A stretch of DNA of 55,787 nt, counting the filler, from Jimgerdemannia flammicorona (lineage: Eukaryota), in NCBI GenBank assembly GCA_003990765.1. It is 3 parts of 3 records of this genome, joined end to end, with 100 filler letters (N's around TTAATTAATTAA, not from the genome) between each part and the next. Parts side by side here need not be neighbours in the genome. Positions count along the whole stretch, not along the records: positions 37,264 to 55,787 come from RBNJ01002190.1; 2 more parts are not named here. One strand, given 5' to 3'. Below, piece after piece: positions 1 to 55,787 of the stretch (within the stretch, counting starts at the first letter, position 1; each line of letters opens with the position of its first letter). Position numbers and translations under genes: made by a program. The notes below the pieces were generated by a model. It was given only the letters and a program-made list of their open reading frames with translations. It searched no databases and was not told the origin of the DNA.

Positions 1-132
1 AGAGTTGTGGTGCGGGAGGATGGGGTGTCATTGGCAGGCACTATGGTGAGGGGGGGTCCTTGTGGGATAGGTTGAGGGTTCGGGATGTATTATTCTTACT
101 ATAGACACGTTAATAAAGGGAGTCCAAGTGAC

Positions 133-164
<32 letters not shown>
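1..164 (+). mobile_element. 3' end of an L1/Tx1-like LINE (AATAAA, terminal hairpin, polyA) inserted into the RT of gypsy copy A1
   Basis: AATAAA at 112-117, AGTC-CAAGT-GACT at 121-133 and an A-run at 136-164. The same terminal motif ends the LINEs at 11415-11461 and 20955-20990. Gypsy RT (MPFG) resumes at 165. Confidence 0.8.
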
Positions 165-168
<4 letters not shown>

Positions 169-560
169 AAAGGGCATTCAGAGGTATTCAAACAGTTTTC
201 CTAGAGCAAGGAAGGCTGTCTTTTGGATGTCCTTGGGGTCCATGGGGATCTCATGGAATCCTGCAAAGAGGTCCATACTGCTGAAGTATCTGGCATCTTG
301 TAACTAGTCCAGAAGGTCATCGATTCTGGGCAGAGGATAAGCATCCTTTTCAGTGACTGAGTTGAGTTTTCTGTAATCCACGCAGAGTCTCCATCCTCCT
401 TTCTTTTGTACAATAAGTATAGGGCTGGCCCAGGGGCTGGTAGAGGGTCGGATGACTCCATTGTCTAAGAGTTCTTGGATGTACTCCTTTTCAAATGTTT
501 CCAAGTGATGGGGTATTCTATAGGGTTTCTACTGGATGGTTGTTGCACTTCCTGTATTTA
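165..560 (-). pseudogene. Gypsy reverse transcriptase, N-terminal part (copy A1)
   Basis: [31 protein letters not shown]...[11 protein letters not shown] in ORF 304..504, followed by a premature stop. Confidence 0.95.
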
Positions 561-1107
561 TGCTTTGATGATATGATGGATTGTATGGCAGGTTGCCATA
601 ATCAGTAGTGAAGATATCTTGATATTTGTTGAGAAGTTCTACTAGTTGTTGCTGTTGTTGAGGTGTCAATTCTTCTCCAATGTTGGTGGAAGGCTTCACT
701 GTCTCCTGGGTCACAGAGTGGCCTTTCCTTTCTTCTGGGACCTTTTGCCATTTCCCAATAGGTTTAGTTCATAAACATCCCTATGAGTTCGGTTGAGAAA
801 AGGCACCAGATGTCCTATGATGGTTCCTTTTGGCAGGATGATGGTCTCCCAACTTTGGTTGGTTGCTTGGGAGTGTACTGGGTTCATCTTGTCAGGGAAT
901 GTGTGTCCCTCTATATCTAGGTGTGGAATATCTTCCTTAGGTTCAAAGAAAAGGTTTCTGGGGTCGGGTGGTGCAAAGATTTCGAAGGTAGTTTATCCTC
1001 CAGACTCCAGGATGAGATTCTTGTGCAGTCTGACTGGTTGCCAGTATACTTGCTGGGGAACATTCCTCTTGAGGTGGTTGACTTGAAGGAGATGTACCTC
1101 TTTCCTG

Positions 1108-1500
1108 TCTGAACTTCCAAATCCCTTGGCTTGTCTTGTTCCTTCAGTTAGTTCAGAGACTTCCTGTAAATGTGGGGTCTTGACCTTCATGAAGACTGCT
1201 TGGGCAATCTTCTGTCCTCTAATGATCTGGTGCCATTCTGTACTGCTGTTGTGTAGGATGACCTTGATTTCACCTATATATCCAGGGTCAATGGTTCCTC
1301 CTTCTACAGTTATCCCTTGTCTGGCAAGTCCAGACCTTGAGGTCAGTTCAATATAAGCTCCTTGAGGTGGCTGCATGGCTAATCCAGTTCTGACCATGAA
1401 GGTTTTTCCAGGCTTGATGGATTCATCCTCCAGGCTGTGAAGATCATATCCTATATCCTCTGAGTGGGCTTTGGTCGGGGGTTTGGCCTTGGGGTGCAGC
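1108..1500 (-). CDS. dUTPase domain of family A pol (uninterrupted in this copy, within ORF 993..1739)
   Basis: All five trimeric dUTPase motifs: DIGYDL, SRSGL, GTIDPGYIGEI, KIAQAV, RQAKGFGSS. Confidence 0.93.
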
Positions 1501-2849
1501 AGGGCATACTGGGCAATGTCCTTGCTGAGTTCAGGCTTTCCTAAGGCTGAAGCTCCACTAGCAGAAAGCCTCCATGCTCTAAGGTTGAGGTGTGGCCATC
1601 TGGCTCCAGTAGAGGGGTATAGGAGGTAATTGATTCCCCTCCTTCCTGTAGGGTCAAGGGCTTCCATAAAGTTGGTAGCATCTTCTGCCCATCCTTGGCG
1701 GGTTACATGTCTACTGAGAGCTAGGATGTCTTCTCCCAAATTGTAAATCTTGAGGATTCTTTTTCCAGGCCTCTTGGTCTGGCTTTTTCGAATCTGGCTT
1801 TTTCGGATCTGGCTTCAGTTATCTCCTTTCTTCAAGGTGTGCACTGCAACATCATGGCTGAGGTGAATCTTCTGGTGTCTGCAGTCTCAGCAATCAGGAT
1901 GTCTCCCATGGTTGCAATACCCCATTGCTCGGAAATGACGTTCCTGGCTATTTATCTCTTGTTGTCTTGGGAATCGGTATCCATCTTGATCATAGATTGG
2001 GGGAAGGGTAGACAAGGGGTATATTTCTGTTCGGGTAAAGAAGCCTTGTCCTCTAAATCGACTTTGTAACCTTGTGGTGACTTCCTGAAAGGTGGTAGAC
2101 TGTGCAGAGTAGTTGGGAGTTCTGGTCTCTGGGGTCTCTGTCTTTCTTGTTGGTCCAACAGATGATACTGATAGCAATAGTCTCGGGGAGAGTGGAAGAC
2201 CTTTTGATGTGGACACCTTCCTAGCCGGGAAGCTTTCTCTTGGTGGGTTTCTTTCTTGGGGATAATGGTGATGGTACTGGGTCCTTCCTCTGTATTCCAG
2301 GGGTCATTGTCTTCAGGTGGTGTCCAGCGAGAGTCATCTCAGGGAATGAGTTTGGGGACTTCTTCTTCATCAGATGCTTCTTGTTCAGGAACTTCTTGCT
2401 CAGAAGTTTCTTCTTCCTCAGATGATTCTTGACCCCAAATTGCTTATACTTCTACAGCTTCAGTTGCAGGTGTTTCTGGAATATGTCTGCATTTCTTCTT
2501 CTTTCTTCTGCATTCTGGGCAGGCTGTGCCAGGCGATTGCCTTGTTCCCATGATCTTGGATTGAGTGCTTTGGACACTTGTGTCTCTTGAGGCATGTGGG
2601 GCATCCTTTGGCTTCTCCTGCAATGGCTCCAATAGTGATGGGGATGGTGTTCTTAGCCCACACATTGTCTTCTGGTCTGTCATCCACCAGGTTAATTCGG
2701 GGATTCAGTCTGGGATCATTTCCATCTTCGGATTCTTCTTCTTCTTCAGTAGTAGATTCTTCACTGCTGGCATACTCTTCCTGAATAGTGACCTTCTTTT
2801 TCTTCTTCGATTGCTCATAGCTGGTCACCTTAACTCTGTACTTCTTGCC

Positions 2850-3185
2850 TCGGTAGTCAAACTTGAGTACTTGTTGGCCAATGTCAACAACTGCATTCAT
2901 CTCCTTCATCCAATTGGTGCCAAGAATCATGTCATAGATGACAGCTTCAGTGACAACAGCTTTGGGAATGGAGAACTGAATGTGTCCCAGGGAGATAGTG
3001 ATATTTCATACTTCTCCAAGGGGTTGAGTTCGGGCTCCATCTGCTACTATGATGCTGAGGTTGGATGGTCCATCAATGGGCCATTGGAGGGTGTCCAATA
3101 ATTGTTTGGCAATGACACAGACAGCTGCTCCTATATCAATGAGGATTTTCGCTTTTTGTCCTCCAATGTCTCCATGTAAGTAGGT
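2850..3185 (-). pseudogene. Retropepsin aspartic protease (copy A1)
   Basis: KILIDIGAAVC (DTG in copy A2), then IVADG and YDMILGTNWM. Confidence 0.9.
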
Positions 3186-3659
3186 GCTGATATGTCTTTC
3201 AGCTGCTTGAACTGGGATGGAAGCTGGTTCTTGCTGTGGGATTGGAACTCAGCCAGTGCTAGACCTGGTGGTTTTCAGCAATTTATTTCGGACTCCTGCT
3301 GGTGTCAGTTGCAGAAACTGCAGAAGAGGAACTTCCATCTTGGCTTCTTGAATCTTCTGCCAGGCTTCATTGTAAATGTCTCTAGGCATGGTCTTTGGGG
3401 TATACTTTTTCTTAGGCCTTGGAGCAACAGGTTCCTGTTCTTCTTGTTCCATTTCCTCATCTTCTGGTGGTAATTCATTTGTCTCAGGCACAAAAGGTGA
3501 GGGGGTTAGGGGAGATGTTTCAACTTGTTCCTCCTCATATTCTTCATCCTCTTCTTGAATGATTCTCCTGCTGATGTTCCTTGATGGTCTTCCCATAGGT
3601 CTCTTTCTTTTTTCTGCTGGATAGACTGTCTTTCGGGTGGTAACCTTGGTAGGATACAA

Positions 3660-5225
3660 GTCTAGGTTACTGTAGTCTTCACTGTTACTTGCTTCCTCAA
3701 AATCTTCAACAGGAGGGGCTTCAGTCTTCTTGTACTGAGTGTCATTCCTTCAGTTTGGTAGTTCTGAGTCCCTTCAGTCACTTCTTTTATTGTCACATTC
3801 AGTGGCATAGTGTCCGAATTGTCCAAAGTGGAAGCATTGGACTTGGGCTCTGTCTCGGGCAGGGTACCTTCTTTCTTCTTGCTGGTAATTTCTGTTATCT
3901 CTTGGTGGATAACCTTGGCTCCTCTGTGGTGGATACCCTCTGTTGTTTTGGTAGTCCCAATTTTCATGTATGGTGAGTTTTTCAATTTATCCAATCAATC
4001 GGTCTAACTTGGAGCTGAGGTCTTGAATTTCACTTCTGTCCTTCTTTCCTTCCTTGGCTGGTCTTCTTTCTTCAGACTTTTCTTGTCCTTGATGGAGTCC
4101 TTGCAGGGCTTTGACCAGGATATCTTCTTTATCTTTCTTTTTGTCATGGTCACTCCATGTAGTTCCTTGCCTGACATCAAAGAATTTTTGGGCTGCATCT
4201 ACTTGCTCTTCAGACCTTCTGATGCCTAGGGTGCGGACATGCTGGGCAATATTCAGAGGAATTCCATTCATGAAGATCATTGGGCCTATGATGTCTTGGT
4301 TGGTGGCATTGAACCCAGCAGAATGCTTTCTCTTCTGGATTCTTGTGAAGAAGGCTCTGGGTGATTCTCCAAGATTTATCTTCATTCCTATGATGGATCC
4401 CTGAGCCTTGTGGTGGGTTTCATTTCCTGCATACTTTTCAATGAGCCAGTGGACCATGGCTTCATATTCTAGCTCATCAGAGAATGCTGCTTGTATCTGT
4501 CTTGCTAGTTCCAAATCTGGGTTGTTTGCTGTTCAGTGGAAAATTGCTCTAGCTGGTTCTCTAAGCTGGGCTTTGTAGATGGCGATTTTTCTTTTGTCTG
4601 AGAGGTTCCTCAAGGCTGCAATTCCTTCAATTCCATCAAGGAATTCTCTGGGGTCTTCCTCCAGGTATCCTGCAAAGGTTGGCAATAAGGTAGCCATTTC
4701 ATTGTCACTTTCTTCTAATTCTGGTTCAGGTTCAGATTCTGATTCTAATTCACTTTCTGAACTGTCACTAGAGACAGGAGTGCTTGGGTATCTTGAAGAT
4801 GGTGTTCTGGTCCTTGGGTGAGGTGGAATAGGCCTAGGTATCCTTGTGGGAGCTACTTCTGGTTCTGCAAGAGGTTGTGCTAGGGGTTCTATTGGTGAGA
4901 TTGGTGGGACAGGTGTATGCTGTCTGGCTGTAAGATGTTGGGTCCAGGTAATAAGTTCGTCTAGTTCTTGTGCAAGTTCTCCAAAAACTCTAGCAGGGCT
5001 GTCTATATTGTCTGGTTGATCTGGTTGATCTGGTTGGGGATTTCGGGCTGTACTGTCTGCTACTTCTGGTTGGGATCCTTCTGATGCTGGGTAGTTGGCA
5101 AGTCTTGAGATAATTACTTCTCTTCCTGTCCAAATGCTAGTAATCACTGGTTCTCCTGTAGTGGCAGAGGTTGGTATTGTATCAAATGTATCCAGTTTGA
5201 CTGTGGGTTCTTGTGAGCTGAAAAG
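3660..5225 (-). pseudogene. Gag of family A with a long Pro/Ser/Glu-rich N-terminal extension and a CCHC knuckle
   Basis: Capsid-like start LPTFAGYLEEDPREFLDG in ORF 4533..5147, continuing in ORF 3987..4514. Knuckle CFH(F/C)GQFGHYATEC near 3795-3840. Confidence 0.85.
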
Positions 5226-5244
5226 TCATATCGATTTTAAAATC

Positions 5245-5262
5245 TTCCCAGTTGAGCCCCCA
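5245..5262 (-). promoter_or_regulatory. Primer binding site, tRNA-Pro type (copy A1)
   Basis: TGGGGGCTCAACTGGGAA 2 nt after the LTR end. It resembles the known tRNA-Pro PBS TGGGGGCTCGTCCGGGAT, with differences mostly at CpG positions. Confidence 0.8.
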
Positions 5263-5264
5263 AA

Positions 5265-6860
5265 TGTAATGTGCCAGCTCAATGAAGGCAAATTACAAGG
5301 TTGGGGGGTTGATGTAGTTGGGCTTGAGCCCCCAGTTACTTTGTCAAAAAGCAACAAAATGTTCTAAGATTCCTGAGGTCCTTGGTGTTTAGTGGTATAA
5401 TAGTCAAAGCTGGATATCTGCGAGCAATTTCCTTATTGGGACAGTTCTCTGGGTGTAGTGGTGGTTTATGTGAACGGGTTTCCTTCTTGGGTCAACTGGG
5501 AATGGCAGAATTTATGTATAGCGTGAGCGGTTTCCTTCTTGAGTAGTGGATGATTTCTGTGTAGCGCAACGATCTCCTTGTATGTGATGGTCTAGAAATT
5601 TAGCAGTTCTCCTTATACGATTTCTGCGTGACAATCTTGATACAGCAATCTCTGTGTAGCACGATGGGTTCCTTATGTGGATGTTCTGATAATCCAGCAG
5701 ATAACTCAATTTGGCTCACTGGGAATATATGGCATAGATTCTTCTTCTGGGAATAATAGCTCAGATGGTGCGGATAATTCAAATACCTGAGAATAATGCT
5801 GGTGGCGGATTCTTCTCGGGCTCACTGGGAATGCAGATAACTTGGGAATAGTGGATGATGTGGATTCTTCCTGAATCAGTGGACATCTTGAAAATGGCAG
5901 CTTAACTGGGAATTAACTCGGGTGGCATGGATTCTTCTAAATTGGCGGATTCAACTGGGAATACAATGGCGCAGATCCTTTCTGAATCGGTGGCTTCAAC
6001 TGGGAATGTGGATAACTCAAAAACAGTAGATGACATGGATTCTTCCTGAATCGGCGGGGTTCTTATGGGAAACGGGATGGCGGCTTGGAAAGGGTCTCTT
6101 GGCAAAGTTGCATCAAAGACTGGCTTCGTTTGCGCAAATGGATCACTGCAAAGTTGTGTCAGAAACTGGCTTGGGCAAGGCAGCTTTCTCTGGGTGGCAT
6201 AAAAAGTGGAAAAGGCAGAAATCTTCAGGCTTATCTGGCAAGCGAACCAATAATAAGAATTCTCAAAGGCAGCGAAGTTCTCCTTGAACTTAGGTGGCAA
6301 ATCTTCAGGCTTATCTGGCAAGCGAACCAATAGTTCCAAAGGTAGCAAAGTTCTTCCTCGAACTTGGTGGCAAAATCAGCTTTGTATCGGAAAGTGGGCC
6401 AGAGTGGGAATAAGGGGACCAATTGCTCAATCTTTAGAGGCTTCTTTGGTTTGCACTTCAATTTGGAGTGAGGTTTTATTCACTCTCGCCTCTGGGGTAA
6501 TTTATACAAGTTGGTTGCTATCTGGTTACTATGTGGCTAACTATAGATTTGTTATCTTTGGTAATATTTGGGTGTGTCCTCTGGGTACAGGTGTGTCTAC
6601 AGGACATGAGTGTATCTGCAGGACATGAGTGTGTCTGCAGGACATGAGTGTGTCTGCAGGACATGAGTGTGTCCACATGACATGAGTGTGTCTTCAGGAC
6701 ATAGGTAAACAATCCTGATCTGGTGTCTTGGCTAATTATAAGTGTGGCAGTCATGAGTAACTATGATACACTGGAAGTCATGTCATGCTGAGTAAGTATA
6801 CTAATTGTTCACATCATCTGGCTAAGTTATAATTCAAGTGGTACGTTTTGGTCTGTTACA
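5265..6860 (-). repeat. 5' LTR of copy A1 (1596 bp)
   Basis: Sense strand reads TGTAAC...TTACA. Both ends align with the 3' LTR at 44890-46782. Confidence 0.92.
6590..6702. repeat. 19-bp tandem repeat (~5.5 units) in the LTR U3 region
   Basis: AGGACATGAGTGTGTCTGC units. Confidence 0.9.
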
Positions 6861-7230
6861 CTAGCTATATATAGCTAAGTTGGATATCTTTTTCTGTGAG
6901 TTAATTTATAAAGTTGAGAGATCTATATATACATCTATAAAATCTATATAATTGTGAGATTTATATAGTTGTGCTTTTCATAATTATATAAATTATATAT
7001 ATAACTATAAGATCAAGTAATACTAAATAATATATAATACTATACTATATTTGGAAATCAGATCCAGATACTATGAAAAAATATCTATCTTTTGATTATT
7101 ATTTCTAATTTAGATCAATTATTATTATATATATATTATTATAGCTAATGAAATAATTATTATACTAATGAGTCAGTAGAGATAATCTCTGTGGAGTAGA
7201 TTATAGATTATTATAATAATATTACAAATA

Positions 7231-7441
7231 CAGTGAGGGATAAAAGAGATTAAATATTATTTTATTATTATTATTTCATTTTATTGTAGCTTTAATATGA
7301 GTTCTATCAAATTTACATTATAACCAATAATTTAGTAACTCTAGAGCTTCCAAAAAATATTAGTTTTAATTTATTTTATTAATCTTAAATAAAAGTTTAT
7401 GATATTTAAAGTAGGATCACTGATTTGATCACTTTTGTCCC
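7231..7441 (+). repeat. Left terminal inverted repeat of the Tc1 element
   Basis: Reverse complement of 8626-8836 (e.g. CTAGAGCTTCCAAAAAATATTAGTTTTAATTTATTTTATTAAT). Confidence 0.92.
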
Positions 7442-7568
7442 CCACTCTTATTTGGGCTATCTTTGGGCAGTTGTTTCAGATATAATTATCCTATCACTAT
7501 GGAATTTTTCTCTATTATTCTTATCAATATACTCTATCAATTCCAATCTTTAAAATATTTTAAAATCA

Positions 7569-8592
7569 ATGAGAAGGCTCTCAATTGATATTTGTAACTG
7601 CATAATCAATGCACTATATTCTGGCATATCCATACACAAGGTTTCCAAGGAGACAGGTGTTAGTTATAGATTGGTAGAACAAATAAGGAAGGAGGATTGT
7701 ACTGATATTGCCATTGAACCAAAAAACAGCTGGCTGCATGCACTTATCACTTGCGACTCATCATGGATGGTTTGCCAAATCACCTCTGGCAAGGCCAAAA
7801 CTGTCTTCAAGGTCACCAAACTGATGGAAGAAGTTGGGAAAACCGTCAGTACCAAGACCATATATAGAACACTGAAAAAATTGAGCATGAAAGCCTTTGT
7901 TAAGCAAAAAAAACCTAGATTGCTCATATACCATAAGAAGGCTCAGTATGAATTTACCCAAAAATACAAGGATTGAACAGTTAATGATTGGAAACATGTC
8001 ATTTTCTTGGATGAGACCAAGATCAACCACTTTGGCTCTGATGTATGCCTATGGGTATAGAAGAAATCCAGACCCAGTACACCACTTGAAGACCACTACA
8101 TAACTGGTACTGTTAAATTCAGAGGTAGTTTGGTGATGATATTTGAGCTATATATCATTTACCGGTATTGGATATGCATACAAAATAGATGGTAGAATGG
8201 ATGGCGAACTCTACAAAAGTATCCTTGATGATGAATTGAAGAAATCCATCAAATATTTTAAGATGCAGCCAAAAAAAAATTTATTTCAGCAAGATAACGA
8301 TTCAAAGCATATATCTGGTTTGACGTAGAAATGGTTCAAAAGCCATTTGATCCACTTGTTAGACTGGCCAGCATAATTGCCTGACCTGAATCCTATAGAA
8401 CATCTGTTGTGGTATATCAAAAGAAGGCTCAACACATATGAGGAAGCACTGAAGGGAATGTAGGTGCTTTGGGAGCAGATGAAAGAAGAGTGGAATGAGG
8501 TTCCTGATAATGTTTGTACTGGATTGGTAGAGAGCAGGCCAAGACATATTGCAGCAGTATTCAAAGCCAAGGGTGGTTATGTAAAATATTAA
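7569..8592 (+). pseudogene. Tc1 transposase, DD34E, with premature stops and frameshifts
   Basis: HTH-like N-terminus, KKPRL linker, VIFLDETKIN, FQQDNDSKH-(34 aa)-PDLNPIEH, and C-terminal KGGYVKY*. Confidence 0.93.
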
Positions 8593-8625
8593 AGTTATCA
8601 ATAAAATGGATATGATAATGCATTA

Positions 8626-8836
8626 GAGACAAAAGTGATCAAATTAGTGATCCTACTTTAAATGCCATAAACCTTTATTTATAATTAATAAAATAAATTA
8701 AAACTAATATTTTTTGGAAGCTCTAGGGTTACTAAATTATTGTTTATAATATGAATTTAATAGAACTCATATTTAAGCTATAATAAAATGAAATACTAAT
8801 AATAAGATAACATTCAATCACTTTTGTCCCTCACTG
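8626..8836 (-). repeat. Right terminal inverted repeat of the Tc1 element
   Basis: Inverse of 7231-7441, followed by TA. Confidence 0.92.
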
Positions 8837-9149
8837 TATATTTGATATAGAAATAAAGAAAGACTCACTCCTTTCTCTACTATTATACTAGTTATAAAAA
8901 TTATCTGAGTTCTTTTTTTTCTAACATATCCTCTCTACCCTAGTATAGTTTGCTATATCTATTAAAGAGTAGTGAGAGGAGAGTAATTATATGATAGACT
9001 TCTTTTGCTCAAACCACTCAGAGTGAGCTAAGCTACATAGATATCTTTTTATCAAAAGCAATACATTTTGAAGTTTTTACTTTATTTATACTGGTATACT
9101 AGATGTAGCAGAAATCTGGCAATAATATATAACAAGTTTCATCAAGATC

Positions 9150-11414
9150 TGTCAAGTTTTTATACTATAGTAAACTAAGATTCATTGAGCTTGATGCACT
9201 TAGAGAGGAGGAGGCCTGGCCTGGGTCTCTCAAAGAGTTTTGTAGCAGCTGCTAGAGCTGGTGAGATAGAGAGGCAGACTGATAGTTAGGGGCTGGTAAC
9301 TAGAGTGGATGACTGATATATAGTGGTGGAGGGTAAGAGAGTTGCTGTTAGGCATATAGTTGGAGGACAGAGGGGGGGGTAGTATTGACAGAAAGGGAGT
9401 CAGATGCCTAGTCAGCTGACTGGTCAGATGCCCAGCAGGGGTCAGGGGTCTGGAGGTAGGACTGCTGGGACTGGCTTTCCTGTAGTTGGACTGATGGCTA
9501 GAGTGTGACTACTGGTGGGACAGTAGTATCTAGTGAGGTGGTGGCAGCAGTATCTGGGAGCAAGAGTAGGATGACACTGGCTGTAAGGACTGGTAAGCTG
9601 ATAGTATATCCTTTCATAAGTCAGTATCAATATGGACAGTCTCTGCCAATTTCTTGGGCCCAGATCTATCAGCCAAAGAGGTTCTACAATTAGCAGGTAA
9701 AGAAGTTGTGGAGGTAGAGTTACTGAGATTTATTCCATCAGCAGAGGTTGTAGAGGTTGGTTTTATTGAGAAGAAGGTCATGGTGAAGGTCTTAGAGAAG
9801 CAGCTAATGGTCAATATCAAGATAGAGATAGCATGGTGTCTAAGATAAGACCTACATGCAGTGTGGCTGGTGGTTGAAGGATTGTCAATACTGAGCAGAC
9901 AGGAGACTAAGATGGTGATAGTCAAATCTCTAGAAGGTTTTAGTGAGATGGTGGATTTCAGGTTCATATTTTGGAAGAGTACAAAGTTGAGGAATGGTCA
10001 ACTATATGATGGTACAGTTGGAAGAGAAGGAGGCAACTGGGTTGGGGTGGGACTGGCTTGAGACCATTTATATAGGGGGATATGAGTGTTAGGTTTGGAG
10101 GAGAAAAGGCTCTGAACAGGAAGAGAAAGAGTAATTGATTGCCCTGGAGGAGTGTGATGAAGTAAAGGCTCTGCAGAAGTAGAAGTGAGAGAAGTTTGCC
10201 AAAAATTAGATCAGGATTAGAGCTGAAGGGAAAAGGAGATAATGGCATAAGGAAAATTGTGAGTAGTTTTAGGCAGTGTTGCAAGGGTCTGCTGAGGAGG
10301 AGGCTGAGAGAGTTGTGTGACAGAAATCAAATAGAAGAGGTGGAGGCAGCTGAAGTATCCTTCTTGTAGCTGAGGGGAGTGAGTGACTCTGTGTATGTAT
10401 CTGTGAAGGGAAAGTAGGCTGATGGAGAGGAAGAGAGGGGAGTGAGTTTTAAGGAGATTGTTGAGGTGATCACAGAGACTCAGATAGAGGATTCAACTAT
10501 GGTCAGATCTGTGAATATGCACTGAGAATATCCTGAGGCTAGTGAGGTAGTATGGCTGGACAAAGTCTCAGAGGAGGATGATTTGGTAGAGATTGCTTCT
10601 GATATGTCTGCAGATAGAGAATTGCTTCAGGAGTTGTGCATGACCCCTAAGCCTGCCACTCCAGGGCCACTGGTAATTGTGACAGATAGTTGGTTCCAAG
10701 TTATTCTTGAGGAGCTTGCAGAGGAAGACATTAAGGAAGTTGATGTATTTCAAGATTCTCCAGAGGTATGGGAAGAATTTCTTAATGTGGTAATACAGAG
10801 ACTAAAGTTGGTAACTATTATAGTGGTAGTCTTCCTGGAAGATGAAGGGTATGAGGTGGATGAAGCCTGGATGGCTGATATCAGGAAGGTGGCATCAGAA
10901 TGAGTGGACTTCTTTTGTAGTAGTATCAATAGAGAGTGAATTTAGAGGGCAGTCTGTGAGGAGTGTCAGGACATCATCAAGGATAGGGCTGAGAAGTTGT
11001 TGGCAGTAGTGGCAGATATCTAAACTGGCTATTCATGATGAAGGACAACCTAAAAATTTTATTGATCAATGTCAATAGTCTATAAGTTGAGGTTAAGTAA
11101 CAGTGTCTTTTTCAGTAGCTGAAGGTCCAGAGATATAATGTGGTGTTTCCTCAGAATATTAGGACTTATGATGCATAGGACTATGAGTTATAGAGAAAGG
11201 AATGGTTTGGTGGTACTGGTTGAAATAGGCAAGTTGGTATTCTAGTTAGTGTCAGTAAGGGTGAGCTAGTGGATGTGAAAACCTTTAATAAATGTCTGGT
11301 ATAGAGAAGGCTGAAGGGAGGGACTGGGGATGGACTTTTGGTAGACTCTATATATCTACCAGCAGTTGGCAGAGAGTGAAAGCAATGAGTGAAGGAGTGG
11401 TTGGCTTGAGAGGA
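9150..11414 (+). mobile_element. Highly degenerate L1/Tx1-like LINE: ORF1 and start of the APE endonuclease (5' boundary uncertain)
   Basis: ORF 10583..10903 (WEEFL...FLEDEGYEVDEAWMADIRKVAS) resembles the ORF1 C-terminus of the 20955-27014 LINE (WEEIL...LLESVEYQVNDQREEELRRIAS). An APE start, KILLINVNSL...VVFPQNIR, lies at ~11050-11165. Confidence 0.7.
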
Positions 11415-12860
11415 TTTTTTTTTTTTTTTTTTTTTTTAGTCCCTTGGACTCCATCTTTATTACCAGTCTATAAATAAGTATACAATATCACCACCCACTA
11501 TCCAATCCCCACTGGGGGGCCCCTCTCCACCTCTTCACATATAAAGACCACCTCTCACCAACTACTCCAACTCTCCCACCACTCTGATCACAGATTTTCA
11601 CCACCAAGCAGTGCCTCTGACCCCCCTGCAGCCCCCAACCAAGCCACCAGCCTGTCAAGGTATCCTCCATAAGGCACTGCCACCATGATAACCTACTTCC
11701 CAAGCTCTGTCACCTCTCCTCCTTAAATACAAATAGCCAGTGACTGGCCAGCCCAACCCAAATAGCCAATGCTCAGCCTAGAGTAATCCACTCCTCCTCT
11801 ACCCCTTCTATCAATCGATCCCTCAGGTCCTCCCACCTCCCCCATATCTCATCACCCCTACACCTTACCCCCAAGCAGTCCCCAATGGTCTGCCAAAAGT
11901 CTCTCAACACCTCACACTCCCCTAGCCAATGTTCTGGTGTCTGTACAAATCCCCCTTTCTGCCCTACATTATGGCACTCCTCGCAGTCAAAGCAGCCCCC
12001 TGCAACAAGGTGTCCTGAGCAGAAGTTGAGCATCACATTCCTCCTCAGCACGTGCCACCAGACCACCCAGTACTTTGGCGGCATCTAATTTTTTACTGTG
12101 GCACTCCAGGTCCAAACCCCATGCCAGTCCCACTCCTCACCAATTCTGACTCCTTGCCATCCACTAGGCCACAGATCCTGGCCCAGTCCCCTTTGGCATT
12201 CAATTCTATCACCAATGTCGAACTCAAGTAAAGGCATGCCTCCCAGCAGAATGTCATCCCATCTCCACATCACCGGGCCCCAAGCCCTCTCCCCCTCATC
12301 CCCTCGCCAGCAAATACCAATATAGTGTGCTCCCTCGGCTATCCCCCACCAGAAGCCTTTATATCTCAGTTGTACAGTGTTCTGAAGTCCAACTAATGAA
12401 AGAAGATCACCAGTCAAGCCTCTTAGTGATATCCGCTGCTCCCATACCTTCTGCAGCAGGGGAACCCAGCCCCCACCCCGCAGCTCCACCGCCCTCCTAA
12501 GCCACCATGCCCTCAAGCAGTGTAGTCTTTTGGAGAAGTCCACCAGTCCAAGACCACCTCTCACCACTGGTAGGGACAAAGTCTCCCAGCCAATCTGACT
12601 CCATCTGCCAGCCCAAATCCATCCCTTAGCCACCTTCACCAATCTCTTCACCACCCAGGCTGGGAAGTTCAGATGATAAGCCAAGTACCACATCTTCGGC
12701 AGCCAGTATATATTCAAAATCAAGATCCTTCCTGCCAGAGAGAAGTGTCTTCCCCCCCAATCCCGCAGGTCCTCCTCCCAAATTCCAATCCTCTGCTCCC
12801 ACCACAGCCTGGGCAGAACAGACCCATAGACTGACAAATAGATGCCCAAGTACCACACTG
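11415..12860 (-). mobile_element. 3' part of an L1/Tx1-like LINE ORF2 with polyA, interrupted at its 5' side by gypsy B
   Basis: T-run 11415-11437 and terminal hairpin 11438-11450. ORF motifs YLGI, SLAGRILILN, RGGLGL, and a C-terminal Cys/His knuckle (CFDCEEC...TPEHWLGEC). Confidence 0.9.
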
Positions 12861-13745
12861 TGTAATAGAATGAAAGAATGACGAACAGATGGGAGCAATG
12901 AACGATGAATGACGAACGACGAACGACGAACGATGAACAACAAATGACAAACAACAAATGATGAACGACAAATGATCATGTGACCCGGCGATGACATCAT
13001 CATATGAACGAAGCATAACATATGAATTATGAATGACGAATGATGTGAACGATGTGAAACAATACAGAAAACGATATCCAGCTTATCCCCAACAATCAGT
13101 ACCACAGCAACAGTTGCCACAGCAGCTGATCATTGCCTAGTAATTGAGGTCCTGATTACAAAGTTGTTTTTGCCAAAAACCACCTAACAAAGATCATGAT
13201 CACAAACCTCATTATAGTTACCAAATTAGTCACTCATACTTAGTCAGAAATCGTGGACCAACTTGTATAAATACCCCCCAGTTTCCATCCGAAATAAAGC
13301 AGTTTTAGTTCAGTCCTTGATACAAGAATCAAGGCCCCCCCACACACACATTTCCCTGAGTCTTAGTAATGACATCTAAGTGACTCTAGTGTTTCTGACT
13401 AAACTCCAAAAGCCTAGCTAACTTCTGCCAGAACTGAGACTGGTATATAAATCTCCCAAAGACTTAAGTAAACCCATTAAACCTGAATTCCAAGGCGAAT
13501 TCAGTCTGTACACAGCAAATAACAAGACCCTTGAAATAGGGTACAAGAGAAAGACCTTTGAAACAGAAGGCAAACCAAAGAAAGACTTTTGAAAGATAAG
13601 GCACTACTGCTACACTTACTTATAAGTGAGTGCTTCCTCAAACTGAAGGCTTCTTGGTACACATTGTGTACTAAGTCCCTAAGTAATAGTCCACTTCCCT
13701 AATTATCCAAAGGATAAGAGAGGGATAGAAGTGAGAGTTATTACA
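12861..13745 (+). repeat. 5' LTR of gypsy B (885 bp)
   Basis: TGTAATA...TATTACA 7-bp inverted ends, immediately followed by a PBS. Confidence 0.85.
12878..13055. repeat. Degenerate 7-bp (GACGAAC/GATGAAC) tandem repeat in the gypsy B LTR
   Basis: gacgaacgacgaacgacgaacgatgaac... Confidence 0.85.
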
Positions 13746-13748
13746 ACT

Positions 13749-13763
13749 TGGTAGCAGCAGTTT
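13749..13763 (+). promoter_or_regulatory. Primer binding site, initiator tRNA-Met type
   Basis: TGGTAGCAGCAG 3 nt after the LTR end. TGGTAGC is the usual start of an iMet PBS. Confidence 0.7.
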
Positions 13764-13846
13764 ACTAGCCAAGAAGGCACTAAAGAACATACTCCTGAAG
13801 TTGGAACAAGACCAACCTTGGACAGGAGTAACCCCCAGAAACAACT

Positions 13847-15620
13847 GTGGATCCTCAAACCAGAGCCAGAGAAGCCCTTGCCATTAGGACCAGGTGGTAC
13901 CAGGAAACTACAGACCCAAGGACTCACCAGCTCATAATTGACCAGGCTTATAAGGATCTATACCAGGCCTTTAGGACATACCACCCAGGACTTAGGAATA
14001 TTGCTAGCTGCCTTAGATTCTATGAGCTCCTCTGAGGACACATTGGAACCACTAGGACTCCAGAATCTACTGCTGCAGCCACCCAGGATTTTTTAGATTA
14101 TATTACACCCCCTGCTGCAAGAGAAGCAGCTGCCGAGTGGATTGCCTCTGACAGATATCATCATACACCAACCAAGACCTCCCTCTATTACAGGCTAGTT
14201 GTATACTATGCCTCTGCCATAACTAGGTATGAGAACGAGCAAGCAGGCCATCCATCCCCTACTGCTGAACAAGGAGCAGGCCCATCAACCCAGCCAGAGA
14301 CTAATATCCTCTTTGAAGGACCTAGTCAGTACGAGGATGCACTATCTCATCAGGGAAGGGAGTCAGATGAAGAATCTACAGGTCACCAGTCTGACAATAG
14401 CCAACTAGGAACAGCAGGCCTAGGAATTTACCAAGGAACCACAGGTCAAGAAGATCAGACCCCAGAACCAATACAGCCACCTATACAGAGATTTGGTTTA
14501 CCCTCTCTCACAGGACTCTTTGACTTAATATCTAGGAACCAAGTAACCCCAAGTCATACAGCACCACAACTCCACCAAGTAGAACAATCTTCAGGAGAAC
14601 CTACCCCAACAGGCCCACCACCAATAGTCAGTACAATGGTAGATGTCAACATTGCAGCACTGACCACTCAGCTAGCAGCACTAGCAGGGATAGTAGGACA
14701 GATTGCTGAACAGAACAAACCAACCAAGACTTTGCGAATCCCAACATTCAGTGGAAAAAACAGTGATATCGAAAACTTCATCAATGCAGTTGATACAGGC
14801 TACCGAGCAAACCAATGGAATGACAACCAAGTACCTATAGGAATGCTCACCAACAACCAGAACAGCACCCTTCAACAGCTGTTTGCCACATCAGCAGCAC
14901 AAGTAGAAACAGTAGCCACATTCTTCACTAGAACAGCAGCTGAATTCTGGCGAACCTTGGAACAATACCCAGTAACCTGGAAAGCCCACCCTCAAGTCAA
15001 TGGACAAGCACCTGGCAACAATAGATCAGGTTGGGATGACTATAAAGCAGGCCCAGGACTCAAGGCCTTGCTACTGACCAAATTCCGAAATGCAGCCTAT
15101 ATATAAGAAACATAGAACAAACTGTCTCAGATGAAGTTCCACAAGAATGGCAAAGAGGATCTAGAGACCTTTGCTACCAGAATGGATGCCTATCTCAAAA
15201 CTGTTAGACTTATCTATCAGGAAAACAATTTGGCCATCAATGGTACCAGAGCCAACCATCTCTTTGCAGCCCTACCAGACTGGCTCACTCAGAAGATCAA
15301 GGAACAAGGTCTTCCGCAAGGATGCCCCCACTACTCATGGTGCTTTGCCCAAGTACAAAGAAAAGCCCGTGAAATCCTTGCTGCACAAGCTCCACGATAT
15401 CAAGAACATAAGAAAGATACCCAAGACAGGAGAAATCCTACCAGGAGAAATGATCAAAGGAATGACCAAAGATATGATCAAAGATATGATCAAAGGAACC
15501 AGTGAAACCCCAGAGGACCCAGACCTCCCACTGAGGATAAGAAGAAGCAGCTCTGTGAAAAAGGATTGTGCTTCATCTGCAAGAAGGCAGGACAGATATC
15601 AGTCAAATGCCCTGAGAAGA
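13847..15620 (+). pseudogene. Gag of gypsy B with a long N-terminal extension and a degenerate CCHC knuckle
   Basis: IPTFSGKNSDIENFI capsid-like start in ORF 14636..15106. CFICKKAGQISVKCP at ~15568-15612. ORF 13847..14035 is in the same frame as 14636. Confidence 0.8.
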
Positions 15621-15699
15621 GAAACAGATCAGGCAAACCCAGTAACCAGAACATTACTGTTATTGGAGAAGGTCCAGGAAAGAAAAACCCCGAGAATGT

Positions 15700-16112
15700 C
15701 ATCAAAGTATAGAAGATATGGTACAAGACTACCATCTCCACTAAGGCCCACTCAACTGATGCTGGATATGACCTCTACAGTAGCCAAGACCTCACCATCC
15801 CACCAAGTACCAATGCTACAGTGTGAACAGGAATTGCAATGCAAGCCTCCAGAGGTACATACATCCGCCTTGCTGAGTGACGCAGCCTAGCCAAAGAGTT
15901 CAACATTGGGCTAGAAGGAGGAGTAGTTGACCAAGGATTTACTGGTGAAATCCATGTCATCTTGCAAAATTTTGGAGACACATCATTTGAAGTCAAAGCA
16001 GGCCAAAGAATTGCCCAAGCAATCATTGAAGAAATCTATCAAGATCTCACCATTGAAGAAGTCCCCGAACTCTTCCAGACAGATCATGGCAAGAAAGGGT
16101 TTGGATCTACCA
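15700..16112 (+). pseudogene. dUTPase of gypsy B, located upstream of the protease
   Basis: PTKAHSTDAGYDL, GGVVDQGFTGEI, RIAQAII and GKKGFGST, with stops. Confidence 0.9.
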
Positions 16113-16439
16113 ACAAACCTCCCAGTCAAAAGGTCACTACCATGAAGGAAGATGATGAAAACTGGTACAAGAGAATTACAGATAGTTATGCACTATGTGG
16201 ACGATGCCCTCATTCCATTCGAATGTACTGCATGGAATATGTTGGTGAATACCATGCATGCCTCTCCAAAGTTTTCAAAATTCAATCTGAAAAGCACCAA
16301 GCTCAACAGACTGAGGAATTCAAACAAGACAACCCTCCTTGTGAAGGATGGGGAGAAACTGACTTCGAGGAGACTGATAGCAATTGGGACAACAATGAGG
16401 ATGAAGAGCTCAATATTATTAAGAAGGAGGATAGTTGCA

Positions 16440-16790
16440 TCAAGTTCACAGGCCAAGTCTACAGACAAAATGTCAATATCTTGCTTGATAGTGGTGCTAC
16501 TGGAAACTATATTAGCACCAAGACTGCCAAGAGGATTGGAGCCTAAAGCAGACCAACTACTGAGAAAAGAAGTGTTACCTTTGGTGATAGAAAGACTGCA
16601 CCATTGACCAAGATCTGTGAAGACCTTTTGCTCAAGATTGGCAAATATCAAGAGAAGTTGGACTTCAGCATTGTAGACCTCCCAGGACAAGACATTATCT
16701 TAGGAAAAGCCTGGTTGACCCAGCACAACCCAGACATCAACTGGAGAACCAATGAGGTCAACCTGACCCACGAAGGCAGAAAGATCACCC
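16440..16790 (+). pseudogene. Aspartic protease of gypsy B
   Basis: ILLDSGATGNYIS and DIILGKAWLTQHNPDINW. Confidence 0.92.
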
Positions 16791-17039
16791 TGATACCCCA
16801 GGAAGGCACCAACCACCAAGGAATCAAAATCATCTCTGCCATTCAAATGAAGAGACTCTCTCGAAAAAAGGGAAACACCTACTTTATCTGTACAGTACAA
16901 GAAGTCACTAAAGCCACAAGTAGCCCAATTCCAACAGAAGCTTAAGAACTGTTTGAAGAATTCCAAGATGTATTCCAAGATCCTCAAGGACTTCCACCCA
17001 AATGCCAAATCCAACATGGAATTGATCTTTTCCCAGAAT

Positions 17040-18285
17040 CTGAACCCCCATACAAGAGTATCTACCAACTGGCCCAACCTGAGCTCAAGACCCTCAAGGA
17101 TGAGTTGACCAAACTACTGGCCCAAGGATACATTGAACCCAGCTGCTCTCCATTTGGAGCCCCCATTCTATTTGTCAAGAAGAAGGATGGCTCTCTGCGA
17201 ATGTGTATTGACTACAGAGCCCTCAACAAGATCACTATTAAGAATCAGTATGCCTTGCCCAGGATTGATGAGTTGCTACATCAAATCTTCAAGGCCAAGA
17301 CCTTTTCTCTACTGGATTTGTGAAATGGCTACCACCAGATTCTCATTGATGAGAAGGACATTGAGAAGACAGCTTTCCGAACACGGTTTGGACACTACTA
17401 GTTCTGAGTCATGCCTTTTGGATTGACCAATGCACCAGCAACATTCTAGTATCTGATGAATGACATCTTTGGACCACTCCTCAACATCTGTGTCCTTGTG
17501 TATATTGATAATATACTAATTAACAGCGAGACAGTAGAGCTACACTATACCCACCTTAGACAAGTACTGACCCTTCTGCGAGAACACCAGCTCTATGCCA
17601 AGATGAGCAAGTGTAAGTTCTACTAAGACCAGATCGAGTACTTAGGACATATCATCTCTGCTGAAGGTATCAATGTGGACCCGCAAAAAGTATCAGCCCT
17701 TAAGAATATCCCTATCCCTACTACCCTCAAGCTACTCCAGTGCTTTCTGGGTATTGCCAGTTATTACCGAAGGTTTATCCAAGGATACTCTGCTATTGCA
17801 GCCCCATTGACCAGCCTGGCCCATAAAGGAGTAAACATCAAAGCTGAATGGACCCCCGAATGCACTCTGACTATGGACCATCTCGAGAGACTCCTTACCA
17901 AGGCCCCAGTGCTAATTGTACCTAATCCTACCAGACCATTCACTCTGACCACAGATGCCTCTGATATTGCTATTGGAGCAGTACTCAGTCAAGAAGACTA
18001 CCCAGTGGCCTACCTCTCCCAAAAGCTCAAACCAGCTGAGACCCGGTATACCACCAATGAGAAGAAACTCCTGGCTATTGTCACTGTACTCCAGGAATGG
18101 CACCATTTCCTCCTAGGACAGCCATTTGTGGCCTACACTGATCACTATGCAATGCGGTATTTTCACACACAGCCCATGCTGACCCATAGACAAGCCTGCT
18201 GGATGGAAATCATTGCCAACTTTGATATGGAAATCAAGTATATCCCAGGCAAAACCAACTGTGTGGCTGATGGTTTCACCAGGTA
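17040..18285 (+). pseudogene. RT and RNase H of gypsy B
   Basis: [40 protein letters not shown] (from YIDD), TDASDIAIGAVL, YTDH, PGKTNCVADG. Confidence 0.95.
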
Positions 18286-18510
18286 CATGGAAGACAAACT
18301 TGTCTTCATGGTTGAAGTAATTGGAGACCTTACCTAAATGATCAAAGATGGCTACCAACAAGACAGCCCCCTGATGAATTTTCTTCAATTCTGCCAAGAC
18401 CCAGAGGCCGAGGTTCCAGAACCCATGAGGCAAATGGCCAAGAGATTCACCTATCATAATGGACTTATCTATAGGGACCATGACAGAGTGGTTGTACTCA
18501 ACAATGATAC

Positions 18511-18535
18511 TTTTTTTTTTTTTTTTTTTTTTTTT
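18511..18535 (-). other. PolyT, probably the polyA tail of a LINE inserted into gypsy B pol; contig end
   Basis: An abrupt 25-nt T-run interrupts pol just before the spacer. Confidence 0.6.
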
Positions 18536-18635
18536 NNNNNNNNNNNNNNNNNNNNNNNNNNNNNNNNNNNNNNNNNNNNTTAATTAATTAANNNNNNNNN
18601 NNNNNNNNNNNNNNNNNNNNNNNNNNNNNNNNNNN
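18536..18635. other. Artificial contig spacer
   Basis: 44 N + TTAATTAATTAA (stops in all six frames) + 44 N = 100 bp. Confidence 0.97.
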
Positions 18636-18977
18636 GTAGCCACCGACGCCTTCCCCAGGCCCAGCCAACTATCCAGCCCAGAAGCCATCGCCCCCATCCT
18701 GACCTTGTCAGCAAAGGTCGTCCTCTCCCCTCCTCTCTGCCTCAGACCTCCCCTTCCCCCGCCGCTGGGGCCCCGGCTAGCCATCGAGGCCCCTGGCATC
18801 CCCAAACCATCTCCCCTCCTCCCCACCTGCTGCCAGCCAAAGGCACCACCATCTCCCTGGCCAGTACGCTCACCAGATCGATCGTTGCCATCCATGTTGT
18901 TAGTCGCTGGACACCAAAAACGTTGTAGAAAGTGTTGTCTGAGTCTTGTGTAACCTGAATGTTACCGGAGAAAGATG
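18636..18977 (-). mobile_element. 5' end (5' UTR and ORF1 start) of a LINE of the same family as 20955-27014, inserted into DIRS-1
   Basis: ORF1 MDGNDRSGERTGQG... The 5' terminus CATCTTTC..GTAACATTCAGG falls at the same point as in the 27014 copy. Confidence 0.88.
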
Positions 18978-19900
18978 ATGACCCAGGCTATCTTTCCTAT
19001 ACACTTTTGTATTTGGGCACTCATCCACAATATACAGATCACCCTCTACCACTCCAATTGGAATAAATGGATGATACTTTCCTGGGCATCATTGACCGAC
19101 CTCCATTGGTGGTCCCATGAACTGCTGAGATAGAATGGCTGCTCTCTCCTCACTGAGGTCCCCGAGATCATGGTGGACATGGATGCCAGTGATGTGGGAT
19201 GGGGTTTCAAGATCTCCTCCTCCATCACCAACATCAATCATACTGCATGGCAGGCAGCTGGCACCTAGACATCCTCAGAGTGCTGCCTGTCCATCAACAA
19301 CTACAAGCTGAAGACAGTTCTCTTTGCTCTCCAGATCAACTCACACCACTGGTGGAACCATATAGTCCTGGTCCAGATAGACAATATGACCACACAGGTA
19401 TTTATCAATAAACAGAGAGGCTCTCTCCACCACCTCCATGACATTGTGATGTGCATCCACTCAATCTGCATAACACACTGCATTCGCCTCTTTACAGAAT
19501 ACCTCCCAGATTTGGAGAATGTTCAGGTGGACTTTTTGAGCCACCTCTATCCCAACTCCAATGACTGGAAGCTGTACCCAGCAGTGTTCTGATGCCTACA
19601 CCACCTGTGGGGCCTGGTCCAACTTGATCTATTCACCTCATGAATGACCATGCAGACCCCCCTCTTCTATAGCTGGTGTGCTGACCCTGAAGCCTTAGGG
19701 ATGGATGCTTTTTGACACTACTGGTCTCCAACCAGGGCATATGCGAACCCTCCTTGGATCCTGATCAATTACATACTCCACAAGATGAAGGAGGACCAAT
19801 GCTCTCACCTCATTCTTATTACCCCTTTTTGGCCACAACAGAGCTGGTGGCCCGAACTCCTGGAGATGGTGGTAGCCCCCCTGATTCTCCTTCTATGTTG
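18978..19900 (+). pseudogene. DIRS RNase H plus Dam-like methyltransferase domain
   Basis: DMDASDVGWG, IDNMT, ENVQVDFLS, DLF, MDAF, YANPPW (19740-19757), LITPFWPQQSWWPEL. Confidence 0.85.
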
Positions 19901-19959
19901 GGCTCTGATGGCAGCTATATGGATGCGCCATTGGGACACCCTTGTCTGGCTGATCAGCA

Positions 19960-20900
19960 GCACTCCCCAGATACCATGGTGCTGGTGGAGCCAGCTCATG
20001 ACCTCATCTACACCAGTATCCAGACCACTTCCCACAAGAACTATGAGTCCACCTACCAACACTATGTCCATGGTATTGTCAATAGCATATCGATCCCCTT
20101 TATACATCTACTGAGCAGCAGATGAACTGCCTTGCCCATCTCTTTTATGAGAGCATGAGCACCTGACAACTCCATGGCATCTGCACTACCATTGGCCAAT
20201 GGACCCCCACTATTGATGGTGTCCATTACTCTAAACTCCCTACAGTCTCTTGCCTCATCTGGGGGGCAGGCAACTTATATCCCCCCCCACCCAAGAATAA
20301 GGCCCAGCAGTGGGATGTCTCTGTTCTCATCCACTGATTGGCCTCTGTGGGTCCCTTTGACTCTATCAAGCAGTGGGTCCTGTATGGCAATAAAACCCAT
20401 GCCCTTTTGGTACTTTGCACATCATAGTGTGTCATAAGTGACTTTGCCCAATATTAGGCAACTATAGATTTCCAGGGTGGCCCAAGTGACTGACCTGCCA
20501 AAATGGTTCTCACTGCAGACATGACTAAGAAATGCACACCCAACTCTCTCTTCAAAACCTCCTGCCCTATCCCAGCACTTCTGGAGGACAAGGACATGTG
20601 CCTGGTGTACTGGGTCTACCACTGGATGTGTGAAATAGAACCCCTATGCCCACCACATGACAGAGACAGCCTCTTCATCAGCACACACTCTCTCCATCAC
20701 AACTTAATCACTGACTGCATTCACAACTGGTTTTGGGAATGCATGGTGGCCATTGGCATCAACCCCATCCACTGCCCCCATTCTGTTAGGGCAGAATCCT
20801 CCACTGAGACATTGGAAGGGGGAATTCCCATCAACAAAGTCCTGGAGAGTGGGAACTAGAACTCCAAGACTACTTTCAAATATCACTACCATCTATCCCA
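19960..20900 (+). pseudogene. DIRS tyrosine recombinase
   Basis: HSVRAES (HxxR), then GN*NSKTTFKYHY (catalytic W/Y region), and CLVYWV/LFIS blocks. Confidence 0.85.
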
Positions 20901-20997
20901 CAGGTCACTGTTTCCAAGACCTCTCAGATAAAATCTTTAGTATACATAGTCCTCTTTTTTCTTTTAAAGTCCCTTGGACTGCCCTTTATTATGACAT

Positions 20998-23900
20998 CTA
21001 TAATTCCAACAATACAATATCACCCCCAACCTCAACCAATGCTCTGTGGACCCAACCCTCCCCCTTTGACCTCCCCCTGCTCAAGCACTACCCTATTACC
21101 CACTATCCGAATCCTCCCACCACTCTTCTAGGAGATACACTGCACCAAACCCCTGCGGTTCCCCCCACCCAGCCCCCAACCTCACCACCAGCTATTCAAA
21201 ATGTCCAATAGCAACCATTCCCAACATACCACCTTGTCCCCAACCCCAACCTGCCGCCCCTCCTCAAAGACATGAACCCAATGTCTAGCCAACCCAACCC
21301 ACATGGCCAAGGCCCAACCAAGGGTCAGCCATTCGTCCCCAACCCCACCCACCAGTTGCCAGCAGAGCTCTCTCCATCTCCCCCCTTCCTCTCCCTCCAG
21401 GGCACCCAGCCCTACCCAGTCCATAATACATCTTCAAAACTCCTCCAAAACCTCACACTCGCCAAGCCAATGTTCAGACATTTGTACCACTCCTCTCTCC
21501 TGACCAATGTTGAAACACTCCTCGCACTTGAATACTCCACCATCCACCAAGTGTCCAGACCAATAGTTCAACATCATATTCTGCTATAGAACATGCCTCA
21601 CCCTTTTGCTCCAAAGCCAGAGTCCATTCCAATCCCACTCCTTACCAATTCCAACCCTCTGCCAGGCTTCAGGCCACAGGTCTCCACCCAGGCCCCGCAG
21701 ACACTCTAGACCTTCGCTAAGCTGAAAGTTCTCCACTGGAACACCACCCAGTAGAAGCCTGTCCCACCACCACATCTACAGTCCCCAATCCTCCTCGGCT
21801 TTATCACCTTACCACCAAAGTCCAATTTACTTAGTGCCATCCACCACCCCCCACCAGAAGCCCATAAACTGCATCCTCCTGCTCCCATCCATGGCCACCA
21901 TCACGAGCAGGTCACCTGAGTCCCCTGTGGGGAGTACTGAACTTCCCACAACCTCTGCATGAGTGGCGCCCACTCCCGACCCCTAAGCTCACTCGCCCTA
22001 TGCAACCACCAAGCTCTCAAACATTGAAGCTGCTTAGTAAAGTCCACTAAGCCCAGCCCACCTCTTTCCAAGGGCAGTGTGAGCACCTCCCACCCCACCT
22101 GGCTTCACCGCCCTCCCCAGATCCATGACCTCACCATCTTCAACAGCCCCTTGATCACTCAGGTTGAAAAATCCAAATGATATCCCACATACCACAGCTT
22201 CGGCATCCAATATACATTCAACACCATCACCCTACTGACAAGGGACATATGCCGACCTCCCCATCACAGCAGAACATTTTCTCACTCCAGAAGTTTTTGG
22301 TCCCACCATGCCCAGGGGAGAAGAGATCCGAATACCAAGAAGTGATCCCCAAATAATGCACTGGTTTGCCAGCCAGTACCACTATCCCAATGACATCACC
22401 ACCAATATTTCCCGCACCCAGCACCAGAGTCTCGCATTTGTGCCAGTTTAGTTTAGCACCAGAACCCCTCTCATACCATTCCACAGACCTCTGTAACTCC
22501 CCCACATCCACCAAGGAGCCCAGCCCGACCACCATATTATCAGCAAAGGCCCCCACCTTCCAATTAATCCCTAAAATGTCCAAATCCCCAATCCGGTGCT
22601 GAATTCTGTCCAGTAGAGGCTCCAAGGAGAGAGCATACAATATGGGCAACAAGGGGTCCCCTTGCAGTACCCCACAGCCCAGGGGAAAAGTCACCCCCCT
22701 GTGGCCATTGATGACCAATGCTGCCTGACTGTCTATCAAGAGGCTGATCAATGATCCTTGGAACCCTGGGGGAATACCAATCTATTTCAGTACTCTCTCC
22801 AGCCATATCCTCTGCACTCTATCATAAGCCTTCTCTTGATCCAGAAACACCAATCTGCCATCCACTCCTGTCGCCCAGGTACCTTCAATCACTCCATGTA
22901 TCCAAGCTGTCCCATCTTGAATTAACCAGCCACCAACAAACCCATGCTGCTCCACACCAAGCACCTGCTGAGCGATTCCTTGCAGCCTCATCACCAAGAT
23001 CTTTGTTACCAGTTTATGGTCTATGTCGAGAAGTATGATTGGCTGCCAGTTCTTCCAGTCTTCATGCCTCTCCTTATTCTTGTAGATCAAGGAGACTAGC
23101 CCTAAGTGCTGTCCCCCAATCCAAGCACCAGACTGAAGAACTCCATCACACATAGCAGTCATTTCCTCTAGCACCTCGCCCACCCCAGCCATCTTCTGCC
23201 AAAAATCCCAGGGAAGTCCATCCTCTCCTGGAGCTGTCCCCTTACTCGTCGAGGCCACAACTCTGCAAATTTCCTTGCTGCACACTGGGTCCCCCAATGC
23301 CCTAGGGCTCATTGCAGGGCTCTGGTGCCAATCCCCCAGCTGCCTTTCAATATTCAGAGCATCCACTCCTCCTTCCTCCTCACTCTATAGATTCTTCCAA
23401 CTAGTTCTCAATAGGCCCAGAATCACTAGAGTCCCCACCACCAGCTCACCATTTGCATCCAGAACTCCCTCTCACCACTGCTTCATTCATCATACTTGTA
23501 ACAACTGTGACAAAAACCTAGTAGGCCTCTCTCCCTCCTCAAGCCCCTGCCACTGCAGCTGGGCCACCATACCCTGCAGCTTCACCTCCTCCTCTCTTCG
23601 TAACACTCCTTTAAGCTCCTCTACCTCCTGCCAGATTCTCACAATATGCCAATCAGTCAACTCCCCATCTTCCAGCATACCTGCCCATCTCTCAATGAGT
23701 GCTGCCAGATGCCGCAAGGCCCACAGCACCCTCTGCCTTTGTTGGGCATGCTTTCCTTTCCCTGCTTCCCTCTAGTACCCCTGAGCATTCGCCTTCAGTC
23801 TTCTCCAACAGTCCCCAATCCCAAGGCCTTGTTTCTGCTATCTACCAATATTCCCAACCACCTCCATCTCCCAACCCTCCCACAATATCCTATTCTCTAA

Positions 23901-24656
23901 CAAGAAAGAATTTAGCCACCAATGTCCAGGCCCATCCTCACTTCCCCCAAACCTCCCCCCTCCAAGCAGCCCCTAGTGATCAGACCACGGACACCAAACT
24001 ACTTCCAGCATTGACCAGACATCTGCTCCCCAACACTCCACTGTCAAAACCCAGTCAATCCTGGAGCTCAGTCCTGCTGCCCAGTGGGTGTACACCCACC
24101 AATTGGCCCAAAAATGCCTTCTCAAGTCCACCAAAGAACTCAACCTCTCTGTCTCCAACCAGTTACCCAACCCACCACTTTTGCCCTGCATGCCTCTCCC
24201 TCCATCTGTTCTATCTATCTCCTTATCCCATACCATGTTGAAGTCACCCCCCATACAGTCCAGCCCAACCTCTCCCAATAAACCAGCCTCTCTCAACCTT
24301 CGAATCCAATCCACCCTCTCCCCTCTCTCAGCTGGGTAGTAACAAGACCCAACTGTCAATGATCCCTATCCAGGCCTCCTCCACATTCCCCACACCACCT
24401 GAGACCCCCAATGTCCAATGTCCACAATGTCCCCCATCTCTTTCCGAACAAGAATACACACTTTTCCTCTCCATACTGCTGCACCCCCCCATTCCTTAGT
24501 CTAATTCTATAAGTCCACATCTGCCTCATAACGAACATTCTGTAACAAGAAGAGGTCCACATCTAGTCCCTTAAGCCATCCTAATATATACTTCCTCCTA
24601 GCTGCCCCCTATAATCCATTAATGTTCAAAGAGAATATCCTGGTTGTACTATTCAT
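20998..24656 (-). pseudogene. LINE ORF2: APE endonuclease, RT and C-terminal domain
   Basis: SLNINGL, GGDFN, SRIDW, WSDH; APGEDGLP, FLDQEKAYDRV, GVLQGDPL, FADN, YLGI, RGGLGL. Confidence 0.93.
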
Positions 24657-24687
24657 ATTGAAAGAATGTTGCAATAGAGACTCCAGC

Positions 24688-26932
24688 CTAGAATTCCATG
24701 CTTATCTCATCCCCAGCCAAATCCAAGTGCCATTCAGCTTCCAAGTCACCCTCTGCATTAGTCTGAGCATCCAGTGCCTCCAAGATTTCCTGACATTCCA
24801 CTCCATCCACTACCTCCATCTCTGACCGGTAGTCCAAGCAGACTGCACACCACTTCTCCAGTCCCTTCCTCGAGTTCCACAAGAATAGTGCCCTGTTACT
24901 CGCAATCCTCCTAAGTTCCTCCTCTCTCTGATCATTGACTTGATATTCAACTGACTCCAGGAGAACAGCCAGGATCTCATTCCTCATCTTCCTTGGCACC
25001 TCCTCCCCCCATAGGATCTCCTCCCAATGCCTCTCTTCCATCACCCTGAAATCCTCTCCCCCCAGCTCTTCAGCCACTACCCCTTCCAGGGTCTTCTACA
25101 TCTACTTCTCCTCATTCACTACCTCTGCCACACCCTGAGCGATTTGTCCCCCATCCACCTTGGGTCCACCAGCATGCTCCTCTACACTGACTCATCCCAC
25201 TCCTCATCTGGCACATCCAGCAGCTCCTCCTCTCCCTCAGCTCCACCCAGGACACTACACTGGGGGTGCACACCTTCGCTCATATCTGCATCTGCCTCTA
25301 TATTGCCTTCTCTCTTCTCCTCCACTACTAGCTGAGCCCCACTCTGGGCCCTTTCACCCCCCTCAGCCCAGGCACTTTCCTGCAATCCTGCAACCCCCTC
25401 CCCTGAGCTTCCACTGGCCCTACCCCCACTCAACCTCGCCAGCAGCTCCTTCTGGATTTTCCTCCCCTGCATCTTCTCCCAGGCTCCCTTCTCCATCTGA
25501 ACCCTCTTCCCATCCACCTCCCCCACCACCATCCTGGCCTCAAACTCCTTCCATGCTAATCTCCTCCTCACGACCACCCCTTCCAGATCCTCCAGAGCCT
25601 CTAACAGGTCCTCCTCCTCCTCCTGGGTCCCCTTCACCCTCATGACCTTACACTCCACCAGTCCCCACCTCAGCTCACTGGCCAGTCTCTCGACTTCCCC
25701 ATACTCTCCCTCTCAGCCAGCCTCACCCTAACATCAACATCACCAGTCTGAAGCTCCATACCCTCCCAGACCTTGAACCCAACATCCACAATCTCTCCAT
25801 ACTCCCTGATCACCTCTACAACTAACTCCCTGGTCCTCTCCTTTCACACTGTAGGGAGATCCAACGCTGTTAACTCCTTCCATACCAATCTCCTCCTCAT
25901 GACCACCCCTTCCAGATTCTCCAGAGCCTCCAACAGGTCTTCCTCCTCCTTCTGGGTCCCCTTCACCCTCATGACCTTACACTCCACTGGTCCCCACCTC
26001 AGCATCACTGGCCAGTCCCTCGACTTCCCCATACTCTCCCTCTCAGCCAGTCTCACCCTAACATCGACATCACCAGTCTGAAGCTCCGTACCCTCCCAGA
26101 CCTTGAACCCAACATCCACAATCTCTCCATACTCCCTGATCACCTCTACAACTAACTCCCTGGTCCTCTCCTTTGACACTGTAGGGAGATCCAACACTGT
26201 CAACTGCACCACTTGGGGGTCCCAGCACATGCACCTGGCCATAGAGACAACAACCCTGCCAACTGTCACCCCCTTCTCCAAGGCTGCCAGCAAGGTGTCT
26301 TCCTCCTCAAACCCCACCTCAACCCCTTCCTTCCCCTTCAAAAACTTCACCAATGCTGCTCCCTTTGCCTCCTGCACCACCAGCCCCAAAATCTTCCTTG
26401 CCATCACCGCCAAGCTCTGGAAACACATCATAACTGCGAATTCTGACCTTGACTTCTTGAGTAATGGGGCCAACACCATGCCTGTAACCCCATCTGCCAG
26501 GTCTCCGGGCCTCATGCCTACTCCTAGTTCTGTCTTATCAACTACTGTCACATCTGGATTTTTTGCCAGATCCCCAGTCACAGCCCCATCACCAGTCACA
26601 TCTCTAGCCCCTACTCCTGCTCCTCCCCTACCCTCAGTAACTCCCCTGGGTATACCTCCCAGTCCCCCAGCAGCAGCTGTTGATGCCTTCCCTAGGCCCA
26701 GCCAACAACCTAGACCTGAGGCCATCTTCCCCATTCTGACCTTATCAGCAAAGGTCAACCTCTCCCCTCCTCTCTGCCTCAGACTGCCCCTCCCTCCACC
26801 ATCAGGACCTCAGCTAGCCATCAAGGCCCCCAGCATCTCCAAACCATCTCCCCTCCTCTCTACCTGCTGCCAGCCAAAGGCGCCATCTCCCCCCTGGCCA
26901 GTACGCTCACCAGTTTGATCATTGCCATCCAT
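24688..26932 (-). pseudogene. LINE ORF1, with an RRM-like segment duplicated
   Basis: ATG at 26932 (MDGNDQTGERTG). ORFs 25844..26758, 25182..25658 and 24688..25077. RRM-like VQLTVLDLP...IREYGEIVDVGF. Confidence 0.8.
25543..26205. repeat. 330-bp in-frame tandem duplication in LINE ORF1
   Basis: Near-identical blocks offset by exactly 330 bp (e.g. 25773 vs 26103), with AACT microhomology at the junction. Confidence 0.92.
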
Positions 26933-27085
26933 GTCGATAGTCATTGGACACCAAAAACATAGTAAAAAGTGTTGTCTGAGTATTGTGTCACCTGAATGTT
27001 ACTGGTGAAAGATGAGTGTACATAGTCCTCCAGTACAAGGCTGCTATACTGGTCCAGTGCTCTACTCATCTCCAATCTATGAACA

Positions 27086-27202
27086 ACCAACTCTGAAATG
27101 GTCTGAGACTAAGCAAAGCTTAGTCCTAGATAGACGAGGTACTGTAGGTGCCAAAGTCTGTCCCAGACTTTGTGAGCTTGGGGAGGACTATGAAGAGTTG
27201 GT
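27086..27202 (+). repeat. Internal complementary region (ICR) of DIRS-1
   Basis: ACCAACTC...GAGTTGGT block whose second half is complementary to the 3' terminus at 27484-27563. Confidence 0.85.
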
Positions 27203-29568
27203 TTCTCACCCATCTCCACCCTTTCCACTTCCTTTTTGTAGGTTCTTCTCTTCTCTGATGGCCCTGGCCACCAGGGGGTTTTTTCTTTTTTCCTTACTTC
27301 TACTTTGGGCTTACTGCCAATCTTTCTTGGCTAAGGGAACTCTATGGGAGCAGGGACACTTTTATTACTATATTTTATACAAATGTCTCACACATATATC
27401 TTAGACAGATGAATTCACAGTTACATGTAAAACCACTATTTCTAAGACAAATAAAGTATGCCATCACTTTCTAGATGGCAGAAACCAACTCTTCATAGTC
27501 CTCCCCAAGCTCGCAAAGTCTGGAACAGACTTCAGTGCCTACAGCACCTCGTCCATCTGGGAATAAAGGTCCCCTGACTCCCATGGAGTCCCTTAGCAAG
27601 GAAGCTTGGTACATGAGTATGAGAGGTATGTAATATATGTGGGGGGGGGGGGGGGGCGAAGATGTCTGAGAGGGGGAGTGATGGTAAAACAAAAAAACAT
27701 ATATGATGAGATGTATGGAATGTGTCCCAATCAGTGAACTGGAGGGTAGCATATTTGAGAAACAGAGAAGAGTGGGAAACCAACTCTTTATGGTCCTCTA
27801 CAATGCTTGCAAAGTCTGAGACAGACTTAGGCACCTATGGCACCTTGTCTATCTGGGACTAAGCATCACTTGTTCCAGACCATTTCAGGTTGATTCATAG
27901 ATTTGATATGAGTGGAGTACCAGACTGGTGTGGGAGTTTTGTCCTTGAGGACCATGTAGATAAGAGATGTTATCTGGGCAGATTTGGAGAGAATGGGTGC
28001 CCAGTGAGACAAGTGGTAGTGACATTCAAAGGTGGTCTTGGAGCTCCAGTTCCTGCTTTCCAGGACCTCATTGATGGATGTCCCACCTTCTAATGCCTTG
28101 GTGGAGGTTTCAGCATAGATAGAATGTGAGTAGTGGATTGGGTCAATGCCAGTAGCAGCCATGTATTCTGAGAACTAGTTGTAGAGATGGTTGGCTGTCA
28201 GATTGTGGTGTAGAGACTATATACTGATAAAGAGGTGGTCCCCATTCATTGCTGGACATAGGGGTTCCATTTTGTACATCCAGCAGAAAGCCCAGTATAC
28301 TGGACATATGTCCTTATCTTCTAGGAGAGTGAAGATGGAGCAGGAAGTCTTGTAGGAGTTGTCAGGGGTATATTTCTTAGCCATGTCAGTGGTTAGGACT
28401 ATCTCAGCTGACCAGTCATCTTGGCCTCCCTGGAAGTCCATAGTTGTCTGATATTGTACAAAGTCACTAGCTATGTACTATGAGATGTAAAATATAAGAA
28501 GAGTATATATCTTTTTCCTATATAGGACTATCTGTTTAATGGAGTTGAAGGGACCTAATGATTGGAGCCATTGGATGAGAGTAGAGATATCTCAACATAG
28601 GGCTTTGTTCTTGAGAGAAAGGAGATATAGATTTTCTGCTCTCTAGATAAGGCAGGAGATTGTGAGGAGTTTGGAGAAACAGATGCTATTGATGGATAGT
28701 GTCAAGCAGCCAATAGTAGTGTGGACACTATAGAGTTGGCAAGTGCTCATGTTCTTATAGAAAAGGTGGTCTAGGCAGTTGGTCTGTTGTTCTATAGTTG
28801 CTCTGGTGAGATTGATATATCATTAACTATACCAATAGACACAGTACTGATATACAGATTCATAGTTCTTATGGGAAGAGGTTTGCATGCTGACCCAAAT
28901 GAGACTTCTAGCTAGTGCTGTCAGATTTTCAGTATCTGGGGAGTACTACTGATGAGCTACACTAGAGTATTCCAGTGATGTGTCCATGTCACTATTGCTG
29001 TTGCATGATGTGGGAGAAGGATTAGAGGAGCTATTATCATTTCCAAGAGCTCAGGCCACCAGCTCTGTCATTGCCAGAAGGGTGTAATAAGAATGAGAAT
29101 GTTATAATAGTTCTCCTTCACCTTGTGCAGTATATAGTTGATGAGGATCCAGAGGGGATTTGTGTATGCCCTGGTGAGTGACTATTAGTATTGGAAGGCA
29201 TCTGTTTCCAGGACTGCTGGGTCGGGCCACTGGCAGTAAAAAAGGGGGTCTGCATCATTATTTAAGATATGAAAAGATTTATGTAGATTGGGTTCCACTG
29301 ACAGTAGAGTTATTGGAAGATAGATGATTGTAGTTTCCAATTATTAGGATCAGAGTATATATAGCTCAGAAAGTCTGTCCACATGTTCTTGGTCTCTGGC
29401 AGATATTTCACAAAGAGATAGATATATCATATCAGACAGATCTGATGGATCTGGGCAGTGATTCCAATAAGGTAGAGGAGAGATCTCTCTTATTTATTGA
29501 TGAAGGCCTATATTGTCATATCATCTATCTGAATAAGCACTGTGCAGCCTTCTCAGTAGTTGCTGTTG

Positions 29569-30389
29569 GGTATTACTGAACCACATTGGTCCTTCTCCCC
29601 ATCAACTCCATCATTCCTTTTCCCCATCCCCATTACAACTACAATGGCAACACTGGCCACATCACAATCTTGCTATCTACATAGCTATACTCATACCACA
29701 TATCAAGTATGGTCTCGAGCAAGGCAAGCACAGGATCTGACAAGGCAGTGATAGTGTCATGTGGATGGTAGCAAAGCAGAACTACAGCAGGGGGTTCAGC
29801 ATTGGTGATGAAATTATTGGCAGGGTTGGACTCGGCCTCGAGGACGTGCTCTTGACACTGGGCCTTGGAGAAGGCAAACATGGCAATAACCTCCTCCATC
29901 AACTCAAAGTGCACATTCTCATCATCATCATCATCTGCCTCGAAGTCTTCATAGTCATACTCATTATCTGCCTCAAAGTCCTCATAGTTATACTTGTCAT
30001 CCTTGGCCTCTTCATCTTGATCACCAGAGTGTGGAGTCACTTTGTCCTCCAGCACAGGGTATCTGTACCAATTGTGATGATATATAGTTGGATATGATAT
30101 AGGATGGTAGAATCCCTGATGAAGATACCATGGTTGCTAGGTTAAAGGCCACCCATGAGAAGGCACTGGCTCTGGTAGTAGAGAGTGAGAGCTATAAGCA
30201 GAAGGTGCATATGGGTTATACAGATGTGGCATGAAGGGTGGTCCAAACTGTAAGTGTATTGGGTATAGGATTTGGCAAAGCCATTGGTCTCTCTTTGTTT
30301 TTTCAAAGTGGATAGCATAAAATGCACTGAAGGAGAGAGAGCCTTATGGAGGCACAAAGTTTGAGAAAGAGAGGTAGTAGGACATGGTG
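29569..30389 (-). mobile_element. 821-bp insertion of unknown class with a perfect 16-bp TSD, carrying one decayed ORF
   Basis: TCAGTAGTTGCTGTTG at 29553-29568 and 30390-30405. DIRS-2 RH sequence is continuous across the site. One reading frame, 30385 to 29639. Confidence 0.8.
29639..30385 (-). pseudogene. Unknown ~248-codon ORF: Tyr/Pro/His-rich N-half, acidic middle
   Basis: CACC-ATG at the insert 5' end is in frame (330 bp upstream) with ORF 29639..30055. Only two internal stops (TAA, TAG). Confidence 0.55.
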
Positions 30390-31188
30390 TCAGTAGTTGC
30401 TGTTGATCTGTAGTATAAAAAGAACTATCTTTAGTTCACAGTAGTTGATAGAGAGAAGACATTTGGAAGATGTCCATGTGCTGACTGTCTAGGACATTGT
30501 ATGATTACAGATAGATGAGGTGGAGATCTTGAAGCCCAGCCCACATCACTGGCATCTATGTCAACTGTGATCTCAGAGACCTCCAAGAGGAGAAAGTAGC
30601 AGAAGTTTGTAAGACTATTAATGAAGATCAGTCTTAGTGTTCAGAGATAGTATCATTATACCATTCTAGTTAGTATAGCAGCAAGCCATCTAGATGTCAT
30701 GAATAAGAGACCAGATACAGAAGTGGACCAGAGAGAAGACCCATATTATTGAGTTATAAAGACCAACCAGTGAGGTAATATTGCAGATTGGAAAGGTGGT
30801 CAAGATATGTTATAGTAGGTTCATTGTTCCTGGATGGATGAGATATCATAGGTGCTGAAGTCTGTCCCAGACTTTGTAAGCTTGGGGAGAACTGTGAAGA
30901 GTTGGTTTCAGCCATCTAAAAAGCAATGGCATGCTTTATTTGTCTTAGAAATAGTAGTTTTACATATAACTGCAAATTCATCTGTCTAAGACATATGTGT
31001 GAGATATTTGTATAAAACATAGTAATAAAAGTGTCCCTGCTCCCACAAAGTTCTCTTAGTCAAGTAAGATTGGCAGTGAGCCTGAAGTAGAAGTAAGGAA
31101 AAAAGAAAAAAACCCCACAGTGGCTGGGGCCATCAGGGAAAAGAAGAACCCACAAAAAGGAAATGGAAAGGGTGGGGATAGGTGGGAA

Positions 31189-31305
31189 ACCAACTCTTCA
31201 TGGTCCTCCCCAAGCTCACAAAGTCTGGAACAGACTTTGGTGCCTATGGTGCCTCATCCATCTGGAACTAAGCTTCACTTGGTCTTGGACCATTTCAGAG
31301 TTGGT
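31189..31305 (-). repeat. ICR of DIRS-3
   Basis: The left part is the reverse complement of 30826-30906 and the right part of 35584-35624. Confidence 0.9.
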
Positions 31306-32360
31306 TGTTCATAGATTGGAGATGAGCAGAGTGCTGGGCCAGTATAGCAGCCTTGTGCTGGAGGACTATATATACTAAAGATTTTGCCTGAGAGGTCTTG
31401 GAAAGAACTGGCAACCTGTGGGATAGATGGTAGTGACATTTGAAAGTGGTCTTGGAGCTCCAGTTCCTGCTCTCCAGGACTTCATTGATGGGAGTTCCCC
31501 CTTCTAATGCCTCAGTGAAGGATTCCACCTGAATAGAATGGGGGCAGTGGATGGGGTTGATGCTAGCAGCTGCCATACATTCCAAAAACCAGTTGCGAAG
31601 GCAGTCAGTAGTTAAGTTATGACGGGAAGAGTGTGTGCTGATGAAGAGGCAGTCTCCACCATATAGTGGGTGTAGGAGTTCCATTTCGCATGTCCAGCAG
31701 TAGATCCAGTATACCAGGCACATGTCCTTGTCCTCCAGAAGCACCAGGATAGGGTGGGAGGTTTTGAAGGGAGAGTCAGGTGTGCATTTCTTGGTCATGT
31801 CTACAGTGAGAACCATTTTGGTGGGCCAGTTGCCTTGATCACCCTGGAAATCCACAGTCACCCAACATTGGGCAAAGTTACTTGCACCATACCATGATGT
31901 ACAAAGTGCCAAAAGAGTATGGGTTTTCTTGCCATTCAGGACCCACCACTTGATAGAGTCAAAGGGGCTCAAAGAGACCAACCAGTGGATAAGAACAGAG
32001 ATGTCCCACCACTGGGCCTTATCCTTGGGTGGGGGGGGACATAAGTTGCCTACCCCCCAGATGAGGCGAGAGACTGTAGGGAGTTTGGATAAATGGACAC
32101 CATAAATAGCAGGAGACCATTGGCTGATGGCAGTGCAGATGCTGCAGAGTTGTCAGATGCTTATGCCCTCATGAAAGAGAGGGGTGAGGCAGTTCATCCG
32201 CTGCTCAGTAGATACACAAAGGGGATCGATATGCTGTTGATGATACCAATAGATATAGTGTTGGTAGGTGGACTTGTAGTTCTTGCAGGAAGAGGTCCAG
32301 ATACTGGCACAGATGAGGTTGCAAGCTGGCTCCACCAGTGCTGTGGTGTCTGGAGGTGCC
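31295..32360 (-). pseudogene. DIRS tyrosine recombinase
   Basis: ORF 31295..31981: HCPHSIQVES...RNWSSKTTFKCHY. Confidence 0.88.
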
Positions 32361-32399
32361 ACTGATCAGTCAGGCAAGAGCATCCCAATGGTACATCCA

Positions 32400-34100
32400 T
32401 ATGACCACCATCAGAGCCCAACGTAGAAGGAGAATCGGGGGGGCTACTGCCATCCCCAGGAGTTTGGGCCACCAGCTCTGTTGTGGCCAGAAAGAGGTGA
32501 TGAGGGTGAGGTGAGAACATCAGTTCTCCTTTATCTTACAGAGTGTACAATTGATCAGGATCCAAGGAGGGTTCACATATGCCCCAGTTAGAGGCCAGTG
32601 GTGTCGAAAAGCATCCATCCCCAAGGCTTCAGGGTCGGCCTGCTAGCTATAGAAGAGGGGGGTCTGCATGGTCATTTGTGAGGCGAATAGGTTGAGTTGG
32701 ACCAGGCCCCACAGGTGGTGTAGGCATTGGAACACTGCTGGAAGCAGCTTCCAGTCATTGGGGTTGGGATGGAGGTGCCTCAAAATGTCTGCCCAAACAT
32801 TCTCCAAACCTGGGAGGTATTCCATGAAGAGGCAAATGCAGTGTGTCATGCAGATTGAGTGGATGCACATCACAATAGCATGGAGGTGGTGGAGAGAGCC
32901 TCCCTGTTTGTTGACAAATGCCCATGTGGTCATATTGTCTATCTGGACCAGGACTGTACAATTTTTCCAGTGGTGTGAGTTGATCTGGAGGGCAAAGAGA
33001 CTATCTTCAGCTTGTGGTAGTTGATGGACAGGCAGTGCTCCAAGGATATCCAGGTGCCAGCCACCTGCCATGCAGTATGACTGATGTTGGTAGTGGAGGA
33101 GGAGATCTCGAAACCCCATCTCACATTGCTGGCATCCATGTTCACTGTGATCTCAGGGACCTTGGTGAGGAGAGAGTGGCCATTCCATCCCAGCAGTTCC
33201 TGGGACCACCAATAGAGGTTGGTCAATGATGCCTGGGAAAGTATCATCTGTCTATTCCAATTGGAGTAGTGGAGGGCAGCCTATATATCATGGATAAGTA
33301 CCTAAATATGAAAGTATGTGGGGAAGATGGTCTGGGTCATGGAATTGCAGAGGCCAATCAGAGAGGCCACCTTATAGATCAGGATGCTGGATTTGGAGGC
33401 CTGACAGAGGAGAGAGGCCATCTTCTTGCAGATCTTATATACCTTGTTCCTTGGTAGGTATAGCTCCATGGCATTGATATCTATCAGGAACCCAAGGAAT
33501 ATCTGAACTTGCTTGGGATCTCATGCGCATTCCATCAGATGGAGGAGGAACCCCAAGATCTCCAGGTGGTTGTGAACCATCTGGCTATTGTGAACAGCTT
33601 TATCATAGCTGGAGACCAGTAGACAGATATTGTCAATGTAGTAGGTGAGGCGAATGCCATGTCGCCATAGTAGTTCCAGAATGGTAGCCATTATCTTCAT
33701 TCAGATTCAAGGGGCTGAAGATAGGCCAAATGATATGGCCAGGAATTTCCAGTTGATTTGTTGCTATTGGAAGGCCAATCGGCAGGGTGGAGGAGAATGT
33801 GGAGGTAGGCATCCTTGATGTCTATCTTGAAGAGAAAGTCCCCTGGGTATACCATGTGGCAGAGCATTTGAATACCTTCCATCTTGAAGTGCAATTGCTA
33901 TACAAACTTATTCAGCAAATGTGTGTCAAGGCAGGCCTGATTCTTATCAATCTGGGGGATGGTGAAGATGCTGGAGAAGAAGAGCTCTTCCCCAGGTTGG
34001 GCCTCATAAGTGGCCCCTTTGTTGTGGAAGTCCTGGATGGTGGTGTCTACCAGGGCCTTTTCCATAGTGGTCATACCTCATTCATATGTATGAGAAGTAG
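32400..34100 (-). pseudogene. DIRS RT, RNase H and methyltransferase-like domain
   Basis: HFKMEG...KIDIKDAYLHI, YIDN (33630-33641), DASNVRWG, IDNMT, PGLENVWADIL, YVNPPW (32562-32579). Confidence 0.9.
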
Positions 34101-35364
34101 GGCTGGATGCATAGCAGTGTCAAGAGGTATATCCAATCAATGCATGTCTTGCCAAGGGCCATGTCATTCACCCAGCAGTCGGCTCCTAGGGCTTGCCAAA
34201 CTGATTCAGAGACCTGAGCCAGACAGGCACCCACCTTGGAGATGTTGGACACCTTCGGGACTAGGGAGTGATATATGGGGGGATCCTTCAGAGGTTGGTG
34301 GTGGGTGTTATTGCGTCTGGCCCTAGTGTCCAGCTTCAGAAGCTGCCCCGCTGACTTGGAGTGTAGTTCTGAGAAGATTGGAGAGAGTGGCAGAAGTTGG
34401 GGCATTGGTTGCCCTGGGATCCATTTCCCTGGCCCTGGCTCCCAGAGGTAAATTTGCTATAGGTGGAAGAGGAGTTATTCCAAGGGGTGGAGGGCTTGCT
34501 AGAGGCTGCTCAAACTGTGAGTCGGTGTTTCTGGTATCTTGCATCATCCTGGAAGCAGCAGATGAAGTCAATGCCAAAGAGGTCACCATTATAATTGGAG
34601 CCAGATGTGACTATATGGTATGTAGAGATAAGGGTGGGGGACCATCCTGCAGCTTTGACGAGGTTGACCTAATGGCAGATGTGGATGCTTTCTGCCTTAT
34701 GGAATCCGATCTGAAGGGAGTCTTGGAGTTTTTCCACCATAGGGGTAACAACAGCATTGTGGACCAAGCCTTGGTGAAAATTGGCCCCATCACTCCATGG
34801 TTCAAGGGCATGGAGGAGAATGGCAATGGGGTGGAGCATGTTGTAGATTGTGCATTGTGAGTCAGCAAGGATGTGGTCAGCATCTTAAGTGGCTTTGGGG
34901 AAATTGTTGAGGAATGTCTTGTTGATGGAGGGAGTTTGAAAGACACCACCCTTGGGCTCCAAGTTGTGGCAGATGAGCTTCCTAAGGCTGGGAGGGGTGA
35001 GGTATGTGTGGATACATTCAGTGGGAGTGATGTCAGTGAAGGTGGGCAAGATGTGAAAGCAGCCAAGAGCTCTCGTTCTTACAGCTGTGAGGAATTCCTC
35101 ATCACTGCCATTGTTGTCAATAGGGGTGTCATCATCCATACCATCAGGGTGCTCATCAGATCCAGAGACCAGGCCCCTGGTATGTCCCATTTGTTGGAGA
35201 AAGAGAGAATTGATAATATGCTATTGTTCACATTTAATCATGATAGCTAGATCTGGCAGTATAGGGCAGAGACTGACCACAACCACCTCAGAGACCTGCT
35301 GAATAAACTCGGCCCATTTGACCAAGGCAGTCTATCTGTTGTTATTGCTGTTGAAGTTGTTCAT
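34100..35364 (-). pseudogene. DIRS gag-like ORF1 (decayed)
   Basis: Lies between the 5' ITR and RT. ATG at 35364 is in frame with ORF 34885..35190. Homologous sequence is present in DIRS-2 at 36400-37163. Confidence 0.6.
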
Positions 35365-35620
35365 AGTTCATAGTCAGAAAAGTTTTGAGGGTTGAAAGTA
35401 AGAAGGTGAACTGCCAAGCTTTCAAAATAGCTAAGGGAACTCCATAGGAGCAGAGACACTTTTATTACCATGTTTTACACAAATGTCTCACATATATATC
35501 ATAGACAGATGAATTTGCAGTTACATGTAAAACCACTATTTCTAAGATAAATAAAGCATGCCATTGCTTTCTAAATGGCAGAAACCAACTCTGAAATGGT
35601 CCAAGACCAAGCAAAGCTTA

Positions 35621-37163
35621 GTTCTTGTAGATCTTGTGAACTTTTTCAGTATATAGACATAGTTCCATAGTAGTTATATCAACCAAAAAGTCTAGAAATA
35701 TCTGGGTCTAATTGAGTTCCCAAGTATATTTAGTGGGGTAGAGTAGGAATCCTAATGTTTTGAGGTAATCATGAGTGATCTTACTATAGAGAACTATTTT
35801 ATTATAGTTGAAGACTAGGAGGCAGATATTACCAATATAGTAGGTAAGGTAATCTATAATGGTTTCAGTACTGTAGCCATCAGCTTGGTCCAAATATACA
35901 ATATTGAGGATAGGCTGAATGGCATAACCTGGAACTTCTAATTAGTTCAGTGCTATCAGAAGGCTAGGAATCATTGATTGTTGGTATGAAGGGAAACATA
36001 GAGGTAGGTGTTCTTTATATCAATCTTGATAAGAAAGTCCCCTGGTCATATCATGTATCAGAGGGTCTGAATACCTTCTATTTAAAAGTATAATCACTGC
36101 ACAAACTTATTCAGCAAATGAGTATCTAGGCAGGCATAGTGTTTTTCTATCTGTAGAACTATGAAGATATTAAAAAAGAAGAGTTTCTCTCTAGAGTGGG
36201 CCTCAGTGAAGACCCCTTTGTTGAAGAAGTAATAGAAGGCTGCATATATAAGAGCCTTCTTTATGGTAGACATATCTCAATCATAGGTAAACTGTGGTTA
36301 TACTCATAGAGAGATTGGGAGTATCAGTTAGTCAATCTATGTTCTGCTATGGGCTGTACCTATTGTCCATTGGTTGATCTCAGGGTCTTCCAAATAGAGT
36401 CAGATACCTGGGACAATCAGACTTCTACCTTGGATATATTGGGTATCTTTGGGATAATAGAGTAATAAAAGAAGGAGTTCCTCAGGGTTGGGTAGCAGGA
36501 GTTGATGTGCTTGGTCCTGGGGTCCAGTATTAAAAGTCACCCCAGGTGCTTGGGGTATAGTTCTGATGAATTTGTTATAAGTTGCAGAAGTTGGAGTATT
36601 GGTCACCCCTGAATCCATTTCTCTGGCCATGGCTCCCAGAGGTAAATTTGCCATAGTTGGGAGTAGAAGTGGTATAGACTGCCAGGCAGTATTTTTGATA
36701 TTTGGTATCATTTTGGAAATATTAGAGGAAGTTGGTACTGAACAGATCACTATCATATTTGAAACTGGATGAGACTGTCTTGTATACTGGTATGTATGAG
36801 TACAGAGGACTATCTCACAGCTTTGGTAAGTTCAATATATTGGCAGATGTGAATGCTTTTGACCTTGTGGAATCTGATATGAAGAGGGTCTTACAGCTTC
36901 TCCACCAGGGGGACAATAATGGTTTCATGGACTAATCCATGGTGGTGGGCATCAGCTCCATTATTACATGGCTCAAGTATATAGAGGATGATGGTGATGG
37001 GTCAAAGGGTATTATAGATTATATATTGGGAGTCAGCAAGTGTTGTTCAGCATCCTTGGCAGCCTTAGAGAAATCATTGATGAAGGCTTCATTGATGGCA
37101 GGGGTGCAAAAGACACTACCCATGGGTTCAGGGTTGCATTGGATAAGTTTTCAGAGGCTGGGG
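35621..37163 (-). mobile_element. DIRS-2, 5' part (RT and gag), continuing 27564-30829
   Basis: Joining 30829 to 35625 restores sequence collinear with DIRS-3 at 33410-33500. Decayed RT at 35640-36250. Confidence 0.82.
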
Positions 37164-37263
37164 NNNNNNNNNNNNNNNNNNNNNNNNNNNNNNNNNNNNN
37201 NNNNNNNTTAATTAATTAANNNNNNNNNNNNNNNNNNNNNNNNNNNNNNNNNNNNNNNNNNNN
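37164..37263. other. Artificial contig spacer
   Basis: 44 N + TTAATTAATTAA + 44 N. Confidence 0.97.

Positions 37264-37298
<35 letters not shown>
37264..37298 (+). other. PolyA, probably a LINE tail inserted into the 5' LTR of copy A2; contig start
   Basis: A 35-nt A-run directly abuts LTR U5 sequence. Confidence 0.6.
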
Positions 37299-37300
<2 letters not shown>

Positions 37301-37439
37301 AACTCAGAAATCTTAGAACATTTTGTTGCTTTTTGATAAAGTAACTGGGGGCTCAAGCCAAACTATATCAACCCCCAACCTTGTAATTTACCTCCATTGA
37401 GCCAGGTATGTTACATTTGGGGGCTCAACTAGGAATATT

Positions 37440-39000
37440 TCAAATTAACATGACTTTTCAGCTCACAAGAACCCACAGTCAAACTGGATATATTTGATAC
37501 AATACCAACCTCTGCCACTACAGGAGAACCAGTTATCACCAGTATCTGGACAGGAAAAGAAGTAATCACATCAAGACTTGCCAACTACCCAGCATCAGAA
37601 GGATCCCAACCAAAAGGCAGTACAGCCTGAAATCCTCAACCAGATCAACCAGACAATATAGGTAGCCCTGCTAGAGATTTCAAAGAACTTGCACAAGAAC
37701 TAGAAGATCTTATCACATGAACCTGAGACCTTACAGCCAGATGTCCCATACCAGCCCCACCAATCTCACCAATAGAACCTTTACCACAACCCCTTGCAGA
37801 GTTGGAAGTAGCTTCTACAAGAATACCTAGACTTATTCCACTTTATCCAAGGTCCAGAACACCATCCTTAAGATACCCAAGCACTCTCATCTCCAGTGAT
37901 AGCTCAGAAAGTGAATCAGAATCAGAATCTGAACCCAAACCAGAATCAGAAGAAAGTGATGAAGAAATGGCCACCTCACTGCCAACCTTTGCAGGATACC
38001 TGGAGGAAGACTCCAGAGAGTTTCTTGATGGAATTGAAGGAATCGCAGCCTTGAGAAATCTCTCAGATAAAAGAAAAATCGACATCTACAAGGCTCAGCT
38101 CAGAGAACCAGCCAGAGGACTTTTCCATTGAACAGCAAACAACCCAGATTCAGAACTGGCAAGACAGATACAAGCAGCAATGTCCTATGAGCTACAATAT
38201 GAGGCCATGGTCCACTGACTCATTGAAAAGTATGCAGGAAATGAAACCTGCCACAAGGCCCAGGAATCCATCATGGGGATGATGATGAATCTTGGAGAAT
38301 CACCCAGAGCCTTCTTCACAAGAATCCAGAAGAGAATGCATACTGTCAGGTTCAATGCCACCAACAAGGACATCATTGGTCCAATGACCTTCATGAAAGG
38401 AATTCCCCCAAACATTGCCCAGCATATTCACATCCTTGGCATCAGAAGGTCCAAAGAGCAAGTAGATGCAGCCCAAGGATTCTTTGATATCAGACAAGGA
38501 ACTACCTGGAGTGATCATGACAGAAAAGAAGATAAAGAAGATATCCTGATCAAAGCCCTACAAGGACTCCTTCAAGGACAAGAAAGATCTGAAGAAAGAA
38601 GGCCAGCCAAGGAAGGAAAGAAGGACAGAAGTAAAATCCAAGACCTCAGCTCCAAGTTGGACTAATTGGTCAGACAGATTGAAAACCTCACTATATGCAA
38701 AAACCAGAGCTACCAAGACAATAGAGGATACTTACCACAGAGGAGCCAAGGTTATCCACCCAGAGATAACAGGAGTTATCAGCAGGAAGAGAGAAGATAT
38801 CCTGTCCAAGACAGAGCTCAGGTCTAATGCTTCCACTGTGGATAATTCAGACACTATGTAACCGAATGTGACAACAAAAGAAGTAACCAAGGAGACTCAG
38901 AATCATCAAACTGAAGGAGTGACACTCAGTACAAGAAGACTGAAGCCCATCCTGTTGAAGATTTTGAGGAAACAAGTGACAGTGAAGATTACAGTGACCT
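37440..39000 (+). pseudogene. Gag (copy A2)
   Basis: ORFs 37802..38131 and 38273..38665 are homologous to A1 gag. Knuckle remnant near 38828-38870. Confidence 0.85.
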
Positions 39001-39469
39001 AGATCTGTACTCTACCAAGATTACTACCTGAAAAACAGTCTACCCAGTAGAAAAGAGAAAGATACCTATAGGAAAGCCATCCAGGAACATCAGTAGAAGA
39101 ATCATCCAAGAAGATGAGGAACATAAAGAGGAGCAGGTAGAAATACCTCCCCGAACCCCCTCACCTTTTGTCTCTAAGACAAATGAGCTACCACTAGAAA
39201 ATGAAGAGATGGAACAAGAAGATTAGGAACCTGCTGCCCCAAAGCCCAAAAAGAAGTGTACCCTGAAGACCATGCCCAGAGACATCTACAATGAAGCTTG
39301 GCAGAAGATTCAAGAAGCCAAGATGGAAGTCCCTCTCCTACTTCCTACAACTGACACCAGCCAGGGTTCAAAACAAATTATTAAGAACAACTAGGTATAG
39401 CACTGGCCAGGTCCCAATCCCACAGTAAGAACTAGCTCCCATATAGCTAAAAGACAAGTCAGCACCTAT

Positions 39470-42400
39470 CTACATGGAGATATCAGAGGACAAAAGGCAA
39501 AGATCCTCATAGATACAGGAGCAGCTGTCTGTATCATTGCCAAATAGTTCTTGGACACCCTCCAATGGCCCATTGATGGACCATCCAACCTCAGCATCAT
39601 AGTAGCAGATGGAGCCCGAACCCAACCCCTTGGAGAAGTACAAAACATCACCATCTTCCTTGGACACATTCAGTTCTCTATTCCCAAAGCTGTTGTCACA
39701 GAAGCTGTCACCTATGACATAATTCTTGGCACCAACTGGTTGAAGGAAATGAATGCAGTCATTGATATTGGCCAACAAGTACTCAAGTTTGACTACTGAG
39801 GCAAGAAGTACAGAGTCAAGGTGACTAGCTATGAGCAATTAAAGAAGAAGAAGAAGGTCACTATTCAGGAAGAATATGCCAGTAGTGAGGAGTCTACTAC
39901 AGAAGAGAAAGCAGAAACTGAAGATGGAAATGATCCCAGACTCAATCCCCAAATTACCTGATAGATGACAGAACAGAGGACAATGTTTGGGCCAAGAACA
40001 CCATCCCTATCACTATTGGAGCTATTGTGGGAGAAGCCAAAGGATGCCCTATCTGTCTCAAGAGATACAAGTGTCCCAAGCATTTCTCCAAAATCATGGG
40101 AACAAGGAAATCATCTGGCACAGCCTGCCCAGAATGCAGAAAGAAGAAGAAGAAATGCAGACATATTCCAGAAATACCTGCAACTGAAGCTGCAGAAGTA
40201 TAAGCAATTTGGGGTCAAGAATTATCTGAGGAAGAAGAAACCTCTGACCAAGAAGTTCCTGAACAAGAAGTACCTAAAGAAGAAGAGGTCCCTGAACTCA
40301 TCTCCTGGGATGATTCTCGCTGGATACTACCTGAAGACAATGACCCTTGGAATACAGAAGAAGGACTCAGTATAATTATCATTATCCCCAAGAAAGAAAC
40401 TCACTAAGAAAAAGCCTTTCAGCTAGGAAGATGTCCACACCAAATGGTCTTCTACTCTCCCCAAGACTACTGCTATCAGTGCCATTTATTAGACTAACAG
40501 AAGAGACAGAGACCCCAGAGACCAGAGCCCCTGAACACACTTATACAGTCAACTACTTTCCAAGAAGTTACAACCAAGTTGTAAAGCCAATTTAGAGGAC
40601 AAGGCTTCTTCACCCAGACAGAAATATATCCCTTATCAACTCTTCTACCCACCTATGACCAAGATGGGTACTGATTCCCAAGACAACAAGAGATCAATAA
40701 CCAGGAACATCATTTCCAAGCAATGGGATATTGCAACCATAGAAGACATCCTGACTGCTGAGACTGCAGACATCAGAAGATTCATCTCAGTCATGATGTT
40801 GCAATCCATACCTTGAAGAGAGGAGATAACTGAAGCCAGATACAAAAAAGCCAGATCAAAAAGTCAGAAAGAAGGATCCTCAAGATCTACAATCTAGGAG
40901 AAGCCATCCTTGCTCTCATCAGACATGTAACCATCAAGGATGGGCAGAAGATGCCACCAACTTGAAATAAGCCCTTGACCCTACAGAAAAAAGGGGAATC
41001 AACTATCTCCAAGACCCCTCTACTGGAGCCAGATGGCCACACCTCAACCTTAGAGCCTGGAGGCTCTCTGCTAGTAGAGCTTCAGCCTTAGAAAAGCCCA
41101 AACTCAGCAAGAATATTGCCCAGTATGCCCTACTGCACCCCAAGGCTAAACCCCCAACCAAAGCCCACCCAGAGGATGTAGGATATGATCTTCACAATCT
41201 GGAGGATGAATCTATCAAGTCTGGAAAAACCTTCATGATCAGAACTGGATTAGCCATGCAGCCACCCCAATAATCTTATATCGAATTGACCTCAAGGTCT
41301 GGACTTACCAGACAAGGAAGAATGGTAGAAGGAGGAACCATTGACCCAGGATATATGGGCAAAATCAAGGTTATCTTACAAAACAGCAGTGCAGAATGGC
41401 ACTGAATCATTAGAGGACAGAAGATTGCCCAAGCAGTCTTCATGAAGATCAAGACCCCACAGTTACAAGAAGTCTCTGAACTAACTGAAGGAACAAGACA
41501 AGCCAAGAGATTTGGAAGCTCAGACAGGAAGGAAGTACATCTCCTTCAAGTCAACCACCTCAAGAGGAGTGTTCCCCAGCAAGTGTACCAGCAACCAGTT
41601 AGACTGCACAAGAATCTTATTCTGGAGCCTGGAAAACAAACAACCTTCGAAATCTTTACACCACCCGACCCCAGAAACCTTTTCTTTGAACCCAAGGAAG
41701 ATATCCCCCACCTGGACATAGAGAGACATACATTCTCTAACAAGATGAACCCAGTACACTCCCAAGCAACCAACCAAAGTTGGGAAACTGTCATCTTGCT
41801 AAACCTATTGGGAAACAGCAAAAGGTCCCAGAAGAAAGGAAAGGCCCTTCTGCGACCTAGGAGACAGTGAAGCCTTCCACCAACATTGGAGAAGAATTGA
41901 CACCTCAACAACAACAACTAGTAGAACTTCTCAACAAATATCAAGATATCTTCACTACTGATTATGGCAACCTGCCATACAATCTATCATATCACCACAG
42001 CATAAATATAGAAAATACAACACCCATCCAGCAGAAATCCTATAGAATACCCCATCACTTGAAATCATTTGAAAAGGAGCACATCTAAGAACTCTTAGAC
42101 AATGGAGTCATTCAACCCTCTACCAGCCCTTGGGCTAGCCCCATACTTATTGTACCAAAGAAAGGAGGATGGAGACTCTGTGTAGATTACAGGAAACTCA
42201 ATTCAGTCACTGAAAAGGATGCCTATTCTTTGCCCAGAATCGATGACCTTTTGGATCAGTTACAAGATGCCAGATACTTCAGCAGTATGGACCTCTTCAC
42301 AGGATTCCATGAAATCCCCGTGGACCCAAAAGACATTCAAAATACAGCCTTCCTTGCTCTAGGAAAACTGTTTGAATATCTCCAAATGCTCTTTGGACTT

Positions 42401-44338
42401 TGCAATACACCCATCTTTCAGAGGATGATGAATTCAGTTTATACTCCTTTGATCCACCACTGTCTGATTGTATATATGGATGATTCCAACATCTATTCTG
42501 CAAATTTTGAAGAACATCTGCACTACCTAGAGGAATTCTTCAAGCTCACCCACAAGAACCACTTGAGGCTGAATGCAAAGAAATGTTACTTTGGGAAACA
42601 GAAACTCGAATTCCTTCGATTCATAGTTTTGAAAGAAGGAATCTATACAGATCCAAAGAAAACTGAGAAGATCAACAATTGGTCAGTACCCAAGACCCTG
42701 AAGGGAACACTATCATTCCTGATGCTAGTATCCTACTATAGAAGGTTTATCAAGGATTTTGTCCAAATTGCTGGCCCAATCCAGATCCTTCTCAAGAAAG
42801 AAGTACCATTCAAATGGATAGAATCACAAGAAAAAGCCTTCAAAGAACTCAAGAACTGCATGACTACAGCACCAATCCTTGTGCGCCCCAATCTACAGAA
42901 GCCATTCATTTTGTATAGAGATACTTCTAAAGATGGCCTTGGAGCAGTTCTAGCCCAGGAAGGACCTGACCAACAACACCATATGATAGCTTATGCAAGC
43001 AGAGCTACCAATCAGCAGCAGATGAACTATGGTAGCACTAAACTGGAATGTCTTGCAGTCATATAGGTGGTCACTCTGTTCAAGCATTACCTCATCAGAA
43101 AAAGGTTCACCCTGATCACAGACCATGCAGCCCTCAAATGATTATTCAACTATAAGAAACCCACCAGAATCCTAGCCCTCTGGATCCTTATCCTTCAGGA
43201 TTACAAAATCACCATCATCCACAAAGCAGGGAAAGCCCACAACAATGTTGATGTACTTTCCTACCAACCTCAATAAACCAGAAGAAGGGTCCCAAGGAAC
43301 TACAACCTAAAGAAAGCTCCTCAGACCATTAAGGCACAAGAAGATCTCATCTGTAAAGAATATTAGAAAGCTCACCAAGGACAGACAAGTACAGAAGACA
43401 AGATTCGAAAACTGTATCAACACTGGCCCCACCTCAGAACTCAAGTTCAAGACATTATTCAGAAATGTGACACTTGCCAGAAGTACCAAGGAAAGAAGAA
43501 CTATCAAGCCTCTTTGCAACCAATTCCCCCACTCACTCACATCTTTCAGAGATGGGAAGTAGATGTAATTGGACCTCTACTGGTTACACTAAGAAGAAAC
43601 AAATACATCTTTATATTTGTGAAACATCTGACCAAATGGCCTGAGGCTTTTCCAATGGAAATTGCAGATGTCTTAACCATTGTAGGCCTTCTCCATGGAT
43701 ATATACTCAGATATGGACCCCCAGAAGAACTCATCTCTGACTGAGGCACAGAATTCATCAATAACATAATTATAAGTTATGCTCAAATTCACAAGATCCA
43801 CCTCAAGCAGACTATATCATACCACCCTCAGACCAATGGTATGACAGAAAGAATGAATCAGACCATCAAGAAAGAACTTATCTGAGTCAATCCTACCAAT
43901 TAGGACCTCTGCTTACCTGAGATCCTATGGGAAATTTGGAACACCCCTGCAGTCTCCACTAGACAAAAGCCATTCAAGATGATGTTTGCCAAGAAGACCA
44001 GAACTGCTGACCATGAGAACCTCGGAGACCTCCTCAAGAAGGCAGAACCATTGTATAATCAAGCCCAAGCACAGATTATCAAAGCTCAAGAAAGACAAAA
44101 GAAGTATTATAACCAGAAACAGAAGGATTAGAAGATGAAGATTGGAGATCAAGTACTAGTCTGGAGAAGTGTGATTGAAACAAATTTTGCTACCAAATTG
44201 GAACCCAAATGGGAAGGACCTTATCTTGTACACAACATTAGAGAAACCAGCATTTATTTAAGAAGTATAGATGGATAAACCCTGAGAACACCAGTACACA
44301 TCAATCATCTCAAACTATACTTTCCCTCTATGCCATGA
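39470..44338 (+). pseudogene. Pol of copy A2: protease, insert, dUTPase, RT, RNase H, integrase
   Basis: DTG ~39510; dUTPase 41130-41520; IVYMDD in ORF 42230..43066; TDH; CDTCQ, WEVDVIGP, LISD*GTEF, YHPQTNGMTERMNQTIK and KWEGPY; stop TGA at 44336-44338. Confidence 0.95.
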
Positions 44339-44850
44339 GTCAAAGGATTGATCAGTACCTCCAGACATTGGTCCTCAGCTCCTTCCAAGCCCTACCAGTC
44401 CCTCTACCCCAATTTGGCCAAGCTAATGGAAACCCCCTTTAAAAGATCCAAGTTCATCAAGAAAATCTCACCCTGACCAGGTGCCTACTACAAATCCACC
44501 AACTATAGGCCTATTATGCAATTGGTGAACAATTGCAGAACCTTCCAGTCCCAGAGCAGACCTATATCAGGAACACCACCAGTCTGACCAGAAGAGACAC
44601 TACTGCTGTAGACAGACTATATACTATTTATAAACAAAATGTCACAGCTCTGATACAGGCACAGTTCTCCCTGAATGATATTCAAGAAATGAACCCTACT
44701 ACCTATTTGAGCCTCATCAATGCTGTTGAAGTCCTATTCCCTGAAGAAGAAGAAGAGCCCATAGAATGGAGTGACCCTAATATAGACAATGAGGATGATG
44801 GAACAGGTATAGATACAGAAGCAGCCTATGCTTATTGGGATGATGACTGA
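44335..44850 (+). pseudogene. Extra ORF (ORF3) in the env position, ~171 codons, function unknown
   Basis: ATG at 44335 overlaps the pol TGA and is in frame with ORF 44533..44850. Two internal stops (TAA, TAG). Acidic C-terminus. Confidence 0.7.
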
Positions 44851-44880
44851 AGAATAGTCTGGAACAGACTATCCTTCAGT

Positions 44881-44889
44881 GGGGGCTGA
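44881..44889 (+). promoter_or_regulatory. Polypurine-tract-like sequence
   Basis: GGGGGCTGA immediately before the LTR TGTAAC. Confidence 0.65.
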
Positions 44890-46782
44890 TGTAACAAACC
44901 AAGATATATCACCTGAATTATACCTTAGTCAGATGATGTGAACAATTAGTCAAGATGATATGAATATACAGCATAGTAACTAGTAACCATTACTACAGAA
45001 ACTATATAATTAGCCAGATATACCATAAAGGGTCTGTTTACCTGTACAAACTCTGTACACCATATAAACTCTGTACACTGTACAGGTCCTGTACACCATA
45101 CAGACTCTGTACACCTGTCATAAGTAGCAAACCTATAGTTAGCCACATAGCAACCAGATAGCAACCAAGTTATATAAATTACTCCAGAGACAAGAGTGAA
45201 TAAACCTCAGTCTGAAAGTTGAATACAAACCAAAGCAAAAGTCAATTATCTGATACACTTAGGAGAAATACCTGCCAAAAGCCACTTGATCCAGAAAGGA
45301 TTGCAACACTTAGGAGATATGCTTGCCAACGAGCCACTGCCAAGAAGTTGTGAGCTTGGTTCTTTTCTCTTCCACTCTGGTCTACTTTCCAATATAAAGA
45401 ACAAGTCCATTTTTGGTTTGCTTGCCAGATAAGCCTGAAGTTTGCTGCCCAAGTTCAAGGAAGAACTTCACTGCCTTTTCAGTTATCTGCTATTTCCCAG
45501 TTGAAAGCCACCGATTCAGAAGAATCCACATCATCCGAGTTATTTCCAGAAGCCCACCGATTCCAGAGAATCTGCATCATCCACCCTTTTCAAGTTATCC
45601 ATATTCCCAGAAGAGCCCAATTCAGGAAGAATCCGCACCATCCAAGTAGTATTCCCAGTTGAAGCTGATTCAGAAGAATCTGTGCCACCCGAGTTATTTC
45701 CCAGAGAGCCATCAATTTAGGAAGAATCTGCGACATCCGAGTTACCTGAGTTCTTGAATTATCCACCTCCTACGCCATCTGAAGTTATCTATACCAATCC
45801 AAGTTATCTGTTATTCCCAGTGAGTCCGAGTTATTGAGTTATCTGCCAGAAATCGCATACTTTTAGAAATCGTCATGCTACATGGAGATCATCACGCAGA
45901 GATCACCGCTACCCAAGAAGGAAACCACCAAATTGCCAGATCATCACACAGAAGAAACCCGCACTATATAAGAGATCATCATGCCAGAAATCACATACTT
46001 TTGGCAAAGTGTCCCACGCATGAGGAGGCTAACGTGAGATGAATAGTGTTCTATATAAAATGAATCTAATGTGGGACATGGGTTTGGCTCAAAGGAAGCA
46101 TACACTTCTGAAGGCCCGCCAATCGCATTCATATGTGAAGAGGCCAGGCACACATTTATTGTTCCAAAGGGGGATGGATGGGAGGGGTGCATGAAATTGA
46201 TTGATACGAATTACTAACAACGATTGCTAGAGTATGTTGAGGGAAATGTGTGGCCGCTGCCTAACTCTTGGGCATGCGGTTGGAGCTCGGGCTAGCTAAG
46301 GTAGGGTGCAGAAAGCGATTGAAACTGACTAAGCTAAGATGGTGGATTGCATGATTACGTTGCATGAATGTTTAAGCACATGGTAGGGTGCAGGAAGCGA
46401 TTGAAACTGACTAATCTAAGATGGTAGTTGCATTGCGCGATGAATGTTAGATGCACAAGTGTTAAGCGCAATGACCACTTTGCTGCATTTTGAACTACGT
46501 TCACAACTATATGGACTGCCTTACTATACAAAATTGTGGCATTCCCAGTTGACCCAAGAAGGAAACCCATTCACATACAAATTGCCACTATACCCAGAGA
46601 ACTGCTCCAATAAGGAAATCACTCACAGATATCCAGCATTTGACTATTATATCACTAAACACTAAGGACCACAGGAATCTTAGAACATTTTGTTGCTTTT
46701 TGATAAAGTAACTGGGGGCTCAAGCCAAACTATATCAACCCCCAACCTTGAAATTTGCCTCCATTGAGCCAGGCATGTTACA
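44890..46782 (+). repeat. 3' LTR of copy A2 (1893 bp, including a ~0.5 kb foreign insert)
   Basis: TGTAAC...GTTACA. Its U5 end is nearly identical to 37299-37415. Confidence 0.92.
46003..46522. other. ~520-bp insertion in the A2 3' LTR, absent from the A1 and A3 LTRs
   Basis: LTR homology stops near 46000 and resumes near 46525. Contains an ~80-bp direct repeat (46300-46380, 46382-46457). Confidence 0.7.
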
Positions 46783-48003
46783 GTATATACATTGCAAAGG
46801 ATAATTTGATTTTATATGTAAATGTGGTTAACTGTCAGCCTACCAGCAGAAGCAATGATTATACCAATATTTAAACAGCATATGAAATAGGGAGTTTGAT
46901 TCTGGGATGTATAATGTTTAACTTTCCTACTATATCTTAACTAATATTTTTTTTTTGGAAAATTGCCATAAAATGAGCAGGTAAATGATCAAATCACAAT
47001 TGACCCATTTCAATATATAAATCAATACAAAATTGGAAAATTTGACTATGCCTATGAACAAATAAAATCAACACCAGTCAATGTGCATATCCAATTATAG
47101 GGAAATCAACACTATATCTATTTAGAGAAGTTCTGTTTCAACTCACACTTCCCAACTGGAAATATTGCTACAAAGCAAGGTTTTGTCAATTAATGCCAGA
47201 AGCAGTGGCTGAAGCCAGCATTGAAGAATTTACCCAATATCTCCCATTCATTAAATGACTGTATGTATGTGATTGATGTGTCTGCTGTCAAGCAAAGTAA
47301 AGTACATAAGTTTAGTAGCACTGCTACATGTATGAATTAAAACAATTCCCAGATGGACAAGACACCAAAGATTATAGTTTTTACTTTTAATAATTTAATG
47401 GACTATAAATTTTAAATTTTAATTAGAGGACAAAATAAAAAAAAAAAATAAGAAATACTATTTTTAAAAATAGCCAAATTAAGTTAATAAACTTTGTTAA
47501 TAATTATTTTAAATAAGTAAAAAGATTAACTATATATTTAAAATAAAAACAACCCTACAATAAATAGATTTATAAAATATGACTTATAAAAAATTTGTTA
47601 AATTATAATAAATAAAGAAAGAAACAAAATTTCCTATGCCTATACTGATAAGTGATGATAATGCCTACCAGGTGGTATGATCATGTGACTTTGTAATAGA
47701 AATTATGGTGTGAAGATTGAAAGAGGAAATGTTTCTATATGGAAAAGAGGTTGTGTAAATGTTGGGTATAGGTTTGGCAATAAGGAAGTATACACTTCCA
47801 GAGGCCTGCCAATTGTGTCCATATATAAAGAGACTAAGCACAATGATCATCAAGGATAAGCACTTTTAGTTGGCTCTGCATCTAAGCCATCAGAAGGGTG
47901 AGCATCTCAAGTTTTGGAGACCACAAGCATAGACTCCAAGGAGTGCTGATAGGTGTATCTTATCTCTTAGATATAGGAGTCCCACCTGGTCTTTTCAGCA
48001 TAG

Positions 48004-49330
48004 TGTGACAATCCATAAAAATGCAGTACCAAAAACTTAGCCAGATGACACAAATATTAGTAACTGGCAACCATTGCTGTGGAAAATGTATAAATAACCC
48101 AGATAGCTAAAGAAGGGAAAAACCCTGACAGTGGCAGTCACTCTGACAGTGGCTGTCATTCTGACAGTAGCTGTCACCCTGACAGTGAATGTCACCCCAT
48201 AAATAGCATTCTATAGTTAGCCAGATAGCAACCAGATAGTAATCACAATGTATAAAATACCCCAGAGACAAGAGTGAATAAACCTCAGTCCGAAATACAA
48301 ATACCAAAGAAGCCTCTAAAGATTGAGCATTGGTCCCCTTTCCACTTCAGTCCTCTTTCCAATACAAAGCTTGAAGATTTTGCCACCAAATTCAAGTGAA
48401 GAACTTCGCTGCCTTTTGAAGAGAATCCCACTGCTTAAGGAATAAGCCGTGCTATTGGTTTGCTTGCCAGATAAGCCTGAAGTTTGCCACCAAGTTCAAG
48501 GAAGAACTTCACCGCCTTTTGAGTTATTTGCTGCATTCCCAGAGAGCCTTGCCACAAGCCAGTCCTTGACGCAACTTCGCAGTGATCCGTTCGCGCAAAC
48601 GAAGCCAGTCTAGACGTAACTTGCAAAGAACCCGAGTTATTTCCCAGTTGAAGCCGATTCAGGAAGAATCCACGCCACCCAAGTATTATTCCTAGAGAGC
48701 CCAAGTTATCTGCGACATCTGAGTTATTCATTATTCCCAGTGAGCCCAAGAAGAATCCACTGCCAGTACAATTCCCAGTAAGAAGAATCTGCCACCAGTA
48801 CAATTCCCAGTAAGAAGAACCTGCGCCATCATCTATTCCCAAACCGCGTTTTTGGAAAATCAACGCCAAATCAAGTTATCCACTAAGATTACCAGATTGC
48901 ATCACATAAGGAATCCACTCACACTACACAGGATTGTCACGCAGAGATCATCACACTACACACGAAATTCTACCAATTCCCAGTTGACCCAAGAAGAAAA
49001 CTGCCAAATTGCTAGATCGTCACACATAAGGAACCTGCCACACTACACAAGAGATCATCATGCAGAAATCAGAGATTGTCACCCAAGAAGGCGAACTGCT
49101 CAATTGACAGATTGTCACCCATGCACAAATTGCTGCTACACCCAGAGAACCCATCCCTATAAGGAAATTGCTTGCAGATATCCAGTATTGACTATTATAC
49201 CACAAAACATGAAGGAACTCAGGAATTATAGAACATTTTGTTGCTTTTTGACAAAGTAACTGGGGGCTCAAGCAAAACTACATCAACCCCCAACCTTGTA
49301 ATTTTCCTCTATTGTGTCAGGCACTTTACA
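48004..49330 (+). repeat. 5' LTR of copy A3 (1327 bp)
   Basis: TGTGAC...TTACA, homologous to the A1 and A2 LTRs and followed by TT-TGGGGGCTCAACTGGGAAT. Confidence 0.85.
48123..48197. repeat. 18-bp palindromic tandem repeat (4 units) in U3
   Basis: CTGACAGTGGCTGTCA(C/T)n units, with TGACAG/CTGTCA arms. Confidence 0.88.
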
Positions 49331-49349
49331 TTTGGGGGCTCAACTGGGA

Positions 49350-52300
49350 ATGATTTCAAAATCAACATAACTTTTCAGCTCACAAGAACCCACAGTCAAA
49401 CTGGATACATTTGACACAACACCAACCTCTGCCACTACAGGAGAACTAGTCATCACCAGTATTTGGATAGGAAAAGAAGTAATCACATCAAGACTTGCCA
49501 ACTACTCAGCATCAGAAGGATCCCAACCAGAACCAGAAGGCAGTGCAGCCTAAAATCCTCAACCAGATCAACCAGATCAACCAGACAATATAGACAGTCC
49601 TGCTAGAGATTTTGAAGAACTAGTACAAGAACTAGAAGATTTTATTACATGAATCTGAGACCTTACAGCCAGATGCCCCATACCAGTCCTACCAATTTCA
49701 CTAATAGAACCTTTACCACAACTCCTTGCAGAGTTGGAAGTAGCTTCTATAAGAATACCTAGACTTATTCCACTTCGTCCAAGGTCCAGAACACCATTCT
49801 CAAGATACCCAAGCACCCCTATCTCCAGTGACAGCTCAGAAAGTAAATTAGAATCTGAATCTGAACCTGAACCAGAATCAGAAGAAAGTGATGAAGAAAT
49901 GGCCACCTCACTGCAAACCTTTGCAGGATACCCAGAGGAAGACCCCAGAGAATTCCTTGATAGAATTGAAGAAATCACAGCCTTGAGAAATCTCTCAGAT
50001 AAAAGAAAAATCACCATCTACAAGACTCAGCTCAGAGAACCAGCAAGAGGAATTTTCCATTGAACAGCAAACAACCCAGATTCAGAACTGGTAAGACAGA
50101 TACAAGCAGCAATGTCTTATGAGCTAGAATATGAGGCCATGGTCCACTGGCTTATTGAAAAGTATGCAGGAAATGAAACCTGCCACAAGGCTCAGGAATC
50201 CATCATAGGAATGAAGATGAATCTTAGAGAATTATCCAGAGCCTTCTTTACAAGAATCCAGAAGAGAATGCATGCTGCCAGGTTCAATGCCACCAACCAG
50301 GACATCATTGGTCCAATGACCTTCATGAATGGAATTCCCCCAAACATTGCCCAGCATGTTTGTACCCTAGGCATCAGAAGGTCCAAAGAGTAAGTAGATA
50401 CAGTCCAAGAATTCTTTGATGTCAGACAAGAAACTATCTGGAGTGATCATGATAGGAAAGAAGAGAAAGAAGACATCCTGGTCAAATCTCTACAAGGACT
50501 TCTTCAAGAACAAGAAAGATCCAAGGAAAGAAGGCCAGCTAAGGAAGAAAAGAAGGACAGAAGTGAAGTCTGAGACCTTAGCTCTAAGTTGGACTAATTG
50601 TTTGGACAGATTGAAAAACTCACTATATGTGAAAATTGGAGCTACCAAAACAACAAAGGATATCCACCACAGAGGAGCCAAGGCTATCCACCAAGAGATA
50701 ACAGGAATTACCAGCAAGAAGAAAGAAGGTACTCTGTCTGAGACAGAACCCAAGTCCAATGCTTCCACTGTGGACAATTTGGACACTATGCCACTAAATG
50801 TGATAATATAAAAAGTGACCAAAGGGACACAGAACCACCAAACCAAAGGAATGATACTCAGTACAAGAAGACTGAAGTCCATCTTGTGGATGATTTCAAG
50901 GAAGCAAGCAACAGTGAAGACTATAGTGACCTAGACTTGTACCCTACCAAGGTTACCTCCTGAAAAACAGTTTACCCAGCAGAGAAAAGGAAGAGACCTG
51001 TGGGAAGGCCATCCAGGAACATCAGCAGAAGAATCATCCAAGAAGAAGGCGAAGAACATGAGGAAGAACAAGTAGAAACACCTCTCCAAACCCCCTCACC
51101 TTTTGTCTCTGAGACAAATGAGTTGCCACCAGAAGATGAAGAAATAGAACAAGAAGAACAGGAACCTGTTGTCCCAAAGCCCAAGAAAAAGTATACCCCA
51201 AAGACTATGCCTAGAGACATCTATAATGAAGTCTGGCAGAAGATCTAAGAGGCCAAGATGGAAGTCTCCCTCCTGTAGTTCCTGCAACTGACACCAGTTG
51301 GAGTCCAAAACAAATTACTGAGAACCACCAGGTCTAGCACTAGCTGAGTCCCAATCCCACAGAAAGAACCAGTTCCCATCCCTGTCCAGGCAGCTGAAAG
51401 ACATGTCAGTATCTATCTATATAGAGATATTGGAGGACAAAAGGCGAAGATCTTCATAGACATAGGAGCAGCTTTCTGTGTCATTACCAAACAGTTCCTG
51501 GACACCCTCCAATGGCCCATTGATGGACCATTCAACCTCAGCATCATAGTAGCAGATGGATCCTGAACCCAACCCCTTAGAGAAGTACGAAATATCACCA
51601 ACACATTCAGTTCTCCATCCCCAAAGCTGTTGTCACTGAAGCTGTCACCTATAATATAATTCTTGGCACTAACTGGATGAAGGGAATGAATGCAGTTGTT
51701 GATATTGATCAACAAGTACTCAAGTTTGATTACTGAGGCAAGAAGTATAGAGTTAAGGTGACCAGCTATGAGCAATTGAAGAAGAAGAAGAAGATCACTA
51801 TTCAGAAAGAATATGCCAGTAGTGAATAGTCTACTACAGAGGTGGAAGAAGACTCTGAAGAAGGAAATTATCCCAGACTCAACCCCCAAATTAACCTGGT
51901 GGATGATAGACCAGAGGACAATGTATGGGCCAAGAACTCTGTCCCCATCACCATCAGAGCCATTGCAAGAGAAATCAAAGAATACCCTACCTGCCTCAAG
52001 AGATACAAATGTCCTGAGCATTCCTTCAAGATTATAGGAATAAGGAAATCACCTGGCACAGCCTGCTCAGAGTGCAGAAGGAAGAAGAAGAAATACAGAC
52101 ATGTTCCAGAAACACCTGCAACCAAAGCTGCAGAAGTACAAGCAATTTGGGGTCAAGAATCATCCAAGGGAGAAGAAACTTCTGACCAAGAAGTTCCTGA
52201 AGAAGAAGTACCTGAAAAAGAAGAGGTCCCTGAACTCATTCCCTGGGATGACCCTTACTGGACACCACCTGAAGACAATGACCCTTGGAATACAGAAGAA

Positions 52301-55300
52301 GGATCCAGTACAATTACCATTATTCCCAAGAAAGAAACTCACCAAGAAAACCCTTTTTGGCTAGGAAGATGTCCACACCAAATGGTCTTCCACTCTCCCT
52401 GAGACTACTGCTATCAGTGCCATTTACTAGACCAATAGAAGAGACAGAGACCCCAGAGACCAGAACCCCCAAACACACTTATAAAGTCAACTAGCTTTCA
52501 AGAAGTCACCACTAAGTTGCAAAGCTGATTCAGGGAGCAAGGCTTCTTCACCCAGACAGAAATATATCTCTTGTCTAATCTTCCATCCACCTATGACCAA
52601 GATGAGTACTGATTCCCAAGACAGCAAGAGATCAATAACTGAGAACATCATTTCTGAGCAATGGAATATTGCAACCATAGAAGACACCCTGACTGCCGAG
52701 ACTGCAGACATTCTCAGTCATGATGTTGCAATCCATACTTTGAAGAAAGGAGATAACTGAAGCCAGATCCAAAAAAGCCAGATCAAAAAGCCAGGAAAAA
52801 GGATCCTCAAGATCTATGATTTAGGAGAAGACATCCTAGCTCTCATTAGACATACAACCCACCAAGGATGGGCAGAAGATGCCACCAACTTTATGGAAGC
52901 CCTTGATCCTACAGGAAGAAGAGGAATCAACTATCTCTGAGACCCCTCTACTGGAGCCAGATGGCCACACCTCAACCTTAGAGCTTAGAGGCTCCCCACT
53001 AGTGGAGCTTCAGCCTTAGGAAAGCCTGAACTCTGCAAGGATATTGCCCAGTATGCCCTGCTGCACCCCAAGGCCAAACCCCTGACCAAAGTCCACCCAG
53101 AGGATGTAGGATATGATCTTCACAGCCTGGAGGATGAATCTATCCAGCCTGGAAAAACCTTCATGATCAGAACCAGATTAGCCATACAACCACCCCAAGG
53201 AGCTTACATCCAACTGACCTCAAGGTCTGGACTTATCAGACAAGGAATAACCATGGAAGGAGGAACCATTGACCCAGGATATATGGGCGAAATCAAGGTT
53301 ATCATATACAACAGCAGTACAGAATGGCACCAAATCATTAGAGGACAGAAGATTGCCCAAGCAGTCTTCATGAAAGTCAAGACCCCACAGTTACAAGAAG
53401 TCTCTGAACTAACTGAAGAAACAAGACAAGCCAAGGGATTTGGAAGTTCAGACAGGAAGAAAGTATACCTTCTTCAAGTCAACCACCTCAAGAGGAATGT
53501 TTCCCAGCAAGTGTACCAGCAACCAGTCAGACTGTACAAGAATCTTATCCTGGAGCTTGGAAAACAAACAACCTTCGAAATCTTTGCACCACTTGACCCC
53601 AGAAACCTTTTCTTTGAACCCAAGGAAGATATTCCCCATCTGGATATAGAGGGACACACATTCCCCAACAAGATGAACCCAGTACACTCCCAAGCAACCA
53701 ACCAAAGTTGGGAAACCATCATCTTGCCAAAAGGAACCATCAAAGGACACCTGGTACCTTTTCTCAACTGAACTCATAGAGAAGTTTATGAATTAAACCT
53801 ATCAGAAAACAGCAAAAGGTCCCAGAAGAAAGGAAAGGCCCTTCTGCGACCCAGGAGACAGTGAAGCCTTCCACCAACATTGGAGAAAAATTGACACCTC
53901 AACAACAACAACAACTAGTAGAACTTCTCAAAATATATCAAGATATCTTCACTACTGATTATGGCAACCTACCATACAATCCATCATATCACTATAGCAT
54001 AAATATAGGAAATGCAACACCCATCTGACAGAAACCCTATAGAATACCCCATTACTTGAAAATATTTGAAAAGGAGCACATCCAAGAACTCTTAGACAAT
54101 GGAGTCATCTGACCCTCTACCAGCCCCTGGGCTAGCCCTATACTTATTATACTGAAGAAAGGAGGATGCAGACTCTGTGTGGATTACAGGAAACTCAATT
54201 CAGTCACTGAAAAGGATACCTATCCTTTGCCCAGAATCAATGACCTTTTGGATCAGTTACAAGATATCAGATACTTCAGCAGTATAGACCTCTTCGCAGG
54301 TTTCCATGAAATCCCCATAGACCCAAAAGACATTCAAAAGACAGCCTTCCTTGCTCTAGGAAAACTGTTTGAATATCTCCAAATGCCCTTTGGACTTTGC
54401 AATGCACCCCCACCTTTCAGAGGATGATGAATTCAGTCTATAGTCCCCTGATCCACCACTGCCTGATTGTATACATGGATGATTCCAACATCTATTCAGC
54501 AAATTTTGAACACCTGCACCACCAAGAGAAATTCTTCAAGCTCACCCATAATAACCACTTGAGGCTGAATGCAAAGAAATACTACTTTGGGAAACAGAAA
54601 CTCGAATTCCTTAGATTTATAGTTTTGAAAGAAGGAACCCATGCAGATCCAAAGAAAACTGAGAAGATCAACAATTGGCCAGTATCCAAGACCCCAAAGG
54701 AAACACTATCATTCTTGATACTAGTATCCTACTACAGAAGGTTTATCAAGGATTTTGCCCAAATTGCTGCCCCAATCTATTTCCTTCTCAAGAAAGGAGT
54801 ATCATTCAAATGGACAGAATCACAAAAAAAAGCCTTCAAAGAACTCAAGAACTGCATGACTACAGTACCAATCCTAGTGCACCCCAATCTACAGAAGCCA
54901 TTCATCTTGTATACAGATGCTTCTAAAGATGGCCTCAGAGCAGTCCTAGCTCAAGAAGGACCTGACCAACAACACCATATGATAGCTTATATAAGCAGAG
55001 CTACTAATCAACAGCAGATGAACTATGGTAGCACCAAACTGGGATGTCTTGCAGTCATATGGGCAGTCACCCTGTTCAAGCATTACCTCATCAGAAAAAG
55101 GTTCACTCTGATCACAGACCATACAGCCCTCAAATGGTTATTCAATCACAAAGATCCCAATGGAATCCTAACCTGCTGGATCCTTATCCTTCAGGATTAC
55201 AAAATCACCATTATCCACAAAGCAGAGAAAGCCCACAACAATGTTGATATACTTTCCTGCCAACCCTAATAAACCAGAAGAAGGGTGTCCCAAGGAACTA

Positions 55301-55772
55301 CACCCTAAAGGAAGCTCCTCAGACCATCAAGATACAAGAAGATCTCATCTGTAAAGAACATCAGAAAGTCCACCAAGGACAAACAAGTACAGAAGACAAG
55401 ATTTGAAAACAATACCAATATTGGCCCTACCTCAGAATACAAGTCTGAGACATTATTCAAAAATGTGACACCTGCCAGAAGTACCAAGGAAAGGAGAACT
55501 ATCAAGCCCCTCTGCAACCAATTCCCCCACCCACTCACATCTTTCATTGATGGGGAGTAGATGTAATTGGACCTCTACCAGTTATACTAAGAAGAAATAA
55601 ATACATCCTTATATTTGTGGAACATCTGACCAAGTGGCCTGAGGCTTTCCCAATGGAAATCACAGATGTCTTAACTATTGTAGGCCTTCTTCATGGACTC
55701 ACACTCAGATATGGATCCCCAGAAGAACTCATCTCTGACCAAGGCACAGAATTCATCAATAATATAATCATA
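49350..55772 (+). pseudogene. Gag-pol of copy A3 (many stops and frameshifts)
   Basis: CFHCGQFGHYATKC near 50760-50800, the dUTPase motifs, YMDD, YTDASKDG and ITDH. Confidence 0.92.
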
Positions 55773-55787
55773 TTTTTTTTTTTTTTT
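55773..55787 (-). other. PolyT, probably a LINE tail interrupting the integrase; contig end
   Basis: An abrupt T-run follows ...GTEFINNII. Confidence 0.55.

Follow-up and report, generated by a model that had tools for sequence, protein, structure and literature searches.

Retroviral env and accessory genes, like the env of the Drosophila gypsy element, are expressed from spliced or subgenomic mRNAs. Another route to a downstream ORF is termination-reinitiation, which is described after long ORFs at AUGA or UAAUG overlaps, including those of fungal viruses, with CP/RdRp of the victorivirus HvV190S, ORF A/B of the hypovirus CHV1, the caliciviruses, influenza B and the retrotransposon SART1 as examples (in passages of PMC10275272, PMC5972666 and PMC5902531). 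The RNA viruses carry a mapped upstream stimulator, either a pseudoknot or a TURBS, which lies at 40-87 nt and is complementary to 18S, and SART1, in which UAAUG joins ORF1 and ORF2, depends on a hairpin located 34 nt downstream (Kojima et al. 2005, as summarized in PMC5902531). Where the same three reviews turn to retrotransposons, stop-start coupling is given for non-LTR elements only.

Extra genes are also described for LTR elements, i.e. the 'add. ORF' of fungal Gypsy elements (drawn in part of PMC2864245), brtn of Botrytis BcGypsy1 (in a section of bioRxiv 10.1101/2021.04.13.439636) and CERV of Cer1, which has 517 aa, overlaps gag and is expressed from a spliced five-exon mRNA (in passages of PMC10309623). 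Chromoviruses carry a chromodomain immediately after the GPY/F module of the integrase, and such chromodomains tether integration to chromatin (as outlined in PMC2864245).

Here we describe a small, previously undescribed gene, ORF3, of a Gypsy family, which was found in a stretch of 55,787 nucleotides, filler included, from Jimgerdemannia flammicorona (assembly GCA_003990765.1; hereafter the window). As in the above viruses, the stop of a long upstream ORF shares nucleotides with the next start, here as AUGA and out of frame, and the second of the two ORFs is close to the RNA 3' end. In contrast to these viruses, the upstream ORF exceeds 2,000 codons, and no stimulator was detected by folding or by a UGGGA search. 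SART1 is likewise a retrotransposon with a stop-start overlap for a second ORF on one RNA, but it is a non-LTR element whose downstream ORF encodes the polymerase, and a structure of the SART1 type is not predicted at the ORF3 junction. Like the env-like ORF3 of gypsy and Athila, the 'add. ORF', brtn and CERV, the gene is a lineage-specific addition to a Ty3/Gypsy element, and its homologues are confined to a narrow group. It shares with env the position downstream of pol but differs in its 171 aa and in lacking a transmembrane (TM) stretch or signal, and it shows no sequence or fold likeness to any named family, with brtn and the 'add. ORF' available for comparison by description only. Its place in the element is that of the chromoviral chromodomain; unlike the latter, it is a separate ORF in another frame, without a chromo match and with a predicted helical core and acidic tail.

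Structure of the element

ORF3 belongs to a non-chromoviral Ty3/Gypsy (Metaviridae) LTR retrotransposon with a dUTPase-like region. The copy that carries it (copy A) comprises the following features besides ORF3 itself:

37298-37415, + strand: remnant of the 3' end of the 5' LTR, ending in TGTTACA, with a poly-A run and an N run upstream
37416-37429, + strand: PBS-like site TTTGGGGGCTCAAC, directly after the LTR and conserved in copies A, B and C
37454-40816, + strand: gag-protease frame (mod3=2), decayed, with 21 stops in 1120 codons of the translation
40830-41870, + strand: dUTPase-like region in a different frame (mod3=0), with 3 stops in the translation
41861-44338, + strand: RT-RNaseH-integrase frame (mod3=2), with 10 internal stops in 825 codons, ending in SMP-TGA
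44879-44889, + strand: polypurine-tract-like G-run GTGGGGGC TGA just before the 3' LTR, the G-run itself covering 44879-44886
44890-46782, + strand: 3' LTR of 1893 bp, TGTAACA...TGTTACA, from the alignment with the 5' LTRs of copies B and C

Pfam searches with read-through translations of copy A gave the order PR-RT-RNaseH-IN, with the integrase after RT as is diagnostic of Ty3/Gypsy elements. The gag-protease frame matched aspartyl protease families (best gag-asp_proteas, 4.5e-10), and the following frame matched RVT_1 (1.8e-25), RT_RNaseH (7.4e-31), Integrase_H2C2 (2.1e-07) and rve (8.8e-06); the chromodomain PF00385, by which a chromovirus is recognized, gave no match in the pol translation. 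The dUTPase-like label is based on motifs recognized by eye and on literature on fungal Gypsy elements (part of PMC2864245). The LTR ends, TGTAACA...TGTTACA, form the inverted TG...CA termini of an LTR element and are accompanied by a PBS-like site and a purine run, and we infer the roles of TTTGGGGGCTCAAC as PBS and of GTGGGGGC as a polypurine-tract-like primer site from position only.

Copy A is decayed and dead over its whole length, ORF3 included, and its 5' LTR is mostly missing behind the N run; the remnant was placed by a 95 % match of 37297-37415 to 46664-46782 and by an alignment of the LTR ends. The other two copies of the element, B and C, at 49212-55787 (+) and 5383-162 (-), are cut by the window ends before ORF3. 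A second dUTPase-bearing Gypsy element, at 14036-18337, is interrupted by an N run before any ORF3 position.

The pol frame ends 6 residues past the LKLY motif, and nine integrase relatives stop at the same place, i.e. a few residues past ...H.N.LK.Y. Their identity is 37-44 %, except for the near-identical P0023 (99 %). Those integrase relatives that carry a name reach 34 % identity at most; they are from plants, animals and algae, and one is from a fungus.

ORF3 and its relatives

The following frame takes up all of the sequence from pol to the polypurine tract:

44335-44850, + strand: ORF3, 171 codons plus TGA at 44848-44850, a decayed copy of a conserved gene of ~170 aa
44440-44442, + strand: TAA at codon 36, a stop private to this copy; every aligned relative has Gln here
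44506-44508, + strand: TAG at codon 58, where every aligned relative has Gln or Glu

A sequence-only reading of this DNA had described a frame of about 171 codons, broken by two single-transition stops and ending about 30 nt before the polypurine tract. The stop of ORF3 indeed lies 28 nt from the G-run, and 39 nt from the 3' LTR (TGTAACA, 44890), and the TAA at 44440 and the TAG at 44506 are the only two interruptions. Since the relatives encode Gln, or Gln and Glu, at these codons, and since position 44440 is read as C in all five covering contigs of run X2, both stops are private transitions of the window copy. Contig cover was thinner over ORF3.

Across the region, the other two plus-strand frames hold 11 and 13 stops and the three minus-strand frames 7, 13 and 12. 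In 5000 dinucleotide-preserving shuffles there were 11.6 stops on average (sd 3.1), and the share with two stops or fewer was 0.0004 (0.04 %); the openness of the ORF3 frame exceeds chance. Within copy A the load of stops is alike in ORF3 (2/171), RT-RH-IN (10/825) and gag-PR (21/1120).

Eight database proteins match the window ORF3 (E 1.6e-77 to 1.1e-18), and 16 match the profile of the ORF3 family. Four relatives are unbroken from the Met to a W[DN]DD end, i.e. P0005 (171 aa), P0006 (172 aa), P0018 (169 aa) and P0008 (183 aa), and are 54-74 % identical to the window ORF3, the figure for P0018 being its 56 % identity to P0005. A distant relative, P0017, encoded on a 13-kb contig, has 168 aa, 24 % identity, an acidic end and an hhalign probability of 94.7 %, and in P0012, a member of the family on a long contig of 11.8 kb, the frame is lost past residue ~62. 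Among 1.84 billion representatives there was no longer, pol-fused form of ORF3, the sole long match (P0016, 5298 aa) being spurious. A metagenome scan yielded a single locus, L001, which covers 83 ORF3 codons; scans of viral contigs and genome contigs gave no further ORF3 loci.

Selection was assessed in one pair, the window copy and the related metagenome element L001, over 81 codons. Counted by codon position, the two differ at 30/12/53 sites (chi-square 26.7, p 1.6e-6), with pN at 0.253, pS at 0.849 and pN/pS at 0.30, and in a frame-blind nucleotide alignment of the two the internal gap is 15 nt and hence in frame. As judged from this comparison, the substitution pattern shows that purifying selection has preserved the ORF3 frame in diverged copies, after the two subfamilies had split. 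ORF3 is therefore very probably a real, conserved gene of the element family.

Stop/start overlap with pol

The start of ORF3 overlaps the end of pol:

44335-44338, + strand: ATGA, in which the ATG at 44335-44337 shares TG with the pol stop; ORF3 is in the -1 frame relative to pol

Pol reads ...PVHINHLKLYFPSMP (ending HLKLYFPSMP), followed by TGA at 44336-44338, just as the sequence-only reading had it. This out-of-frame overlap of stop and start is the layout of termination-reinitiation. In L001 the homologous site is ATAA, and the pol stop still falls inside the homologous codon pair (CCATAA), with the pol tail one codon and the ORF3 start three codons shorter than in the window.

The junction is covered by DNA in these two sequences, with AGT (window) and ATT (L001) as the codon of residue 2; the 12 other family members are proteins, from which ATGA is deduced, and the 14 sequences are related rather than independent. 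A Met start is found in 12 of the 14, L001 and P0011 having Ile (ATA) instead. Residue 2 is S, N, T or I, so that an A-initial codon, as required by a pol stop of TGA or TAA, is possible in all 14. P0017 starts with Met-Ala, which makes ATGA impossible there. Judging by these sequences, the stop/start overlap is conserved in both subfamilies, as ATGA in the window and ATAA in L001. The recurrence of frame and overlap in other copies had been set beforehand as the test on which the sequence-only reading would stand or fall; both were kept, and the indels are in frame.

Synonymous divergence at the end of pol is not lowered (pS 0.516 in the last 38 codons versus 0.48 over the whole integrase), and ORF3 is therefore taken to start at the 44335 ATG, whose context is GCCATGA, with a purine at -3, and not further upstream. 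A start at the ATG within the KWEGPY codons was considered and rejected, pol synonymous sites being unconstrained there.

Predicted ORF3 protein

The ORF3 protein is predicted to consist of an all-helical core of ~135 aa and a disordered acidic tail of ~35 aa:

44740-44847, + strand: acidic tail, codons 136-171, with two conserved Trp, one in E-W-S-D and one in Y-W-D-D-D at the C terminus

The pLDDT of the model is 64.6 and falls below 50 from residue 140. In the four full-length relatives the tail contains 12-18 Asp+Glu and no Lys+Arg. Candidate readings of the tail are an Arp2/3-type acidic-Trp motif, a SUMO-interaction-like motif (VEILF plus acidic residues) and an acidic activation domain.

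No TM or signal-like stretch was seen in six family members (maximum Kyte-Doolittle mean over 19 residues, 0.91-1.36), and the 171 aa protein lacks the signal peptide and TM anchor that characterize the env-like ORF3 of errantiviruses and Athila. What had been proposed from the sequence, i.e. a small soluble protein that has an acidic tail, is not env-like and is encoded between pol and the polypurine tract of an element without an obvious chromodomain, holds in each of these respects.

Searches for likeness were negative throughout. Pfam searches with 11 ORF3 members gave nothing below E 0.019, with every match under its cut-off; the best E in a PDB profile search was 0.48; Foldseek comparison of the model with PDB and viral libraries returned no match at E<=0.001; and the best TM score in the Atlas fold comparison was 0.37. 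In VIA wide the best Z was 5.2, to generic helical hairpins, with residues past ~76 barely tested. Weak likenesses to helical hairpins, one of them HIV-1 Rev (Z 4.7), were discarded, as they lie below the stated noise level for helical models. ORF3 also shows no likeness to the gag of its own element (hhalign probability 0.2 %).

Possible routes of ORF3 translation

Our best explanation as a whole is that the window holds an inactivated copy of a genuine third gene, which would be coupled to pol by AUGA and encode an adaptor protein; we regard this as close to an even call, slightly on the doubtful side. On the full-length RNA, ribosomes that terminate at the pol UGA may start anew at the AUG that overlaps it, and this coupling would yield a little ORF3 protein per Pol molecule. 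By analogy with the viruses and SART1, termination-reinitiation at AUGA is a serious candidate for the route by which ORF3 would be translated, if somewhat more likely wrong than right, and it is narrowly favoured over a spliced or subgenomic mRNA.

The RNA around the junction folds no better than shuffled sequences (z 0.08 in the window and -0.60 in L001). There is no TURBS-type UGGGA 40-87 nt upstream of the ATGA, the sole one lying 125 nt upstream within the conserved KWEGPY integrase codons, and Rfam gave only a sub-threshold snoRNA match, on the opposite strand. The reading frame upstream of ORF3 is longer than 2,000 codons and changes around the dUTPase-like region; therefore, few ribosomes would reach the pol stop.

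That no reinitiation-stimulating structure or motif was detected at the junction, and that so long an upstream frame with its frame changes would yield very little protein, speaks for the alternative that ORF3 is a real accessory gene with its own spliced or internally promoted subgenomic mRNA, the ATGA then reflecting a tight packing of independent signals. The evidence for a real ORF3 gene fits this alternative equally well, the 44335 ATG has its purine at -3, and downstream ORFs of LTR elements whose route is known are spliced, e.g. CERV (according to passages of PMC10309623). Nevertheless, two in-frame indels have occurred separately at the junction and the exact overlap is still there, a persistence that packing alone would not call for, and several ATGs lie within 130 nt upstream, so that a transcript start would need to be very close. 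The only contig joint near ORF3, from 44555 to 44732, is internal to the gene and skips 176 nt, which is not a multiple of 3; it was considered as splicing but taken as a deletion in a relative (one contig, side 28). We therefore consider an mRNA of its own possible but doubtful.

A transframe fusion of integrase and ORF3, arising from a -1 ribosomal frameshift late in pol, is very improbable. ORF3 does lie at -1 relative to pol, its frame is open upstream for 51 codons in L001 and 31 in the window (with TAG where L001 has CAG), and a canonical heptamer, A AAT TTT, is present in the window sequence at 44182. However, the heptamer is not conserved, L001 having A AAC TTT and neither sequence holding another one, and a shift at 44182 would replace the conserved KWEGPY...LK.Y end of the integrase. 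Further points against such a fusion are the unconstrained synonymous sites of pol in the overlap, the Met kept in most of the family (12/14) and the lack of a downstream structure signal.

Hardly probable at all is a relic, i.e. the remainder of a C-terminal integrase domain that a frameshift had severed, or a chance frame, never translated alone, for while the window copy is dead and L001, P0011 and P0012 are broken or lack the ATG, selection acted in the present frame after the subfamily split (30/12/53, pN/pS 0.30, in-frame gaps), four ORFs are unbroken at 54-74 % identity beside a relative of the same length at 24 %, the shuffle probability is 0.0004 and the 1.84 billion representatives contain no fused form.

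Possible role and significance

If ORF3 is translated as a genuine third gene, its helical core may bind a component of the element and its acidic Trp tail may recruit a host protein. From composition and position only, we would guess that ORF3 is an adaptor, encoded where chromoviruses carry the chromodomain of their integrase, and this guess is an unlikely one. The anti-silencing or targeting factor that the sequence-only reading had given as an example is likewise no more than a candidate role, as the protein shows no likeness to anything whose function is known. The combined proposal, in which AUGA reinitiation after gag-pol would supply a protein whose acidic Trp tail recruits a host factor in place of a chromodomain, either for targeting or for evading host control, is distinctly improbable. 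Were both parts true, the coupling would be the first of its kind in an LTR element: a limited literature search on reinitiation at an ORF3 of LTR retrotransposons found none, and the pertinent passages of PMC10275272, PMC5972666 and PMC5902531 give only non-LTR elements and RNA viruses.

If neither the coupling nor the adaptor role holds, the annotation is still useful, as the region would otherwise be called non-coding in TE annotation or an orphan host gene by gene callers. To our knowledge, extra ORFs are shown in drawings of fungal-type Gypsy elements but have received little study, and a role is known for almost none of them. ORF3 is an extra Gypsy ORF for which sequence comparison shows selection, and it represents a small protein family without a known relative. 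It is tied to pol by the conserved overlap of stop and start. If the overlap drives translation, a mechanism of RNA viruses and non-LTR elements would extend to LTR retrotransposons, and the junction would be a compact natural reinitiation signal after a very long ORF. If ORF3 acts as an adaptor to a host factor, it would be an alternative to the chromodomain, encoded as a separate gene, for steering or protecting integration.

Copy A and its surroundings

The window, eukaryotic DNA, is crowded with decayed transposable elements; the ORFs that a survey of its full length found are pieces of Gypsy, LINE-like and other elements. ORF3 is carried by one of these elements, copy A, a Ty3/Gypsy element about 9.5 kb long (+ strand):

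37415 (+): 3' end of the 5' LTR remnant, ending TGTTACA, with a conserved PBS-like sequence directly after it
37454-40816 (+): gag-protease frame, 21 stops
40830-41870 (+): dUTPase-like segment, in another frame than gag-protease
41861-44338 (+): RT-RNaseH-integrase, 10 stops, Pfam matches in the expected order
44335-44850 (+): ORF3
44879 (+): G-run before the 3' LTR
44890-46782 (+): 3' LTR, 1893 bp, TGTAACA...TGTTACA

Pfam showed no chromodomain in the pol of copy A, in line with the sequence-only reading. The two other copies, B (49212-55787, +) and C (5383-162, -), are both truncated by the window ends before ORF3.

Between protease and RT, the dUTPase-like segment lies in a frame differing from those of both neighbours (compared at 40814-40833 and 41840-41875, and at 1290-1400 in L001, a related element on a metagenome contig). 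All three window copies and the diverged L001 share both the dUTPase-frame stop (TGA in A, B and C, TAA in L001) and the -1 continuation into RT; from these sequences, the dUTPase/RT joint looks like a conserved recoding junction, at which no canonical slippery heptamer was seen by eye. The gag frame (37450-37961) opens directly after another ATGA (ATG 37450-37452, TGA 37451-37453), the site reading ATGA in copy C and ATAA in copy B, and reaches its first in-frame Met only after about 170 open codons; in copy C the gag stretch (4533-5225, -) runs for 230 aa without a stop. The PBS-like sequence (37416-37429, TTTGGGGGCTCAAC) and the G-run (44879-44889, GTGGGGGCTGA) have the core GGGGGCT in common.

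Elsewhere, a second, unrelated Gypsy element (14036-18337, +) contains a dUTPase-like segment (15881-16546) and ends after RNase H at an assembly gap (N run near 18540-18640). The region 20000-28000 combines a high GC content (0.49-0.53) with a very strongly negative GC skew (-0.2 to -0.56), and includes a reverse-transcriptase-like ORF (22227-23384, -) that looks LINE-like.

ORF3 as a gene

The end of pol (HLKLYFPSMP-TGA, 44336-44338) is indeed overlapped by the ATG at 44335-44337, which opens a frame of 171 codons ending at TGA 44848-44850; as first read, only two stops interrupt it, located at TAA 44440 and TAG 44506, and the sequence-only description of the junction and frame holds in all its details. 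These two stops compare with 7-13 in the five other frames and with 11.6 ± 3.1 in dinucleotide shuffles (n=5000), two or fewer being reached in 0.04 %. With 2 stops in 171 codons versus 10 in 825, ORF3 has not decayed further than copy A's own pol. Both stops fall where aligned relatives have Gln or Glu, and since all five contigs covering base 44440, from a run labelled soil metagenome (X2), read C, the first is private to the window copy. Copy A differs from same-family contigs of that run overwhelmingly by transitions (C>T 172, T>C 279, A>G 205, G>A 142; each transversion 5-23), and at all five of the listed differences that fall in ORF3 (44356-44440), T or A in the window stands against C or G in the contigs, a sequence pattern consistent with C-to-T decay of copy A.

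Searched by word index, 5.8 billion proteins yielded eight relatives of the window ORF, and 16 proteins match the family profile. Four relatives are unbroken from Met to a conserved C-terminal W[DN]DD (171, 172, 169 and 183 aa, the upstream extension of the last being the gene caller's choice) and are 54-74 % identical to the window ORF3; the database proteins P0018 and P0005 share 56 %. The remainder measure 53-157 aa, mostly from contigs of 0.6-2.3 kb; In P0012, from an 11.8-kb contig, the frame is lost past residue 62 or so, which shows that the family includes broken copies. When 1.84 billion cluster representatives were searched exhaustively with HMMER, only seven matched, one of them spuriously, and none was a longer form, for instance one fused to pol. 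Another of the seven is a distant relative of 168 aa, of equal length with an acidic end, at 24 % identity (hhalign probability 94.7 %). The soil metagenome run carries the family in bulk: 2603 of its contigs aligned, of which 258 are alike at 99 % or more.

L001, the only related element recovered as DNA (4.1 kb), has a far more intact pol whose nucleotides are 82 % identical to those of the window over 2.5 kb. Over 81 comparable ORF3 codons the two differ at 30, 12 and 53 first, second and third positions (chi-square p 1.6e-6), with pN 0.253, pS 0.849 and a ratio of 0.30, and the gap inside ORF3 in a frame-blind nucleotide alignment is 15 nt long; therefore, purifying selection acted on ORF3, in the frame it has now, after the subfamily split. 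At the protein level its rate of change is about 2.7 times that of integrase (pN 0.095, pS 0.48; RT-RNaseH pN 0.086, pS 0.553). Conservation of the frame, proposed as a check, is thus borne out by the unbroken relatives, the pN/pS ratio and the in-frame gap, and on this comparative evidence ORF3 is a gene.

The overlap with pol

Junction DNA comes from two sequences, the window (pol frame TCT ATG CCA TGA, ORF3 frame ATG AGT) and L001 (AAG CCA TAA and ATA ATT). In L001 the pol tail is one codon and the ORF3 start three codons shorter, i.e. two separate in-frame indels have occurred, yet the pol stop still falls within the first two ORF3 codons; the ATG was lost through a G-to-A change while the pol stop was kept. 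Among the window, L001 and the 12 proteins covering the site, the first residue is Met in 12/14 and Ile in 2/14. The second residue varies among S, N, T and I (AGT in the window, ATT in L001), all of which have A-initial codons, so that the first base can be A in all 14 and the second varies, as expected because a pol TGA or TAA at that spot requires A first. The conservation anticipated for the overlap was accordingly found, at DNA level as ATGA in the window and as ATAA, its ATG lost, in L001; with 12 interrelated proteins and codons deduced from protein, this is supportive rather than decisive for an overlap kept across the family. The distant relative P0017 starts Met-Ala, which makes ATGA impossible there.

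Expression

ORF3 may, tentatively, be translated by termination-reinitiation, in which ribosomes ending pol would restart at the overlapping AUG; the conserved AUGA counts in its favour. Caliciviruses, influenza B, the fungal viruses CHV1 and HvV190S and the non-LTR element SART1 are established cases of coupling at AUGA or UAAUG behind a long ORF, and the consulted portions of the same reviews (PMC10275272, PMC5972666, PMC5902531) and a literature search yielded no LTR element with a conserved stop-start overlap with pol. Known reinitiation helpers were not found at the junction by folding, TURBS motif or Rfam searches: folding resembles shuffled sequence (z 0.08 and -0.60), Rfam gave no match, and the sole UGGGA lies 125 nt upstream within conserved codons, outside the 40-87 nt TURBS range. 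The very long upstream frame and the two frame changes around the dUTPase-like region also count against reinitiation.

The main rival, a spliced or internally started (subgenomic) mRNA, is a possibility that we hold with similar or slightly greater reserve. Wherever the expression of a downstream gene is known in LTR elements or retroviruses, it takes this route, to our knowledge; CERV of Cer1 is an example (PMC10309623). Other routes take up the remainder.

The ORF3 frame is open upstream of its ATG for 31 codons in the window and 51 in L001, into conserved KWEGPY codons that contain an ATG. We do not think that this stretch is coding in the ORF3 frame, because pS of the last 38 pol codons is not lowered (0.516 versus 0.48 for the whole integrase) and conservation specific to ORF3 begins at Met. 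A -1 frameshift fusion of integrase and ORF3 appears unlikely from the sequence, as L001 lacks the sole canonical heptamer (A AAT TTT, 44182), at which a shift would moreover cost integrase its conserved end.

Predicted structure and possible role

AlphaFold2, on an 11-sequence alignment, predicted an all-helical core (helices 3-18, 34-69, 74-81, 86-100, 103-107, 113-117 and 121-134; pLDDT 64.6, pTM 0.54), with the chain disordered as a tail from roughly residue 135 onwards. The Atlas model is more confident (pTM 0.68), its best structural neighbour reaching TM 0.37. Foldseek against PDB and viral models gave no match at E<=0.001, and an aligner independent of Foldseek gave generic helical hairpins (top Z 5.2), in a comparison that hardly reached residues past about 76. 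Neither Pfam (11 family members) nor a PDB sequence-profile search matched, and ORF3 shows no likeness to the gag of its own element. No hydrophobic segment comes near a membrane span, as the sequence-only reading held, and the acidic tail that it described recurs in four full-length relatives (12-18 acidic, 0 basic residues), behind a near-neutral core and with two conserved Trp (...E-W-S-D... and ...Y-W-D-D-D-end).

While the integrase of chromoviruses carries a chromodomain, that of copy A has none and is directly followed by ORF3. Our guess, from position and composition only, is an adaptor, of which the core would bind an element component and the tail a host protein.

Env-like ORF3s are a known kind of extra Gypsy ORF. 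Others include the 'add. ORF' in a figure legend of PMC2864245, brtn of Botrytis BcGypsy1 (bioRxiv 10.1101/2021.04.13.439636) and CERV (PMC10309623). As judged from the searches, ORF3 is a new protein family of narrow distribution, and it is solid as a gene.
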